A DNA stretch of 64,000 bases from Thermoleophilia bacterium (GCA_040776965.1 JAXGZO010000001.1:483498-547497), one strand, 5' to 3'. Positions 1 through 64,000 are shown, numbered from the stretch's first letter. A program made the numbers and translations. Notes: generated from the sequence alone by a model not told the origin.

Positions 1-159
1 GGCGTTGTCGCCTTGGGCCGTCTTTGCGCTGTTCGCGATCTCATCGAGATCAAGGGCGACTTGATTTATTGGGGAGCGGATGGGGTACAGCGCGAGGGTT
101 GCCGCGGCGAGCACGATGATGGCGCCGAGGGCTAGTAGGACGATTGTTCTCTTCTTCAT
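1..159 (-). CDS. N-terminal part of a membrane-anchored or secreted protein (gene runs off the left edge)
   Basis: ATG at 157-159 on the minus strand preceded by GGGAGG. Translation MKKRTIVLLALGAIIVLAAATLALYP... has a basic N-terminus plus a hydrophobic helix. Frame stays open to position 1. Confidence 0.45.
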   Translation of the reverse strand, partial: MKKRTIVLLALGAIIVLAAATLALYPIRSPINQVALDLDEIANSAKTAQGDNA

Positions 160-266
160 CTCAGCGCCTCCCGGGGGCGTGAGCCAGCGTAAGTGGGGGA
201 TGCTCCTTGATCGGAATGTTAGGGTAGTGTTTTTATCCAGTCAAGGTCTCGTTACGTTCATAGGGC

Positions 267-311
267 GTAGAAAAGAGAAGGGGCGCCGTAGGCGCCCCTT
301 CTCTTTTCTAC
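267..311 (-). terminator. Perfect 21-bp-arm hairpin downstream of hdrB
   Basis: gtagaaaagagaaggggcgcc-gta-ggcgccccttctcttttctac. U-rich arm on the minus strand. Lies 29 nt after the hdrB stop. Confidence 0.7.
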
Positions 312-339
312 CTTGGCTGGATGTCGCTCGGTGTTGCCC

Positions 340-1200
340 CTAGCTCATGACCCTCTTGACGTCGATGAAGTGCTTGCCGAGGCCGAGCGCGCTGTTGGGC
401 AGGCCGATGGCGTGGCCCACCAGCTGGCTCAAAAAGATACTGGGGAGCGCCTGCCAGGAGCTGGCCTTGCGGGCGATCTCGGTCTGCCGGCCGTCGAGGT
501 TGGTCTGGCAGAGCGGGCAGGCCATGACGAGCGCCTCCGCACCGCAGTTGCGGGCGTCGGTGACGATGCGCGTTACGAGGTCGTCCGCGATGCCTTGCTC
601 GGTGAGCGAGAGCGAGGCGCCGCAGCAGTCCGTTTTGTAGTTCCAGTCCACCGGCTCACAGCCGAGTGCCGCGACCACCTCGTCCATATGTACGGGGTAC
701 TCGGGGTTGTCCGCGTGGGTGACCTCCGGTGGCCTCGTGAGCAGACAGCCGTAGTAGCACGCCACCTTAAGCCCTTTGAGCGGGTGCGTGACGCGCGCCT
801 TGAGCGCCTCGAGCCCGACCACCGTGTGGTAGACGTCGATCAGGTTGTGCACGGCGACGCTCCCGCCGTAGCCGCGGCCGACCACGGCGATAACGTCGCT
901 GGCCATGGCCGGATCTTGCACTTCGTGCGCCCCGGCTTTAAAGCGGCTGTAGCAGGCCGCACAGGGGATCGCGACCGCGTCGAGGTGCATGTCGTGCTCT
1001 ATCTTGGCGAGCTCGCTCACCGGCAGGGCGATGGAGGCCAGGCGGTTGATGGAGTGCGCCGCGGTGTTGCCGCAGCAGATCCAGTCGGGGATCTCCTGGA
1101 GCTCGAGGCCGAGGGCCTTGGCGGTCGCCGTAAAGCTCGCGCCGAGCTCGGAGGAGGTACCGTGAATGGAGCAGCCCGGGTAGTAGGCGACGGTCGTCAT
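340..1200 (-). CDS. hdrB: Heterodisulfide reductase subunit B-like (CCG-domain protein)
   Basis: 286 aa. Two cysteine-rich CCG-type motifs (WICCGNTAAH, KTDCCGASL, ACPLCQTN). ATGA overlap with hdrC. Confidence 0.9.
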   Translation of the reverse strand: MTTVAYYPGCSIHGTSSELGASFTATAKALGLELQEIPDWICCGNTAAHSINRLASIALPVSELAKIEHDMHLDAVAIPCAACYSRFKAGAHEVQDPAMASDVIAVVGRGYGGSVAVHNLIDVYHTVVGLEALKARVTHPLKGLKVACYYGCLLTRPPEVTHADNPEYPVHMDEVVAALGCEPVDWNYKTDCCGASLSLTEQGIADDLVTRIVTDARNCGAEALVMACPLCQTNLDGRQTEIARKASSWQALPSIFLSQLVGHAIGLPNSALGLGKHFIDVKRVMS

Positions 1201-1769
1201 CGTTCGCCCTCCTTCTCCCGTGCCTCGGTGATGCTCTCGGCCGTCTTGATCATGCGCTTCATGGCGAGGGAGTCACCCTTTTTGAGGGTCGGGTTAACTT
1301 TACCCTTGAGGAGCATCTTGGGCCCGAGGGGGATCCACGACAGGAGGCTCGTGGGCCGTTTGAGGATGTCGCGGGTGAGCAGCTCCACCTCCCACATACG
1401 GCCCCAACGGGCGAAGGAGTCGTAGTTGTACTTGAGCATAGCGGCCGCCGGGGCGTCGGGGTGGATCTTGCCCTCGCGGCGGGCGATGATCTTGAGCTCG
1501 TCCATGACAGCCGCCACGTCGATGCCCTGCGGGCAGTGTGCCGTGCAGGTCTGGCAGCCGCTGCACAGCCAAATAAAGCGGTCGGCGAGGATCATGTCGA
1601 GCTGCCCGAGCTGCACGGCGCGCATGATCTGCGCGGGGTGCAGCTCGGCGTACGAGGCCACGGGGCAGCCGCTCGTACACTTCTTGCATTGGTAGCACTT
1701 GTAGGCGTTCTCGCCGCAGCCGGCGGTGACCCGGCCGGCGAGTGTGGCGCTCGGTGTGCAGGTGGCCAT
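1197..1769 (-). CDS. hdrC: Heterodisulfide reductase subunit C-like, 2x[4Fe-4S]
   Basis: 190 aa. Motifs CYQCKKCTSGCP and CSGCQTCTAHCP. AGGAGG 6 nt upstream of the ATG. Confidence 0.9.
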   Translation of the reverse strand: MATCTPSATLAGRVTAGCGENAYKCYQCKKCTSGCPVASYAELHPAQIMRAVQLGQLDMILADRFIWLCSGCQTCTAHCPQGIDVAAVMDELKIIARREGKIHPDAPAAAMLKYNYDSFARWGRMWEVELLTRDILKRPTSLLSWIPLGPKMLLKGKVNPTLKKGDSLAMKRMIKTAESITEAREKEGER

Positions 1770-1779
1770 ATCCGACCTC

Positions 1780-2724
1780 CTAGGCGACGGATGGCCGCGG
1801 CATTAAGCCGGCGGCCTCCACGATCTCCGGCACCGCTGGCTCCCACTCCACGGCCATCACGTGGACGCCGGCGACGCCTTCGATCTCTGCGATCTCTTTG
1901 ATCATCTCCACGGCCAGCTTTTTGCCCTCGGCTTGCTGGGGCTCGCCCTTCTCCTTGGCCGCGATGCGGTCTACGATCTCCTGCGGCACATCGATGCCCG
2001 GCACGAACTTCTGCATGTAGCGGGCCATGCCGGCGCCCTTAATGGGGGTGATGCCGGCGAGAATTTTGATCTCCTGGTGCAGGCCGAGCGAGCGCACCTC
2101 CTCCATCCACTTCTTAAACTTGGGAACGTTGAAGATGCACTGGGTTTGCATGAAGTCGGCGCCGGCCTCGATCTTCTTGCGGAGGCGCAGGGCGCGGAAC
2201 TCGAAGGGGTCGCCGAAGGGGTTCTCGGCGCAGCCGAGGTAGAGCTTCGGCGCCTCCGCCATCTCCTCGCCGCACTGGAACTTCTTCTCGTCGCGCATGT
2301 CTTTGTACATCTTGAGCAGGGTAATGGCGTCGAGGTCGTGCACGCCCTTGGCCTCCGGGTGGTTGCCGAAGCTCAAGTGGTCGCCGGTGAGGCAGAGGAC
2401 GTTGTGGATGCCGAGCGTGTGCGCGCCGAGGATGTCGGCCTGCATGGCCAGGCGGTTACGGTCGCGGCAGGTCATCTGCATGATCGCCTCGAGGCCGTTT
2501 TGCTGGGCGGTGTAGCCTGAGGCCATGGAGCACACGCGCACCACGGCGGTTTGGTTGTCGGTGATGTTGACGGCGTCGACGTAGCCCCGCAGGATCTCAG
2601 CCTTCTTGGCGATAACGCTGCCGTCGGCGCTCTTGGGTGGGCCGCACTCGCCGGTGACCGCGAACCTGCCGGCGCTGAGGATCTTCTCGAGGTTGCTGCC
2701 TGCCTTGTACTCGGGAGCGGTCAT
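1780..2724 (-). CDS. metF: Methylenetetrahydrofolate reductase, acetogen-type MetF
   Basis: 314 aa with MTHFR-fold sequence (NITDNQTAVVR, CLTGDH, MQTQCIFN). ATGA overlap with metV. Confidence 0.9.
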   Translation of the reverse strand: MTAPEYKAGSNLEKILSAGRFAVTGECGPPKSADGSVIAKKAEILRGYVDAVNITDNQTAVVRVCSMASGYTAQQNGLEAIMQMTCRDRNRLAMQADILGAHTLGIHNVLCLTGDHLSFGNHPEAKGVHDLDAITLLKMYKDMRDEKKFQCGEEMAEAPKLYLGCAENPFGDPFEFRALRLRKKIEAGADFMQTQCIFNVPKFKKWMEEVRSLGLHQEIKILAGITPIKGAGMARYMQKFVPGIDVPQEIVDRIAAKEKGEPQQAEGKKLAVEMIKEIAEIEGVAGVHVMAVEWEPAVPEIVEAAGLMPRPSVA

Positions 2725-3404
2725 ACCGGCTTCGCCTCCTCACGTGTCATCTTTCGGGGGCCGCCGGAGCTGCTCTTGCTCCAGTTCTTCGGCGGCCGGT
2801 TAACGAGCATGAGCTCCTCGCGGCCCTGGGCCTTAAGGCGGTCCCAGATGAGGTGCCAGGCGCAGTCGAGCTCCTCCTTCTCGGGCGTGGTGACCTCGCA
2901 CTTGCCGTCGTGGGAGCCGCCGCAGGGGCCGTTCATGAGGCTCTTGCTGCAGCGCACCACGGGGCAGATGCCGGCGGTCTCGCCGATCACGCAGTCGCCG
3001 CAGGCGCCGCAGCGCTCGAGCCAGAGCGCGTGCTCCTGCGGCATGCCGAGCATGTTGGTGTTGACGGCCGGCATAACGAGCTTGGGTGCGAAGCGCTCGG
3101 CCATGCTCTGAATACCGATACCGCAGGCCATGCTGAGGACGACGTCGGCCTCCTCGACCTTCTCCGCGATCATCTCAAGGTACTCCCACTCGCACTGCCT
3201 AATGGCGGCGGTATGCTCTATCTCGACCTCGCGCCCCTCCTTTTTAGCGAGGATCCGGAGCTCGCTCGCGAGGATCTCGGCCTCTTTCTCGCCGCCGGTA
3301 AGGCAGATCGCGACGCAGGTGTCGCAACCCGCGACGAGGACCTTCTTCTTGTCGCCGACGAGTGCGATGATCTCGTCGAGGGGTTTGCGTTCGGCGGTGA
3401 TCAT
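2721..3404 (-). CDS. metV: Methylene-THF reductase-associated zinc-finger/Fe-S subunit MetV
   Basis: Start set at the internal ATG 3402-3404 (MITAERKPLDEII...), which overlaps the mvhD stop as ATGA. The upstream 101 codons of the ORF track are Arg/Pro-rich read-through of mvhD. Cys-rich C-terminus: CGACGDCV, CPVVRCSKSLMNGPCGG. Confidence 0.85.
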   Translation of the reverse strand: MITAERKPLDEIIALVGDKKKVLVAGCDTCVAICLTGGEKEAEILASELRILAKKEGREVEIEHTAAIRQCEWEYLEMIAEKVEEADVVLSMACGIGIQSMAERFAPKLVMPAVNTNMLGMPQEHALWLERCGACGDCVIGETAGICPVVRCSKSLMNGPCGGSHDGKCEVTTPEKEELDCAWHLIWDRLKAQGREELMLVNRPPKNWSKSSSGGPRKMTREEAKPV

Positions 3405-3925
3405 TCTGAGCGTCCTTCCTCGGTGTGAGCGGGGGCGGATGAGGCGGGAGCCTCCGGGAGGGCGTCGCCGCCTAGGGCGTCGCGTGCGGCGGCGTGCGGA
3501 CTTACTCCGTCGCGTCTGAGCGGGCTGGGGCCGAGCCCCTTGATGCGCTCCGTGAACTCGGTTGCGAAGGCGGCGAACTTGGGGCCGTCGGCCGACGACA
3601 TGTTGTACATCTCGACGCGCTCCGGCTCCACGCCCACCTCCGCGAGTAGCTCTTTGACGTGGTCGACGCGCTTGCGCGCCCAGAGGTTGCCCTTGAGGTA
3701 GTGGCATTCGCCCTCAAGGCAGCCGGCGGCGTACACGCCGTCGGCGCCGGCCTCAATGGCCTTGAGGAGGTGGATAACCTCGAGCTTGCCGGTGCAGGGG
3801 AGCTTGATCATGCGGATGTTGGACGGGTATTGCAGGCGCATGCTCCCCGCGAGATCGGCCGCCGCGTATGCGCAGTAGTGGCAGGCGAAGACGATGATCT
3901 CCGGCTCGAAGGTGGAGTCGGCCAT
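3401..3925 (-). CDS. mvhD: MvhD-like (methyl-viologen-reducing hydrogenase delta subunit family) electron-transfer protein
   Basis: 174 aa. N-terminus IIVFACHYCAYAAADLAG...LPCTGKL...GCLEGECHY is typical of MvhD/FlpD. GGAGGTGA RBS. Confidence 0.85.
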   Translation of the reverse strand: MADSTFEPEIIVFACHYCAYAAADLAGSMRLQYPSNIRMIKLPCTGKLEVIHLLKAIEAGADGVYAAGCLEGECHYLKGNLWARKRVDHVKELLAEVGVEPERVEMYNMSSADGPKFAAFATEFTERIKGLGPSPLRRDGVSPHAAARDALGGDALPEAPASSAPAHTEEGRSE

Positions 3926-3926
3926 A

Positions 3927-6900
3927 TCAGTTCACCTCCATGAAGAGAGCCTCTTCTTTGGCGAAGATCTGAGCGTCGGTGTAGTGGTGCAGGGTGATGG
4001 CCTTAACGGGGCACTCGCTGGTGCACACGCCGCAGCCCTGGCAGGCGGCCGCCTCGATGGTCGCCTTCTTCGTCTCGGCGTCGATGATGGGCACGTCGTA
4101 GGGGCAGATGCGTACGCACGTGAGGCAGGCTGCGCATTTCTCCACGTCGACCTCGGCGACGACGCCGCCGGCCTTAATGACCGGCTTGGCCAGGATGGCG
4201 GCGGCGCGTCCCGCCGCCGCGAACGCCTGGCCGATCGTCTCGTCGATGCTCTTGGGGTAGTGCGCGGAGCCGCAGAGGAAGATGCCCTCGGAGGCGAAGT
4301 CGACCGGGCGGAGCTTAACGTGCGCCTCGAGGAAGAAGCCGTCGCTTTGGATGGGCACCTTGAGCATCGTGCCGAGCGTAGTGCTGCCCTCGGCGGCGAC
4401 TGCGGGGGTCGCGAGCACGAGGAGGTCGAGCGGGAGCTCGATGGAGCGGCGCAGATACGGGTCGCGGTAGGAGACGCGTACCGAGCCGTCGGTGCTGACC
4501 TGCGGGGGCGCGCCGGCGTCGTAGCGCGTGAAGATAACGCCGAGCTCCCGCGCCTTGGTGTAGTACTCCTCCATGAGCCCGAAGGTGCGGATCTCCTTGA
4601 ACCAGACGAAGACCTGCCGGGAGGGGTCGCGCTCCTTGAGGGCGATCGCGTTTTTAATGCTCTGTTGGCAGCAGGTGCGCGAGCAGTACGGGTGGCTCTC
4701 GTCGAGGGAACCGGCGCAGAGGATAAAGCCGGCCGCCTTGGCCTCGGCGAGCTTGGGGTCATCGCGCTTGAGCATGCCCTCGAGGTCCATGCCGGTGACC
4801 ACGTCGGGGTGGTCGCCGAGGCCGTGGATGGCGGTGCGCTCCTCGCGCGAGCCGGTGGCGACGATGATCACGCCGTGCTCGATGAGGGTGCGCTGACCGT
4901 CGTTCGCGGTGATGGCACTCGAGAAGTTGCCGATAAACCCGTGGAAGTCGGTGACCTCGGAGGCGAGGTGGATGTGCACGTGGGGGTTGTCGATGAGGCG
5001 TTGTTCGAGGGAGGCGACGTACGTAGAGGGGTCGCCTCCCTTGAGCGTCGCACCGAGCTTGAGGGCGTGTCCGCCGAGTCGCGCGGCGCGCTCCACGAGG
5101 TGGACCTCGTAGCCCATCTCGCCGAGGGCGTTGGCCGCCGTCATGCCGGCGACGCCCCCGCCGATAACGAGCGCGGCGTGAGTGAGCGGCACGTCGATCT
5201 TGGAGAGCGGCTCGAGCTCTCGCGCCCGCGCCACGCTCATCTGCACGAGCTCCTTGGCTTTCTGCGTGGCCCTCTCGGGCTCCGCGGCGTGGACCCAACT
5301 CGCCTGATCGCGGATGTTGGCCATCTCGAAGAGGAAGGGGTTGAGCCCGGCCTCGCGGATCGTGTCTTGGAAGATGGGCTCGTGGGTGCGTGGCGTGCAG
5401 CTCGCGACCACGACGCGGTTGAGCTGGTGCTCCTCGACCTTCTCGCGGATGAGCGAGAGGCTGTCGCTCGAGCACGCGTAGAGCGTGTCGGTCGCGAACG
5501 TTACGCCGGGGAGCCGGTCGGCGTACTCGGCCACGCTCTCCACGCCGACCACCCCGGCGATGTTGCTGCCGCAGTGGCAGACGAAGACGCCGACGCGCGG
5601 CTCCTCCGCCGTGGTGTCGCGCTCGGCGGGGTACACCTGCTCCTCGGTGAGCGTGCCGCGGGAGTCGGCGAGGTCGGTCATGACCCTGGCCGCCGCCGCC
5701 GACGCCTGGGCGACGGAGTCGGGGATGTCTTTGGGCTCGCCGAAGGGCCCGACGACGAAGACGCCCTTGCGGCTCGTCTCGAGCGGGTCGAACTCGGTGA
5801 GCGAGCAGAAGCCGTGGCGGTTGAGGGCTACGCCGAGGTGGCCGGCGGCCTCCTGCGCCTTGCGCGCCGGCTCCAGGCCCGCTGAGAGCACGACCATGTC
5901 GAAGCGGCTTTGGTGGATCGTGCCGCCCTCGTCCTCCCAGTGGATGAAGAGGTCGTTGGTGAGGGGGTCCTCCTTGATGAAGGAGGGCCGGGAGCGGATG
6001 AACTTAACGCCTTTGTCGAGCGCGCGCTGGTAGAAGCCGTCGAACCCCTTGCCCTGGGCCCGCATATCCATGAGGAAGACGGTGGGCTCGCAGTCGGGCT
6101 CGTGGTCGATGGTGAGCATGGCCTGCTTGTTGGCGAACATGCAGCACACGCTGGAGCAGTACTCGTGCTGTTGGTCGCGCGAGCCGACGCACTGAATAAA
6201 GGCGATCTTCTTGGGGTGCGCGCCGTCGCTCCGGCGCTTAACGGCGCCGGTGGTGGGGCCGCTCGCGCTCAGCGTGCGCTCGTATTCGAGCGAGGAGAGG
6301 ATGTTGGGGTAGCGGCCGTAGCCGTACTCGCTCTTGTCACCGGGGTCGTAGAGGTCGAAGCCGGTGGCGAGGACGACGGCGCCCACGTCGAACTCGAGCT
6401 CGCGGTCGCGGTCGTCGTGCACGATGGCGCCGGGGCCGCAGGCGCGGACGCACTCCATGCACTCCGAGCAGACGGCGCAGTTGAGGCAGCGCTTGGCCTC
6501 GGCTACGGCCTGCTCCTCGGTGAACCCGGTGTTGACCTCGTCCCACGTCGTGCGGCGAGCGGCGCCGGGGAGGTGCGGCATGGGCAGGCGCGCCGCCGCC
6601 GTCGTCTTGGCGAGCACGGCGTCGTCTGGCTTGGCCTCGTCCATGAGGTCGTCGTCGAGCGGCAGGAGCTCCTCGCCGCGCAGGAAGTTGTGGATGCTGC
6701 GCGCCGCGCGACGGCCCGCCGCGATGGCCTCGATGGCCGTCCACGGGCCGCGGGCCGCGGCGTCGCCGCCCGCGAAGACCCCGGCCTTCGCCGTGGCCAT
6801 GGTGGTGGCGTCGGCGACGATCTGGCCCTTGACCACGGAGAGGCCCTCGCAGCCCTCCAGGAAGTCCTCGACCATGCTCTGGCCGATGGCGAAGATCACG

Positions 6901-8363
6901 GTGTCGCAGTCGAGCTCGTGCTCAGTGCCCGCCACGGCCACCGGTGGGCGCCAGCCGCGCTCGTTGGGCTCGCCGAGCTCGCAGGCGACGAACTCCACGC
7001 CGCGCACGTGGCCGGTGTCGTCGGTGGTGATGGCGGAGGGCATACGCGAGCAGTTAAGGATGACCCGCTCGTCGAGGCCCTCGCGCAGCTCGTCGGCCGA
7101 GGCCGGCAGGCTCGCTTCGTCCTCGATGCAGTTAATGGCGACCTTCTCGGCGCCGAGGCGCAGCGCCGTGCGGCCGGCGTCGAAGGCCACATCTCCGCCG
7201 CCGATGACCACGACGTTCTTGCCGATCGCGACCTCCTCGCCCAGCGTGGCCGCCTTGAGCACGGCGACGGCGTCGAAGACGCCGGGGGCGTTCGCGCCGG
7301 GGATGGGGAGGGTGCGCCCGCCTTGGAGGCCGACGGCGAGGTAGACGGCGCTGTAGCCCTCTGCCAGCAGGCCGTCGACGGTGAAGCTGGTGCCGGCGCT
7401 CTGCCCGCAGTTGATCTCGACGCCGAGCGCGGTGATGCGGTTAATGTCTTGCTGCAGGGCGGCCTTGGGGAGCCGGTACTCGGGGATACCGAAGCGCAGC
7501 ATGCCGCCCGGCTCGGGCTTGCTCTCGAAGACGGTCGTTGCGTAGCCGAGGAGCGCGAGGTCGCGGGCCGCCGTGAGGCCGCTCGGGCCCGCGCCCACGA
7601 TCGCGACCTTCTCGGCGAACGTAACCTCTGCGCGCTCGGGCTGCGGGACGTTGTGGTGCGCGTAGTCTGTAATGAAGCGCTTGAGCCCGGAGATGGCGAT
7701 GGGGTCGTCGACCTCGCCGCGGGTGCAGTCGGTCTCGCACTTGTGCGTGCAGATGCGGCCGCAGACGGCGGGGAAGGGGTTGGGCTCGCTGGCGACGGCA
7801 TACGCCTCGGCGAAGCGGCCGTCGGCGATGAGGGCCACGTAGCCCTGTGCGCTGGTGTGCACGGCACAGGCCCGCTTACAGGGGCTGTGCCCTTTCTTGG
7901 TGATCGCGTAGGTAGTGGGGATCGCCTGCGGGTAGAGCTTGTAGATAGCGGCGCGCTCGCCGAGCTCTTCGTTGTAGGCGTCGGGGATGGTGACCGGGCA
8001 CTTGGGGGTGCACTCGCCGCAGCTGGTGCAAATATCCGGGTCGACGAAGCGCGCGTGATGGTGCACCTTCGCCGTGAATTTGCCCGGCTCGCCCTCGAGC
8101 CCGATGAGCTCCGAGTTGGTGACGATCTCGATGTTGAGGTGTCGCCCGGCCTCTACGAGCTTGGGCGAGAGCGTGCACATGGCACAGTCGTTTGTGGGAA
8201 ACGTTTTATCGAGCTGCGCCATGTGGCCGCCGAGGGCCGGCGCCTTCTCGACCAAGTAGACCTTATACCCCCCTTCCGCGAGATCGAGGGAACATTGGAT
8301 ACCAGCAACGCCTCCACCCAGTACGAGAGCCGCGCCGGTGGACTGAGAGGGTCTCTCCGACAT
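3927..8363 (-). CDS. hdrA: Giant HdrA-like flavoprotein: HdrA module split by a GltD/NfnB-like NAD(P)H module, followed by a second HdrA-like module (about 1478 aa)
   Basis: Start moved to ATG 8361-8363, with AAAGGAG 6 nt upstream. Dinucleotide folds: VLGGGVAGIQCS, then VAIVGAGPSGLTAARDL...GGMLRFGIPEYRLP (GltD-like), then ALVIGGGVAGMTAAN. HdrA signatures CSSVCC and CSRTCC. Several CxxCxxCxxxCP motifs. Confidence 0.85.
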   Translation of the reverse strand: MSERPSQSTGAALVLGGGVAGIQCSLDLAEGGYKVYLVEKAPALGGHMAQLDKTFPTNDCAMCTLSPKLVEAGRHLNIEIVTNSELIGLEGEPGKFTAKVHHHARFVDPDICTSCGECTPKCPVTIPDAYNEELGERAAIYKLYPQAIPTTYAITKKGHSPCKRACAVHTSAQGYVALIADGRFAEAYAVASEPNPFPAVCGRICTHKCETDCTRGEVDDPIAISGLKRFITDYAHHNVPQPERAEVTFAEKVAIVGAGPSGLTAARDLALLGYATTVFESKPEPGGMLRFGIPEYRLPKAALQQDINRITALGVEINCGQSAGTSFTVDGLLAEGYSAVYLAVGLQGGRTLPIPGANAPGVFDAVAVLKAATLGEEVAIGKNVVVIGGGDVAFDAGRTALRLGAEKVAINCIEDEASLPASADELREGLDERVILNCSRMPSAITTDDTGHVRGVEFVACELGEPNERGWRPPVAVAGTEHELDCDTVIFAIGQSMVEDFLEGCEGLSVVKGQIVADATTMATAKAGVFAGGDAAARGPWTAIEAIAAGRRAARSIHNFLRGEELLPLDDDLMDEAKPDDAVLAKTTAAARLPMPHLPGAARRTTWDEVNTGFTEEQAVAEAKRCLNCAVCSECMECVRACGPGAIVHDDRDRELEFDVGAVVLATGFDLYDPGDKSEYGYGRYPNILSSLEYERTLSASGPTTGAVKRRSDGAHPKKIAFIQCVGSRDQQHEYCSSVCCMFANKQAMLTIDHEPDCEPTVFLMDMRAQGKGFDGFYQRALDKGVKFIRSRPSFIKEDPLTNDLFIHWEDEGGTIHQSRFDMVVLSAGLEPARKAQEAAGHLGVALNRHGFCSLTEFDPLETSRKGVFVVGPFGEPKDIPDSVAQASAAAARVMTDLADSRGTLTEEQVYPAERDTTAEEPRVGVFVCHCGSNIAGVVGVESVAEYADRLPGVTFATDTLYACSSDSLSLIREKVEEHQLNRVVVASCTPRTHEPIFQDTIREAGLNPFLFEMANIRDQASWVHAAEPERATQKAKELVQMSVARARELEPLSKIDVPLTHAALVIGGGVAGMTAANALGEMGYEVHLVERAARLGGHALKLGATLKGGDPSTYVASLEQRLIDNPHVHIHLASEVTDFHGFIGNFSSAITANDGQRTLIEHGVIIVATGSREERTAIHGLGDHPDVVTGMDLEGMLKRDDPKLAEAKAAGFILCAGSLDESHPYCSRTCCQQSIKNAIALKERDPSRQVFVWFKEIRTFGLMEEYYTKARELGVIFTRYDAGAPPQVSTDGSVRVSYRDPYLRRSIELPLDLLVLATPAVAAEGSTTLGTMLKVPIQSDGFFLEAHVKLRPVDFASEGIFLCGSAHYPKSIDETIGQAFAAAGRAAAILAKPVIKAGGVVAEVDVEKCAACLTCVRICPYDVPIIDAETKKATIEAAACQGCGVCTSECPVKAITLHHYTDAQIFAKEEALFMEVN

Positions 8364-8585
8364 TCGCACTCCTTTAACGGAATCGCGGAAGGTCCAAGAC
8401 ACGGCGAGCTGGAGAGACCACCCCCAGCTCACCCTTGGTCACTGTGCATAGTATATACCGCCTCTCGGGGAGCTATCGTCGCTCTGTAGGTGCTCTTAAA
8501 AGGCGGTGGAGCGGAGCGTCACCGCCTTCGGTGGCGTATGCTGAAAGGGCAGACAACAGGAAGAGTTCTTACGAGGGGGCGCACA

Positions 8586-8858
8586 ATGGCTCAGCGGCAG
8601 ACGACGGTTGTGGGGCGAAGAGGACGCAGCGGGCGGAGCGGAGGGGCAATGGCGAGGCTGATCGCCCTCGGTGTCGCGGGCATCCTGCTCTTGATCTTGC
8701 TGTTTCAGAACCTCGCGGGGGTGCCCATTAGGTTCTTCTTCTGGGGTTTTACGATGCCGGGTGCGGTCGTCTTTCTTCTCACGCTCGTCGCCGGTGGCCT
8801 CGTGGGGTTCGCCGTGGCCACGGCTCTCGGGCGCGGAAACACGAGGCGGCGTCGGTAG
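8586..8858 (+). CDS. Small LapA-domain (DUF1049-like) membrane protein
   Basis: ATG 8586 preceded by GAGGGGG. Two hydrophobic helices (IALGVAGILLLILLF, VVFLLTLVAGGLVGFAVA) and a basic tail. Confidence 0.6.
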   Translation: MAQRQTTVVGRRGRSGRSGGAMARLIALGVAGILLLILLFQNLAGVPIRFFFWGFTMPGAVVFLLTLVAGGLVGFAVATALGRGNTRRRR

Positions 8859-8885
8859 GGCGGTGTACATGGCGCCTCCGTTGAG

Positions 8886-9629
8886 GTGTCTCTGAGGGGG
8901 GGTGGTGCGGTGAGTCAGCAACGGAGCGAGCGGTCGAAGGGGGCGAGCGTCTCTGCGTCCTCGCCGCGCGAGCAACTTCAGCGTGCGGCGGACGCGCTCG
9001 ACGCCTTTTACGGGCGTCCGGTGCTCGCGCCTCGGTACGCTCCCCTCGACGAGCTCATCTTCACGGTGCTTTCGCAGAACACCGCAGACGTGAACACCGA
9101 GCGTACCTTCGCCTCGCTCAAGGAGCGGTTCACCAGCTGGGCCGTCGCGCGAGACGCCTCGGTGGACGAGATCGAGCGTGCCATCGCGCTCGGCGGGCTC
9201 TCTCACACCAAGGCGCCGCGTATTAAGCGGATCCTCGAGGAGTTGAGCGATGGCTGCGGCGAGCCGAGCCTCTCGGCGCTCGATGCTCTGGGCGACGCCG
9301 AGGCTCAGGCGTACCTTACGCGGTTGCCGGGCGTGGGGCCCAAGACGGCCGCGTGCGTGCTGCTCTTCTCTCTCGGTCGGCCCCTCATGCCCGTGGATAC
9401 CCACGTGCACCGCGTGGCGCTCCGCCTCGGGGTGATCGACGCCGGGGTGAACGCCGAGCGGGCGCACCCCGTGCTCACCGAGCTCACGCGCCACGGCGGG
9501 GCGGAGCAGGTGTTCGCAGTGCACGTGGACTTTATCCGTCACGGCCGGCGACTCTGCAAGGCTCGCCGGCCGCTCTGCTCCTCATGCCCGTTGGCCGCCG
9601 AGATCTGCCCCTCCGCTGAGCTCGCGTAG
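8886..9629 (+). CDS. Endonuclease III / HhH-GPD family DNA glycosylase with a C-terminal [4Fe-4S] loop
   Basis: 247 aa. LSQNTADVN, HhH LPGVGPKTAACVL, PVDTHV, and C-terminal CKARRPLCSSCPLAAEIC. GTG start; an alternative GTG lies at 8909. Confidence 0.8.
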   Translation: MSLRGGGAVSQQRSERSKGASVSASSPREQLQRAADALDAFYGRPVLAPRYAPLDELIFTVLSQNTADVNTERTFASLKERFTSWAVARDASVDEIERAIALGGLSHTKAPRIKRILEELSDGCGEPSLSALDALGDAEAQAYLTRLPGVGPKTAACVLLFSLGRPLMPVDTHVHRVALRLGVIDAGVNAERAHPVLTELTRHGGAEQVFAVHVDFIRHGRRLCKARRPLCSSCPLAAEICPSAELA

Positions 9630-9631
9630 GG

Positions 9632-12262
9632 TTACGCGTCGCGGCGGAGCCAGTCGGGCAGGTCGCTTGCGTGGGGGAGCTTTGGCGTGCGCGCTTTGCT
9701 CGGGTTCTCCGCCGTCCCGAGCCAGCGGTCGAGTACCTTAGAGCGCCAGATGGCGCGGCAGAGCAAGCTCCAGATGGCCGCGAGGGCGAAGAGCACGAGG
9801 TACTGCCACGGCGGCAGCGCTTGGAGCTCGAAGAGGATGCGCCCGAGCGGCACGGTAAGCACGGTCGCCATGACCACGAAGAGAAACGCCACAACACCGT
9901 AGATCCGGTTGTCGACGTGGCTCTCGGGTGTGCCACCCGCCCACCACGGGCTGGGCGGCACTACGAGCATGATCAAGAAGATCGCGGCGAAGCAGGCGAA
10001 GATGGTGAGCGCGGTCTGCGCCGGCGGGTAGGCGAACTGCATGAGCGCGTCTTGCCCCGCGGTGGGGTTAAGCGCGAGGTAGGCACGCTTCGCCGGCACG
10101 GCCCACAGCAGGTACACGCCCGTCGCCATCGCCGTCATGAGCAGGGTGGCGGGCACCACGAAACGAGCCAGGAGCTTAAAGAGCCCCACCTTGGGTGTGG
10201 GGCCGGGCTTAGCCCAGAGGGCGAAGACCAGCGCCGGCACGGTCGCCCCGAAAAACGAGAGCAGCGCCGACTGGCGCGGGGCGAAGGGAAAGCTGCCGAG
10301 CGCCGTGATGATGGCGATCATAAAGGCCTTAAAGAAGATACGCACCATGAAGATCCGCAGGATGTTGTTCATGCCGTTGATGATGCGCTGACCCTCGCGG
10401 AAGGCGAAGGGGAGGGGGGCGAAGGTGTTTTTGGTGAGGATGAGGTCGCCGACGCTGCGCGCCGCCTGGCTGCCGCCCTGCATGGCTACGGCCACGTTGG
10501 CCTGCTTGAGGGCGATCACGTCGTTAACGCCGTCGCCGACCATGGCCACGTAGTGGCCTTTTTTGCGCAGGGCGAGCACGAGGTCCTGCTTTTGCTCGGG
10601 GGTAACGCGGCCGAAGATCTGCGTTCGCTCGGCGGCGGCGCTGAAGGCCTCCTCGTCCATCGCCGCCAGCTCATCGCCGGCCACGGCGACGAGCTGGCCG
10701 GGGGCCGAAGGGCCTCCGGCCTCGGCCTCACCTGGCGCTTCGCTCTCGTCGTCTTGCGCTCGACGGTGCAGGCCGGCCTGCGTGGCGAGCGCGCTGACGG
10801 TGTGGGGGTTGTCGCCCGAGATGATCTTGACGTCGATGCCGCTTGTGGCGAAGCTCTCGAGCGTTTTGCGCACGCCCGGGCGGAGCTCGTCGCTGAAGAA
10901 GAGGAGCGCGAGCGCTTTGAGGCCGTTCGGGAGGGTGGGGGTGTCGTTGCGCTCGCCGAAGGTGAGCGGCTCGGCGCACCCGGCGAAGAGGAGCACGCGC
11001 AGGCCCCGCGCGGTGTGCTCCTCGGCGAGCGTGCGCCAGCTCGCCTCGCCGAGGAGCTGCGGCGCGATGATCTCGGGGGCGCCCAGCACGTACGTGCCCT
11101 GCGCCGCCCCCTCGTTAAACACGAGCCCGCCCCACTTGCGCTCGGAGGAGAAGAGCGCCTCTTCGGCTGTGCCCTCGGCGGCTGAGGGCAGTGCGCCTCG
11201 CAGCGCCTCGATCGTCTGGTTGGCGTCGGCGGTGCTCGCGGCGTAGGTGGCGAGCAGGGAGGTCGCCCGCTGCTCGTCCTCGTCACCGAGCGTGCGGAGC
11301 TCCTCAAAGCGGATCGCCCCGGTTGTGAGGGTGCCGGTTTTGTCGGTGCACAGTACATCTACGTTGCTCAGCGACTCCACGGCGCTCGCCTGCTGCACGA
11401 GCATGTCGCGGCCCAGCAGGCGCATGGCGCCGAGGGCGTACGTGAGGGCGATAGAGAGTACGAGCCCGTTGGGGATGAGGGCGAGGATCACCGTGGACAT
11501 GCGCACGCTCTCCACGAAGGGGATGCCGCCCACCACGTTGCGCAGCCACACGAGCGCCTCGAAGACTATGACGACGATGAGGAGGATCCGCACCACCTGC
11601 GTGACCTGGCGCTGGAGCGGTGTGAGCTCGCGTTTGTAGGCCGTGGCCTTCGCGGTGAGCTTGTTGGCGAAGCTCTCGAGCCCGACCTTCTCCGCACAGT
11701 AGTATCCGCCGCCGGCGGTGCAGAAGCTCCCCGACATGAGGAGCTCGCCGGCCCGCTTGCTCACGGCGTCCGCCTCGCCGGTGAGGAGGGACTCGTCGAG
11801 CTCGATGCGCCCCTGGCTGAGCAGGGGGCCGTCCACGACCACTTGGTCCCCCGGCTGAATAAAGAGCACGTCGCCCACTACGATCTGCGAGGGGTCTACC
11901 TCTCGTAGCTCCTCGTCGCGCACCACCATGGCCTTGGGGCGCATCAAGATCGTCATCTTATCCATGATGCGCTTGGCGCGGATCTCCTGCACGAGGCTGA
12001 TCAGCGTGTTGGCGGCGATGATAAAGACGACGGCGAAGGCGTCGAGCGGCTTGCCCAGCACCAGCAGGAGGATGCCGAGGAAGTAAAAGAGGTTGTTGAT
12101 GAAGTTAAAGACGTTGTCGCGGACGATGCGGCTGTAGCTTCGCCCGGCGCGGATCTCCGCGTTGTTGCCCTGGCCGGCGGCGCGTCGGCGGCCGGCCTCC
12201 TCCTCGGTGAGGCCGGCGAACGGCGGGTGCTGCGTGCTCGATGGTGCGGTCACAAGGGGCAC
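9632..12262 (-). CDS. Cation-translocating P-type ATPase (HAD-IC type, not P1B)
   Basis: 876 aa. Motifs DKTGTLT, TGEA, GDGVNDVIALKQANVAVAM, and about 10 hydrophobic segments. GTG start is uncertain. Confidence 0.85.
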   Translation of the reverse strand: MPLVTAPSSTQHPPFAGLTEEEAGRRRAAGQGNNAEIRAGRSYSRIVRDNVFNFINNLFYFLGILLLVLGKPLDAFAVVFIIAANTLISLVQEIRAKRIMDKMTILMRPKAMVVRDEELREVDPSQIVVGDVLFIQPGDQVVVDGPLLSQGRIELDESLLTGEADAVSKRAGELLMSGSFCTAGGGYYCAEKVGLESFANKLTAKATAYKRELTPLQRQVTQVVRILLIVVIVFEALVWLRNVVGGIPFVESVRMSTVILALIPNGLVLSIALTYALGAMRLLGRDMLVQQASAVESLSNVDVLCTDKTGTLTTGAIRFEELRTLGDEDEQRATSLLATYAASTADANQTIEALRGALPSAAEGTAEEALFSSERKWGGLVFNEGAAQGTYVLGAPEIIAPQLLGEASWRTLAEEHTARGLRVLLFAGCAEPLTFGERNDTPTLPNGLKALALLFFSDELRPGVRKTLESFATSGIDVKIISGDNPHTVSALATQAGLHRRAQDDESEAPGEAEAGGPSAPGQLVAVAGDELAAMDEEAFSAAAERTQIFGRVTPEQKQDLVLALRKKGHYVAMVGDGVNDVIALKQANVAVAMQGGSQAARSVGDLILTKNTFAPLPFAFREGQRIINGMNNILRIFMVRIFFKAFMIAIITALGSFPFAPRQSALLSFFGATVPALVFALWAKPGPTPKVGLFKLLARFVVPATLLMTAMATGVYLLWAVPAKRAYLALNPTAGQDALMQFAYPPAQTALTIFACFAAIFLIMLVVPPSPWWAGGTPESHVDNRIYGVVAFLFVVMATVLTVPLGRILFELQALPPWQYLVLFALAAIWSLLCRAIWRSKVLDRWLGTAENPSKARTPKLPHASDLPDWLRRDA

Positions 12263-12423
12263 GTTATCAGATACGCGGGCGGGCGAACACAGCCTTTTCG
12301 CGCGCGGTGCGGCTTGAGGACGGCGATGGAAGGGTTGTGGCGGACGACGACGTTGAAGGCTGCAGATACGCGGAGGAGGGAGCTTGACCGCTCAGTCGCC
12401 AAGTACCCTGTTGTCGCCGGCGC

Positions 12424-12843
12424 TCAAGAGCTCAGCATCGTGCTCATCACGGGGAGCAAGAAGAGGAGGAAGATAACGACGCCGAGCACGCTGCAGATAA
12501 CGCCGGCGATCGCCCAGTTCCTCTGCGTGAGCTTAAACGCCTCGGCGCTCTCCCAGTACTTGCCCTTCCACGCCCACTCGCGCCCCTTCACCCCGCAGAC
12601 GATCGCCCAGATGAGCGCTCCCCCGGGGATGAAGGCGAGGAGTAGCCCCCAGAGGGTGATATAGGCGCCGTTGAAGATGCCCCAAAGCCAGGTGAAGAAA
12701 AACGCGCCCCAGCTCCATCCGCGCAGCTCGGGTGGCAGTACGGTGAGGCGGCCGAGGCCGCTCTCCTGCGAAGGCGTCAGCGTAACCGGCGTTGCCGGCG
12801 CGGGTGGTGTGACGGCCGGCTGGCCCTCGAGTGGCTCCGTCAT
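12424..12843 (-). CDS. Small Trp-rich membrane protein translationally coupled to the hydrogenase small subunit
   Basis: ATG 12841-12843 overlaps the stop of the upstream gene as ATGA. 139 aa: Pro/Thr-rich N-terminus, then WSWGAFFFTWLWGIFNGAYITLWGLLLAF and a C-terminal helix. Confidence 0.6.
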   Translation of the reverse strand: MTEPLEGQPAVTPPAPATPVTLTPSQESGLGRLTVLPPELRGWSWGAFFFTWLWGIFNGAYITLWGLLLAFIPGGALIWAIVCGVKGREWAWKGKYWESAEAFKLTQRNWAIAGVICSVLGVVIFLLFLLPVMSTMLSS

Positions 12844-13331
12844 GGCTCTCTCCCTTGAGTCGGTTGCCGGCGCCCGTGGCGCAGCGCGAGCGCCTCGCGC
12901 AGGTGCTCTATGAGTACCCTCGGCTCCGGCGGACAGCCCGGCACGCGCACGTCGACCGGGATGATTCGCTCCACTGGTCCGGCCAGCTCGGCGGGGTCGC
13001 CGAGGAGGCCGCGGCCGAGCGCACACTCGCCCATCGCCACCACGAGCCGTGGCTCCGGCATGGCCTTGTAGGCGATGCGCAGCGGCTCGGCCATGCGCGT
13101 GGTCACGCACCCCGTCACCAGGAGCACGTCGGCGTGGCGCGGCGAGGCCACCACGCTGATGCCGTAGCGGCTGAGGTCGTAGAAGGGCCCGAGCATGGCG
13201 CTGATCTCGTGCTCGCAGCCGTTGCAGGAGCCGGCGTCTACGTGGCGCACCGCGAGCGAGCCGCGCTCCTCGGGGGCCTTGAGGCCCCGCTCTCGGCGGA
13301 TCCGTTGCAGCTCTTTGAGGAGAACGAACAC
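12840..13331 (-). CDS. Group-4 [NiFe]-hydrogenase small subunit (NuoB/HycG/HyfI-like)
   Basis: 163 aa. GSCNGCEHE, SPRHADVLLVTG, GECA, VPGCPP (ligands of the proximal [4Fe-4S]). Confidence 0.9.
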   Translation of the reverse strand: MFVLLKELQRIRRERGLKAPEERGSLAVRHVDAGSCNGCEHEISAMLGPFYDLSRYGISVVASPRHADVLLVTGCVTTRMAEPLRIAYKAMPEPRLVVAMGECALGRGLLGDPAELAGPVERIIPVDVRVPGCPPEPRVLIEHLREALALRHGRRQPTQGREP

Positions 13332-13339
13332 GGTGGCTC

Positions 13340-14764
13340 CTAGCGATCGGTGCAGGCGTAGCAGAGCTCGAAGCTCTTGTTGATGAGCGGGAAGTCGGGG
13401 AAGATCTGGCCGGTCGCAGCGAGGGCGAGCGCCGGCCAGTTGGTGTATGAGGAGGTGCGGAGGTGGAGGCGGGCGATGCGCCCCTCCACCGCCTCCACCA
13501 CGCAGGCGGTCTCGCCGCGCGGGCTCTCTATGAGGCCGACCCCGAGCGGTTGCTTCGGCTTGGTGTGTACGGCGCTCGCAGGCCGGTGGGCGCCGCGCAG
13601 GAGCTCGTCCAGCGAGGCGAGCGTGGGCGTGAGCTCCCGCGCTCGTTGCCGCACTCGGCTGCTCACGTCGCCGGTGGGCTCCGAGAGCATGGTGGCGGTG
13701 AAGCCGGGGTAGTGCAGGCGATCGCGGGAGAAGAGGCGCGCGTCGCGGGCGACGCCGGAGGCGCGCGCCGCAGGCCCCACCGCGCCGACCGCGAGCGCTT
13801 GCTCGCGGGTGAGGGGGCCGAAGTCCCTAAACCGGTCCTGTACCGAGGCGTTAAAGAGGATCTCGTCCCACGCCTCGGCGGCGGTGCGCCCGAGGGCGGC
13901 GAGCTCCGCTCGCGCCGCCGCCGCGTCGTCGGCTGCGATCTCGAGGGTGCTTTCTCCAACGGCGATGGAGCCGAAGAGGAACCGGTGGCCCGTGAGGAGG
14001 GAGTTGACGCGGTGGGCGCGCTCTTTGAGCGCGGCGAACGCCGCCGAGCCGGCGGCGAAGCCCACACCGGCGCACACGGCGCCTATGTCGTTGAGGTGGT
14101 TGTAGAGGCGCTCGAGCTCAAGCAGGAGCGTGCGTACGCGGGCGAGCTCGCGTGAGGGGGTGAGGCCCGTGATGCTCTCGCAGGCGTGCGCGTAGGCGAG
14201 CGAGTTGCTGATGGCGCAGGCGCCGCAGGCTCGCTGCGCGAAGGCGATGCCCTCGTGGAGCGGGGAGCCCTCGGCCGCCCGCTCGATGCCCCGGTGTTTG
14301 TAGAAGAGCCGCACGTCGATGTGGAGGATCCGCTCGCCTACGGCGTGAAAACGGAAGTGCCCCGACTCAATGACGCCCGCGTGGATGGGGCCCACGGCGA
14401 CGTGGTAGGCGTCGCCGCCGCGCACGGGGATCGTCCAGGCGGCGAGGTCGGGGGTGTGTTCGAGGAACGGCCGTAGGGGGCGGTGCCCCTCGAAGTCGAC
14501 GCCGTAGGCGTCGTGAGCCTCGCGCTCGCTCCAGGCGGCCGCCGGGGTCTGCTCCACGATCGAGGGCACCTGGCCGCTCACGATCGGGCAGGAGAGCACC
14601 TCCGTCCCGTTGCGACCGGTGAAGAGCGCCCTGACGGCGAAGCTCGCTTCGCCGGCTCGCTCGTCATCGTTTGCGTTGACGACGTAGAGCGTGGTGAAGG
14701 TGCCGTTGGCCTGCGCCTCGCGGCAGCGTTCGCGCCACGCTGTTGGCTCTATAAAGGCGATCAC
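13340..14764 (-). CDS. Group-4 [NiFe]-hydrogenase large subunit with an N-terminal NuoC-like domain (HycE/HyfG-like)
   Basis: 474 aa. NuoC-like EREAHDAYGVDFEGHRPLR. N-terminal Ni-Fe motif RACGACAIS. Protein ends exactly at the C-terminal motif ELCYACTDR with no extension. Confidence 0.9.
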   Translation of the reverse strand: MIAFIEPTAWRERCREAQANGTFTTLYVVNANDDERAGEASFAVRALFTGRNGTEVLSCPIVSGQVPSIVEQTPAAAWSEREAHDAYGVDFEGHRPLRPFLEHTPDLAAWTIPVRGGDAYHVAVGPIHAGVIESGHFRFHAVGERILHIDVRLFYKHRGIERAAEGSPLHEGIAFAQRACGACAISNSLAYAHACESITGLTPSRELARVRTLLLELERLYNHLNDIGAVCAGVGFAAGSAAFAALKERAHRVNSLLTGHRFLFGSIAVGESTLEIAADDAAAARAELAALGRTAAEAWDEILFNASVQDRFRDFGPLTREQALAVGAVGPAARASGVARDARLFSRDRLHYPGFTATMLSEPTGDVSSRVRQRARELTPTLASLDELLRGAHRPASAVHTKPKQPLGVGLIESPRGETACVVEAVEGRIARLHLRTSSYTNWPALALAATGQIFPDFPLINKSFELCYACTDR

Positions 14765-16239
14765 GGCAGCGCTCCTGCGAGAAGTGCGAGGGTATCCCAG
14801 CCGGGGAGGAGGAGGACGGACGCGGCGAGGGCGATGAGCAGTACGCCGGCCGTGACGGAGAGGGCGAGGATCGCCCGGCCACCGTCGCCGTCGCCCTCTT
14901 TACTCTGCCGCCCCGGCGCCATGAGGTCGTCGACGAGCACGCGCGAGAGCCCGAGGAAGCCGAGCGCGAGCAGTACGGCGGCCAACGCCGCCGCCACGGT
15001 ATGCCCCGCCGCGAAGCCGCCGGCCACGATCAAGACCTCGCTGAAGAAGAGGGGCGAGGGCGGCAGGCCGCTGAGTGCGCCGACGCTGAGGCTCATGGCG
15101 TTGGCGAGCTGTGGGTTGGAGCGCCGAAGCCCGTGCACGTGTCGGTACCTCGCCGAGGGCTGCACCTGTAGCAGCGGCGTGGCGACGCTGAAGCCGAGTG
15201 TTTTGGCCACGGCGTGCCCCGCGACGTGCAGCAGCACGCCGGCGATCGCCAGGGGGTGCCCGAAGCCGATGCCGAGCGCGAGGATGCCCATATTCTCGAG
15301 GCTGGAGTAGGCGAGGAGGCGCTTCCAGGCCATGCGGCGCCAGAGGAACGGCACGGCGACGGCGAGCGAGATGAGCCCGAACCCGAGGAAAAACGCGCGG
15401 CCCGTTGAGGGGGTGAGCGCGCCGTCGAGGGCGATCCAGACGCGCCAGGCGACGAGCATGACGTTGGGGAGCAACGCCGCCGAGAGCAGGGCGGAGACGG
15501 GCGGCGGCGCCTCACTGTGCGCGTCGGGGAGCCAGTTGTGCACGGGCGCCCAGCCGATCTTAGTGGCGAGGCCGACGATGATCAGCAAGAAGCCGGTGAG
15601 GGCGGTGTCGTGGGGCATGCGCGCTGCGGCTGCGGCGAGGTTCTCCCAGGAGAGCGCCGTGAGGCTATGGCCGGAGTGCGCCGCCGCGCAGATAATAACG
15701 ATGCCGTACAGCGAGATCGCCAGGCCGACGGTGGTGAGGAGTAGGTACTTCCAGCAGGCCTCGAGGGCCGTTGCGTAGCCGCTCTGGGCGACGAGGAGGG
15801 TGGAGACCCCGGTCGTGGCGGCGATAACGACCCACGCCGCCCCGAGGTTACCCAGCATCGGCAGGGCGAGGAGGGCCGCCCAGAAGATGTGGAAGCAGAC
15901 GTAGTACCACACATCCTCTGACTCGGTGTGCCAGAGCGTTTCGTGACGCGACCGCAAAAACGCCGGCGAGATGACCGCCGCGCAGAGGCCCACGATGCCC
16001 GCGACGGCGAGGAAGGGCGCGCCGATGGTGTCGGTCTGCAGCCAGCCGCCGAAGAAGGAACCGCCGTGGCCGAGGAGTGCGAGCGCGGCGAGGGCGAGCG
16101 CCGTGCAGCCCGTTGGGATCGCGGCCACGAGGTTAAACGTGGCGTGCAGCGAGGGGCGCCTGACGACGAGGATGAGCAGGGCGCCGAGGAGCGGGAGGGC
16201 GATCGTGACCACACAGAGGATGCTCTGCAGCTCAGTCAC
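14761..16239 (-). CDS. Antiporter-like membrane subunit (NuoM/N, HyfF-like)
   Basis: 492 aa polytopic protein. WAPVHNWLPDAHSEAPPPVSALLS matches the NuoM/N/Mrp signature. GTGA overlap. Confidence 0.85.
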   Translation of the reverse strand: MTELQSILCVVTIALPLLGALLILVVRRPSLHATFNLVAAIPTGCTALALAALALLGHGGSFFGGWLQTDTIGAPFLAVAGIVGLCAAVISPAFLRSRHETLWHTESEDVWYYVCFHIFWAALLALPMLGNLGAAWVVIAATTGVSTLLVAQSGYATALEACWKYLLLTTVGLAISLYGIVIICAAAHSGHSLTALSWENLAAAAARMPHDTALTGFLLIIVGLATKIGWAPVHNWLPDAHSEAPPPVSALLSAALLPNVMLVAWRVWIALDGALTPSTGRAFFLGFGLISLAVAVPFLWRRMAWKRLLAYSSLENMGILALGIGFGHPLAIAGVLLHVAGHAVAKTLGFSVATPLLQVQPSARYRHVHGLRRSNPQLANAMSLSVGALSGLPPSPLFFSEVLIVAGGFAAGHTVAAALAAVLLALGFLGLSRVLVDDLMAPGRQSKEGDGDGGRAILALSVTAGVLLIALAASVLLLPGWDTLALLAGALP

Positions 16240-16849
16240 GGAGCTTCCTCAAACTGTGCGTGTCGCCGCCGCCGAACTCCTCGAAGATGCGCTCGTGGAG
16301 CAGGGCGACGACGACGGTGACGACGATGAGGTCGATCGCCACGCCGAGCTCCACGACGAGCGGCAGCCCTCCGGGCACGCCGATGGCCGCCAGGGCCACG
16401 CCGTTCTCGGCGATGAGCAGCCCGAGCGCCTGTAGGATCGTCTCCCGACGGGTGATCACCGTGATGATGCCGGTCGTGAGGAGGGCGACGCTGGCGTGCT
16501 CCGCCGTCGGCGTCTCGAGTCCGAGCTGCGGTAGCAGCGCGATGCCCGCCAGGGAGACGGCGAGCGCCAACCCGACGTTGGGCAGCGCCTTCATCTTCTG
16601 CTCAACGGGCTTTCGCTCCCGGGTGCGGCGCACGCTGAAGCCGAGCAGGATGAGGAGGGGGATGCTGCGCGCCAGCAGCACGAGGCCGGCGATGAGAAAG
16701 GCCGTGGGTCGCCCCGGTGCCAGTAGGAGCGCCCCCACGCCGAGGAGGATCGCCTGGAGCGCGACGAGCAGGATGGCGGCGGAGCGCCCTTGTACCAGGA
16801 TAACGAGAAATCCGAGGGCGACGAGCGCCCACTGCAGGGTGTCGTTCAC
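16232..16849 (-). CDS. HyfE-like small membrane subunit (NuoK-related)
   Basis: Start set at GTG 16847-16849, overlapping the upstream stop (GTGA). About 205 aa, hydrophobic, with LIAENGVALAA near the C-terminal third. The upstream part of the ORF track is Arg-rich read-through. Confidence 0.7.
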   Translation of the reverse strand: MNDTLQWALVALGFLVILVQGRSAAILLVALQAILLGVGALLLAPGRPTAFLIAGLVLLARSIPLLILLGFSVRRTRERKPVEQKMKALPNVGLALAVSLAGIALLPQLGLETPTAEHASVALLTTGIITVITRRETILQALGLLIAENGVALAAIGVPGGLPLVVELGVAIDLIVVTVVVALLHERIFEEFGGGDTHSLRKLRD

Positions 16850-17772
16850 GGCGTCGCCCCCAGGTAGTGGCTGATGAGCCCGAGGAGGCACAGGGCGCCG
16901 CCGATGAGGAAGAGGCTCGGCACCCGCAGCACGCGCATCTTCGCCTGGAGGGTCTCGATAACGGCGAGCACGACGCAGAGGAGCGGGAGCGCGACGGCGA
17001 GCGTCAGCAGCCGCAACGCAAAGTCCGTGGGGTGCGGCACGAAGAGCTCGGTCGCGAGCACGAGCATGAGCCAGTGCCGCGCAGCAGATGCCCACTGGAA
17101 GTAGGCGAGGTCGCGGCCCGCGTACTCGAGGAGCGGGCCCTCGTGGATCATGGTGAGCTCCAGGTGGGTGTCGGGGTTATCGATGGGTTGGCGGCCGGTC
17201 TCAGCCAAGATCACGATGATAAAGCCGAGGGCCGCCAGCCAGTGCGCCGGCGTGCTCCACACGGCGAGGCCGGCGCTCGCGTCGCTGAGCGAGCGCAGAT
17301 CCGTGCTCCCGAGGCGGAGCCCGGCCACGAGGAGTACGAGAAACAGCAGGCCCTCCGCGAGTACCGAGAAGGTGAGGTCGCGGCTGGCGCCCATGAGGCC
17401 AAACCCGCCGCTCGTGTCCCACGCGGAGGCCACGAGCGCGAAGCGCGCGAGGGTGAGCAGTGCGATGAGCACGAGCACGTCGTTGCCGACCGGCCAGTTA
17501 GGGGAGAGTCCGCCGATCGGGAGGAGGAGGCAGGCCGTCGCCGTGGCGCCGGCTACGAGCGCCGGGGCGAGGCGGTATACAAAGGTGGTGCCCTCCGGCG
17601 CCACCACGCTCTTGCCCCAAAGGCGCCGGAGCTCCCGGTAGGGCTGCAGCGGTGAGGGTCCGCGCCGGCCCTGCAGCTTCGCCTTTACGTTTTGAACGAG
17701 GCCGGGGAGGAGGGGGGCGAGCAGCAGGGCGCCGCCCACCTGCACGATGCCGGCGATGGCGGTTGCGCTCAT
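16846..17772 (-). CDS. NuoH/HycD/HyfC-like membrane subunit
   Basis: Start at ATG 17770-17772 (ATGA overlap). MSATAIAGIVQVGG...KAKLQGRRGPSPLQPYRELRRLWGK is typical of NuoH/HycD. 308 aa. Confidence 0.85.
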   Translation of the reverse strand: MSATAIAGIVQVGGALLLAPLLPGLVQNVKAKLQGRRGPSPLQPYRELRRLWGKSVVAPEGTTFVYRLAPALVAGATATACLLLPIGGLSPNWPVGNDVLVLIALLTLARFALVASAWDTSGGFGLMGASRDLTFSVLAEGLLFLVLLVAGLRLGSTDLRSLSDASAGLAVWSTPAHWLAALGFIIVILAETGRQPIDNPDTHLELTMIHEGPLLEYAGRDLAYFQWASAARHWLMLVLATELFVPHPTDFALRLLTLAVALPLLCVVLAVIETLQAKMRVLRVPSLFLIGGALCLLGLISHYLGATP

Positions 17773-19793
17773 CGGAGCACCCCTATCTTCGCGGCGGCCA
17801 GCAGGAGGAGGACGAGCGCGAGGAGGTACAGCATATAGGTGCGTACGCTGCCCGACTGGAGCCGCCGTGCGCGCTCCGCGGCGCTCAGCGCCCAGCGTAC
17901 GACCGGCTCGTAGAGCCGCGTCTCGAAGAGGTGGGGCACCTCGCTCTTGTAGGTGAGGTGTTGCGGCACGCCGCCCTCGGAGGTGAGCGTGACGCTTCGC
18001 TCGGGTCGCAAGATGCCCGCGAGCGAGAGCCTCATGAGCTTTGTGAAGCCGGCGGAGCTCCAGGAGAGCTGGGGCACGACCTGTTGTCCGCAGTTCCACA
18101 CCGGTGCCGAGGTCGCGGTGCGGCGGCCGCGGGCCGCACGGAGCACCGCGACGACGCAGACGAGCACGAGCGCGACGCCGAGGTTGGAGAGGCCGCCGGT
18201 GCCGGGCAGCGCGATGCCGAGGTGCGCGAGGGCGCCCTCGGTGGCCGGCGCCCACGTCGTGCTGCCGGATATCTCGGCGCCGATGCCGGCGAGGTGTGGG
18301 AAGAGGAGGCCGGGGGCGAGCCCCAGTCCCACGCAGAGGAGTGCGAGCAAGGAGGTGCCGACGACCATGCCGCGGGGCGCCTCATGGGCCTGCGCACACG
18401 CCTCGGAGCGCGTGGGGCCGAGCAAGGTGAGGCCGATCACTTTAATGAAGCAGAAGGCGGCGAGGGCGGCGGTGACCGCGAGGGCGGCAACGCAGAGCGC
18501 GCTCGTGACCATGCTGATGGCGCCCAAGCTCGCCCCGGGGAGCAACGAGCCCAGCACGGCGTCGCCACTGTTGGTGACGAGGTGGATGAGCGCTTGGAGG
18601 GTGAGCCACTCGGAGGCGAACCCATTGAGCGGCGGCAAGCCCGCTATGGCCATGCCGCCGAGCAAGAAGCCGGCGCCTGTGTACGGCATGGAGCGCAAGA
18701 GGCCGCCGAGCCGGTTGAGGTTGAGCCCATTGACGATTCGCGCAAAGGATCCCGCACCCAGGAAGAGGAGGCTCTTGTAGAGGGCGTGGTTGGCGATGTG
18801 GAAGAGGGCGGCGGCGAAGGCGATCGTGGCCCACACGGGTTGGTTGCTGGCGGCGAAGAGGAGGGAGGCGCCGAGCCCGAGGAGGATGATGCCGACGTTC
18901 TCGATGGTGCTGAAGGCCAGGAGCCGCTTGAGCTCCCGCTGGAAGAGGGCGTAGGCGATGCCCCCGAGCGCCGAGAGCGCGCCGAGCCCGAGGAGGAGGA
19001 GCGCGAGCCACACCGGCGTGGCGCCGAGCCACTCGAAGACGACGCGGATGAGGCCGTAGAGAGCCACTTTAACCATCACGCCCGACATGAGCGCGGAGAA
19101 GTGGCTGGGGGCGAGGGGGTGGGCCTGCGGCAGCCACGTGTGGAAGGGCATGGCACCGGCCTTGGTGCCGAACCCAATGACGGCGGCCACCGCGACGATG
19201 GCCTGCACGGCGCCTCCGGCCGCGCGGGTGGCGCCGGGGTCGCCGATGCCGCCCACCCCGGCCAAGAGCAGCAAGCAGATCCACACGCCGGCCGAGCCGA
19301 GGTGGGTGATCGCGAGGTAGGTGAAGACGGCGCTACGGGCCGTTTGCTCCTTGCGGGTGATGAGGATAGCCGCGGCGGGGATCAGCGTCATGAGCTCCCA
19401 GAAGAAGAGAAAACAGAGGGCGCTGCGCGCCGTGATTACGCCGGCCAGCGCGAGCACGAAGCCGGCGCTCAGCACGCCGAGCGAGCGGCTGTGCTCCGGG
19501 TCGTCGGCGTAGGCGCTCGCGTAGATCAGCACGGGGCAGGCGCAGAGCGCGAGGACCGTGAGGAAGAAGCCGGTGAGGGCGTCGAGGCCGAAGGTGAGGG
19601 CTACGCCGTTCGAGAAGGTCGCGCCGCCTCCGGGTGCGCGGCAGAGCAAGAGCACGCCGGCGGCCCCAAAGCAGGCCGCGCCGGCGGCTTGCAACGCGTA
19701 GGCGGGTACCCGTGCGCGGCGCACGAGGGCGAGCGATCCGCCAGCCAGGAGTACCCCCGTGCCGGCCAGCGCTAAGAGCTCTGTGGCCGTCAA
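17769..19793 (-). CDS. NuoL/HyfB-like antiporter-type membrane subunit
   Basis: Polytopic with WLPQAHPLAPSHFSALMSGVMVK. I place the start at TTG 19791-19793, giving about 674 aa. The ATG at 19928 would add about 45 Arg/Pro/His-rich residues. Start is uncertain. Confidence 0.8.
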   Translation of the reverse strand: MTATELLALAGTGVLLAGGSLALVRRARVPAYALQAAGAACFGAAGVLLLCRAPGGGATFSNGVALTFGLDALTGFFLTVLALCACPVLIYASAYADDPEHSRSLGVLSAGFVLALAGVITARSALCFLFFWELMTLIPAAAILITRKEQTARSAVFTYLAITHLGSAGVWICLLLLAGVGGIGDPGATRAAGGAVQAIVAVAAVIGFGTKAGAMPFHTWLPQAHPLAPSHFSALMSGVMVKVALYGLIRVVFEWLGATPVWLALLLLGLGALSALGGIAYALFQRELKRLLAFSTIENVGIILLGLGASLLFAASNQPVWATIAFAAALFHIANHALYKSLLFLGAGSFARIVNGLNLNRLGGLLRSMPYTGAGFLLGGMAIAGLPPLNGFASEWLTLQALIHLVTNSGDAVLGSLLPGASLGAISMVTSALCVAALAVTAALAAFCFIKVIGLTLLGPTRSEACAQAHEAPRGMVVGTSLLALLCVGLGLAPGLLFPHLAGIGAEISGSTTWAPATEGALAHLGIALPGTGGLSNLGVALVLVCVVAVLRAARGRRTATSAPVWNCGQQVVPQLSWSSAGFTKLMRLSLAGILRPERSVTLTSEGGVPQHLTYKSEVPHLFETRLYEPVVRWALSAAERARRLQSGSVRTYMLYLLALVLLLLAAAKIGVLR

Positions 19794-19944
19794 CGTGGGG
19801 GCTCGCCGGGGGTGTCGCCGCCGCGAGGGGAGCGCCGAGGGGGCTGGCGCATCATCGGCTGATCCTCTGTGGTGGGGGCGGCGTTCATCATGGTGCGGCG
19901 TAGTATATAAGACAGCGAGAGTCGGCACGCCGTCGGGGGGCTTA

Positions 19945-19984
19945 ACGACGAAGGGCGCCCGTGTGCACGGGCGCCCTTCGTCGT
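19945..19984 (-). terminator. Long GC-rich hairpin between the POR operon and the hydrogenase cluster
   Basis: acgacgaagggcgcccgtg...cacgggcgcccttcgtcgt. Arms of about 17-19 bp, 21 nt after the stop at 20005. No clear U-tract, so it could be a terminator, attenuator or processing site. Confidence 0.6.
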
Positions 19985-20004
19985 TCGCAACAGAGCTCGG
20001 CGGG

Positions 20005-23000
20005 TTACCGCAGCAGGCGGCCGTTGGCCTGGCGATGCTCCTGCCATTCGGCCTCGCTCGGCTCGCCGCACTTGCGCAAGAGCTTCCCCCATTCCTGGTC
20101 GACCCAAGCCTCGAGGTTGAGGAGGACCTCCTCGCTGCCGGGCTTAAAGAGGTGGGCGAAGCGCCCCTGCCGCTTGAGCCATGGAATCAGTGGCTGCTTA
20201 ACCTGCGGCCGGTAGGTGAGTCGGTACTCGCCGTCCTCCACCTCGAAGAGCGGCCAGTAGCAGGTGTTAACCGCCTCGCGGGCCATGTCGATGGAGTCGG
20301 CCGTCTCCGAGCGCCACCCGCGCGGGCAGGGCGCGAGGACGTTCAGGAAGGTCGGGCCGTCGAAGGCGAGGGCCTTGGCGGCCTTTCGCACGAGGTCGCG
20401 GGGGTCGTGCGGCGACGCCTGTGCCACGTACCGAATGCCGTGCGCGACCAAGATGTCGGTGAGGTTCTTGCGGTTCTGCAGCTTGCCGGCCTGCTCCCTG
20501 CCCACCGGGCTAGTGGTGGTCCAGGCGCCCAGCGGGGTGGCGCCGGAGCGCTGGAACCCGGTGTTCATGTAGGCGCCGTTGTCGTAGCAAACGTAGAGCA
20601 TGGCGTGGCCGCGCTCCATGGCACCGGAGAGCGCCTGCAGGCCGATGTCGTAGGTGCCGCCGTCGCCGCCGAAGGCGATGAACTTAACGTTCTCCTCTAT
20701 CTCGCCCTTCTTCTTGAGCGCGCGGAAGGCCGTCTCCACGCCGGAGAGGGAGGCCGCAGCGTTCTCGAAAGCCGAGTGGATGTAGCTGCTCTTCCAGGAG
20801 GTGTAGGGGTAGATCGTTGTGGAGACCTCCAGGCAGCCGGTGGCGGCGCTCACCACAACCGGGTCGTCCGTGCCCATGAGCACCTGCCGCACCACGACCG
20901 GGGCGCCGCAGCCGGCGCACATGCGGTGGCCGCCGGCGAGCATGCTGCCCTTGGCGACGAGCTCGAGCCACTTGGCGCGAGCGTCTTCGAAGTGGTTCGT
21001 CTGCTTAATGGCGCCGACCGGGCAGCTGTTGACACACTCGCTGCACATAATGCAACGGCTCTCGTCGAGGTTAAACGAGAGGAGCTCGCGCTGGTTGAAG
21101 GTGAGCGCGCCGGTGGGGCAGTCGGTGACGCAGCGCCCGCAGCTCACGCAGTCGGTGAGCTGAAGCGCCTCGCCGTAGGGCGTGTCGACCTTCATGGTGA
21201 ACCCGCGGTCGGTGAAGTCGTAGCACGCCGGTCCGGCTACCTCGCGGCAGGTGCGTACGCAGCGCCCGCACGAGATGCAGCGGTTCATGTCGCGGCGGAT
21301 AAAGGGGTGCTCGTACTGCGGCTCGACCTCGCGCACGCGACCGCCCTTAACGACCAGGTCGTTCTCGACGATGTTGTGCTCCACCGCGAGCCTCTGCAGG
21401 TCGCAGGAGCCGAGGCTCGGGCACTCGCACTGCAGGCAGCGCATGGCCTCGGCGCGTGCCGCCGCGAGGCTGTAGCCCTTCTCCACCTCGAGCTCGCCCT
21501 CGGTGAGACGCCGCGCTTTGCCGACCTTCGGCATAGTGGGGCGGGTCGCCGTCTCGGCGTTGATGCCCATGCTCAACCAGACCGGCGTGCGCTCGGCGAG
21601 GCGACGCCCGAGCTCGCTGAGGTCTTTCTCGGCGTCGAGCTGCTCTAAGTAGGGGAGGCTGGCGAAGTCGGCGAGTTGCTCCTCCAGCTCGCCGAGGTCC
21701 TCGCCGCGAAGCCAGGCGTCGACGGCGAGGGCCGCGCGCTTACCGGTCGCTACGGCGTGGATCACCGAGCGGGAACGGGCTATGGCGTCGCCGGCCGCGA
21801 AGACGCCCTCCTCCGAGGTGCGGCCCGTGTAGTAGTTGGCCCGCAGGCGGGTGTCGGTGTCGAGGGGCAGGTAGTCGGCGGTGTCGCCGAGCTTGGGTGT
21901 GTAGCCGGTGGCCAGCACGACGGTGGTGGCCTCGGCCGTAAAGACCGAGCCCTCGATCTCCGCCGCCGCGCCGTTTTTGCCGCCCACGCGCACGCACTCG
22001 ACGCCCTGTGCTCTGCCGGAGTCTGAGAGCACGCGCTTGGCTAGGGTGTTGAACTCGAACTTTACCCCCTCTTCGCGCGCCGCTGTGAGCTCGCGGGCGC
22101 CCGCGGGGAGGGTCTCGGGGGTGTTCGGCGAGATCACGACGACCTCGCTGGCCCCCTTGCGGCGGGCCGTACGCGCCACGTCGAGCGCCGTGATGCCGTC
22201 GCCGATCACGGCCACCGTGTCGGTGAGCTTAACGCTGCGCCCGGTGCGCGCCCGGCGCAGTACGTCGAGGCCGCGGAGGGCCGCTTTGTCGCCGGGGATA
22301 ACTTGCTTCGGCTCCTCCCAGGCGCCGACGCTGATGACCACGGCGTCGAACCCGGCGTCGAAGAGCCCGTCGGGGTCGACCTCGAACCCGAGCTCGGACT
22401 CGCCGACGAAGCGTACGCCGGCCTCCCAGAGCGGGGCGAGTTCCTTCTCGATGACCTTCTCCGGCAGGCGGAACTCGGGGATGCTGTAGCGGAGCGAGCC
22501 GCCGGGGCGCTCGTTGCCGTCGTAGAGCGTAACCTCGTTGCCGCGCTCGGTGAGGAACCAGGCGGCGGCGAGGCCGGCCGGGCCCGCGCCGATAACGGCG
22601 ATCCGCCGGCCGGTCGTGATGCCCGGGAACAGCTGCGGCTCGCTGTGGTCGGCGGCCGCCCGGTGCAGGGCGCAGATGGCGATGGGGTCGTCTACCTCGC
22701 CGCGGCGGCAGACGGGCTCACAGTAGCGCGGGCACACGCGCCCGAGGATGCCGGGGAAGGGCAGCTCCTCGCGCACGATCGTGGCCGCCGTCGCGGTGTC
22801 GCCGTCGGCGAGGGCCGCCATGTAGGCGGGGATGTCGACGTGCGTGGGGCACGCGTGTGAGCAAGGCGCCTCGCAGTACGAGTTGTGGTCGGAGAGGTAC
22901 ATCTTGAGGTAGCTCTCGCGCCGTGCGCGGATGCGCGGTGTGCTCGTTTGCACCACCATGCCGTCGGCGACGGTGGTGGTGCAGGCCGCCTGCGGCTTGT

Positions 23001-23190
23001 CCCAGCCCTCAACCTCGACCACGCAGAGGCGGCAGGCGCCCCACGCGGCCATACCGGCCTGGTGGCAGAGCGCCGGGATCTCGATGCCCTCCCGGCGTGC
23101 GACGTCGAGGAGTGTTTCGTCGCCTCGGGCGCTGATCTCCCTCCCGTCGATCGTGAGCTTAACGGTGGCTTTGGTGGTTCGTTGGCTCAC
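20005..23190 (-). CDS. Fusion protein: [2Fe-2S] NuoG-N-terminal domain + GltD-like Fe-S/FAD/NAD(P)H module + NuoG-type [4Fe-4S] domains + PorB (TPP-binding beta subunit of 2-oxoacid:ferredoxin oxidoreductase)
   Basis: 1061 aa. GGAAGGAGG RBS, GTGA overlap with the upstream gene. aa 8-88 LTIDGREI...CHQ...GACRLCVVEV. aa ~100-497 CPTHVDIP...RIAVIGAGPAGLAAAWFL...GGSLRYSIPEFRLP...VFAAGDA. aa ~585-730 CLQCECPSLGSCDLQ, CISCGRCVRTC, CVSCGRCVTDCP, CIMCSECVNSCP. aa ~745-1061 GHRMCAGCG...GGDGGTYDIGLQALSGA...CYDNGAYMNTGFQRS (PorB/TPP). Confidence 0.9.
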   Translation of the reverse strand: MSQRTTKATVKLTIDGREISARGDETLLDVARREGIEIPALCHQAGMAAWGACRLCVVEVEGWDKPQAACTTTVADGMVVQTSTPRIRARRESYLKMYLSDHNSYCEAPCSHACPTHVDIPAYMAALADGDTATAATIVREELPFPGILGRVCPRYCEPVCRRGEVDDPIAICALHRAAADHSEPQLFPGITTGRRIAVIGAGPAGLAAAWFLTERGNEVTLYDGNERPGGSLRYSIPEFRLPEKVIEKELAPLWEAGVRFVGESELGFEVDPDGLFDAGFDAVVISVGAWEEPKQVIPGDKAALRGLDVLRRARTGRSVKLTDTVAVIGDGITALDVARTARRKGASEVVVISPNTPETLPAGARELTAAREEGVKFEFNTLAKRVLSDSGRAQGVECVRVGGKNGAAAEIEGSVFTAEATTVVLATGYTPKLGDTADYLPLDTDTRLRANYYTGRTSEEGVFAAGDAIARSRSVIHAVATGKRAALAVDAWLRGEDLGELEEQLADFASLPYLEQLDAEKDLSELGRRLAERTPVWLSMGINAETATRPTMPKVGKARRLTEGELEVEKGYSLAAARAEAMRCLQCECPSLGSCDLQRLAVEHNIVENDLVVKGGRVREVEPQYEHPFIRRDMNRCISCGRCVRTCREVAGPACYDFTDRGFTMKVDTPYGEALQLTDCVSCGRCVTDCPTGALTFNQRELLSFNLDESRCIMCSECVNSCPVGAIKQTNHFEDARAKWLELVAKGSMLAGGHRMCAGCGAPVVVRQVLMGTDDPVVVSAATGCLEVSTTIYPYTSWKSSYIHSAFENAAASLSGVETAFRALKKKGEIEENVKFIAFGGDGGTYDIGLQALSGAMERGHAMLYVCYDNGAYMNTGFQRSGATPLGAWTTTSPVGREQAGKLQNRKNLTDILVAHGIRYVAQASPHDPRDLVRKAAKALAFDGPTFLNVLAPCPRGWRSETADSIDMAREAVNTCYWPLFEVEDGEYRLTYRPQVKQPLIPWLKRQGRFAHLFKPGSEEVLLNLEAWVDQEWGKLLRKCGEPSEAEWQEHRQANGRLLR

Positions 23191-25100
23191 CGTTGCCTCC
23201 TTCCGGCCGGCTTCAGTATGCCTGTCTCTATCGGAATCGCGCCGAACTTACAGACCTGACGGCAGGTGTCGCATTTCGTACAGAGCTTCTGATTGATGAC
23301 GTGTGGCTCCTTGCGCTCGCCGCTGATCGCCCCCACGGGGCAGACCTTGGAGCAGAGCGTGCACCCGGTGCAGGCGTTTTTGTCGATGGTGTAGCGGATA
23401 AGCGGCCGGCAAACCTTAGCGGGGCAGCGCTTGTCGACCACGTGCGCCATGACCTCCTCGCGGAAGTAACGGAGCATGCTGAGCACCGGGTTGGGCGCGC
23501 TGCCGCCGAGGGCGCAGAGGGAGCCCTCGATGATGTCTTCGGCGAGGCGCTCAAGGCGGTCCACGTCGGCCAGTGTGGCCTCGCCGCAGCTGATGCGCTC
23601 GAGGATCTCGAGCATACGGGTGGTACCCACGCGACACGGCACGCACTTCCCACAGCTCTCCTGCGCCGTGAACTGCAAGAAGAACTTGGCGAAGTCGACC
23701 ATGCAGGTGGCGTCGTCCACCACCACCATGCCGCCGGAGCCCATCATGGTGCCGTACTTGGTGAGGTTCTCGAAGTCGATCTCGGTGTCGAGGTGCTCGG
23801 CGCCGAGGCAGCCACCGGAGGGGCCACCGAGCTGCACGGCCTTAAACTCGCGGCCGGGTAGCATGCCGCCGCCTATGTCGAAGATCACGGTGCGCAGCGT
23901 GGCGCCCATGGGCACCTCGATGAGGCCGCCGTTGACGACCTTACCGGTGAGGGCGAAGATCTTGGTGCCCTTGCTGGTCTCGGTGCCGAGCGAGGCGTAG
24001 GCCTCGGCGCCGTTGGCGATGATCCACGGCACGCTCGCAAAGGTCTCCACGTTGTTGAGGTTGGTGGGCTGACCCCAGAGGCCGTGGGCCACGGTGCGGA
24101 TGTGCTTGCCGCGGGGCATACCCCTGCGGCCCTCGATGGAGGCGGTGAGGGCGGTGGACTCGCCGCAGACGAAGGCGCCGGCGCCCTCGTTGATGCGGAT
24201 GTCGAAGCTGAAGCCGGAGCCCAGGATGTTCTCGCCCAGGAGGTTGCGCTCGCGGGCGCGGTCGAGGGCGTGTTGGAGGCGCTCCACGGCGAAGGGGTAC
24301 TCGTGGCGTACGTACACGTAGCCCTCCACCGGGCCCACGCCCTGGCCGATCGCGTACGCGGCGATGAGCATGCCCTCAATGACGCTGTGCGGGTTGCCCT
24401 CCAGCACCGAGCGGTCCATGAACGCGCCGGGGTCGCCCTCGTCGGCGTTGCAGATGATGTAGTGCACCTCGCCGGGGTTGGCGCGGCAGAAGCGCCACTT
24501 CTTGCCGGCGGGGAACCCCGCACCGCCGCGGCCGCGCAGGCCGCTGGCCTCGACTGCGTCGATGACGGCCTCGGGGTCGTCGTCGATGAGGACCTTCGCT
24601 AGGGCCTTGTAGCCGCCTTGCGCGAGGTAATCGTCCAGCGAGTACGGGTCGATCTTGCCGTTGAGGCCGAGCACGAGGCGCTGCTGTAGCGCGTAGAAGG
24701 GGATCTCCGCCTCGTGGGCGATAGCCTCGCCGGTCTGCGGGTGCTTGTAGAGCAGCCGCTCCACAACGCCGTCGCCGACGACGCTCGTCTCGATGATCTC
24801 GTCGATGTCTTTAGGCTTGAGGCGCGGGTAGAAGAGGCCCTGTGGTCTGACGACCGCGATGGGGCCCTCTTCGCAGAAGCCGTGGCAGCCGGTCTCCACG
24901 ACGGCGACCTTGTCGCTCAGGCCGCGCTCGGCGAGGGAGGCGACGATGGCCTCGCGCAGGGCGACGCGGCCGGAGGCGTGGCAGGCCGTGCCGGCGCAGA
25001 TGCGGATCTCGACCTTCTCGTCGTCGGCGAGGTAGGCGCTGGCGTCTGCCGCTGCGGCGAGTGCCTTCTCGATCTTCGTAGCCTTTGCGGAGGCGGTCAT
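23187..25100 (-). CDS. NuoF/HydB-like FMN- and NAD(H)-binding flavoprotein with an N-terminal thioredoxin-like [2Fe-2S] and a C-terminal 2x[4Fe-4S]
   Basis: 637 aa. GLRGRGGAGFPAGKKW, ICNADEGDPGAF, ESCGKCVPCRVG, and C-terminal CTGCTLCSKVCP / CTKCDTCRQVC. ATGA overlap. Confidence 0.9.
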   Translation of the reverse strand: MTASAKATKIEKALAAAADASAYLADDEKVEIRICAGTACHASGRVALREAIVASLAERGLSDKVAVVETGCHGFCEEGPIAVVRPQGLFYPRLKPKDIDEIIETSVVGDGVVERLLYKHPQTGEAIAHEAEIPFYALQQRLVLGLNGKIDPYSLDDYLAQGGYKALAKVLIDDDPEAVIDAVEASGLRGRGGAGFPAGKKWRFCRANPGEVHYIICNADEGDPGAFMDRSVLEGNPHSVIEGMLIAAYAIGQGVGPVEGYVYVRHEYPFAVERLQHALDRARERNLLGENILGSGFSFDIRINEGAGAFVCGESTALTASIEGRRGMPRGKHIRTVAHGLWGQPTNLNNVETFASVPWIIANGAEAYASLGTETSKGTKIFALTGKVVNGGLIEVPMGATLRTVIFDIGGGMLPGREFKAVQLGGPSGGCLGAEHLDTEIDFENLTKYGTMMGSGGMVVVDDATCMVDFAKFFLQFTAQESCGKCVPCRVGTTRMLEILERISCGEATLADVDRLERLAEDIIEGSLCALGGSAPNPVLSMLRYFREEVMAHVVDKRCPAKVCRPLIRYTIDKNACTGCTLCSKVCPVGAISGERKEPHVINQKLCTKCDTCRQVCKFGAIPIETGILKPAGRRQR

Positions 25101-25891
25101 GGTGTCACCGCCTCTTTGCGGAGTTTACGAACCAATTTGCGTGCCTCGTTGGGGCCTATGCGGCCGAGCGTCTCGTCGTCGCCGATGCGCACCACGGGGG
25201 CGAGGGCGCAGGCGCCCACGCAGTTGACCGTCTGGAGGGTGAAGAGGCCGTCGGGTGTGGTGCCACCCACGGGGATCTCGAGCTCCTGGCTGAACGCCTC
25301 CACCACGAGCGGCGCGCCGGCCACGTGGCAGGCGGTGCCCATGCAGACGTCGATGATGTGCTTGCCGACGGGGGCGAGGCGAAACTGGCTGTAGAAGCTC
25401 GCGACGCCGTAGATGCTCGAGAGCGGGGTGTTCGTCTCGGTGGCGATGTCCTCGAGGGCCGCGCGCGGCAGGTAGCCGAACGCCGCTTGGGTCGCGTGGA
25501 GGGTCTGCGTGAGGCCCGCGCCGCTGCGAATGCCGGCGATCACGGGGTCGAGGAGTTTTTTGTCGAGCACGGGCTCGAAGCCCGTGGGCCGCTCAGCCGG
25601 TATGGCTGCGCGCTCGGCCTCCGGGTCGAAGGCGACTTCGTCGTACTCCGGGATGTAGTCGACCTCGATGCAGTTCGAGGGGCAGGAGCGCTCGCAGAGC
25701 CCGCAGGAGTAGCAGCGGTAGTCGCCGCCCTTCTCCTTGACGAGGTCGAAGAGGCCGACCCCGCGGGGCTTCGCGACGAGCTCGCGGTGCTCGAAGTCGA
25801 TGCCTTTAATAACTTCGTAGAGCGCCGAACCCTTGGGCTCGGTCGCCTTCGTCTTATTGCTCTGTGCGGTTCGTCTCGCCAACGCACTCAC
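25097..25891 (-). CDS. NuoE/HydC-like [2Fe-2S] protein with an extra N-terminal CxxCxxCxxxCP motif
   Basis: 264 aa. CYSCGLCERSCP near the N-terminus. NuoE core: VCMGTACHVAG...VNCVGACALAPV. GTG start 1 nt after the porA stop. Confidence 0.85.
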   Translation of the reverse strand: MSALARRTAQSNKTKATEPKGSALYEVIKGIDFEHRELVAKPRGVGLFDLVKEKGGDYRCYSCGLCERSCPSNCIEVDYIPEYDEVAFDPEAERAAIPAERPTGFEPVLDKKLLDPVIAGIRSGAGLTQTLHATQAAFGYLPRAALEDIATETNTPLSSIYGVASFYSQFRLAPVGKHIIDVCMGTACHVAGAPLVVEAFSQELEIPVGGTTPDGLFTLQTVNCVGACALAPVVRIGDDETLGRIGPNEARKLVRKLRKEAVTP

Positions 25892-25892
25892 C

Positions 25893-27095
25893 TCAGTCCG
25901 CGCGCAGGTTGAGGTAACGGCGCTCCGTGGAAGCCCGTCCTGTGCCCTGCGCAGCCTGCTCGAGCACGGCGAAGGCCTGCTCGACGTCGTGTGGGTAGAT
26001 ATCGCGGCCGCCCAGTCCGTAGACGAAGGGCAGCACCTGGGGGCGCGTGTCGCAGTCGTAGAGCGCCGCGCGCATTTCGAGGAAGAGGGGACCGCCCTGC
26101 GCGCCGAAGGAGTCCGCGCGGTCCATCACGCCGACCGCCTTGACGTGCTGCAGGGCCTCGGCGTACGCCGCGTAGGGGAAGGGCCGGAAGGCGCGCACGC
26201 GCACCATGCCGGCCTTAACGCCCCTGGCGCGGAGCTTGTCGACCGTCATGCGCGTGGTGCCGGCGGTGGAGCCGATCACCACGATCGCGATCTCGGCGTC
26301 GTCCAGACGGTAGGCGTCGAGGAGGCCGTACTGCCGGCCGGTGAGCTCGGCGTACTCGTCGGCGACGTCTTGAATGACCTTGAGGGCGCGGTCCATGGCG
26401 CGGTTCTGCGCCACCTTGTGCTCAAAGTACCAACCCCCGAGGCTGTCGAAGGGGCCCACAGTGACGGGGTTTTTGAGGTCGAGGAGCGGGTTGGTGGCGT
26501 GGTAGGCACCCACGAAGTCCTGCACCTGCTGCTTCTCGAGTATCTGCAGCGGGCCGATGGCGCCGCTGATGACGTAGCCGTCGTACATGTGCATGGTGGG
26601 GGTGCGCACGTCCATGTGCTCGGCGATGCGGATGGACATAATGCAGTTGTCGTAGGCCTCTTGGTGGTTCTCGCCGTAGATCTGCAGCCAGCCGGTGTCG
26701 CGCCCGCCCATCGTGTCGCTGTGGTCGCAGTGGATGTTAATGGGGCCGGAGAGGGCGCGGTTGACGGTGGTCATGACGATCGGCAGCCGGTAGGAGGCGG
26801 CGATAAAGAGGACCTCCCACATGAGGGCGAAGCCCTGGGAGGAGGTGGCCGTCATGGTGCGCGCGCCGGCGGCGGCCGAGCCGATAACGGCGCTCATCGC
26901 CGAGTGCTCGGACTCCACTGTGACGAACTCCGTGTCGACCTTGCCGTCGGCGACGTACTGCGCGTAGATCTGTACGACCTCGGTCTGCGGGGTGATGGGG
27001 TAGGCGCAGACTACATCCGGCTCGATCTGCGCCATGGCTGCGGCGACGGCTTCGTTGCCGGTAACCGCGAGGATTTCGGTAGCAGGAGAGGCCAT
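25893..27095 (-). CDS. porA: 2-oxoacid:ferredoxin oxidoreductase alpha subunit
   Basis: 400 aa. GNEAVAAAMAQIEPDVVCAYPITPQTE...ESEHSAMSAVIGSAAAGAR is typical of PorA/VorA. Confidence 0.9.
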   Translation of the reverse strand: MASPATEILAVTGNEAVAAAMAQIEPDVVCAYPITPQTEVVQIYAQYVADGKVDTEFVTVESEHSAMSAVIGSAAAGARTMTATSSQGFALMWEVLFIAASYRLPIVMTTVNRALSGPINIHCDHSDTMGGRDTGWLQIYGENHQEAYDNCIMSIRIAEHMDVRTPTMHMYDGYVISGAIGPLQILEKQQVQDFVGAYHATNPLLDLKNPVTVGPFDSLGGWYFEHKVAQNRAMDRALKVIQDVADEYAELTGRQYGLLDAYRLDDAEIAIVVIGSTAGTTRMTVDKLRARGVKAGMVRVRAFRPFPYAAYAEALQHVKAVGVMDRADSFGAQGGPLFLEMRAALYDCDTRPQVLPFVYGLGGRDIYPHDVEQAFAVLEQAAQGTGRASTERRYLNLRAD

Positions 27096-27098
27096 GGT

Positions 27099-27485
27099 CT
27101 ACTCCTTCTCGTCGGTCTTCATGACGATGGCGTTACTGGGGCACTCCCGTGCGCAGATCCCGCACCCCTTGCAGTGGATGAGATCGAAGGAGGTGACCTT
27201 GCCGTCCTCCACGATCACCGAGGCGTCCGGGCAGTAAAAGTAGCAGAGCATGCAGCCGTCGCAGCGCTCGGGGATGAGCACGGGGAGGAAGGTACGCCAG
27301 CCGCCGGTCTCGTAAAAGGCGGAGTTGCCGGCCTCGGGGATCGTGGCGCCGAGCTCGTGGCGCTCGGGGCCCCACGAGGCGATGTCGCTGATATCCCACT
27401 TCGACTTGGGCATGACCGGCCTTATGGGGCACGCTCGCCTCGGTGAAGCCGCTTTCTTCGCCTCGGTCTCTTTTTCAGCGGTCAT
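27099..27485 (-). CDS. porD: 2-oxoacid:ferredoxin oxidoreductase delta subunit (2x[4Fe-4S])
   Basis: 128 aa. CDGCMLCYFYCP and CKGCGICARECP. Confidence 0.9.
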   Translation of the reverse strand: MTAEKETEAKKAASPRRACPIRPVMPKSKWDISDIASWGPERHELGATIPEAGNSAFYETGGWRTFLPVLIPERCDGCMLCYFYCPDASVIVEDGKVTSFDLIHCKGCGICARECPSNAIVMKTDEKE

Positions 27486-28084
27486 TCGCCTTGGACCTCC
27501 TCGTAGCTGCGCGTTAGCGCAGCGATATTGCCTTCAACGACCTTCGGCGAGAACTTCTTGGAGAACTCGCCGCGCAGGAACTCGACGACGACGTCGATGT
27601 TAAACAGGTCGGTGATGCGGGTGAGCGCGCCGACCATGGGGGTGTTGGGGATAGGGCGCTTAATGGTCTCCGTCGCAATGCGCGTGGCCGCGATGGTGAA
27701 GTAGCGGAAGCCATCGAGGCCGTAGCACCCGCGGAGCTCCTCGGGGGTCATCTCACTGTTGACGAGCACGATGGCGCCCTCGGGGGCACCTTTCGTGACG
27801 TCGACCGTGCTGAGGAGCGACTGGTCGAGCACGACCACGATCTGCGGGTGCAGCACGCCGGAGTAAATCTGGATGGGCTCGTCGCTGACGCGGGTGAAGG
27901 CGACGATAGGGGCTCCGGAACGCTCGGGGCCGTACTCCGGGAACGCCTGAAAGAACTTGTTCTCGCCGAGGGCGAGCTCGGCGACGAGTTTCGCCGCGGT
28001 GACGGCGCCTTGGCCGCCTCGCCCGTGCCACCGGATCTCCGTGAGGCACCCCGCGGGTTTTGCGTCTGTGTCGCTCGTCGCCAT
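27482..28084 (-). CDS. porG: 2-oxoacid:ferredoxin oxidoreductase gamma subunit
   Basis: About 200 aa. IRWHGRGGQGAVTAAKLVAE...FPEYGPERSGAP. ATG 28082-28084 lies 5 nt after a GAGGAG that is inside the recR 3' end. An alternative GTG at 28090 overlaps the recR stop. Confidence 0.9.
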   Translation of the reverse strand: MATSDTDAKPAGCLTEIRWHGRGGQGAVTAAKLVAELALGENKFFQAFPEYGPERSGAPIVAFTRVSDEPIQIYSGVLHPQIVVVLDQSLLSTVDVTKGAPEGAIVLVNSEMTPEELRGCYGLDGFRYFTIAATRIATETIKRPIPNTPMVGALTRITDLFNIDVVVEFLRGEFSKKFSPKVVEGNIAALTRSYEEVQGE

Positions 28085-28086
28085 CG

Positions 28087-28689
28087 TCACTCCTCTTCGT
28101 GTCGTACGCTGCGGCGGCCGGCGAGCGCGCGTCCGAGCGTGAGTTCGTCTGCGTATTCGAGATCGCCACCGACCGGGAGGCCGCTGGCGAGCCGTGTTGC
28201 TTTGACGGCTGGGGGAAGTACGTCGGCGATGTAGAGGGCGGTAGCCTCGCCGGTCATGGTGGGGTTGGTGGCGAGGATAACCTCCTCCACATCTTCGCCG
28301 ACGCGTGCGACGAGCTCCGCGATGCGCAGATCTGCGGGCTCCACCCCATCGAGGGGGCTGAGCGCCCCTCCGAGCACGTGGTAGAGGCCGTTAAACTCGT
28401 GCGTGCGCTCGATCGTTACGATGTCGAACGGCTGCTCCACGACGCACACCATGCGAGGGTCCCTGCGCGGGTCGGCGCAGATGGGGCAGAGCTCGCCCTC
28501 CGCGAGGTTGTAGCAGCGGCGGCAGAAGCCGATGCGCTCCTTAACGGTGGTAATAGCGCCGGCGAGTGGGAGCACGTCTTCGGGGCGTTGTTTGAGGATG
28601 TGGAAGGTGAGCCGCTGAGCCGTGCGGGGTCCGATCCCCGGGAGCTTCGCGAGCTCTGTGATCAATCTCTCAACAGCGGGTGAATACAA
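28087..28689 (-). CDS. recR: Recombination protein RecR
   Basis: 200 aa. LPGIGPRTAQRLTFH (HhH), C4 zinc finger CRRCYNL...CPIC, and a Toprim region. TTG start after GAGGGA. Confidence 0.95.
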   Translation of the reverse strand: MYSPAVERLITELAKLPGIGPRTAQRLTFHILKQRPEDVLPLAGAITTVKERIGFCRRCYNLAEGELCPICADPRRDPRMVCVVEQPFDIVTIERTHEFNGLYHVLGGALSPLDGVEPADLRIAELVARVGEDVEEVILATNPTMTGEATALYIADVLPPAVKATRLASGLPVGGDLEYADELTLGRALAGRRSVRHEEE

Positions 28690-28970
28690 CGCGTATCCCT
28701 CGGATCTTGAGTGTATAAACTAACAAAAAAAACGCGAATTATACACGTAAAGATCATCGTAGATCATCTCTGGTGCCATTGTATCGACTTTTGACGGCGA
28801 GGGATACCGCACGGGGCAGAACCCCAGTGCGCGAGGTCGAAAGGGGGAGAATGGCGGGCCGATGAGCGGGGAGTGGGAGGTGGGACTCCTCACTCCTTAT
28901 AAAGAGGATAAAAATACTCCTTTATGCAAAGATTATACTCTCATCACAGCGGTCAAACTCTTCGCCTCTA

Positions 28971-29297
28971 CTAAAAGAGTCCGGGGATGCCGGGGAGCTG
29001 GAGGCCGGCGGTGGCGCCGCCTAGTTTACTGTTGGCCATGTCTTGGGCGGCGCGGAGCGCCTCGTTGACGGCGGCGATAACGAGGTCTTGCAGCATCTCC
29101 ACATCGTCGGGGTCCACGGCCTCCGGTTTAATGGTGACTTCTTTAACCTCGAGCCCTCCCGTGATTACGATGGTGACCATGCCGCCGCCGGCCGTGGCGG
29201 TGACGGTTTCGGCCGTGAGCTCTTCTTGGGCCTTCGCCATCTTGGCCTGCATCTCTTGGACCTGCTTCATCATCTTGTTGTACTGGGGGTTGGCCAC
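28971..29297 (-). CDS. ybaB: Nucleoid-associated protein YbaB/EbfC
   Basis: Start at GTG 29295-29297 after AAGGAGAG. 108 aa: NKMMKQVQEMQAKMAKAQEEL...GGGMVTIVITG. Confidence 0.9.
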   Translation of the reverse strand: MANPQYNKMMKQVQEMQAKMAKAQEELTAETVTATAGGGMVTIVITGGLEVKEVTIKPEAVDPDDVEMLQDLVIAAVNEALRAAQDMANSKLGGATAGLQLPGIPGLF

Positions 29298-29307
29298 GGG
29301 TCTCTCC

Positions 29308-31065
29308 TTAGGAGTCGTCGGGGAGCACTTCGGCGTTAAAGGTGTCTTTCGCCTGATTGATGAGGTCGGTGAAGTCGATGGCCGTGGGCGGCGCCTGCGG
29401 GGTGCTCGGCTGTTCGGGTGCGGGCTTCGCCGCAAGCTCGAAGACGGGGGTGAGCGGGCTCTCAAGGGTCGCTGCGAGCGCATCGCTTAAAAACTCGATG
29501 TTGCCGGGCTGGCTGGCGCGAGTGAGCACGAGGTTGGAGGGGACGGCGATGGTGAGGCGCTCGCCGTTGAGCGCTTTGGGGCGGGCATCGCCCAGGAGGG
29601 CCGCGAGGCTCCCGCTCATCGGTTGTACGCGCTGTAGTACGAGCTCCCAGGCGCGCTTAACGCGGTCGAGGGTGACGGCGGAGGGCCGGTACTCCGGCTT
29701 CGCCTCTGCGGTGGGCTGCTCGGCCTGCACTGGCGTGGCGTGGGTTGGCGGCTGCGGTGCGGGGCGCGCTGCGCTCGCCCGCTCCTCGCCCGCTCGCCCC
29801 GCGTGCGTGCGCTCGGCGAGGCGCAGCGTCTCCTCGCCGGCGAGGGCGTTCTCGAGGCGCCGAAGGCGCTCCTCGAGGGCGGCCGCCGAGTGGTCGAGGT
29901 GGGGCTGTGTGGCTTTTACGAGCGCGAGCTCCAGCTGCAGGCGCGGGTCGAGGCCGTCGCGGATTTGGCGCTGTGCATCGCCGAGGAGCTCGATGAGAAA
30001 GATGATCTCGTGCGGCGGGAGGTTGTTGGCCTGAGGGAGCAGGCGCAAGAGGAGTTGGTCGTCGAGCTCGACGGTGTGCGCGAGCGCGCGCAGGGTGGCG
30101 TCGTCGCGCGCCGAGTCCTCGAGGTGCTGCAGCAGGAAGAGCTGGCGGAGGTGCCGGAGGAGGTCGCGGATAAACGGGGAGGGGTCGATACCGTCGTTTG
30201 CGAGGCGCTGCACAAACTGAAGCGCCTCTGCGGTTTGCCGCTCGGCGACGATGTCGACCACCTCGAAGAGGAGGTCGATAGTGGTGACGCCGAGGGCGTC
30301 GAGCACATCGCTCGGCGAGATGGTGCCGTCGGCGTAGGTGATGAGCTTTTCGAGCGTGCCGATGGCGTCGCGAAACCCGCCTTGCGAGTGGCGGGCGATC
30401 TCGGCGAGCGCCGCCTGTGAGATCGCGATCTCGGTGCCGCCGGGCTCCTCTTTTAGCTGTGTGTTCTCGCGTTCTACGATCGTCGCGAGGAGGTGGGCGA
30501 TGTCGCGCACGTGCGGCCTGCGAAAGTCGAAGCGCTGGCACCGCGAGATGATCGTCTCGGGGATCTTGTGCGGCTCGGTGGTCGCCAGCACGAAGACGAC
30601 GTTTGCGGGGGGCTCCTCCAGCGTCTTGAGGAGGGCGTTGAAGGCCTCCCGGGTGAGCATGTGCACCTCATCGATGATGTACACCTTAAAGCGACCGTCG
30701 ACCGGCGCGAAGGCGATCTTGTCGCGCAGCTCGCGGATGTCGTCGATGCTGCGGTTGGAGGCGGCGTCCATCTCGACCACGTCGAGCGAGACGCCGTCGG
30801 CGATGGCCGTGCAGTGGCGGCAGCGCCCGCAGGGGGCGGCCGTGGGGGTCTCGCGCGGCTCGCCCTCGACGCCCACGCAGTTGAGCGCCTTAGCGAGGAT
30901 GCGCGCGGTGCTCGTCTTGCCGGTGCCGCGCGGCCCCGCGAACACGTAGGCATGCGCCACGGCTGAGCCCTCGACGGCGTTGCGTAGCGTGCGCGCTACG
31001 TGATCTTGGCCGACGAGCTCCTCAAAGGTCTGCGGTCTGTAGAGACGGTAAAGAGAGCGCTTCAT
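29308..31065 (-). CDS. dnaX: DNA polymerase III subunits gamma/tau
   Basis: 585 aa. YRPQTFEELVGQ, GPRGTGKTS, a zinc module CGRCRHC, and DEVHML. Confidence 0.95.
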   Translation of the reverse strand: MKRSLYRLYRPQTFEELVGQDHVARTLRNAVEGSAVAHAYVFAGPRGTGKTSTARILAKALNCVGVEGEPRETPTAAPCGRCRHCTAIADGVSLDVVEMDAASNRSIDDIRELRDKIAFAPVDGRFKVYIIDEVHMLTREAFNALLKTLEEPPANVVFVLATTEPHKIPETIISRCQRFDFRRPHVRDIAHLLATIVERENTQLKEEPGGTEIAISQAALAEIARHSQGGFRDAIGTLEKLITYADGTISPSDVLDALGVTTIDLLFEVVDIVAERQTAEALQFVQRLANDGIDPSPFIRDLLRHLRQLFLLQHLEDSARDDATLRALAHTVELDDQLLLRLLPQANNLPPHEIIFLIELLGDAQRQIRDGLDPRLQLELALVKATQPHLDHSAAALEERLRRLENALAGEETLRLAERTHAGRAGEERASAARPAPQPPTHATPVQAEQPTAEAKPEYRPSAVTLDRVKRAWELVLQRVQPMSGSLAALLGDARPKALNGERLTIAVPSNLVLTRASQPGNIEFLSDALAATLESPLTPVFELAAKPAPEQPSTPQAPPTAIDFTDLINQAKDTFNAEVLPDDS

Positions 31066-31115
31066 CGATTGGGTAGTCTACCTCGCCGGGGAGGAGGAGA
31101 GAAGCGGCCGCGCAC

Positions 31116-31377
31116 CCGCCGTCGAAACCCACCCCCCGAGCGTCCTCGCCGAGCGCCTGCTCCAGTCAGGTGACCCTGCGGCACATGGAATGGCCTGCTT
31201 ACCGCTGCTTCCTTCCGGACCTGACGGGGTTCACAGGGTTCCATTGCGCAGGACCCAACCTTCAACGCCGCGCATCGGCTGACTGCCTCGCGGAGTGGCC
31301 CCTCGGGCGGGGATTCAGCCCCGCTGTAGCGGATTGCGGGTAACAGGGCACCGCTGGCTCCCCACCTAGCGCGGCCA
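31116..31377 (-). ncRNA. ffs: Signal recognition particle RNA, long Bacillus-type with an Alu domain
   Basis: Minus strand carries the universal domain-IV motif GUCAGGUCCGGAAGGAAGCAGCGG (31203-31226). It also carries a 5' segment AGCGGUGCCCUGUUACCCGCAAUCCGCUACAGCGGGGCUGAAUCCCC resembling the B. subtilis scRNA Alu domain. Terminal GGCCGCGC/GCGCGGCC can close the molecule, about 262 nt. Position just upstream of dnaX is the conserved one. Ends are approximate. Confidence 0.85.
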
Positions 31378-31388
31378 GCTCGGATGGT

Positions 31389-31434
31389 ATGCCGCTGCGG
31401 GGCGTGGCGCAAGCGCGGCGCCCCGCAGCGGCAT
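31389..31434 (-). terminator. 16-bp perfect hairpin after the Pat-like gene
   Basis: atgccgctgcggggcg...cgccccgcagcggcat, 6 nt downstream of the stop at 31440. Confidence 0.7.
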
Positions 31435-31439
31435 GGCCG

Positions 31440-34124
31440 TTAGAGGCGGAGCACCATCTTACGGAGGTTGGGCTCGTCGCTCGGCTGGATGTCGAAGCCG
31501 AGCCCCGAGGCGAAGGCCGTCATGGCTGGGTTGGCGGCGAGCACGTGGCCGTGGAGTTCGTGGACGTGGCGGTCGCGGGCCACCTGGATGAGGGAGGCCA
31601 TGAGCTGGGAGCCGATGCCGCGGCGTTGGTATTCGTCGCGCATGACGATCGCGAACTCGCCGTGATCCTCGTTCGCCGTCTCGATCGCGAGGCGGGCGAC
31701 GCCGAGCATAGCCTCCTTGCGCCTGCCCTTGGCCGCGCGGATCGCGCAGAGGGCGACCTCGCGGTCGTAGTCGATGTGGCAGTAGCGGATGAGCATCGAC
31801 TTGGTGACCTCGCGGATGGGGCCGAAGAAGCGGTACTCGGCGGTGTCGGGTGAGAACGACTCGACCATCTCGGTCCAGAGGGCCTCGTCTTCCGGCTTAA
31901 TGGAGCGGATGATGATCTTCTCGCCCTCCGACTGGAACTCCCAGGAGTGCTCGCTGGGGTACATGGAGATCATGAGGTGCGAGCCCGGCAGCGAGATCTT
32001 GCGCACGTCTTTTGGTTCGATCTTAATGCGGGCGTCGAGGGCGGTGATGCCGTCGGCGCGTACCTGGAGGGGGTTGACGTCCATCTCGAGGATCTCGGGG
32101 AAGTCGACCAGGAGGTTGCTCACCTTAACGAGCGCCTCCTCGAGCGTGCGCATGTTGACCGCCTCTTTGCCGCGGTAGCCGCCGAGGAGCCGGGAGATCT
32201 TCGTCTTTTGGATCAACGAGTGGGCGAGGGCCTGGTTGAGCGGTGGGAAGTCCACGGCGACGTCTTGGTAAAGCTCCACGCCGGTGCCGCCAGTGCCGAA
32301 CATGATCACGGGGCCGAAGGTGGGGTCTTTCTTGGAGCCGACGATGACCTCGTAGCCGCCGCGGCTCATGGCCTGTACCGCGACGCCGATGATCTCGGCG
32401 TTCGGCGCCGCCTTTTTAACGTTCGCGACGATCTTTGTGAACTGGGCGGAAGCGTCGGCGGCCGAGCGGACGTTGAGGGCGATGCCGCCGACGTCGCTCT
32501 TGTGGGTGATGTTGTGGCTGAGGATCTTGACGGCCACGGGGAAGCCGATGTCTTCGGCGGCCTTGGCGCAATCTTCGGCCGTCGTGGCGATGACCGTTTT
32601 GACGGCTGGGATTCCGTAGGCCTCGAGGACTGTCTTCGCCTCCGGCTCGCTCAGCACGCTGCGTCCGTCGCGCGCGACCTCCAAGAAGACGCTCTTGACG
32701 GTCGTGCGGTCGGGCTTGAAGTTGGGGAGGATCTCGGTGGGCGTCTCGTAGATATCCGCGAGGTTGCTCGTGTAGTGGTACATGTACATGTAGGCGCGCA
32801 CGGCGTCTTCGGGGGTGCTGAAGGCTGGGATGTAGGCGTTGCGCAGAATTTCGAGGCCTTCGGCCACCTTTATCTTGCCCATAAACGAGGTGAGGAACGG
32901 CTTGAGTCGGTGGGTGCGCGCTACGTCGACGAGGGCCTTCGCCGTCGCCGTGGGGTCGCTCATGGCCTGGGGGGTGAGGATCGCCAAGACGCCGTCGCAG
33001 GCGGGGTCGTCTACGAGGGCCTGCGCCGCGGCGGCGTAGCGGGCCGCGTCGGCGTCGCCGCCCACGTCCACCGGGTTGCCGCGCGCCGCGAAACCGGGGA
33101 GGAAGCTCTGGAGCTTCTCGTCGGTCTCCTTGGAGATCTCCGCGAGCTCGCCGTCCAAGTTGAGGAGGCAGTCGCTGGCCATAACGCCCGGGCCGCCGGC
33201 GTTGGTGACGATGCCCAGTCGCGGGCCACGCGGGCCGCTCACGCGGCTGAGGGCCTCGCTCGCGTCGAAGAGGTCTTTAACCTCGGAGACGCGGATAACG
33301 CCGGCGCGGCGGAAGGCGGCGCTGTAGAGGGTGTCGTCGCCGGCGATAGCGCCGGTGTGGGAGGCGGCGGCTTGGGCGCTGCGCGCCCAGCGACCGCTCT
33401 TCACCACGATAATCGGCTTGCTCTTGGCGAAGTGCCGCGCTGCGCTCATAAACTTGCGCGCGTCGGTGATGGACTCGATGTAGAGGATGATGCTGCTGGT
33501 GTGCGGGTCGGCGCCGAAGAAGTCGATGAGGTCGCCGAAGTCGACGTCGGCCATGGAGCCGACGCTGACGAAGGCCGAGAACCCGATGCGGTTGGCGGCC
33601 GCCCAGTCGAGAATAGCCGTGCCCAGCGCGCCCGACTGGCTGAGGAAGGCGATGCGGCCCGCCGGCGGGATGATGTGGGCGAAGGTGACGTTGAGGTTCA
33701 TGGCCGGGCGGATGTAGCCGAGGCAGTTGGGGCCGATGATGCGCACGCCGTACGATTTGGCGATGGCCACGACCTCTTCTTCGAGGGCTCGGCCGGCCGG
33801 GCCCACCTCTTTGAAGCCTGCGGTGACGATAACGGCGCCGCCTACGCCGGCCTCGCCGCACTCCCGCACCGTCTGCGCCACCGACTTCGCCGGTACGGCG
33901 ATAATCGCCAGGTCGACCTTGTGCGGCACCTGGCTCACGGAGGAATACGCCTGGATGCCCTGCACCGAGGGCGAGGAGACGTTGACAGGGTAGACGACAC
34001 CTCCGTACTCGGCGCCGATGAGGTTGCGCAGAAGGATGTAGCCGACCGATCCCTTTTTATTCGATGCGCCGATGACGGCGATTCCTCGTGGGTTAAACAG
34101 TCTGTCGAGGTTGCGTGTGCTCAT
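31440..34124 (-). CDS. ADP-forming acetyl-CoA synthetase-like protein fused to a C-terminal GNAT acetyltransferase (Pat/PatZ-type protein lysine acetyltransferase architecture)
   Basis: 894 aa. CoA-binding N-terminus (LFNPRGIAVIGASNKKGSVGY), succinyl-CoA-synthetase-like and ATP-grasp regions. The last ~190 aa are GNAT-like (QRRGIGSQLMASLIQVA). Confidence 0.85.
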   Translation of the reverse strand: MSTRNLDRLFNPRGIAVIGASNKKGSVGYILLRNLIGAEYGGVVYPVNVSSPSVQGIQAYSSVSQVPHKVDLAIIAVPAKSVAQTVRECGEAGVGGAVIVTAGFKEVGPAGRALEEEVVAIAKSYGVRIIGPNCLGYIRPAMNLNVTFAHIIPPAGRIAFLSQSGALGTAILDWAAANRIGFSAFVSVGSMADVDFGDLIDFFGADPHTSSIILYIESITDARKFMSAARHFAKSKPIIVVKSGRWARSAQAAASHTGAIAGDDTLYSAAFRRAGVIRVSEVKDLFDASEALSRVSGPRGPRLGIVTNAGGPGVMASDCLLNLDGELAEISKETDEKLQSFLPGFAARGNPVDVGGDADAARYAAAAQALVDDPACDGVLAILTPQAMSDPTATAKALVDVARTHRLKPFLTSFMGKIKVAEGLEILRNAYIPAFSTPEDAVRAYMYMYHYTSNLADIYETPTEILPNFKPDRTTVKSVFLEVARDGRSVLSEPEAKTVLEAYGIPAVKTVIATTAEDCAKAAEDIGFPVAVKILSHNITHKSDVGGIALNVRSAADASAQFTKIVANVKKAAPNAEIIGVAVQAMSRGGYEVIVGSKKDPTFGPVIMFGTGGTGVELYQDVAVDFPPLNQALAHSLIQKTKISRLLGGYRGKEAVNMRTLEEALVKVSNLLVDFPEILEMDVNPLQVRADGITALDARIKIEPKDVRKISLPGSHLMISMYPSEHSWEFQSEGEKIIIRSIKPEDEALWTEMVESFSPDTAEYRFFGPIREVTKSMLIRYCHIDYDREVALCAIRAAKGRRKEAMLGVARLAIETANEDHGEFAIVMRDEYQRRGIGSQLMASLIQVARDRHVHELHGHVLAANPAMTAFASGLGFDIQPSDEPNLRKMVLRL

Positions 34125-34273
34125 ACCGCTCGTCGTCTCCCGTCGTGGTGGCTCGTCGCTTGACGTTCGTGTGTACTCTACGTCCAGTTCCTCTTCGGTT
34201 CACCCGAAGGATACTCCTCCCGCAAGTTAGGGGGAAGGGCGCGACGACGGTGCGAGAGAAAAAAGGGGGAAGA

Positions 34274-34348
34274 TGGTGGGCGATGTTGGGTTTGAACCAA
34301 CGACCTCCCGCGTGTGAGGCGGGCGCTCTCCCGCTGAGCTAATCGCCC
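34274..34348 (-). tRNA. tRNA-Val (anticodon CAC), CCA encoded
   Basis: Reverse complement GGGCGATTAGCTCAGCGGGAGAGCGCCCGCCTCACACGCGGGAGGTCGTTGGTTCAAACCCAACATCGCCCACCA folds as a cloverleaf. Anticodon loop is CTCACAC. Confidence 0.9.
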
Positions 34349-34472
34349 GGGGTGGCGTAACTCTCCACACCACAGGGCGAAAAGGATACCATAAAGCTCG
34401 AGCGGAGTGGGAACCGTACATCACTCGGCTGTGAGTGCATTCGAACTCAGCACAGTCAGTGAAAGAGAGGGG

Positions 34473-35894
34473 ATGAGGATGAACGTGAGAGGTAGGAGGC
34501 GGTGGCTTGGTAGCTCGTCGCTCCTCATCGTCGCCGTGGCCGCTGTGGTGCTCATGGCGGCGGTCACCGCTTCTGCGGGGGCGGCGAGCGCCCCCGCTGT
34601 GCCCACCGGGGTTAAGGTTGCGGTGGCTAAGGGCGGCAAGGCCGTCGTAACGTGGAAGGCTTCGGCCGGCGCTCACGGTTACGTCGTCTTTTTAGCCAAG
34701 CCCGGCTCCTCTGTGGTTAAAAAGCTCGCAACGGTCAACGGAGGCCAAACCGTGCGCTTCATCAGCGGTACGCTCGCCCCCGGCAAGACGTACGCCTTCA
34801 GAGTTAAGGCCTACAAGAGGGGCGGCGGCAAGATGCTCCTCTCCGCCTTCTCCGGCGCGGTGAGCCTTAAGGTGCCCGCGCGAATCGTCGTGGGCAAGGT
34901 CGCCGACCGAGTGGTGCTCCACGGGCAGACCGCCACCTTCTCCGTGAGCGCAAAGGGCACGAGCCCCGCGTACCAGTGGTATAAAAACGGGGCCCGCGTC
35001 GACGGAGCTACCGGCTCCTCGTACACGACGCCGGCCACCTCGCACAGCGAGAACGACGGCGACCGGTACTTCTGTAAGGTCTCCAACATCATTAACTCGG
35101 CCACCACGAACTCCGCCCGGCTCACCGTGCGTCCGCCCGGCTACAGCGGTATTGTGGCGGATCACACCGTCGCGAGGCTCGCCAACCTCAACAGCATCAG
35201 CGCGGCGCGCATTAATCGAGCTAAAGCGAAGCTCAAGATCGCCTACTGGCACACCTCGCACGGCAGCCAGATCGTCACCGGCATGGACGGCCTCGCCGCC
35301 TGGAAGGGCGGCTGCTATCAGTACTCCTCTACGCCCGGATTCCTCACCGATACGTGGTCGACGGATCTCGGCGACGACAACTGGTCGTCGCTCACCGACT
35401 CCTACCTCAAGTATCACCCCAGCATCAACGTCGTCATCTGGTCGTGGTGCGGGCAGGTGTCGTGGAAGGATCAGAGTGCCATCGCGGGGTATCTGAGTAA
35501 GATGAGCGCCCTCGAGGCTAAGTACCCCAAGGTCACCTTCGTCTACATGACCGGCCACCTCGACGGCACCGGCTCCAAGGGCAACCTCCACCTCCGCAAT
35601 CAGCAGATCCGGGCTTACTGCGAGCAGCACAACAAGGTGCTCTTCGACTTTGCCGACATCGAGAGCTACGACCCCGACGGCACGTGCTACCTCGATCGTG
35701 GTGGTGACGACGAGTGCAACTACCTCGTCAGCGGCGCCAAGGTTAACTGGGCGCAGAAGTGGCAGGCCGCTCATACCAAGGGCGTGGAGTGGTACCAGTG
35801 CGACTGCGCTCACTCCCAGCCCCTCAACGGCAACATGAAGGCCTACGCGGCCTGGTACCTTTGGGTGCAGATCGCGGAGCGGGGTGGCGGCTGA
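34473..35894 (+). CDS. Secreted protein: signal peptide + FN3 domain + Ig-like domain + uncharacterised C-terminal domain
   Basis: ATG 34473 after AGAGAGGGG. Signal MRMNVRGRRRWLGSSSLLIVAVAAVVLMAAVTASAGA. FN3-like PTGVKV...WKASAGAHGYVV...YAFRVKAY. Ig-like TATFSVSAKGTSPAYQWYKNG...YFCKVSN. Confidence 0.75.
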   Translation: MRMNVRGRRRWLGSSSLLIVAVAAVVLMAAVTASAGAASAPAVPTGVKVAVAKGGKAVVTWKASAGAHGYVVFLAKPGSSVVKKLATVNGGQTVRFISGTLAPGKTYAFRVKAYKRGGGKMLLSAFSGAVSLKVPARIVVGKVADRVVLHGQTATFSVSAKGTSPAYQWYKNGARVDGATGSSYTTPATSHSENDGDRYFCKVSNIINSATTNSARLTVRPPGYSGIVADHTVARLANLNSISAARINRAKAKLKIAYWHTSHGSQIVTGMDGLAAWKGGCYQYSSTPGFLTDTWSTDLGDDNWSSLTDSYLKYHPSINVVIWSWCGQVSWKDQSAIAGYLSKMSALEAKYPKVTFVYMTGHLDGTGSKGNLHLRNQQIRAYCEQHNKVLFDFADIESYDPDGTCYLDRGGDDECNYLVSGAKVNWAQKWQAAHTKGVEWYQCDCAHSQPLNGNMKAYAAWYLWVQIAERGGG

Positions 35895-35983
35895 GGCGCG
35901 GCGCGGTGCGGGCACAGTTCCCTCGTCGGAGAAGGAGGCCGAGTCCTCACGCTAGACTCGCCTCCCTCCTCGACGTCGCTTCT

Positions 35984-38287
35984 TTACTTCAGCTTCACAA
36001 CCCAGATGTCGAGGCCGCCGTTGTTGCCGGCCAGGTCGCCGTTGTTTGAGCAGGCGAAGCCGGCGAGGATGTAGCCCTTGTCGGTGGTTTGGTGGATACT
36101 GCGCGCCTCGTCGTCTTCTGCCCCGCCAAAGCACCGCTGCCACTGAACGCTGCCCTTAGAGGAGAGCTTGGCGACCCAAGCGTCGCCGCCGCCGTGGTTG
36201 CCCCTAACGTCGCCGTCGTTGGAGAAGGTATTGCCGCCGAGGATGTAGCCCTTATCGGCGGTTTGGCGGATGCTCGAGGCGCTCTCCCAGCCCGTTCCGC
36301 CAAGGCATCGCTGCCACTGGACGTTGCCCGTGGAGGAGAGCTTGACGACCCAGGCGTCGCGGCCGCCGCGGTTGTTGACAACGTCGGCATCGCTTGAGGT
36401 GGTGGCGCCGCCGAGGATGTAGCCCTTATCGGCGGTTTGGTGGATGCTCGAGGCGCTCTCCCATTTCGTCCCGCCAAAGCACCGCTGCCACTGGACGCTG
36501 CCCTTGGAGGAGAGCTTCACAACCCAGACGTCGCCGTCGCCGTGGTTGCCCTTAACGTCGCCGTTGTTTGAGGCGGCGTAGCCGGCGAGGATGTAGCCTT
36601 TGTCGGCGGTTTGTTGGAGGCTGTTGGCGCAGTCGTAGCCAGATCCGCCGAGGCATTTCTTCCACTGGACGCTGCCCTTAGAGGAGAGCTTGACGACCCA
36701 AGCATCGCCGTCGCCGTGGTTGCCTTTAACGTCGCCGTCGCTTGAGTGGGTGACGCCGGCGAGGATGTAGCCCTTATCGGCGGTTTGTTGGATGCTGTTG
36801 GCGCAGTCGTAGCCAGATCCGCCGAGGCTGCTCTTCCACTGAACGGCACCTCCGGGCGAGAGCTTCACAACCCAGGCATCGCAGTTGCCACGGTTGCCGG
36901 TAACGTCTCCGTCGCTTGAGTGGGCGAAGCCGGCGAAGATGTAGTCCCTGTCGGCGGTTTGTTGGATGCTGGAGGCGGCTTCCCGGCCCGTCCCGCCAAG
37001 GCACCTCTGCCACTGAACGCTACCCTTGGAGGAGAGCTTGACGACCCAGGCGTCGCAGTCGCCGTGGTTGCCGCTGACGTTACCGTCGGTTGACTCAGTG
37101 TACCCGCCGAGGATGTAGCCGCCGTCGGCGGTTTGGTGGATGCTGTTGGCGCAGTCGTAGTCAGATCCGCCGAGGCACCTCTTCCACTGAACGCTGCCCT
37201 TAGAGGAGAGCTTGACGACCCAAGCGTCGCTGATGCCACGGTTGCCGACCACGTCGCCGTTGCTTGAGCTGGTGGCGCCGGCGAGGATGTAGCCCTTATC
37301 GGCGGTTTGGTGAATGCTGCTCGTCTCGTCGTTATCCGTCCCGCCGAGGCACCTCTGCCACTGAACGCTACCCTTGGAGGAGAGCTTGACGACCCAGGCG
37401 TCGTCGCCGCCGTGGTTGCCCTTAGCATCGCCGTTGTTTGAGCGGGTGGAGCCGCCGAGGATATAGCCCTTATCGGCGGTTTGTTGGATGCTGTTGGCGC
37501 AGTCGTAGCCCGATCCGCCGAGACACTTCTGCCACTGAACGGTACCCGTGGGGGAGAGCTTCACAACCCAGGCGTCGCTGTTGCCCCGGTTGCCCTTAAC
37601 GTCGTTGTCGTTGGAGTACGTGTAGCCGCCGAGAATGTAGCCTTTATCGGCGGTTTGGTGGATGCTGGAGGCGGCCTCCCGGCCCGTCCCGCCGAGGCAC
37701 CTCTGCCACTGAATGTCACCCCTAGAAGAGAGCTTGACGACCCAGGCGTCGCCGTCGCCGTGGTTGCCCTCAGCATCGCCGTCGTTGGACTCGGCGTAGC
37801 CGGCGAGGATGTAGCCGCCGTCGGCGGTTTGGTAGATGCTGTAGATGCCGTCGTTCTCCGTCCCGCCGAGGCACCTCTGCCACTGGACGCTGCCCTTGGA
37901 CGAGAGCTTGGCGACCCAGGCGTCGAGGCCGCCGTGGTTGTCGGCCGCGTCGCCGTCGCTTGAGAAAGTGACGCCGGCGAGGATGTAGCCCTTATCGGCG
38001 GTTTTGTTAATGCTGAGTGCCTCGTCGTAGCCCGTCCCGCCGAGGCACTTCGCCCAAGGGGGCTGGGGGGCGGCGAGTCTGAGAGAAGCCGGTAGATACG
38101 GTGGCTCCGAGGCCGCTCGAGGAGGCGAAGAGGAGAGGGCGCTGAGGCCGAGCGGCATGGCTCCCACCGGCGCAGCCGCAGCGGTAGCGACCGTGGCCAC
38201 TACCGTAATGAAGGCTATGCCGAGGACTACGAGTGCTCGGCGGGCGAGAGCGTGGGTGCGGCGGAGTGGTACGCGATACGACGTCAT
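35984..38287 (-). CDS. Secreted repeat protein, 12 beta-propeller-type (SBBP-like) 58-aa repeats
   Basis: ATG 38285-38287 after AGGAGAAAGGG. Signal-like N-terminus (PLRRTHALARRALVVLGIAFITVVATVATAAAAP). Repeat consensus GNHGxxDAWVVKLSSKGSVQWQRCLGGxxxDxAxSIxQTADKGYILAGxTxSxDGDV. Confidence 0.8.
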   Translation of the reverse strand: MTSYRVPLRRTHALARRALVVLGIAFITVVATVATAAAAPVGAMPLGLSALSSSPPRAASEPPYLPASLRLAAPQPPWAKCLGGTGYDEALSINKTADKGYILAGVTFSSDGDAADNHGGLDAWVAKLSSKGSVQWQRCLGGTENDGIYSIYQTADGGYILAGYAESNDGDAEGNHGDGDAWVVKLSSRGDIQWQRCLGGTGREAASSIHQTADKGYILGGYTYSNDNDVKGNRGNSDAWVVKLSPTGTVQWQKCLGGSGYDCANSIQQTADKGYILGGSTRSNNGDAKGNHGGDDAWVVKLSSKGSVQWQRCLGGTDNDETSSIHQTADKGYILAGATSSSNGDVVGNRGISDAWVVKLSSKGSVQWKRCLGGSDYDCANSIHQTADGGYILGGYTESTDGNVSGNHGDCDAWVVKLSSKGSVQWQRCLGGTGREAASSIQQTADRDYIFAGFAHSSDGDVTGNRGNCDAWVVKLSPGGAVQWKSSLGGSGYDCANSIQQTADKGYILAGVTHSSDGDVKGNHGDGDAWVVKLSSKGSVQWKKCLGGSGYDCANSLQQTADKGYILAGYAASNNGDVKGNHGDGDVWVVKLSSKGSVQWQRCFGGTKWESASSIHQTADKGYILGGATTSSDADVVNNRGGRDAWVVKLSSTGNVQWQRCLGGTGWESASSIRQTADKGYILGGNTFSNDGDVRGNHGGGDAWVAKLSSKGSVQWQRCFGGAEDDEARSIHQTTDKGYILAGFACSNNGDLAGNNGGLDIWVVKLK
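35987..38040 (-). repeat. Coding tandem repeat, period 174 bp, about 12 units
   Basis: The WV[VA]KLS motif recurs 12 times in the translation. Units share long identical DNA stretches. Left and right limits are approximate. Confidence 0.8.
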
Positions 38288-38422
38288 GGCAACCCTTTCT
38301 CCTGCGGTCAAGAACCTCCAACACGCCGTCTTCAAGGCGTACACTTACGAATCTCGTCGATAGGAGAAGTATAGAGGGGGGCGAGGGAGTGGGGCAAGGA
38401 GGAGCGCTGGCCGATGCGCCCC

Positions 38423-40372
38423 CTAGCCCTCCTTCTCGACCGGTACCGTCGCCCCCCGAACGGCCGAGCGCGTGACTGCGGGGTGGGCGGCTTCGCCCGC
38501 CCCGCCGCCCTTGTGCCATCTCAGCAAAAGCGCCGAGTTGAGCACGACGATGAGCGAGCCCGCGTTGTGGACGAGCGCCCCCATGACGGGGTTGAGCACG
38601 GCGGTGATGGCCAGCACGATCGCGACGAAGTTGAGGGTGAGCGAGAAGGTCAGGTTGCACTTGATCGTCGTCATCATCCTCTTCGAGAGGGCGAGGAGGT
38701 GCGGCAGCGTCACGATGTCGTCGTTGACGAGTGCGATATCGGCGGCGTCCACGGCGATGTCGCTGCCCACGCCGCCCATCGCGATGCCCACGTGCGCTTT
38801 TTTGAGCGCCGGGGCGTCGTTAATGCCGTCGCCTATCATGCAGACGTTCTCCCGCTCGCGCTGGCGGGCGTCGATCCAGGCCAGCTTGTCCTCCGGCAGG
38901 CAGTGAGCGTGGACCTCGGCGATCTCGAGCTGCGCGGCGATACGCTGCGCGGCGTTGGTGTGGTCGCCGGTGAGCAAGACGGGCGTTGCGCCCACGGCCT
39001 TGACCCCACGGATCGTGGCCGCCGCGCCCCCGCGCAAGGTGTCCGCGAGGGAGAGGAACCCCGCCACCTCTCCGTCGAGCGCGAGGTAGATCACCGTACA
39101 GCCCTCCTCGATGGAGGCCGCGGCGCTCTGGGAGATGTACTGGGGTAGCTCGATGCCCTCTTGAGCGAGCATCTCCGTGTTACCGGCGAGGATGCGCTCG
39201 CCGGCGAGGGCGGCCTCCACCCCTCGAGCGGGGGTCATGACGAAGCCCTCCACGCTCGGGATCTCCCGCGCGTGTGCGCGTCGGTAACAGGAGACGACCG
39301 CCTTGCCGAGTGGATGCTCGGAGTTGAGCTCCACCGCGGCCGCGCGGAGGTAGAGCTCCTCCTCCGAGAGCCCCTCCTTAAAGCTGTGGAGGGCGGTAAC
39401 CTCCGGGGTGCCGCGCGTGAGCGTGCCGGTTTTGTCGAAGGTGACCCTCGAGACGGAGGCGAGCCGCTCGAGGGCGTCCCCCTCGCGCACGAGGAACCCG
39501 TGTTTGGTGGCGTTGCCGATGGCCGCCACGATGGCGGTGGGCGTGGCCAGTACGAGGGCGCAGGGGCAGAAGACGACGAGAATGGTGACGGCCCGGATGA
39601 TCTCGCCGGTCACCGCCCAGGTGAGCACGGCGGAGAGGAGGGCCGCGGCGACGATCCACGTAGCCCAGCGGTCCGCTACGCCCACGATCTTTGCTTTGCC
39701 CGCGTCCGCGGACTGCACGAGTTTGATCATCCGCTGAATCGAGCTGTTCTCACCCACCCTCGTCGCCCGCATGTCGAAGGCGCCGAACTGGTTGACCGTG
39801 CCGCTGGAGACCTCGTCGCCGACCCCCTTGTCGACGGGGAGGGGCTCGCCGGTCATCACCGCTTGGTTAATAGAGGTTTGGCCGGCGGTGATGACGCCGT
39901 CCACCGGGATCGTCTCCCCGGGGAGCACGCGGAGGAGCTCGCCGACCGCGACGCGCTCCGCCGGGATAACCTCTCCGCGCCCCTGCGTGACTCTACGGGC
40001 TGTCCGCGGCGTGAGGCGCACGAGGCGCTCTATGCCCGCCCTCGCCCGCTCGACTGTAAAGCTCTCGAGTAGCTCCCCGATCTGCATAATGAAGGCGACC
40101 TCGCCGGCGGCGAAGTGCTCCCCAATAACGATAGCGGCGATGAGGGCTAGAGAGACCAAGACGCCCGCCCTGATGTCGAACTCGGTAACGAGGCCTATGG
40201 CCGCCTCGATGACGATGGGAAACCCGCAGAGCACGATCGCTACCCACGCGGGGTCGAAGGGTAGGGGGATAGGGCGGAAGAGGCTGAGCAGGAGGGCGAC
40301 TCCGGAGAGCACGAGAAAGACGATGTTTTTTCGGAGGCCGCCCCACGCGAGGAGCGCTTCGACTGTCTTCAT
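38423..40372 (-). CDS. Heavy-metal (probably Cu+) P1B-type ATPase without an N-terminal HMA domain
   Basis: 649 aa. Transmembrane CPC motif (VVFCPCALVLATP), DKTGTLT, GDGINDAPAL, TGEP. Protein starts directly with hydrophobic helices. Confidence 0.9.
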   Translation of the reverse strand: MKTVEALLAWGGLRKNIVFLVLSGVALLLSLFRPIPLPFDPAWVAIVLCGFPIVIEAAIGLVTEFDIRAGVLVSLALIAAIVIGEHFAAGEVAFIMQIGELLESFTVERARAGIERLVRLTPRTARRVTQGRGEVIPAERVAVGELLRVLPGETIPVDGVITAGQTSINQAVMTGEPLPVDKGVGDEVSSGTVNQFGAFDMRATRVGENSSIQRMIKLVQSADAGKAKIVGVADRWATWIVAAALLSAVLTWAVTGEIIRAVTILVVFCPCALVLATPTAIVAAIGNATKHGFLVREGDALERLASVSRVTFDKTGTLTRGTPEVTALHSFKEGLSEEELYLRAAAVELNSEHPLGKAVVSCYRRAHAREIPSVEGFVMTPARGVEAALAGERILAGNTEMLAQEGIELPQYISQSAAASIEEGCTVIYLALDGEVAGFLSLADTLRGGAAATIRGVKAVGATPVLLTGDHTNAAQRIAAQLEIAEVHAHCLPEDKLAWIDARQRERENVCMIGDGINDAPALKKAHVGIAMGGVGSDIAVDAADIALVNDDIVTLPHLLALSKRMMTTIKCNLTFSLTLNFVAIVLAITAVLNPVMGALVHNAGSLIVVLNSALLLRWHKGGGAGEAAHPAVTRSAVRGATVPVEKEG

Positions 40373-40412
40373 AGGGGAGCTCGTTTCGACGCAGGAGCAG
40401 TGACGAGACGAG

Positions 40413-40436
40413 TATACCCATGCATGTATGGGTATG
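40413..40436. promoter_or_regulatory. CsoR-box-like palindrome upstream of the P1B ATPase
   Basis: TATACCCATGCATGTATGGGTATG. Arms ATACCCAT / ATGGGTAT, 41 nt upstream of the ATPase start. Resembles the ATACCC...GGGTAT type of CsoR operators. Confidence 0.5.
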
Positions 40437-40593
40437 AAAGGGGAAGTAAAGAAAAGTTAACACGGCCGTCTCTCGCCCCTCTCTTTCTTCCTCCGCCCAC
40501 CTCTTGTATACTCCCCCTACCTACGAGGGCCTCCATCACTCGCCCTCAAGGCAGCGTACCGGGGGCTCTCTCTCGCAAAGGGAAGGGGTCGCC

Positions 40594-43047
40594 ATGTCGT
40601 CTCGCACCACACCACTCCACCGCACCCACGCCCTCACCGGTCGCCTCCTCCTCTCCCTTGGTCTCGCCCTCATCGCGGTAGCGGCCATGGCGGCCACAGC
40701 GACGGCTGCGCCGGTGAGCGCCCTCTCCTCATCCCCCTTCGTGGCACCGGAGCCCCCCTACCTACCGGTCTCCCTCAGACTCGCCGTCGCCCCACCCCCC
40801 TGGGCGAAGTGCCTGGGCGGGACGGCTTGGGATGAGGCGACCAGCATCCAACAGACCGCCGACAAGGGCTACATCCTCACCGGCTTCACCTACTCCAACG
40901 ACGGCAACGTCACCGGCAACCACGGCAAGCAAGACGCCTGGGTCGTCAAGCTCTCCTCCAAGGGCAGCGTCCAGTGGCAGAGGTGCCTCGGCGGCTCGGA
41001 GAACGACTACGCCGAGAGCATCCAGCAGACCGCCGAGGGGGGCTACATCCTCGCCGGTTACACCCGCTCCAGCAACGACGACGTCAAGGGTAATCACGGC
41101 AGCTCCGACGCCTGGGTCGTCAAGCTCTCCTCCAAGGGCAGCGTCCAGTGGCAGAGGTGCCTCGGCGGCTCTGAGGCCGACGGGGCTTACAGCATCCGCC
41201 AAACCGCCGACAAGGGCTACATCCTCGCCGGCTACACCTCCTCCAGCAACGGCGACGTCAAGGGCTATCGCGGAGGCGGCGATGCCTGGGTCGTCAAGCT
41301 CTCCTCCAAGGGCAGCGTCCAGTGGAAGAAGTGCCTCGGCGGGACCGGTGAGGACTTCGCCAGCAGCATCCACCAGACCACCGACAAGGGCTACATCCTC
41401 GCCGGCTTCACCTCCTCCAGCAACGGCGACGTCAAGGGCTACCACGGCAACGGCGACGCCTGGGTCGTCAAGCTCTCCTCCAAGGGCACCGTTCAGTGGA
41501 AGAAGTGTCTCGGCGGGACGGACTACGACAAGGCCAACAGCATCCACCAAACCACCGACAAGGGCTACATCCTTGCCGGCTCCACTCTCTCGGATGACGG
41601 CGACGCCATCGGCAACCACGGCAGCTACGACGCCTGGGTTGTGAAGCTCTCCTCCAAGGGCACTATCCAGTGGAGGAGGTGCTTCGGCGGGACGGACTGG
41701 GATAAGGCGGCCAGTATCCACCAAGCCGCCGACGGCGACTACATCCTCGCTGGCTTCACCGCCTCCAACAACGGCGACGTGGCCGGCAACCACGGCGACT
41801 ACGACGCCTGGGTTGTGAAGCTCTCCGCCAGGGGCGCTATTCAGTGGCGGAGCAGCCTCGGTGGGACGGAGCAGGACTCCGCGACCAGCGTCCAGCAGAC
41901 CGCCGAGGGGGGCTACATCCTCGCCGGCTCCACCCGCTCCGACAACGGCGACGTAAGCGGCAACCGCGGCAACAACGACGTCTGGGTCGCCAAGCTCTCC
42001 TCCAAGGGCACCGTCCAGTGGCAGAAGTGCCTCGGCGGGGCGGGTAACGACTACGCGTACAGCATCCACCAAACCACCGACAAGGGCTACATCCTCGCCG
42101 GCGAGACCACCTCCAACAACGGCGACGTCAAGGGCAACCACGGCGACCACGACGCCTGGGTCGTCAAGCTCTCCTCCAATGGCACCGTCCAGTGGCAGAG
42201 GTGCCTCGGCGGCTCGGAGAACGACTACGCGTACAGCATCCGCCAGACCACCGACAAGGGCTACATCCTCGCCGGCTACACCTACTCCAGCAACGGCGAC
42301 GTCAAGGGCAACCACGGCAACGGCGACGCCTGGGTTGTGAAGCTCTCCTCCAAGGGCACCATCCAGTGGCAGAGGTGCCTCGGCGGGTTGGACTGGGATG
42401 AGGCGTACAGCATCCACCAAACCACCGACAAGGGCTACATCCTCGCCGGCTCCACCGGCTCCAACGACGGCGACGTCAAGGGCAACCACGGCAACGGCGA
42501 CGCCTGGGTCGTCAAGCTCTCCTCCAAGGGCAGCGTCCAGTGGAAGAAGTGCCTCGGCGGCTCTGAGGACGACGGAGCCAACAGCATCCGCCAAACCACC
42601 GACAAGGGCTACATCCTCGCCGGCCGCACCTCCTCCAACAACGGCGACGTCAAGGGTAACCACGGCAGCCCCGACGCCTGGGTCGTCAAGCTCTCCTCTA
42701 GGGGCATCGTTCAGTGGCAGAGGTGCCTCGGCGGGTCGGTCTGGGATGGGGCGAACAGCATCCACCAAACCGCCGAGGGGGGCTACATCCTCGCCGGCCG
42801 CACCTCCTCCAACAACGGCGACGTCAAGGGTAACCACGGCAGCTACGACGCCTGGGTCGTCAAGCTCTCCTCTAGGGGCATCGTTCAGTGGCAGAGGTGT
42901 CTCGGCGGGTCGGACTGGGATGCGGCGAACAGCATCCACCAAACCACTGACAAGGGCTACATCCTCGCCGGCTACATCGGCTCCAACGACGGCGACGTCA
43001 AGGGTAACCACGGCAGCCGCGACGCCTGGGTCGTCAAGTTGAAGTAG
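40594..43047 (+). CDS. Secreted repeat protein, 13 beta-propeller-type (SBBP-like) 58-aa repeats; paralogue of 35984-38287
   Basis: ATG 40594 after GGAAGGGG. N-terminus MSSRTTPLHRTHALTGRLLLSLGLALIAVAAMAATATAAP. The codon block GAC GCC TGG GT recurs at 40933, 41107, 41281 ... 43021. Confidence 0.8.
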   Translation: MSSRTTPLHRTHALTGRLLLSLGLALIAVAAMAATATAAPVSALSSSPFVAPEPPYLPVSLRLAVAPPPWAKCLGGTAWDEATSIQQTADKGYILTGFTYSNDGNVTGNHGKQDAWVVKLSSKGSVQWQRCLGGSENDYAESIQQTAEGGYILAGYTRSSNDDVKGNHGSSDAWVVKLSSKGSVQWQRCLGGSEADGAYSIRQTADKGYILAGYTSSSNGDVKGYRGGGDAWVVKLSSKGSVQWKKCLGGTGEDFASSIHQTTDKGYILAGFTSSSNGDVKGYHGNGDAWVVKLSSKGTVQWKKCLGGTDYDKANSIHQTTDKGYILAGSTLSDDGDAIGNHGSYDAWVVKLSSKGTIQWRRCFGGTDWDKAASIHQAADGDYILAGFTASNNGDVAGNHGDYDAWVVKLSARGAIQWRSSLGGTEQDSATSVQQTAEGGYILAGSTRSDNGDVSGNRGNNDVWVAKLSSKGTVQWQKCLGGAGNDYAYSIHQTTDKGYILAGETTSNNGDVKGNHGDHDAWVVKLSSNGTVQWQRCLGGSENDYAYSIRQTTDKGYILAGYTYSSNGDVKGNHGNGDAWVVKLSSKGTIQWQRCLGGLDWDEAYSIHQTTDKGYILAGSTGSNDGDVKGNHGNGDAWVVKLSSKGSVQWKKCLGGSEDDGANSIRQTTDKGYILAGRTSSNNGDVKGNHGSPDAWVVKLSSRGIVQWQRCLGGSVWDGANSIHQTAEGGYILAGRTSSNNGDVKGNHGSYDAWVVKLSSRGIVQWQRCLGGSDWDAANSIHQTTDKGYILAGYIGSNDGDVKGNHGSRDAWVVKLK
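40795..43044 (+). repeat. Coding tandem repeat, period exactly 174 bp, 13 units
   Basis: 13 phased occurrences of the DAW codons at 174-nt steps. Near-60-nt identical blocks occur between units, e.g. 40936-40994 and 41110-41168. Confidence 0.85.
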
Positions 43048-43080
43048 GGAAGAGGCGCCGAGGGCGCGAGCGCGAGCGCA

Positions 43081-43119
43081 CGAGAGGGGCGAGGGGCAGT
43101 ACTGCCCCCGCCCCTCTCG
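43081..43119. terminator. Bidirectional hairpin between convergent genes
   Basis: cgagaggggcgaggggcag-t-actgcccccgcccctctcg, between the stop at 43047 (+) and the stop at 43121 (-). Confidence 0.6.
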
Positions 43120-43120
43120 C

Positions 43121-43396
43121 TTACCCCATATTAGAGAAGCGCTGCACCGCCTTGGCGAAGCTCTCGATCGTCTTGTCGGCGTCGCCGTGCTCGATGCCGT
43201 CGCGGACGCAGTGCTTAATGTGGCCCTCAAGTACGACCTGGCCCGTGCGGTGAAGCGCGGACTTCGCGGCGTTGATCTGGGAGAGTACATCTTCGCAGGG
43301 AACGTCTTCGTCGATCATGCGATCGATCGCCTGCACCTGCCCGATGATCTTTTTGAGTCGACGGTGGAGGTTGTCGACGTCCATGCATCTCTTCAC
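43121..43396 (-). CDS. csoR: CsoR/RcnR/FrmR-family metal-sensing repressor
   Basis: 91 aa, DUF156-type sequence RLKKIIGQVQAIDRMIDEDVPCEDVLSQINAAKSAL...EGHIKHC (C-H-C ligand pattern). GTG start after GGAGG. Confidence 0.85.
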   Translation of the reverse strand: MKRCMDVDNLHRRLKKIIGQVQAIDRMIDEDVPCEDVLSQINAAKSALHRTGQVVLEGHIKHCVRDGIEHGDADKTIESFAKAVQRFSNMG

Positions 43397-43499
43397 AACG
43401 TCACCTCCGGAGTAGCTGCATGTGTGATTTACCGAGGAGAATACCCCGATTCCCGGTGCGAGGGAAGCGCGCAGAGGGTCGGCGTGGGGGAGGTGCTCG

Positions 43500-44219
43500 C
43501 TACAGGGTGTGGTGCTCGCCGAGGGTGCTGAGCTGAGCTCGGCGGGCGCGATGGTCTGGGAGGATGCGCTCCACGTGGCGCCAAAAACGGCGGCTATGGT
43601 TGGGCTCGAGCAGGTGGGCGAGCTCGTGCACCACGACGTAATCGATCAGCGCCGGTGGCTGCAAGATGAGGCGCCAGTGAAAGCTGAGTGTGCCGGCGCG
43701 GCTATGGCAGGTCGCCCAGCGCCGGGAGCCGAGATCCCGCACCACGATCTCGCCCGGCGTGACGCCGAGGAGTGGGGCGTAGTGGCTCACGCGGTCGGCG
43801 AGTCGCGGGGCGGCGCGCTGGGTGTACCAGGCCACGAGGGCCGCGCGCCGCTCGTCGGCGTTGAGCGCGCGGTCCAGCTCGAAGCGCCCCTTGGTGAGCC
43901 CTACGGGCTTGCGGGGGCCATCCACCACGACCAGTTGATGCTCGCGCCCCAAGTACGAGAGGCGCTCACCCTCCAGGAGCCGCTTGGGTTGCGGGGGTGG
44001 GCCCAGCGCTTTGAACTCGTCGAGTTTGCGGTGGATCCAGGGGAGTTTACTGCGGAGAGCCTTCGTGAGGGTGTCCGCCGAGGCGCCTACGGGCGCGGCG
44101 ACCTTAAGGGAGCCGTCGCGCGCTACCGAGATGCCGATGCTGCGCCGCGTGCTCCAGCGGACGGCGAAGACGAGGTCGTCGACGGTGAGTGAGTCGGCCT
44201 GAGGGGGTGTGCGGCGCAT
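43500..44219 (-). CDS. YgjP-like M48/DUF45 metal-dependent hydrolase
   Basis: HELAHLLEPNHSRRFW motif near the C-terminus. ATG at 44217-44219; an alternative GTG lies at 44234. Confidence 0.8.
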   Translation of the reverse strand: MRRTPPQADSLTVDDLVFAVRWSTRRSIGISVARDGSLKVAAPVGASADTLTKALRSKLPWIHRKLDEFKALGPPPQPKRLLEGERLSYLGREHQLVVVDGPRKPVGLTKGRFELDRALNADERRAALVAWYTQRAAPRLADRVSHYAPLLGVTPGEIVVRDLGSRRWATCHSRAGTLSFHWRLILQPPALIDYVVVHELAHLLEPNHSRRFWRHVERILPDHRARRAQLSTLGEHHTL

Positions 44220-44232
44220 CGGTGGTGGATAC

Positions 44233-44264
44233 ACAAAGGGCGGCCCATCGGGGCCGCCCTTTGT
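44233..44264 (-). terminator. Hairpin downstream of cspA
   Basis: acaaagggcggccc-atcg-gggccgccctttgt, 31 nt after the cspA stop. No strong U-tract. Confidence 0.5.
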
Positions 44265-44294
44265 GATAAAGGTGCTTTAAGATGCCTGATCGGC

Positions 44295-44498
44295 TTAGAT
44301 CTTGCGGACGTTGCTCGCCTGCATCTTGCCGTTCTGGCCCTGCGTGACGTCGAACGAGACTCGGTCGCCTTCGTCGAGGGTCTTGAAACCCTCGGCCTGG
44401 ATCTCGCGGAAGTGAACGAAGAGATCGTCACCATCCTCCCGAGAGATGAAGCCGTAGCCTTTAGCCGCGTTGAACCACTTGACGGTACCTTCTGCCAT
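44295..44498 (-). CDS. cspA: Cold-shock protein
   Basis: 67 aa. [30 protein letters not shown] carries the RNP1/RNP2 motifs. Confidence 0.95.
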
Positions 44499-44689
44499 TT
44501 TGACGCATCCTTTTCCGCCCCGCAGGGGCTTTAACAAAGCAGTGAGACTCTCGCATTTCGCCCCGAAAGACGGGAGAAGAGGTGAAGCCGCACCGCAAAC
44601 TCGTGGATCACATTCTGATCCATGTGGAGTAGTGTAAACGAATTCGCAGGAAAAGTCGCGTCGGGGTGAGTGACTGTACTATAAGGGCG

Positions 44690-45106
44690 ATGGATATGCG
44701 CTTCGACAGCTATGAGAAACTCGGTCTCAGCCGCGCAAAAATTCTTCGTATTCTGCTCGTCGTCTACTCCGCGGGCAGTATCGTTATCGCGCTTCCGCTG
44801 GCCTTTTCCCTCGCGTACGCCGGTAACCTCGCGGCGACCACCTCGGGCAAGATTCTCGCCGCTGCGTTGCTCGCGCTCGCCTTCGGCGCGGTTGTGGCCG
44901 CGCGGGACCCGTGGCAGCATCGTCTCGTCATCCAGATCATCATCGTCTTTATGGTGCTCGCGGCGGTGTCTATCGCTATACGGCTGCTGATCGGCGCGCA
45001 CCCCAACGACCCGGCACGTCCGCTCCTCCCGATCGCCGTTGCGGGCCCCGTCCTCTTCGCGATCTTTTACCCGCAGCCGCCCGATGGCGGCTCGCCCTCG
45101 TCGTAG
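44690..45106 (+). CDS. Hypothetical four-helix membrane protein
   Basis: Hydrophobic segments (ILLVVYSAGSIVIALPLAF, ILAAALLALAFGAVVAA, VIQIIIVFMVLAAVSIAI, LLPIAVAGPVLFAIF). Start choice is uncertain (GTG 44666 or ATG 44690). Confidence 0.5.
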   Translation: MDMRFDSYEKLGLSRAKILRILLVVYSAGSIVIALPLAFSLAYAGNLAATTSGKILAAALLALAFGAVVAARDPWQHRLVIQIIIVFMVLAAVSIAIRLLIGAHPNDPARPLLPIAVAGPVLFAIFYPQPPDGGSPSS

Positions 45107-45333
45107 AGCCGCCCTCGGCGTGAGGGTCGCCGCCCTCGGCGGCGGTGGGTGAGGTGATCGATGTCGCAAACAGCAATCGCTCCGAGCGCTTGTGAACTGG
45201 ATGCTGCTGCTCCCCAAAGAGCGCGATCTGCCCTAGGTGTGTTCAACAGTTCGGCGCTTCCCTCGGCGCTCTTGACGCTCCGCACCTTACGCAAAGAGAC
45301 CCCGGCGTAGCCGAGGTCTCTGGTGTGTCCTTC

Positions 45334-45425
45334 TGGCGGAGAGGGGGGGATTCGAACCCCCGAGCCCGGGAAACCGGACTAACGGTTTTCGAGACCGCCG
45401 CATTCAACCGCTCTGCCACCTCTCC
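45334..45425 (-). tRNA. tRNA-Ser (anticodon CGA), long variable arm, CCA encoded
   Basis: Reverse complement GGAGAGGTGGCAGAGCGGTTGAATGCGGCGGTCTCGAAAACCGTTAGTCCGGTTTCCCGGGCTCGGGGGTTCGAATCCCCCCCTCTCCGCCA. Confidence 0.9.
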
Positions 45426-45500
45426 GCGATGGCTGCCGGCGCCTCTTTTTACAGACGGGGGCGCCGCGCGTGTGTAGTGTAGCACGAGCGCGGCATCTCG

Positions 45501-46739
45501 TTAGGGCACCGCTTTTTCGTGCTCCCCTCCGGCCGGTTGCCCGCCTCCCGTCGCGCGTTGCTCTACCCAGGCGCCGACTTCGCTGGGGCGAAAGCCGTAG
45601 CGGTCTTTGATCTCGGAGAGGGGTCGACCGGCGTCCGCCGAGGCCACGCCGAACGCCGCGAGTAGCTCGTTGAGGGGTACGTTGTTCGTCTCGGCGATCT
45701 GGGCCATGGAGAGCGAGCCGCGCACGCCGGAGGAGCTCGACTGGAGCTCGCCGGCTTGACCCTGGCTTTGGCTCGAGCCGCCCCCTCGCCCGTGGCCGCC
45801 GCCCCGACCTCCCTCGCTGGCCCAGGAGGACGAGCTGGCGGCCATCGTGATGTTCACGACGGCGACCATGAGGAGGAGTGTGATGATGGGCGTCGCCACC
45901 GCTTTGAGACTGCGGCCTCCGGGGGCGGTAACGCGCAGCGTGTCGGCCACGGGGCAGATGTTGACGCACTCGTTGCAGGAGATGCACTCCGGGGAGGTCA
46001 CGCGCTCGGCTGTGGAAACCGCGATGTTCATGGGGCAGGCGCGGTCGCAGCGGCCGCAGTTAATACAGCTCGACGAGTCCCGGCGGATCGTGAGGAGGCT
46101 GATTTTGCTGGCGAGGCTGAGGAGGGCCCCGGTGGGGCAGAGGTACTTACAGAAGAAGCGCTCGTACACAAAGGAGCCCGCGAGCGCGACGATGAGGACG
46201 ACGAGCCCGATGCCGAACTCGGTGAGGAGCCGCGGGGAGGTGAGGTGCATCCAGGTGGCCCAGGGGTCGTAGGGCCGCATTACGAGCTCCGCGGCCCGCC
46301 ACGTCCAGAGCGTGAAGACGACGAGGACGACGTACTTGAGCCACCGCGCGACGCGATCCAGGGCGGCCGGTACCGCCGGGCGCCGCCCCATGACCCGCTG
46401 CCCGAGCGCGCCGAAGATGCCCTGGAGCGCGCCGAGCGGGCAGAGGTTGCCGCAAAAGGAGCGGCGGGAGACGAGCGTCACGGTGAGCACGCCGATGAGC
46501 AGCACGACTGAGCCCGCGGCGGTGTGCCGCACCAGGCCGCCGCCGGAGAGGAGAGAGAAGAGGGTCTCGAGCCCGCCGAACGGGCAGAGCGCGTCTACGC
46601 CGGGCGGCCGCTGGGGGCCTCGCGTCTGTTGGTGCAAGAAGGCCGTGATCGTCATGGCCGCGAGGGTGATGCCGAGGAATACCCAGCGGAGGATACGTGC
46701 GGGACTGTACTTAGATTTGGGAGTTCGTTTGTGAGGCAT
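45501..46739 (-). CDS. NapH/NosR-like polytopic 4Fe-4S-binding membrane protein with a Gly/Ser-rich linker and a small C-terminal domain
   Basis: ATG 46737-46739. CPFGGLETL and CGNLCPLGAL motifs in the membrane part. CINCGRCDRACP and CISCNECVNICP. Then GGRGGGHGRGGGSSQSQGQ and a ~60-aa tail. Confidence 0.75.
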   Translation of the reverse strand: MPHKRTPKSKYSPARILRWVFLGITLAAMTITAFLHQQTRGPQRPPGVDALCPFGGLETLFSLLSGGGLVRHTAAGSVVLLIGVLTVTLVSRRSFCGNLCPLGALQGIFGALGQRVMGRRPAVPAALDRVARWLKYVVLVVFTLWTWRAAELVMRPYDPWATWMHLTSPRLLTEFGIGLVVLIVALAGSFVYERFFCKYLCPTGALLSLASKISLLTIRRDSSSCINCGRCDRACPMNIAVSTAERVTSPECISCNECVNICPVADTLRVTAPGGRSLKAVATPIITLLLMVAVVNITMAASSSSWASEGGRGGGHGRGGGSSQSQGQAGELQSSSSGVRGSLSMAQIAETNNVPLNELLAAFGVASADAGRPLSEIKDRYGFRPSEVGAWVEQRATGGGQPAGGEHEKAVP

Positions 46740-46789
46740 GCGACTTCCTTTGCCGTCGACGGTGGGAAGGGGCTGTCGTTGCCGAGGTG

Positions 46790-46886
<97 letters not shown>

Positions 46887-47028
46887 GCGCTCTCGCGATT
46901 CGCTCGCGAGCGGCGTGGGTGCAAGTATACGTCAGAGTTGTCGAATCGGCGAGACGGGGGTGTGGAGGGTGGCGCGGATGCGCTGCCGGGCGCCGCGCCC
47001 GCCGTAGCCGCCGCGCCCGTGGCGCTCG

Positions 47029-47493
47029 CTAGCGCCGCGCCCGAAAGAAGGACTGCAGCTGCGCCACCGCCTCGTCGGCGAGCACTCCCGCAGTGACCTC
47101 GAGGGTGTGGTTGAGGCGGGGGTCTCGGCAGATGTCGTAGAGGGTGCCGGCGGCGCCGGCTTTTTTGTCGGGCGCGCCGTAGACGAGGTGGGGGATGCGC
47201 GCCTGCACGATCGCCCCGGCGCACATGGGGCAGGGCTCGAGTGTGACGTAGAGGACGGTGTTGAGCAGGCGCCAGCTACCGAGGCGCCGCGCGGCCTCCT
47301 CGATAGCGATGATCTCGGCGTGTGCGAGCGGGCTCTTGCGGGCCTCGCGCTCGTTGCCCCCGGAGGCGATCACCTCTCCCTCGTGGATGATAACCGCGCC
47401 CACCGGCACGTCGCCGTGCTGGGCCGCTCGCTCCGCCTCGCGGAGGGCGAGGCGCATGTAGTACTCGTGGCGTGGAAGGTAGAGGTCGCCCAT
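47029..47493 (-). CDS. tadA: tRNA-specific adenosine deaminase
   Basis: 154 aa. HAEIIAIEEA and PCPMCAGAI zinc motifs. Confidence 0.9.
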   Translation of the reverse strand: MGDLYLPRHEYYMRLALREAERAAQHGDVPVGAVIIHEGEVIASGGNEREARKSPLAHAEIIAIEEAARRLGSWRLLNTVLYVTLEPCPMCAGAIVQARIPHLVYGAPDKKAGAAGTLYDICRDPRLNHTLEVTAGVLADEAVAQLQSFFRARR

Positions 47494-47587
47494 CGCTTAA
47501 TCATAGGGGATTCAGGGCCCGTTCGGGAGGGTAAAGGAAGAAGTTACCGTACAATAGCGCTGAAGTTTCAGCCGGAGGAGGGTTTTT

Positions 47588-48298
47588 ATGCTGCTCTATC
47601 TGCTCTGTCTCGGTGTGCCGTTTATCGTGGGCATGGGCGTGCAATCTTGGCTCAAGCGCACCTTCGCGAGCAACAGCCAAAAGCCGGTGATGAGCGGCAG
47701 GTCGGGGGCGGAGGTCGCTCGCGCCATTCTCGACCGCAACGGGCTGAGCAGCGTTCCCGTGGAGTTCGCGCAGGGCGGGTCGCTGAGCGACCACTACGAC
47801 CCACGCACCCGCAGCGTCAACCTCTCCCGCGAGGTCTACGAGGGTCGTTCGGTCGCCGCTACCGCGGTCGCAGCTCACGAGGTCGGGCACGCCATTCAGC
47901 ACGCCAAGTCGTACGTGCCCATGACGATTCGTTCCGCAGTGTGGCCCGTGGCCGCCTTCGGCTCTCAGTCGTGGTTCATCATCCTCATCGGCGGCGTTAT
48001 CTTCGGCGGGGCGAGCCAGCTCGCCGCTGGCGCGGGTGGGCTCGGCGCGCTGCTCATTAAGCTGGCGGTGCTGCTCTACGCCTTCGTCGTCGCCTTCCAG
48101 CTGGTGACGCTGCCGGTGGAGCTCAACGCCTCGCGGCGCGCGGCCGTGCAGCTGCAGGAGATCGGGCTGGTAAACCAGGGCGAGGCCGCCGGCGTGCGGA
48201 GCACCCTCACGGCCGCCGCCATGACGTACGTGGCCGCCGCGCTCGCGTCGCTCGCTCAGCTCCTCTACTTCGTGTTGAGCTTTCTCGGCGACCGCTGA
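47588..48298 (+). CDS. Membrane zinc metallopeptidase (Zn_peptidase_2 / YpmA-like family)
   Basis: 236 aa. AAHEVGHAIQH motif, flanking transmembrane segments. GGAGGAGGG RBS. Confidence 0.85.
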   Translation: MLLYLLCLGVPFIVGMGVQSWLKRTFASNSQKPVMSGRSGAEVARAILDRNGLSSVPVEFAQGGSLSDHYDPRTRSVNLSREVYEGRSVAATAVAAHEVGHAIQHAKSYVPMTIRSAVWPVAAFGSQSWFIILIGGVIFGGASQLAAGAGGLGALLIKLAVLLYAFVVAFQLVTLPVELNASRRAAVQLQEIGLVNQGEAAGVRSTLTAAAMTYVAAALASLAQLLYFVLSFLGDR

Positions 48299-48336
48299 AG
48301 AAGAGGGCGCAGCCGCGCCGAGGATGCTCGGCTTCT

Positions 48337-48386
48337 CACGCAGAGAGGGCCGGTGTGGCGTGCGCCGCACCGGCCCTCTCTGCGTG
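48337..48386. terminator. 19-bp perfect hairpin between convergent genes (a second hairpin follows at about 48391-48428)
   Basis: cacgcagagagggccggtg...caccggccctctctgcgtg. Confidence 0.65.
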
Positions 48387-48443
48387 TGCTGCCCAGCGCC
48401 CGCTCGCTTCGCGGTCGGGCGCTGGGGCGCTCGTCTCTTAAGC

Positions 48444-49997
48444 TTAGAGCCCGAGTGCCTTCAAGCTCACCTTAAAGATGTCGGTGTTGTCGATGTACTT
48501 ACCGCGAACCGGGTCGATCTTGAAGGGGGTTGTGGTGAAGTTCTCGGAGCCCGCGCCATTCGCCCACAGGGGGACCAGCGAGTTCGTGTGCCACCACATA
48601 TTCCAGTTCTTCGCCTCAAACGAGGAGTAGAAGTCGAAGGTCGGCATCTTGCCCTTGCCGTTGTTGATAATGGGGCGCCAAGTCGCCGGGTTGCCGTAAA
48701 GGGTCTTGACCGGCATCTTGCCCGAGCCGGGGCCGTTGAGGTAGCCGCAGTCGTGGTCGCTGGTGATGATCAGGAGGTTCTGGTCCCAGCCACCGTTCTT
48801 CTTGATCCAGTTGAGGACGACGTTCGTCGAGGCGACGAAGCCGTCGTACTCCTCGAAGACCCGGCCGCTCAAGCCCTCGTGGCAGGCGTCGTCTACGGCG
48901 CCGCCGACCTCAAACATCGCGACGAAACCCTTCGGGTTGTTGTCGAGCACGTTGAGGGCTCCCGCAGTCATCTCCTCAATGCGGGCGACGTTCTTGGAGA
49001 AGGGGACTTTGTACGGTGGGGCGATTTTATCGAGAGTGGAGGTGCTGCGCTTCTCCTGCAGAGCCTTTGCGCCGCACTGCGCGAGGCCGAAGACGCGCGT
49101 GGGGGTCTTGCCGCGGCCGAGCTTCTGGAAGTCGCTGCGCTTCTCAATGAAGGTCCAGCCGGTCTTGTTTTGGTCGAGCTTGCCGTCGTTGTCGGCATCC
49201 GGCGCAACACCCTTCTTGAGCGCCTCGAACTCCTTTTTGCCGATGAACTGAGCGGTTTTGTACGCAGATCTCGAGGTGTAGTCGGCGTCCGCGTTCGTCG
49301 TCCAGGCCGGGGCGGGATCCGCAGCCTCGCCGTCCTTGTCGTAGTACGGATGGCCTGCGCCCATTACGACGGTGAGGTTGCCCTCGTTGACCATCTGCCG
49401 TGCGATCTCCCAATAGTAGTTGCGATCCTTCATGTGGGAGCCGAAGCCGGCGGGGGTGGCGTCGTTAAAGAACTTCGAGCTGATAATGCCCGTTGACTTC
49501 CCGAGGCCTGAGGCGTGCTCGAGGAGGCTCTTCTGAGAGGTAGAGGTGCTACTGCCGACTGAGGGAGCCCAGCCCACGCCGAGGTCGGTTTTGAGGCCGG
49601 TAGCCATGGCCGTTGCGGCCATATCCGACTCGGTGATGCTCGGGTTGAGCTCTTCTGGATTAGCAGCATCGAGTCCGCAGACGTAGGTGAAGTCGCTCCA
49701 GGCTGCGATGGGGTCGTAGCTGCCGTTAAGGGGGAAGGTTGAGACGCCGTACTGCACGGGGAACTTGTGCTACGGCTGCTTATTTGCTGCTCCCTTGTTC
49801 CAGTAGTCGCCGGCCGTCCAGGTGTTGTACCCGGTGCCGTCGCTGATCAGGATGATCACGTTCTTCGGCTTCTTGGGAGCCTTTTTCGCGGGGCTCGCTG
49901 AGGCAAAGGGGGTGGCGAGGAGCGCTGTCGCGATAATCACGAAAAGCGCGAGGAGGGCGAGTCGCGTGAGTCCGCCATATCTCTTCGGTAAGGCCAT
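48444..49997 (-). pseudogene. Secreted alkaline phosphatase (PhoA family) interrupted by one in-frame TAG at 49770-49772
   Basis: ORFs 49770-50048 and 48444-49757 are in the same frame (...NKQP-TAG-HKFPVQYG...). Signal peptide MALPKRYGGLTRLALLALFVIIATALLATPFASA. KNVIILISDGTG and ITESDMAATAMATGLKT align with PhoA VTDSAASATAWSTGVKT. Confidence 0.8.
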
Positions 49998-50372
49998 GGA
50001 TACTCTCCATTCTCGATGAGCTTGCTGCTGCTGGCTGGTGAAGCGCACTCGGTTTTCCTGAGGCCTCCCCTCTCACCGCGCGCAGACCGGCAGGCTTGAC
50101 GGTGGCGGGCGGAGTGCAGATTTATGGAATATTCATAGAATACTTACAGATTGCTAACAAAGAAGCAAGAGAAGTGTCTCCCCTCCTGACAACAATCGAC
50201 TTGCTCCCCCCCTTTTTTCTCGTTGCCCAGTCGTGGGGGAGCTCGAGACCCGCGGGGTGGGAGCTCGAAAGGGGTGAGGTATTTCGCTCGAATCGCGTCG
50301 GCAGGTTGTATAGTTAGGCCGTTAGAGCTTGCGCCGGGATCCTCTCGGTGAGGACGAGAAAGGTACGCTGTA

Positions 50373-52277
50373 GTGGCAATAAATATCGATTTCGAACTTT
50401 GCGCCCTTGTTTTTCTCGTGCTCGGATCCGTAGACTATTTTCGTCGTAAGCGCTTTCCCGACATGCAGAACAAGGTGTTCGCCCTCATCGCCGTGATCGT
50501 CACGTGCTCGATGACGGTGAACATTACGATCATCATGATGACGAAGAGTGCCACTATCTTCCCCGTCTACGTCATGACGGTCATGGCAACTCTTTTCTAC
50601 CTACTCCAAGTCACCTTTCCTTGTCTTCTCCCGCTCTATATAGCGAGTTCTGCTGGAAGGTTCACTAAGTTCCCTACAAAGAAAGCCGTCATTTTCCTCA
50701 TACCGGTTTTCGTTATTTTCGTTCTTTTGCTCTTGAGTACTTTCACCAAGAGCATTTTTTACGTTAACGCTGACAACTCATTCTCGCACGGTCCTTACTT
50801 TTCGATTATTTACATCGTCTCTTTTTACTATTTTATTTACGCTGTTGTTAACGCATTTCGATTTAGGAAAGAACTCGGTAGGCAGCAGTTCTTCGTGATC
50901 ATTTCTTCAATAGCTATTATCGTCACAGGTTTTCTCCTGCAAAAAGCAGTTACAGGGTACTATATAGCAGGAGCTTTCGTGGTATTTGCGTTGGGCAATA
51001 TCTACTTCAGCGTTCAAAAGCCATATAATATGGTTGAGGATAATACAGGAGTACTTAACTACAGCGCGCTTCAAAAGATGATAAGGGGATATCTCGATGC
51101 GGGTAAAGACTTCGAGATCATCTCAGTCGACCTTATAGGTATTAGGCAAAACGCGAGCCTCTACAGCGCGGAGACGATGAAGGATTTAACGAGGGGCGTC
51201 GCGAGGTTTTTGTCGAGCATCAGCAGGAAAGGCAACGTTTTCTACGTCTCCAAGTTCTCTTTTGCCATCGTGACTACAGATCTCGATCTTCACAATACGT
51301 TTATCAACTCCATCGCGGAGAGGTTCAGCAACCCCTAGGTCTTCGCCGGGAAGAGTGTGGATATAGCGGCAAACCTCCACGTTATTCCCGACGTTTCGTT
51401 TGTGACCAAGTTCGACGATCTGGAGAACCTCGTCGACTACGCTATACGCACCTACAGCTCGCCCATTAAAAAGCCCATCCTCCTCGATAGAGAGGTCTTT
51501 CTCGGTGTTCAGCGAGACCTCTACGTGGCGGACTGCCTCCGCATAGCGTTGGCCGAGAAGAAGTGGCTTGAGGTGTACTTCCAGCCCATCTACTCGCTGG
51601 CCGAGCAGCGGTTTACCTCGGCAGAGGCCCTTCTGCGGCTGCACCACCCCGACGGGTCCATCTCGCCGGTCGAGTTTATCCCCGTCGCCGAGCGCGCCGG
51701 CATCATTAATTACATCAATACCTACGTTATCGAGTCCGTCTCCGACTTCATGAGGGAGCGAAACCTCAATCTGCTCAACATCCAGCGCATCAACATCAAC
51801 CTCTCCGGTAAGGTCTTCTCCGACAGGGAGATCTTCTCGGATCTCCTCGAGGTTATCCGATCCAACAGAGTCCGCCCTGAGCTGGTGTGCTTCGAGGTTA
51901 CCGAGGCCGTCGGCGGCGGCAATGTCGGCCTCTTTGAGTCGCGAATGGACATGCTTCACCGTATGGGGTTCCTCTTCGCCCTCGACGACTTCGGCACGGG
52001 GTTCTCTAACATTTCGCGCATGCTGAGCCTGCCCTTCGACATCGTCAAGATCGACAAGGGCATCCTCGACTCCTCTAAGAAGGTCTTCTTCGACACGCTC
52101 AGCTTGCTCTCGCACGCCAACTGCACCATCACCGTGGAGGGTGTGGAGACGGCGGAGCAGGTTGAGTGGCTCAAGACGACGAACGTCGACTGCCTGCAGG
52201 GCTTCTTCTTCGCCCGCCCCATGCCGGCCGGGCAGTTCGTCTCCTTCCTCGAGCCCCAGACGCAGAGCGCCGGCTAG
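50373..52277 (+). pseudogene. Membrane sensor with a degenerate GGDEF domain and an intact EAL domain, interrupted by one in-frame TAG at 51336-51338
   Basis: ORFs 50373-51338 and 51357-52277 share a frame (...ERFSNP-TAG-VFAGKSVDI...). About 7 transmembrane helices. The GGDEF position reads SKFSF. EAL signatures: EALLRLHHPDG, DDFGTG, EGVE. The EAL-only part could still be made from the GTG at 51357. Confidence 0.75.
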
Positions 52278-52460
52278 CGTCTAGGGGGTGGGGTTTACGG
52301 GCTCAGCTCGGGCCCGTCCGGCTCTTCCCCTGCCTATCTCACGCTTCGCCCGTCTTTCGCTGGGGCCATGGCTCTCGCTAAAAGATCATTACTCTTCTGT
52401 TAAGCTTCTCTCAGGTTGCCCGTTGGTTTGTTGGAGCTCGTACGCGAAAGGAAAGAACGG

Positions 52461-53159
52461 ATGAAGAAAACTGTGTCGGTGCTCTTTACGTTGTGCTTCG
52501 CTGTGTGCTTCGCTAGTGGGCTTGCGGCGTGTGGTGGTGGCTCCGGCGGTGGCGGTGGGGCGGACAGCACGCTCTACCCTGTGCCCGAGCACGCCAAGGT
52601 GGACGCCAAAACCCTCAGCGCTCACTACGAGAAGCTCACCCTCGATATGAAAAAAGAGGATGTAGAGAAGACGATGGGTGAGCCAGGTGTGCCCTCCAAG
52701 GACAAGGATCATAGTCCGGGTACGCTCGTCTGGATGCCCGCGGAGACGACGGAGTGGGTTGTGGTCTCCTTTGGCGACGACGGGACGGTCTCCAGCAAGG
52801 CGACGAATATCGGTCAGGACAGCAACTACAAGGAGCAGGCCTGCGACAAGGCGGCCGCCGAGAAGATAACGGCGACCTCAGACGCCGGTAAGACCAACAT
52901 GGACGAGAACGCCCTCAAGTACAAGTACAACGAGGTGAAGCTCGGCATGACTAAGGAGGCCCTGGAGGGGCTCTTTGGTGGCGCCGGCAAGGAGGAAGTG
53001 GCTCCGGAGAGCTCCCTGTATCCCGGGGCTAACCGGGCGGTCTTCTTCATGAAGGATCACTCCGAGAGCATGGCCGACTCTGGCTATTGCTACTTCGTGT
53101 TCGCCGATGTGGACGGTAAGGTGATAGTAAGCGGCAAGAGTTGTACGTTTACCGACTAG
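52461..53159 (+). CDS. Lipoprotein of unknown function
   Basis: MKKTVSVLFTLCFAVCFASGLAAC gives a lipobox LAAC followed by a Gly-rich linker. AAAGGAAAG upstream. Confidence 0.7.
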   Translation: MKKTVSVLFTLCFAVCFASGLAACGGGSGGGGGADSTLYPVPEHAKVDAKTLSAHYEKLTLDMKKEDVEKTMGEPGVPSKDKDHSPGTLVWMPAETTEWVVVSFGDDGTVSSKATNIGQDSNYKEQACDKAAAEKITATSDAGKTNMDENALKYKYNEVKLGMTKEALEGLFGGAGKEEVAPESSLYPGANRAVFFMKDHSESMADSGYCYFVFADVDGKVIVSGKSCTFTD

Positions 53160-53272
53160 CTCGCCCTGCTCCCGCACGTTTCGTGTGGCGTCTTCTAGAG
53201 GGTTTTTCTTTGAGCTGAACAGGCGTTTTATACTGTGGGCCTAACGAAAGGCTCCCTCCATCGGGTTTAAAA

Positions 53273-53312
53273 ACACCCCCCGCGGTGCAGAGCTACTGCG
53301 GGGGGTGTTTTT
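53273..53312 (+). terminator. Rho-independent terminator (A-tract on the other side, so possibly bidirectional)
   Basis: acaccccccgc-N14-gcggggggtgt followed by TTTTTGCGCTTTT. Confidence 0.7.
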
Positions 53313-53487
53313 GCGCTTTTGCTCGCACGTGACCCCCGGGAGGGTGCACAAGCTCGCCCCAGCTCGCTCGCTTTTCATGGAGTAGCTTAGCTTGATCTGA
53401 TCCAAGCCGGTCCGAGAGTGCGGTGTGCAGACGGCCTTCACCGACAGTTTAAATGGGGAAGTACCTGCAAATGAGGGGGAAAGAGAG

Positions 53488-53537
53488 TGGTGCGCCCGGC
53501 AGGACTCGAACCTGCGACCTTCGGTTCCGTAGACCGT
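53488..53537 (-). other. 3' fragment of tRNA-Arg(ACG): prophage attachment-site core (partial copy)
   Basis: Reverse complement ...CGGTCTACGGAACCGAAGGTCGCAGGTTCGAGTCCTGCCGGGCGCACCA covers the anticodon arm 3' side, T-arm, acceptor 3' strand and CCA. No D-arm or 5' acceptor strand follows. Confidence 0.65.
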
Positions 53538-53627
53538 TCAGGGCCTTTTAAAGCCCCTGCTAATCGCATTTTCTACCAAGAACCTGCGACCGTTCGTGAC
53601 ATCTCGCTGTGTTATGCGACTACGTGT

Positions 53628-54761
53628 TTATTTTCGTTGGGCGTTTTTGGGCGTTTGGCGTTTTTGGGCGTCGGTTTTTTGCCCCGCGATCGACGGCACC
53701 GGCGATGCATCAGCAGCAGCCCTATCTGCCATGGCAGTCGTGTCGACGTAGTGGAGCTCGGTGACTGACACGGAGGAGTGGCCGAGGCGCCGCGAGACCG
53801 TGTAAATGTCGACGCCGGCGGCGAGCAGCCCACATGCGTGGGAGTGGCGGAGATTCTTAAGCGGCACGTAGCGGATGCCGGATGCCCTCACCGCTCGGAT
53901 GTATGCCCTCGTCACCGAGTCGGGAGCGGCACGACCACCAGAAGGCGTCGAGGCGATAGGACCAAGCCCACGGGTCTCGCGGAGCCTCGCAAGCGCCCAC
54001 GAAGGAACGGCGACGACGCGCCTCGACGTAGCAGACTTCGGGTCCTCGAAGATCTCCCTACCTCTAACACGGTGGCATCCGCGCTCGACCGTCACGGTCG
54101 CCGCCGTAAAATCAACGTCCCTCCAGTCAAGGGCGAGGATCTCCGACCGGCGCAGCCCGCACGACGCTGCGAGGATCACCACCGGCTCGATCCAGTGGCC
54201 GCGAAAGAGATCCAGCAGCTCACCGAGCTCATCGGCCGATAGGACGTTTTTTACAACCGCTCGCTCAACCCTCGGCCGGTCGACGCGGTCGAGAGGAGAC
54301 GCTGCGATCATCCCCCACCTGGCAGCCCTCTTCAGGGCGGCGGAGAGCACCTGGTAGCATCCTGGGCGTGACTTCTCCGAGATGCCAGAGATCCAGCGCT
54401 CAAGCCGATATGGAGTGAGATCGGAGAGCTGGATATCACCGAGAGGACCGATCACGTGGAGGCGCAGCTTGCCCTCTGCAGATTCAGCGGTCTTCGCCCT
54501 CCAGCGGTTCTCGCGCGCCCACGGGATATAGACCTGCTCGAGAAAATCGCGCAGGGTGTAGGCGCCCTCTGGCATCTCGCCGGCCTCGACGAGTAGCGCG
54601 GTTAGCGCCGCCTCCGCCGTCCTCCTCGATCCTCTCACCGTCCGCTGGATTCTCCGACGCTCCCCGGTCGCTCGACTCACGCCGGCCGACACCCTCACCG
54701 TCCAGACGCCGGGCCTAACCTCGGAGATCGAGCCGTGAGACCTTCGCTCGCCGCTCACCAC
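53628..54761 (-). CDS. int: Tyrosine-type phage integrase
   Basis: 377 aa. C-terminal catalytic region LRRSEILAL...LRHSHACGLLAAGVDIYTVSRRLGHSSVSVTELHY (R..H-x-x-R..Y). Confidence 0.9.
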   Translation of the reverse strand: MVSGERRSHGSISEVRPGVWTVRVSAGVSRATGERRRIQRTVRGSRRTAEAALTALLVEAGEMPEGAYTLRDFLEQVYIPWARENRWRAKTAESAEGKLRLHVIGPLGDIQLSDLTPYRLERWISGISEKSRPGCYQVLSAALKRAARWGMIAASPLDRVDRPRVERAVVKNVLSADELGELLDLFRGHWIEPVVILAASCGLRRSEILALDWRDVDFTAATVTVERGCHRVRGREIFEDPKSATSRRVVAVPSWALARLRETRGLGPIASTPSGGRAAPDSVTRAYIRAVRASGIRYVPLKNLRHSHACGLLAAGVDIYTVSRRLGHSSVSVTELHYVDTTAMADRAAADASPVPSIAGQKTDAQKRQTPKNAQRK

Positions 54762-55072
54762 TTCCTCACGATTCGCTTCTGAAGCTGCTCGTTTACGTCG
54801 GAGCTAAACGCGAAATTAAACGCATCGAGTGTGAGGTCGTAGACGCAGAGAAGCGCGAAAAACACATCGAGACGCGGAAAATACGACCCGTTCTCAAACG
54901 CGTAGACAGTCCTCCCACTTACGCTTAGCCCAAACTTGACTTTGAGGATCTCGGACACCTCGTCGGTCGTCTTGAACCCACGTGCGCGTCTCGTCGATCG
55001 CAACAATGCTCCTAGTGCGATGGCGTTCACCGGATTCAGGTTGTTTTCACTAATTTCGTCGTAATCTTCCAT
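54755..55072 (-). CDS. XRE-family HTH repressor (CI-like)
   Basis: 105 aa. LGALLRSTRRARGFKTTDEVSEIL is HTH-like. Upstream of and overlapping int, divergent from the early operon. Confidence 0.7.
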   Translation of the reverse strand: MEDYDEISENNLNPVNAIALGALLRSTRRARGFKTTDEVSEILKVKFGLSVSGRTVYAFENGSYFPRLDVFFALLCVYDLTLDAFNFAFSSDVNEQLQKRIVRKW

Positions 55073-55146
55073 TTCGTTTCACCTCCTGCCAGAGATTCTA
55101 CGACAACCGCGCCATCGGAGCAATAGGGGCACCTTGTTTCTATTGG

Positions 55147-55175
55147 TTGCAGGAACCTGCGAGAAGTGCTAAGAT
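55147..55175 (+). promoter_or_regulatory. Putative early rightward promoter with an operator-like inverted repeat
   Basis: TTGCAG-17 nt-TAAGAT. The spacer contains GCAGGAACCTGC (GCAGG/CCTGC inverted repeat). Confidence 0.4.
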
Positions 55176-55209
55176 TCTTCTGTCAGTGTAGGCGATAAGG
55201 AGGTTTTAC

Positions 55210-55413
55210 GTGGGTAAACTGCTCAAAGTCTCGGAGGCCGCCGACCTCATCGGCGTCTCTCAAAGGCAGATCAGGGCGTGGCTAAAGGTCGGCGCCGACC
55301 CAATCCCAAGCGTCTCCGTCGGAGACACCGGGCGCGTCCGTCTCGTCATCGAAGACGAGATCGAGGACTGGCTCAAGCGACGGGCAGAAAAAGACAGCGG
55401 CGGCGCGGCGTGA
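55210..55413 (+). CDS. Excisionase-family / MerR-like HTH DNA-binding protein
   Basis: 67 aa. LLKVSEAADLIGVSQRQIRAWLK. GTG start after AAGGAGG. Confidence 0.7.
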   Translation: MGKLLKVSEAADLIGVSQRQIRAWLKVGADPIPSVSVGDTGRVRLVIEDEIEDWLKRRAEKDSGGAA

Positions 55414-55454
55414 GAGCCATCTCACAGACCAGAGCGAGAAAAGAGGAGGAGAAG

Positions 55455-55667
55455 ATGATTAAGAGCGCAACCCCACTAACCGCTGGCACGGCGGGGGGTC
55501 ACAAAGCAAACGCCACGCTCCACTCTACCAGAAAACCGAAGCGTATGAAAAGGTTCGTAGAGGTCGCCTACGTCTGGATCGCATACGCGCTCCTCGGCCT
55601 CGCATGCGGGCTCGCCCTCTTCGTTCTGTGGGTCTTTGTCGTCGGCCTCTGGGCGGTGTTCGGATGA
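55455..55667 (+). CDS. Small phage membrane protein
   Basis: ATG 55455 after AGGAGGAG. C-terminal hydrophobic stretch VAYVWIAYALLGLACGLALFVLWVFVVGLWAVF. Confidence 0.5.
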   Translation: MIKSATPLTAGTAGGHKANATLHSTRKPKRMKRFVEVAYVWIAYALLGLACGLALFVLWVFVVGLWAVFG

Positions 55668-56614
55668 GCCGCGCGGACTTCCTCGAAAACCGCCGGCGTT
55701 ATCTCGGCGGCACCGATATGGCCGCCATCGCCGGCGTCTCTCCGTGGAGCAGCAAGCTCTCGGTTTATGAATCGAAGATCTCACAGCCGGGAAGCGACGA
55801 GAGTACCCTCCCGATGCGTAGGGGCACCGCCCTCGAGGACTTCGTCGCCGACGAGTTTACGCGAGCCCGCCCAGGCTACACCACTTACCGCCCCCGGCCG
55901 ATCGTTCACGACGAGTGGGGCTTCCCCGCCGGCGCCTCGATCGATCGCTACATCGCGACCGTCGACAGGCCGCGCACGCCGGTCGCCGTCCTCGAGTGCA
56001 AAACCGCCTTCGGCTTCCGCTCGGGCGCGAAGTGGGACGCCGAGACCGGCGAGCTCCCAGAGGGCTACTACATCCAAGCCCAGTGGTATCTCGCCGTCAC
56101 CGGCCTCGATCTCGCCTACGCCGCCGCCGACACCGGCGGGCAGGACCTCACGATCGTCGAGGTACGGGCAGATCATCATCTCCACAACGCCCTCATCGAC
56201 CTCGGGCGGCGGTTTTGGCTCGACCACGTAGAGGCCAACATCCCGCCTCAGCCCGACGGCTCACGCGCCGATGGCGAGGTCCTTAGTGGCCTGTGGCTCG
56301 GCGAGACGATCCCCGACCCGCCGATCGAGATCGAGGACATCGAGGCCGAGCGCCTCGTCTGCGAGTACCTCGCCCGCGAGCGTGAGGTGAAGGCCGCGAA
56401 GCTCGCCGCAGACCAGGCTAAACAGGCCCTGCAGGCGCTCATGGGCCCGCACGAGGCTGCCGTCGTCGCCGACCGGTGGCGGCTCAGCTGGAAGACGCAG
56501 ACGCGCAAAACGCTCGACACGAAGCGCCTCCGCGCCGATCACCCCGAGCTCGCCGCCGAGTACACGAAAACATCCGAGTCGAGGACCTTCTTCGCTCCCA
56601 AGGAGATCGCATGA
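55664..56614 (+). CDS. YqaJ-type (lambda-exonuclease-like, PD-(D/E)xK) recombination exonuclease
   Basis: ATGA overlap start. RRRYLGGTDMAAIAGVSPWSS...LECKT...YYIQAQWYL. Confidence 0.85.
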   Translation: MSRADFLENRRRYLGGTDMAAIAGVSPWSSKLSVYESKISQPGSDESTLPMRRGTALEDFVADEFTRARPGYTTYRPRPIVHDEWGFPAGASIDRYIATVDRPRTPVAVLECKTAFGFRSGAKWDAETGELPEGYYIQAQWYLAVTGLDLAYAAADTGGQDLTIVEVRADHHLHNALIDLGRRFWLDHVEANIPPQPDGSRADGEVLSGLWLGETIPDPPIEIEDIEAERLVCEYLAREREVKAAKLAADQAKQALQALMGPHEAAVVADRWRLSWKTQTRKTLDTKRLRADHPELAAEYTKTSESRTFFAPKEIA

Positions 56615-57459
56615 CAGACAAAGCCATCGAAAAACCAGCGAAATCGCCGGCGACCGTCCTCGACGTTTTCAAGAGCAGCGCTTTCACCGAGCAAGTCGCC
56701 ACCGCCCTCCCAGCCCACATTAAGCCCGAGACGATGATGAGGGTAGCCCTCACGGAGGTTCGGACCAACGAGCTCCTCAAGAAGTGCAGCCCGGCGTCTT
56801 TCATGGGCGCGCTCCTGAAAGCGGCGCAATGCGGCCTCCGCCCCGGGATGTTCGGCGAGTGCTATCTCATTCCGCGCTGGAATGGCCGTCTTAAATGCTA
56901 CGAGGCGAGCTTCCAGGCCGGTTATCAGGGCCTTGTTCAGCTCGCCCACAATTCTGGCTACGTCGACGAGATCTCCGCTTTCCCGGTCTACTCCCAGGAT
57001 CAATTCTCATACCGCCTCGGCACCGATCCCGGCATCGACCACATCCCCGACCTTAGCGGGTCCAGACGCGACGAGGACATCACGTTTTTTTACGCCGTCA
57101 TCAAACTCAAGACAGGCGGCCGACAGCTCGCCGTCCTCACGCGCTCGGAGGTCGACGACATTCGCGACAAATACGGCGCGGCGAAGTCGAAAGAGACCGG
57201 AGAAGTCACCGGCCCATGGGTGACGGCCTATGCCGAGATGGGCAAAAAAACCGTCCTTCTGCGAGCACTGAAACTCGTCCCGAAAGACTCCGACCGTCTC
57301 GCCCTCGCGATCAGCGCCGAGCACCGAGAGCCACTCCACCGCGAGATCTCCTCACACACCACGCAGAAGACCCTCGCCGAGCGCGTCGCCGAGAAGATCG
57401 GCATCGACCAGGCCACCGGCGAGGTCCTGGACGCCGAGGCAGTGGAGACGGCGGAATGA
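56611..57459 (+). CDS. recT: RecT-family single-strand annealing protein
   Basis: ATGA overlap. FMGALLKAAQCGLRPG...CYLIPRWNG...ASFQAGYQGLVQLAHNSG. Confidence 0.9.
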   Translation: MTDKAIEKPAKSPATVLDVFKSSAFTEQVATALPAHIKPETMMRVALTEVRTNELLKKCSPASFMGALLKAAQCGLRPGMFGECYLIPRWNGRLKCYEASFQAGYQGLVQLAHNSGYVDEISAFPVYSQDQFSYRLGTDPGIDHIPDLSGSRRDEDITFFYAVIKLKTGGRQLAVLTRSEVDDIRDKYGAAKSKETGEVTGPWVTAYAEMGKKTVLLRALKLVPKDSDRLALAISAEHREPLHREISSHTTQKTLAERVAEKIGIDQATGEVLDAEAVETAE

Positions 57460-57677
57460 GGCGGATTAGCGATGAACTCTGGCAGCCGACGCCGCAGGAA
57501 AGCGCCTATCTCCTTAGGAGGTTCATCGACGCGGAGATTAAGCGCGTCGAGCTCGTCGGGCGCGGAGCAACAGGGGCGAGGAAGCGTGAATTTGAGGGGA
57601 GGCTAAAGAAGGCGAATGAAGCTCACGGGCTTCTGGATATTTTGGCGGATTACGTCGTACAAAATGGCGATGAATAG
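57456..57677 (+). CDS. Hypothetical phage protein
   Basis: 73 aa, ATGA-coupled to recT. No recognisable motif. Confidence 0.5.
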   Translation: MRRISDELWQPTPQESAYLLRRFIDAEIKRVELVGRGATGARKREFEGRLKKANEAHGLLDILADYVVQNGDE

Positions 57678-58644
57678 GTGGATCCCTCTCAACGTTGAGA
57701 CGGTCGACCAGGCGAGGACAGCACGCCTGGCGAGGACGCTCCACTGCGAGATCGCTCTCGCCCTAGGCTACGTCTGCGCCCTCTGGACCTGGTCGGCGAG
57801 ACTCGCACTCGACGGGGATCTCAGCGATCTCCTCGCCGGCGACATCGCCCACGCGGCTAAATACTCCGGCGACGATCCAGAGGCGTTCCTCTCCGCCCTT
57901 ATCTCGTGCGGCTTCATCGACGAGGCCACCGACGAGAACGGCGAGGTCAAGACAACGATCAGCGATTGGGGGTACCACGCCGGCGGTCTCATGGAAATGG
58001 AGAGGAGAAACGAGCTACACCGGGAGAGGCAGCGGCGTTATCGCAAGAGGACCAGCCGAGATTGTGACGTCACCGTGACGTCACGCGTGACGTCACACAA
58101 GCGTCACGGTGACGCAACGGAGCGTCACGGTGACGTTATGAAGCATCACCGTGACCCCCTTAACAAAGACATTAACAGAGACAAAGACATCAACAGAGAG
58201 AAAGAGCTTAACAAAAGAGCTCTTAAAGATATCGTCCATCAATCGAACGAGATCGTCATCGTCGACGACTCCGACGTCTCCATCGAGAGCTCGGGCACCA
58301 GGCGGAGCACCTACCCCGCCGACTTCGACGAGTTTTGGAGCGTCTATCCTCGCAAAGACGGTAAAAAGAACGCCGCCCGTTCCTGGGGACGTCTCCCAGC
58401 TCGCGATAAAGCCCTCGCGCTCGGAGTCGCTCGCGTCATGGGCGAGATCTCAGCGAACGGCGGCGGGCCTGAGCGGCAGTACATCCTCCAGCCGGCCACC
58501 TTTCTAAACGGCGAGCGCTGGAACGACTGGGAGGAGGGGCCGCCGCCATCGTGGGCCCCCGATCCCGACCTCCGCCGCGATCGAGGCGTGCCGGATATCG
58601 AGGAGACGATCCGCGAAATGGTCGAGGAGGGGCTGATCTCATGA
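57664..58644 (+). CDS. Phage replication organiser / initiator-like protein containing the putative origin
   Basis: 326 aa. C-terminal FDEFWSVYPRKDGKKNAARSWGRL...GERWNDW resembles DnaD/replisome-organiser-type phage proteins. The central low-complexity segment is encoded by the iteron array. Function is inferred. Confidence 0.65.
   Translation: MAMNRWIPLNVETVDQARTARLARTLHCEIALALGYVCALWTWSARLALDGDLSDLLAGDIAHAAKYSGDDPEAFLSALISCGFIDEATDENGEVKTTISDWGYHAGGLMEMERRNELHRERQRRYRKRTSRDCDVTVTSRVTSHKRHGDATERHGDVMKHHRDPLNKDINRDKDINREKELNKRALKDIVHQSNEIVIVDDSDVSIESSGTRRSTYPADFDEFWSVYPRKDGKKNAARSWGRLPARDKALALGVARVMGEISANGGGPERQYILQPATFLNGERWNDWEEGPPPSWAPDPDLRRDRGVPDIEETIREMVEEGLIS
58064..58156. repeat. Iteron array (putative phage ori)
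   Basis: GTGACGTCAC at 58064, 58075 and 58087. GCGTCACGGTGACG at 58101 and 58122. TCACCGTGAC at about 58146. An AT-rich tract follows with the direct repeat AAAGACATYAACAGAGA (58157-58240). Confidence 0.6.
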
Positions 58645-59162
58645 CAACGGCCGAGATAGCGGCGATCCTTCGTACTATTAATTCAGTGTGGAGACCTGTT
58701 CTCGATGAGTACCAGCAGCGCGAGTGGGTCGACTTCCTCATGGACTACGACGTGGAGCCGGCGAAGCGCGCGGTATCGGCGCTCCGCGGCTCGAGTGAGT
58801 GGAGGCCGAGCATGAGCGCGTTCCGCGAGTCGTACCTGCGAGAGCTCGACACCTCACCGGCCGCCCCAGCCGATAGACCACTCCTCGGCGCCGGAGACGA
58901 GGCTACCTACAGGAACGGCCGCCGGCAGACGAACGCGGAGAAAAATCAGGACCTCTACGGCTCCAGCGTCGACGACTGGGTCTATTGTTGGCAATGCGAC
59001 CTCGCCATCACCCTCGCCGAGCTCGACACAGACGCCACCTACAGGCAGGGCTACGGCTTTCGCCACCACCGCTGCCCGCCACACGGCTCGCGGCCATCGA
59101 TCCCAAACGCCGAGCGCCGCACACGAGCAGAGCACTGGCAGCGCACCGGCATCAGCGTCTAG
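58641..59162 (+). CDS. Hypothetical phage protein with a C-terminal Cys/His cluster
   Basis: 173 aa, ATGA-coupled. CWQCD...HHRCPPH. Confidence 0.55.
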   Translation: MTTAEIAAILRTINSVWRPVLDEYQQREWVDFLMDYDVEPAKRAVSALRGSSEWRPSMSAFRESYLRELDTSPAAPADRPLLGAGDEATYRNGRRQTNAEKNQDLYGSSVDDWVYCWQCDLAITLAELDTDATYRQGYGFRHHRCPPHGSRPSIPNAERRTRAEHWQRTGISV

Positions 59163-59195
59163 CGCGGTGATCTACTACAGCGATAGGACAAGCAA

Positions 59196-59381
59196 ATGAC
59201 ACAACTACACGAAATAAGCGCCCACAAATCGAACCAGCGCCCCGAGGACGCCGAAAAACAGCGATCGGAGCGTAAGAAGGCGTGGGTACTATGGATAGCG
59301 GCTTGCTCCGCCGTTTTGGGGGCGTGTTGCGGCGCTGCGGTGATTTCCTGCATAGCGTTGGCCCTCGGTCTGTGGAGGTGA
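59196..59381 (+). CDS. Small phage membrane protein
   Basis: 61 aa. Basic N-terminus, then WVLWIAACSAVLGACCGAAVISCIALALGLW. Confidence 0.45.
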   Translation: MTQLHEISAHKSNQRPEDAEKQRSERKKAWVLWIAACSAVLGACCGAAVISCIALALGLWR

Positions 59382-59388
59382 GGAGGAG

Positions 59389-60186
59389 ATGAGCGCGCAG
59401 CAAACATTCGCACCAAGTTCGCTCACCGCGAGATCCATGAGTGTCACGCAGGCGGCTCGCGAGATCGGGATCCCGCCAAAAGCCGCCTATAAAAGCTGCC
59501 ACGCTTACCTCGACGGCGACAAAACCGAGATCCCCTGCCGGATGGTTAAACACCTCATCCGCGTTTACCACGACGAGCTTGAGGCGTGGATCGACGGCCG
59601 CGGAGGCATCCCGATTGAGGAGCCGTCGACGCAGCAAAAGGAGGAGATCTCCGATGACGAGCCCTCCGTCGCCTGTACTGGCTGCAGCGACTCCGGCACA
59701 AGTCTCTGCCGGGAGACCTTTCGCTGCGAGAGCTGCGGCATGATGAAAAACAGCTGCGCTCACCTCCCGGGATGGCCGCGAGTCAGGACCGGCACCTGCT
59801 CCGACTGCGAGTTCAACGCCCTCCTCGACGGCAAGCGCGCCGCGTTTTTTGAGACGGAGTCGAGAAAAAAACGGGCGAATGGGTGGACGGATGAGGAAGA
59901 GGCAGCCGTCGTCGAAATGAGGTCAAATGGACTGAGCATCGCCGAGATTAGCGAGCGTCTTTGCCGGACTGAGAAAGCCGTCTACTACAGGATCGGCAAG
60001 AAGGCGACCGGCGCCTCTGCAGTCAAAAAATTCACTGCACCAGCGTGGACGAGCTGGGAAACCGATGAGGCAGAAAGGCTCACCGCCGCCGGCGTCCATG
60101 CGAAGGAGATCGGAGAGAGGCTCGGGAGGACTGAGCGAGCCGTGAAGAATCGCCTCCGCCGCGTTCGGCTTAAGGCGGGATTGTGA
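59389..60186 (+). CDS. Phage DNA-binding protein with a Cys-rich centre and two Myb/sigma-region-4-like HTH repeats
   Basis: 265 aa. WTDEEEAAVVEMRSNGLSIAEISERLCRTEKAVYYRI and WETDEAERLTAAGVHAKEIGERLGRTERAVKNRL. Confidence 0.6.
   Translation: MSAQQTFAPSSLTARSMSVTQAAREIGIPPKAAYKSCHAYLDGDKTEIPCRMVKHLIRVYHDELEAWIDGRGGIPIEEPSTQQKEEISDDEPSVACTGCSDSGTSLCRETFRCESCGMMKNSCAHLPGWPRVRTGTCSDCEFNALLDGKRAAFFETESRKKRANGWTDEEEAAVVEMRSNGLSIAEISERLCRTEKAVYYRIGKKATGASAVKKFTAPAWTSWETDEAERLTAAGVHAKEIGERLGRTERAVKNRLRRVRLKAGL
59915..59948 (+). repeat. 34-nt exact direct repeat, copy 1 (inside 59389-60186)
   Basis: aaatgaggtcaaatggactgagcatcgccgagat, identical at 60657-60690. Confidence 0.9.
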
Positions 60187-60575
60187 TGAGGACATCGACA
60201 AAAGTCACGATCAGCGGCCGTCTACCAGGCCTCAACGACTACTCTCGCGTGTGCAGGTCGGGAGCAAAAGCCGGCGCCACGATGAAGAGGAAGACAGAGC
60301 GGGCGATCTCGTGGGCGATCACAGAATCTCAGGCCGAGGCCGTCCACGGAAAAGTCAAGGTGAGCTTCCTGTGGGTGGAGCCGGATCGGCGGAGGGATCT
60401 CGACAACGTCGCGTTTGCGAAAAAGTTCATCCTCGACGCGCTTGTGAGGCGCGGCATCATCGACGGCGACGGGCAGGCACACGTTGTCGGGTTCGCGGAT
60501 TCTTTCGCGGTCGATCCTGCTGAGCCGAGGGTTGAGGTTGTGGTGGAGGGAGTAGAACAGTGTGAAAAGTTGTGA
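60183..60575 (+). CDS. rusA: RusA-family Holliday-junction resolvase
   Basis: 130 aa. PGLNDY...RRDLDNVAFAKKFILDALVRRGIIDGD is typical of RusA. Confidence 0.85.
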   Translation: MMRTSTKVTISGRLPGLNDYSRVCRSGAKAGATMKRKTERAISWAITESQAEAVHGKVKVSFLWVEPDRRRDLDNVAFAKKFILDALVRRGIIDGDGQAHVVGFADSFAVDPAEPRVEVVVEGVEQCEKL

Positions 60576-60656
60576 CCAGTATGCCGTCGGAGAGAGTTGG
60601 TGAGCAGTGAGCGACTCAATTCCGAGATGGTGCGTAACGTGCGACAACTGCCTAAT

Positions 60657-60690
60657 AAATGAGGTCAAATGGACTGAGCATCGCCGAGAT
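60657..60690 (+). repeat. 34-nt exact direct repeat, copy 2 (left junction of the sheath segment)
   Basis: Same 34-mer as 59915-59948. Flanks differ on both sides. Confidence 0.9.
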
Positions 60691-60826
60691 CAAGACCGCC
60701 GGAAAACGCGGCCTGGTGCGCATCACCGACCTGACCGGCGGCGTGGAACCGGAACCGGAAAAGCCCACGGCAACCGATGACGCCGCAGCCGATGAGGCCA
60801 AGACCACCAGCAAGCGGAGGAAATAA
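60659..60826 (+). CDS. 55-aa chimeric-looking ORF immediately upstream of the sheath gene
   Basis: MRSNGLSIAEI (from the repeat) + KTAGKRGLVRITDLTGGVEPEPEKPTATDDAAADEAKTTSKRRK. Stop lies 2 nt before the sheath ATG. Below the ORF-track cut-off. Coding status is uncertain. Confidence 0.3.
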   Translation: MRSNGLSIAEIKTAGKRGLVRITDLTGGVEPEPEKPTATDDAAADEAKTTSKRRK

Positions 60827-60828
60827 CC

Positions 60829-62358
60829 ATGCCGACCTATCTATCGCCCGGGATTTACACCCGGGAAACGGACTTCAGTTTCTATGTGAAGCAGATCTCG
60901 ACCTCGTCGGCCGCCATGGTCGGAGTGGCCGAGAAAGGCCCGATCAACAAGCCCGTGCTGGTGACGAGCTGGGAGCAGTTCATCAACCGTTTCGGCTCCT
61001 ATATCAACGAGAGCTATCTGGCCTACGCCGCCCGGGCGTTTTTCGACAACGGCGGCTCGGTCCTCTATGTCACCCGCATCGCCCATCTCACCGACCCCAC
61101 CGACCGGGACACCCTGACGGCGCTGAAGTCTTCCATCGTGCTGCAGAACCGGGAGGCGACGCCCGCCGACGCCCTGCGGATCGAGGCCGTGAACGAAGGC
61201 GTCTGGGGCGACCGAATCTCCGTCTCCATCGAGGATGGCTCTCTAGATCCGGCCAACCATTTCAACCTGGTGGTCCGGCACAAAGGCGATGTGGTCGAGG
61301 TGTTCAAGGATCTGAGCATGGACGAGACGCTGCCGAACCATGTGGAGCTGGCGATCAACGACCGTTCGGATTTCATCCTGGTCCAGGATCTGGCAGCCGC
61401 GTCGGGAACGCCCGGCAACCGTCCGGCATTGGGCGTGTTCGCGCTCAGCGGCGGCGACAACGGACTGACCGATCTGGCCGATGCGGACTTCATCGGCGAT
61501 CCCTCGCAGCATACCGGCCTCTATGGCTTTGACGAGATCGACGCCCTGAACCTGCTGATGGTTCCCGGCGTCACCACGGTGCCGGTCATCAACGCCGGAA
61601 TCGCCTATGCCGAAGGGCGCAAGGATCTGCTGTTCATCGCCGACACGCCCATGCATCTGGAGCCGCTCGAAGCGGTCGACTTCCGCAAGGGACAAGGGAT
61701 GTACAGCCACGCGGCCTTCAACTCCTCCTACGCGGCGCTCTACTACCCCTGGCTGGAGATCAGCGATCCGGTCAACTCGCGCAAGAAGCTGGTGCCGCCC
61801 TGCGGCGCGGTGGCGGGCTGCATCGCCCGCAGCGACCAGAAGACCAACGTCTGGAACGCGCCCGCCGGTATCGACCGTGGCCGCATCTTCAACACGCTCT
61901 CCCTGGCCTACAAGACCAGCCGTGGCGAGCGCGATGTGCTCTATCCGGAAGGGGTCAACGTCATCGCCGTGTTCCCCGACACCGGCATCAACATCTGGGG
62001 GCAGAAGACACTGCAGAGCCAGCCATCGGCCGTGGACCGCATCAACGTGCGCCGCCTGATGATGTTCATGGAGGAAGCCATCTCGGAATCCTCCCGCTTC
62101 GTGGTGTTCGAGCCGAACCATCCCCAGACCTGGCGTGCCCTCGGCCGCCTGATCAACCCCTTCCTGCAGGACATCAAGGACAAGGGCGGCCTCTACGACT
62201 TCGCCTTCCAGTGCGACGAGGAGACCAACACCCCGGCGGTCATCGACCGCAACGAAATGGTGGCCCGCGTGTTCGTCAAGCCGACCAAGACGGCGGAGTT
62301 CATCGAGCTGAACTTCATCCTGACCAGCACCGGCGCGGACTTCAAAGAAATCATCTAA
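60829..62358 (+). CDS. Contractile tail sheath protein (phage / tailocin / eCIS sheath family)
   Basis: 509 aa. N-terminus MPTYLSPGIYTRETDFS, YYPWLEI, NAPAGIDRG, INIWGQKTL and a C-terminal ...FILTSTGADFKEII are characteristic of sheath proteins. GGAGGAAATAACC before the ATG. Confidence 0.9.
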   Translation: MPTYLSPGIYTRETDFSFYVKQISTSSAAMVGVAEKGPINKPVLVTSWEQFINRFGSYINESYLAYAARAFFDNGGSVLYVTRIAHLTDPTDRDTLTALKSSIVLQNREATPADALRIEAVNEGVWGDRISVSIEDGSLDPANHFNLVVRHKGDVVEVFKDLSMDETLPNHVELAINDRSDFILVQDLAAASGTPGNRPALGVFALSGGDNGLTDLADADFIGDPSQHTGLYGFDEIDALNLLMVPGVTTVPVINAGIAYAEGRKDLLFIADTPMHLEPLEAVDFRKGQGMYSHAAFNSSYAALYYPWLEISDPVNSRKKLVPPCGAVAGCIARSDQKTNVWNAPAGIDRGRIFNTLSLAYKTSRGERDVLYPEGVNVIAVFPDTGINIWGQKTLQSQPSAVDRINVRRLMMFMEEAISESSRFVVFEPNHPQTWRALGRLINPFLQDIKDKGGLYDFAFQCDEETNTPAVIDRNEMVARVFVKPTKTAEFIELNFILTSTGADFKEII

Positions 62359-62412
62359 CGGGAGAACACGGCTATGAGAAGCGGAAACATGCCGTTCCTC
62401 GAAGAGGAGTGA

Positions 62413-62607
62413 GTTATCGACACAAACGCGTCTGTTCTTGTCTGCGACCTGAACGCTACTTACAAGGTGTGGTGCGACGATAAATGCGTTCGCCCTGTGA
62501 GCAGAATCATGTTTGCGAATGAGATGGAGGATCGTGGGTTCACACACACAAAGAGTGGAGGAGTACGAAAGCGCAATGGGCTGCGACTGGTATCGGAGGG
62601 AAAATGA
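62413..62607 (+). pseudogene. C-terminal remnant of a P4/D5-type phage primase-helicase
   Basis: Frame reads VIDTNASVLVCDLNATYKVWCDDKCVRPVSRIMFANEMEDRGFTHTKSGGVRKRNGLRLVSEGK. This resembles the usual primase C-terminus (Y..WC......S...F...L...GF). It ends with an ATGA overlap onto the next gene. No N-terminal part is present. Confidence 0.5.
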
Positions 62608-62819
62608 ACTGCAGCGAATACATGAAGTGCATAAACTGTGATTGGGCTCTATGGCGTGAAGACGATCTCAATAACCCGGTTTGCTCAGCGAAAAAAGACG
62701 GAGAAAACGAAGTTTGGCATCTCGACTCCTGCGACAACGGCCGGTTTCTACCTGAGACCAAGGAGCATTTCTACGACTTTACGAGGAAGGTCGGGCTCGG
62801 AGAGCTTTTGAAAAAATAA
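62604..62819 (+). CDS. Small Cys-rich phage protein
   Basis: 71 aa. MNCSEYMKCINCDW...PVCSAKK...LDSCDNG. Visibly lower G+C. Confidence 0.5.
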   Translation: MNCSEYMKCINCDWALWREDDLNNPVCSAKKDGENEVWHLDSCDNGRFLPETKEHFYDFTRKVGLGELLKK

Positions 62820-62830
62820 TCGACAAATCT

Positions 62831-62941
62831 GGAAAAAAACTTCAGAAATCTTCAAAAACCGCTTGACACCAGCTAAGACCTGGTGTAAGATAAAGTCATA
62901 GCAAGGAGGAACCAAGAAGGTTCCCGACAAGGAGGAAGACC
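62831..62941 (+). repeat. Promoter-leader cassette, copy 1
   Basis: About 111 nt, near-identical to 63872-63981. A-rich UP-like tract, TTGACA-17-TAAGAT, then AAGGAGGAACCAAGAAGGTTCC-CGAC-AAGGAGGAAGA-CC-ATG. Confidence 0.85.
62863..62891 (+). promoter_or_regulatory. Near-consensus sigma-70-type promoter
   Basis: TTGACA (62863-62868), 17-nt spacer, TAAGAT (62886-62891). Confidence 0.6.
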
Positions 62942-63223
62942 ATGAAGGCCACGAAGACCACCTGGAGCCAGCTCAAGACCGCCGCGACAGATGCAGCAGG
63001 AAGCGCTTGGGACGTCATCGACGGAGACAGCCGCTATCTCACGCTCCTCGATCCAGCCACCGGCCGGAAGATCCAGGCCTATCACGTCGACGGCAAGACC
63101 GTCCTCGCCGGCGCCACGATCAGCATGCGCGAGACCGCCCGCCGCCTCGCCGAGGAGCTCCAGACCGCTCATCGTTTCGGCGGCCTCGGAGACTTCACGA
63201 GGCTCAACGAGCTCGGCAAATAA
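62942..63223 (+). CDS. Hypothetical phage protein
   Basis: 93 aa, driven by cassette copy 1 and followed by a terminator. Confidence 0.55.
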   Translation: MKATKTTWSQLKTAATDAAGSAWDVIDGDSRYLTLLDPATGRKIQAYHVDGKTVLAGATISMRETARRLAEELQTAHRFGGLGDFTRLNELGK

Positions 63224-63234
63224 ACAAACTCAAT

Positions 63235-63266
63235 GAGGGCGCCCCTTCGGGGGCGTCTTCTTTTTT
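63235..63266 (+). terminator. Rho-independent terminator
   Basis: gagggcgcccc-ttcg-ggggcgtcttc followed by TTTTTT. Confidence 0.7.
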
Positions 63267-63281
63267 GACCAGGAGGATGAG

Positions 63282-63836
63282 ATGAGCGATGGAAGATCGA
63301 TCGATCCAGGCCTTGAGGCCCTGACAACCGCGTGGATCGCCGACGGCTACTCGTGCGGCGCGCAGACCGAGCAGGCCCTGAGCACCGACGATGTGAGAGC
63401 CTACCTCTCGACCGCCGCCGCCGAGGTCGAGAAGGCGAAAAAAGAGGAACGCGAATGGGGACCGGGCGACCTCAAGTGCGCCCGCGAAGCCCTCGGGTTG
63501 AGCCAGCAGCAGCTCGCCGAGTACTTGCCGTGGAGAGGGTCGAGGGTGAGTGAGTGCGAGGCAGGCAAGCGGGTGATTAGAGGATGGATGATGGAGCGCA
63601 TTAGCGCCCTTGAGGCAATCCGCGACGAGCTCGCCGACCGCATGACCGACGCGTGCGAGCAAGGCGGCTACCGCGACCTCGTGGTGTCTGCGACCGACGA
63701 GGACTACCGGGTAGCGCATCCGACCGACCCGCTCGTTCCGGCTGCCGTGCAGCGCGTCGCCGCCGCGATCGCCGCTTCGAGGATCGAGAGGAAGACGGGT
63801 GAGCGGCCGAGAATTTACATCCGTGGCGGTGAGTAA
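63282..63836 (+). CDS. Phage protein with a central XRE-type HTH
   Basis: 184 aa. LKCAREALGLSQQQLAEYLPWRGSRVSECEAGKRVI. Confidence 0.6.
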   Translation: MSDGRSIDPGLEALTTAWIADGYSCGAQTEQALSTDDVRAYLSTAAAEVEKAKKEEREWGPGDLKCAREALGLSQQQLAEYLPWRGSRVSECEAGKRVIRGWMMERISALEAIRDELADRMTDACEQGGYRDLVVSATDEDYRVAHPTDPLVPAAVQRVAAAIAASRIERKTGERPRIYIRGGE

Positions 63837-63871
63837 GATCTGCTCGGGCAGAAAAAACTTTTCTGGAGGTG

Positions 63872-63981
63872 GAAAAAAACTTCAGAAATCTTCAAAAACC
63901 GCTTGACACCACGTAAAGACTAGTGTAAAATAAAGTCACAGTAAGGAGGAACCAAGAAGGTTCCCGACAAGGAGGAAGATC
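63872..63981 (+). repeat. Promoter-leader cassette, copy 2
   Basis: Same cassette as 62831-62941, with TTGACA-17-TAAAAT. Confidence 0.85.
63903..63931 (+). promoter_or_regulatory. Near-consensus sigma-70-type promoter
   Basis: TTGACA (63903-63908), 17-nt spacer, TAAAAT (63926-63931). Confidence 0.6.
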
Positions 63982-64000
63982 ATGAAGGCCGACGATAAAA
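63982..64000 (+). CDS. Start of a phage gene (MKADDK...), truncated by the window end
   Basis: ATG in the same position relative to cassette copy 2 as the ATG at 62942 relative to copy 1. Confidence 0.4.

Follow-up and report, generated by a model that had tools for sequence, protein, structure and literature searches.

A Hyf-like group-4 membrane [NiFe]-hydrogenase cassette without a ferredoxin-type subunit, located downstream of a Por-Bfu-type operon

Gene content of the locus

ORF and start-codon calls on the minus strand of the 64-kb stretch of DNA analyzed here (the window) delineate seven tightly coupled genes that run from 19793 or 19928 to 12424. The cassette sits between a Por-Bfu-type operon and a gene for a P-type ATPase. 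The features of the region, in order of position, are:

12424..12843, minus strand: orphan Trp-rich membrane protein, 139 aa; ATGA overlap with the small-subunit gene
12840..13331, minus strand: NuoB-type small subunit, 163 aa; starts 8 nt past the large-subunit stop
13340..14764, minus strand: [NiFe]-hydrogenase large subunit, NuoC-NuoD fusion type, 474 aa; GTGA overlap
14761..16239, minus strand: HyfF-like antiporter-type membrane subunit, 492 aa
16232..16849, minus strand: HyfE-like small membrane subunit, related to NuoK/Oxidored_q2, 205 aa; GTGA overlap
16846..17772, minus strand: HyfC/HycD/NuoH-like membrane subunit, 308 aa; ATGA overlap between its ATG and the HyfB stop
17769..19793, minus strand: HyfB/HycC-like antiporter-type membrane subunit, 674 aa with the favored TTG start at 19793
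19790..19891, minus strand: putative 33-codon upstream ORF, read from the sequence; it ends in a TGA that shares bases with the TTG of the HyfB-like gene (TTGA)
about 19944..19985, minus strand: GC-rich perfect hairpin with a 19-bp stem, a 4-nt loop and no U-tract
20005..28090, minus strand: Por-Bfu-type operon (context; Pfam)

Pfam and NCBIfam are concordant on six subunits (two Proton_antipo_M proteins, NADHdh, 'hydrogenase 4 membrane subunit', Complex1_30kDa with Complex1_49kDa and NiFeSe_Hases, and Oxidored_q6). Together with the ORF calls, they bear out the composition given in a preliminary description of this DNA, which had recognized HyfB-, HyfC-, HyfE-, and HyfF-like membrane subunits, a NuoCD-type large subunit, and a NuoB-type small subunit. 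We take this set to correspond to HyfB, HyfC, HyfE, HyfF, HyfG, and HyfI.

Both the NuoH-like and the antiporter-like membrane subunits of group-4 enzymes are present according to Pfam, NCBIfam, and PDB matches. The HyfB-like protein matches Proton_antipo_M (9e-41) and the NCBIfam model 'hydrogenase 4 subunit B' (5.7e-151). An alternative GTG start at 19928 would extend it to 719 aa; the NCBIfam match begins at residue 65 of this long form, and we favor the TTG at 19793. The HyfF-like protein matches Proton_antipo_M (1.8e-34) and 'hydrogenase 4 subunit F' (5.5e-75), and the HyfC-like protein matches NADHdh (1.1e-38). The HyfE-like protein is recognized by 'hydrogenase 4 membrane subunit' (5.9e-13), its similarity to Oxidored_q2 (7.2e-4) lying under the curated cut-off, and its gene keeps its place in related loci. 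Among the four membrane subunits, the HyfB-like and HyfC-like proteins were searched against the PDB, and their top matches were E. coli HycC (7z0s_C, 7.7e-49) and HycD (7z0s_D, 4.8e-31), respectively. The alignment with HycC reveals in the HyfB-like protein the motifs FWE, GTKAG..HTWLPQAH, and YKSLLF, which carry the canonical Glu of TM5, Lys of TM7, and Lys of TM12.

The small Trp-rich membrane protein that had been described as the seventh, ATGA-coupled gene at the end of the cassette was confirmed by the ORF calls. Neither Pfam nor NCBIfam recognizes it, even with E relaxed to 10, and only one other protein cluster resembles it among 5.8 billion sequences. The single scanned related locus in which it was matched is taken to be L081, a 4.9-kb contig that carries the window's own genes. 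The Trp-rich ORF is not a member of the conserved cassette. At the opposite end, an ArsR gene fills the place of the 33-codon ORF in relatives, where the ArsR stop overlaps the GTG of HyfB; this GTGA junction was seen in loci L082, L084, and L085.

Catalytic subunits

The large subunit is of the NuoD type and retains the N- and C-terminal CxxC pairs of group-4 enzymes. Its predicted Ni-Fe ligands (C180, C183, C468, and C471) lie in the motifs RACGACA and ELCYACTDR, which in alignments coincide with the Ni-Fe cysteines of E. coli HycE and with the MbhL ligands. HycE is the top PDB match (7z0s_E, 3.8e-53), and both CxxC pairs, ESGHF, and ESPRG are aligned. Within the family the four cysteines are kept in 148-155 of 155 members, and the Glu of ESGHF and the Arg of PRG are conserved throughout. 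However, the L1 motif is atypical, reading RAC[AG][AG]C...N in the family instead of RxCGxCxxxH: most members have Ala after the first Cys, and Asn replaces the usual His in all of them. The stop codon directly follows ...CYACTDR, and the protein ends with ...DR in all 120 large-subunit homologs listed. The large subunit has no C-terminal extension, and therefore HycI-type cleavage is not expected.

The small subunit (Oxidored_q6, 9.7e-30) is of the NuoB type with the four cysteines for one [4Fe-4S] cluster (C36, C39, C103, and C133) and has no additional domain. These residues are kept in 128-130 of 130 relatives. Among known structures it matches MbhJ (6cfw_J, 6.2e-36) ahead of E. coli HycG (7z0s_G, 1.6e-32), whereas E. 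coli FHL-1 (Hyc, PDB 7Z0S; group 4a) is the best solved-structure match of the HyfB-like, HyfC-like, and large subunits. The earlier reading of a group-4-type membrane [NiFe]-hydrogenase, with both Ni-Fe motifs kept and the large subunit terminating exactly at the second of them, thus holds: the Ni-Fe and [4Fe-4S] ligands are intact, and no formate or CO module lies nearby.

A conserved family without a ferredoxin-type subunit

Pfam scans of every plausible ORF in the 64-kb window revealed no NuoI/HycF, HycB, fdhF, cooS, or hyp genes, and the junctions between the cassette genes leave no space for an additional one. The preliminary description was correct on these points, including the lack of room for a hidden 2x[4Fe-4S] gene. 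A NuoI/HycF-like subunit, which is encoded in the clusters of the characterized subgroups (Hyc/Hyf, Ech, Coo, and Mbh), is missing here; to our knowledge, all structurally characterized group-4 enzymes use such a subunit. Compared to E. coli Hyc/Hyf, the cassette lacks HycB/HyfA, HycF/HyfH, HyfD, and FdhF, and its large subunit differs by the missing C-terminal extension and by Asn in place of the L1 His. The hallmarks of group 4a, FdhF with a HycB module and a cleavable C-terminal extension, are not found, and no molybdopterin or HycB-type gene occurs in the window.

The missing ferredoxin-type subunit is real, but it is not special to this locus. Gene order and strand are identical in all 143 related loci that hold all six genes. 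A scan of the 161 related loci other than the window itself found no ORF with two CxxCxxCxxxCP motifs inside the cassette, and a 2x[4Fe-4S] ORF occurs in the flanks (up to 8-10 kb) of three of them. With more than 4,400 protein matches the family is large, and as judged from sequence comparison this mainly actinobacterial, already catalogued, and biochemically uncharacterized family has the wire-less gene set as its conserved arrangement.

The relatives share one conserved neighbor, an ArsR-type regulator, which was the only one recovered by clustering the flanks of the first 80 loci. Of 134 loci, 97 have it directly upstream of the cassette and most others listed have it nearby, whereas no ArsR homolog is present anywhere in the 64-kb window. 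A gene set of this kind is known from Mycobacterium tuberculosis. There, we take the products of rv0082-rv0087 (Mycobrowser names) to be a NuoB-like and a HyfB-like 'oxidoreductase', hycD, hycP, hycQ, and hycE, and the small-subunit gene presumably comes first instead of last as in the window. These six structural genes of a putative [NiFe]-hydrogenase follow rv0081, an ArsR/SmtB regulator, and no HycB/HycF-type gene is listed, so that by published gene content and regulator the mycobacterial locus resembles the cassette and those relatives that have ArsR directly upstream. The window differs from it by the lack of a co-oriented upstream ArsR/SmtB gene and by the extra orphan membrane gene. 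The scan with protein P0061 (source label Mycobacteriales) returned no Mycobacterium locus. Group 4f (Ehf) of HydDB has likewise been described as uncharacterized six-gene membrane-bound clusters with an at most presumed electron donor, exemplified by Thermus KQ693_10100-10125, D. hafniense ACL22288-93, D. orientis Desor_1265-1270, and Methylocystis ehfA-F. The four membrane subunits, large subunit, and small subunit of these published descriptions are all encoded here. Likened by gene composition, the gene set thus matches both rv0082-rv0087 and the group 4f clusters.

The upstream Por-Bfu-type operon

The operon upstream of the cassette codes, in this order, for POR gamma, POR delta, POR alpha, a NuoE-like protein, a NuoF-like protein, and a 1061-aa fusion protein (Pfam). 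The latter combines a NuoG-N-terminal [2Fe-2S] domain, a GltD/Nfn-like flavoprotein, Fe-S domains, and POR beta. This operon is of the Por-Bfu type, a class described by Schut et al. (2022; PMC9304861), and about 20 Thermoleophilia-type genomes, all of which lack the cassette, retain the whole of it with identities of 64-83%. The hairpin that had been noticed at 19945-19984 downstream of the operon is real, as the surrounding 111 nt have a folding energy of -56.3 kcal/mol (z = -6.0). It begins about 20 nt past the TAA (20007-20005) of the last operon gene, and in about 10 relatives without a hydrogenase cassette the ortholog of this gene is likewise followed by a long, perfect hairpin. The element at 19944..19985 is the 3'-end hairpin of the Por-Bfu operon.

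Alternative electron donors and functions

The preliminary description had regarded the POR/NuoEF operon as the obvious candidate source of the missing wire. The Por-Bfu enzyme would then dock on the small subunit, replacing NuoI, and the complex would carry out respiratory H2 evolution from pyruvate or NAD(P)H. The several 2x[4Fe-4S] domains of the operon could serve as the wire, and the concept has precedents. A NuoE/NuoF-type (BfuBC) module has been tied to a six-gene energy-converting hydrogenase and POR to BfuABC (PMC9304861, PMC6349859): in the Mbh-Bfu of Dehalococcoides, the BfuABC genes lie among six Ech-like genes (PMC9304861), and FDH-Ehr complexes with NuoE/NuoF-like genes have been proposed (PMC6349859). 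Moreover, both clusters are on the same strand, the gap between them measures 77 nt if the HyfB-like gene begins at its earliest possible codon or 212 nt if it begins at the favored TTG, and read-through is conceivable because the hairpin lacks a U-tract. Expression of the cassette could also depend on the upstream operon, since it lacks the ArsR gene that accompanies almost all relatives. Comparative data nevertheless lend this proposal no support. The Por-Bfu operon adjoins none of the 161 scanned cassette loci, and in the about 20 operon-bearing genomes no cassette was seen over as much as 10 kb of downstream sequence; in three of these loci (L086, L087, and L102) the next recognizable window gene is the P-type ATPase, which follows the cassette in the window. 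Co-occurrence of the two gene sets across genomes, suggested earlier as a check, was not found, as their genome sets share no accession prefixes. The operon shares 77-83% identity with its nearest relatives, whereas the large subunit has no relative closer than 67% anywhere, which points to separate histories. Furthermore, the operon retains its terminal hairpin in relatives without the cassette, and its Bfu genes form a separate upstream unit, unlike in Mbh-Bfu, where they are embedded in the hydrogenase operon. The adjacency was seen in this genome only, and on these comparisons the two gene sets are inherited independently of each other. Docking of the Por-Bfu enzyme thus appears very unlikely. 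A physical complex would be possible solely as a peculiarity of this lineage, in which the absence of ArsR and the position 77-212 nt downstream on the operon strand make read-through and a lineage-specific functional link possible.

Electrons might instead derive from formate, if a formate dehydrogenase and a HycB/HycF-like ferredoxin encoded at another locus fed the complex as a formate hydrogenlyase. In the literature, both group 4f and the Rv0081-0088 products carry annotations as putatively formate-coupled, the nearest solved structure of the large and membrane subunits is that of E. coli FHL, and in locus L085 a molybdopterin oxidoreductase gene and a Fer4_11 (HycB-type) gene end about 1.4 kb upstream of the cassette's ArsR. 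However, the published formate link is a prediction by analogy and is not visible in the window, which has no formate dehydrogenase or HycB/HycF gene, and it is opposed by ArsR as the only conserved neighbor in the flanks of the first 80 loci and by the rarity of flanking 2x[4Fe-4S] ORFs (three of 161 loci). We consider this reading unlikely. The complex could also evolve no H2 in practice, and act as an Ehr-like ion-translocating oxidoreductase of another substrate or oxidize H2 with a membrane acceptor. The atypical L1 motif and the absence of hyp genes from the 64-kb window fit such a function and are at odds with the explanation favored below. Many relatives stem from genomes of soil Thermoleophilia and Solirubrobacterales, among them the isolate Solirubrobacter soli, and these groups are largely aerobic. 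In addition, some sequences from other phyla that were assigned to group 4f have no CxxC motifs and are not counted as hydrogenases in the literature. The family studied here, in contrast, keeps the four Ni-Fe cysteines, the ESGHF Glu, and the PRG Arg; and by homology the Ni-Fe site sits where the quinone head-group pocket would be, so that no obvious quinone site is left. A function without H2 evolution therefore seems improbable.

Proposed function

The region is a further member of the known wire-less six-gene family, and it probably encodes a self-contained six-subunit Hyf-like group-4 membrane [NiFe]-hydrogenase that is fed by ferredoxin at the small subunit. We favor direct docking on this subunit, although donor and reaction direction are both inferred, and we know of no experimental precedent for ferredoxin docking directly on a NuoB-type subunit. 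A low-potential soluble carrier, most likely reduced ferredoxin, would bind straight to the small subunit, whose single [4Fe-4S] cluster should be near the surface because no NuoI is bound. Electrons would pass on to the Ni-Fe site and reduce protons to H2, possibly in a reversible manner, and the membrane module of HyfC/HyfE and HyfB/HyfF would couple the H2 reaction to ion translocation. The neighboring Por-Bfu enzyme would be a plausible metabolic source of the reduced ferredoxin, whereas a structural partnership is hypothetical. For the host, which looks like an anaerobic relative of Thermoleophilia, the cassette may provide a ferredoxin-driven, ion-translocating hydrogenase.

The hydrogenase cassette

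The cassette region (G+C ~68-70%) contains seven closely packed minus-strand genes:

17769-19793 (-), HyfB-like subunit, first gene; 674 aa from a TTG start, 719 aa from an alternative GTG at 19928
16846-17772 (-), HyfC/NuoH-like subunit; 308 aa, ATGA overlap
16232-16849 (-), HyfE-like subunit; 205 aa, GTGA overlap
14761-16239 (-), HyfF-like subunit; 492 aa, start overlaps the HyfE end
13340-14764 (-), large subunit; 474 aa, GTGA overlap
12840-13331 (-), small subunit; 163 aa, preceded by an 8-nt gap
12424-12843 (-), Trp-rich membrane ORF; 139 aa, ATGA overlap

Pfam and NCBIfam bore out the six subunit identities proposed in the preliminary description, and the small Trp-rich membrane ORF is indeed ATGA-coupled to the cassette end. 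In comparisons with the PDB, E. coli FHL-1 was closest for the HyfB-like (HycC, 7.7e-49), HyfC-like (HycD, 4.8e-31) and large subunits (HycE, 3.8e-53), and the small subunit matched MbhJ first (6.2e-36) and HycG second (1.6e-32). Both CxxC motifs reported for the large subunit (RACGACA and ELCYACTDR) have their cysteines aligned with the Ni-Fe ligands of HycE and MbhL, ESGHF and ESPRG are likewise retained, and a C-terminal peptide is absent, as the stop codon immediately follows ...TDR. The small subunit has four cysteines for one [4Fe-4S] cluster and lacks any extra domain. To our knowledge, and as the preliminary description stated, all characterised group-4 enzymes contain a NuoI-like subunit. 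A hidden 2x[4Fe-4S] gene is excluded here because the gene junctions leave no space for a further gene, and no NuoI/HycF, HycB, fdhF, cooS or hyp gene emerged when every plausible ORF of the 64 kb was scanned with Pfam. The earlier observation is confirmed on every point.

The product of the Trp-rich ORF has no family match in Pfam or NCBIfam and only one homologue cluster in total. A conserved accessory role was rejected, since the protein was matched in a single scanned locus, taken to be the window organism's own contig.

A family of cassettes lacking NuoI

The large subunit has >4,400 database relatives at E <= 1e-10, and its best non-self matches (55-67% identity) are from Thermoleophilia, Gaiellales, Solirubrobacterales, and other Actinomycetota. 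A total of 161 loci came from two scans covering species-representative genomes and from four metagenomic contexts. All six genes occur in 143 of these, invariably in the order and on the strand seen in the window (143/143). Carriers of the cassette include complete MAG chromosomes, such as OY969809 and OY970326, and the cultured Solirubrobacter soli DSM 22325. In a motif scan, ORFs with two CxxCxxCxxxCP motifs were absent from the cassettes of all 161 loci, and only three loci have such an ORF anywhere in the flanks (up to 8-10 kb). Thus, a cassette without NuoI is a family trait.

When the ORFs flanking the first 80 loci were clustered, an ArsR/SmtB-type HTH gene emerged as the sole conserved neighbour. 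It lies directly upstream and co-oriented in 97 of the 134 loci with enough sequence, and most of the others listed have it close by; the three closest contexts show an overlap between its stop and the HyfB start. Fer4, hyp and fdh genes were rejected as conserved neighbours by the same clustering and by the motif scan of all 161 loci. In one related locus carrying the cassette and ArsR (L085), positions 1-3171 hold genes for a Pyr_redox_2 protein, a molybdopterin oxidoreductase of 724 aa, and a Fer4_11 (HycB-type) protein, and this group ends ~1.4 kb upstream of the ArsR gene preceding the cassette.

Among 155 large-subunit sequences, 148-155 keep the Ni-Fe cysteines, and among 130 small-subunit sequences, 128-130 keep those of the cluster; the C-terminal end ...DR is found in all 120 large-subunit homologues listed. 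In the alignment, the family-wide L1 motif reads RAC[AG][AG]C..S/A-N, with Asn replacing the His of other hydrogenases. An apparent loss of the N-terminal CxxC in 102 of 120 homologues was rejected, because the search pattern admitted only Gly or Ser behind the first Cys; both cysteines are kept in the alignment. Two cysteines outside the Ni-Fe motifs, C231 and C421, are near-invariant in the family (154/155 and 155/155, respectively); C231 aligns with a Cys of HycE, and C421 (PRGETAC) has no HycE counterpart.

Relation to known systems

The subunit set is already catalogued in the literature. In M. tuberculosis, the ArsR/SmtB repressor Rv0081 precedes rv0082-rv0087, which encode two 'oxidoreductases', hycD, hycP, hycQ, and hycE and have been named a putative [NiFe]-hydrogenase or predicted formate hydrogenlyase. 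Compared by published gene content and regulator, this locus corresponds in architecture to the cassette family. The 80 loci of the genome scan with P0061, a query protein labelled Mycobacteriales by its source, belong to Solirubrobacterales, Thermoleophilia, and unclassified Actinomycetota, and no Mycobacterium locus was among them. By gene composition, and as far as secondary descriptions of the group go, the cassette also corresponds to HydDB group 4f (Ehf), for which these descriptions list clusters of six genes from Thermus (KQ693_10100-10125), Desulfitobacterium (D. hafniense ACL22288-93), Desulfosporosinus, and Methylocystis and call them uncharacterised, with formate coupling presumed. 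The cassette is a further member of a known, uncharacterised kind of hydrogenase and no new kind of system.

The upstream Por-Bfu operon

The cassette lies 77-212 nt behind an operon on the same strand:

20005-28090 (-), Por-Bfu operon; POR gamma, delta, alpha, NuoE-like, NuoF-like, 1061-aa fusion (Pfam)

This operon encodes a Por-Bfu-type enzyme as defined by Schut et al. 2022 (PMC9304861). Its NuoE-like protein has an additional Fe-S motif and its NuoF-like protein a C-terminal 2x[4Fe-4S] domain. In the fusion, Pfam recognises a NuoG-N-terminal [2Fe-2S] domain, a GltD/Nfn-like flavoprotein that would bind FAD and NAD(P), Nqo3-type and dicluster Fe-S domains, and a TPP-binding POR beta part; the protein resembles a Por/Nfn hybrid of the Bfu family. 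The entire operon occurs in ~20 genomes at 64-83% identity, with the fusion at full length, and the labels of nearly all these genomes read Thermoleophilia, Gaiellales, Actinomycetes, or Actinomycetota. In Lentisphaeria, Victivallales, and others, the part of the fusion up to residue ~700 is also found, at ~30-37% identity and together with NuoE/NuoF-like genes.

The preliminary description had proposed that this operon supplies the missing Fe-S wire, a suggestion that finds no comparative support. None of the ~20 operon-bearing genomes has the cassette downstream of the operon (up to 10 kb checked), none of the cassette loci has the Por-Bfu operon (two show unrelated POR matches of 29-37% identity), and, judged by accession prefix, no assembly is common to both genome sets. 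Among the genomes sampled, the adjacency is specific to the window genome, and cassette and operon have been inherited independently. The best large-subunit relative anywhere reaches 67% identity versus 83% for the fusion, so that the close operon-bearing relatives lack an orthologous cassette. In three operon loci without the cassette (L086, L087, and L102), an orthologue of the P-type ATPase behind the cassette (62-73% identity) is the first window gene recognisable beyond the operon. It lies 1.2-5 kb downstream of the fusion, and a convergent gene occupies the stretch in between in L086. The window has two P-type ATPase genes:

9632-12262 (-), P-type ATPase, directly downstream of the cassette
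38423-40372 (-), second P-type ATPase

As the orthologue of the first ATPase is the next window gene to be recognised behind the operon in the closest relatives, the cassette is marked as a variable segment between two conserved neighbours.

The operon-cassette junction

The hairpin described earlier between operon and cassette is real. It starts ~20 nt past the TAA of the operon and has a perfect 19-bp stem but no U-tract; the surrounding 111 nt fold at -56.3 kcal/mol (z = -6). Long perfect GC hairpins also follow the fusion gene in ~10 operon-bearing relatives, and the hairpin is therefore the operon's own 3' element. No riboswitch or other known RNA was found between operon and cassette, and a consensus scan flagged no promoter or terminator at the junction. 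The cassette is exceptional among its relatives in that an ArsR gene is absent, here from the whole 64-kb window. Where the ArsR stop of relatives overlaps the HyfB GTG, the window has a short ORF:

19790-19891 (-), 33-codon ORF MMNAAPTTEDQPMMRQPPRRSPRGGDTPGEPPR; its TGA overlaps the favoured HyfB TTG start (TTGA)

This ORF shows no similarity to ArsR and was rejected as an ArsR remnant. The missing regulator, the short distance on the same strand, the hairpin without a U-tract, and the overlap with the 33-codon ORF make it possible that the cassette is co-expressed with the Por-Bfu operon by read-through.

Possible function

The cassette probably encodes a [NiFe]-hydrogenase that works on its own and translocates ions. 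A soluble carrier of low potential, most likely a ferredoxin, would dock at the small-subunit surface where related complexes bind NuoI and would directly reduce the single cluster of this subunit. The Ni-Fe site would then produce H2, with ions translocated by a module of HyfC/E and HyfB/F. Electron donor, reaction direction, and coupling to ions are inferred. A formate hydrogenlyase completed by genes of another locus is unlikely: the formate-dehydrogenase-like neighbourhood of L085 fits this idea, but it is the sole one seen, and fdhF and HycB were not found in the 64-kb window. A non-hydrogenase or uptake role would be in line with the Asn in place of His in the L1 motif; however, the near-complete conservation of the Ni-Fe cysteines makes such a role quite improbable.

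Equally improbable is the supercomplex with Por-Bfu envisaged in the preliminary description, whose wire-less group-4 cassette stands and whose POR/NuoEF partnership lacks comparative support. The junction keeps a link alive, and for an organism with MetF/MetV-HdrABC-MvhD genes as well, a POR-type enzyme is an obvious supplier of reduced ferredoxin, yet among the genomes sampled operon and cassette adjoin in the window genome alone. Slightly less probable still is a variant confined to one anaerobic lineage, in which the NuoI-less cassette shed its ArsR regulator, was captured right behind a Por-(Nfn)-Bfu operon, and is co-expressed by read-through. A Por-Bfu Fe-S domain would then replace NuoI on the small subunit, giving a respiratory complex that pumps ions, evolves H2, and is either driven by pyruvate or confurcating with NAD(P)H and ferredoxin, a naturally occurring complex I whose head is a POR and whose tail is a hydrogenase. 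That a NuoE/NuoF-type module could feed a membrane hydrogenase is not a new concept, because Mbh-Bfu, with six Ech-like genes around BfuABC (Schut et al. 2022, PMC9304861), and the comparable FDH-Ehr with NuoE/NuoF-like genes (PMC6349859) have already been proposed.

Other features of the window

A cluster of the MetF/MetV and Hdr/MvhD type occupies 340-8432 (-):

3927-8432 (-), HdrA-like multi-flavin/Fe-S fusion, 1501 aa
3401-3925 (-), MvhD/FlpD
2721-3707 (-), MetV-like
1780-2724 (-), MetF
1197-1769 (-), HdrC-like
340-1200 (-), HdrB-like CCG protein

We regard it as a methylene-THF reductase arrangement of the Wood-Ljungdahl type, and it suggests that the organism lives anaerobically. The region 53488-64000 is likely a prophage integrated beside a tRNA gene; G+C is lower here, at 0.57-0.63, and drops to 0.51 at 50-52 kb:

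53488-53583, tRNA-Leu(taa)
53628-54761, integrase
55604-57459, YqaJ and RecT recombination genes
60829-62358, tail sheath gene

The window also encodes a further Fe-S protein:

45501-46832 (-), Fer4_5 and dicluster Fe-S protein, 443 aa, flanked by two tRNA-Ser genes

Fer4_5 domains are typical of membrane-bound NapH/MauN-like proteins; this protein is not NuoI-like and has no link to the cassette.

Implications

How electrons enter a complex-I-like hydrogenase that has the NuoB cluster alone and no NuoI wire is a question that belongs to the entire family and not to the window locus. Judged by gene content and regulator, this family, which is abundant in soil Actinomycetota, includes the hypoxia-induced Rv0082-87 of M. 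tuberculosis. Through the window locus, the family gains a member from a presumed anaerobe that has genes of the Wood-Ljungdahl type, and the missing regulator together with the adjoining Por-Bfu operon suggests a concrete candidate donor, namely POR-reduced ferredoxin.
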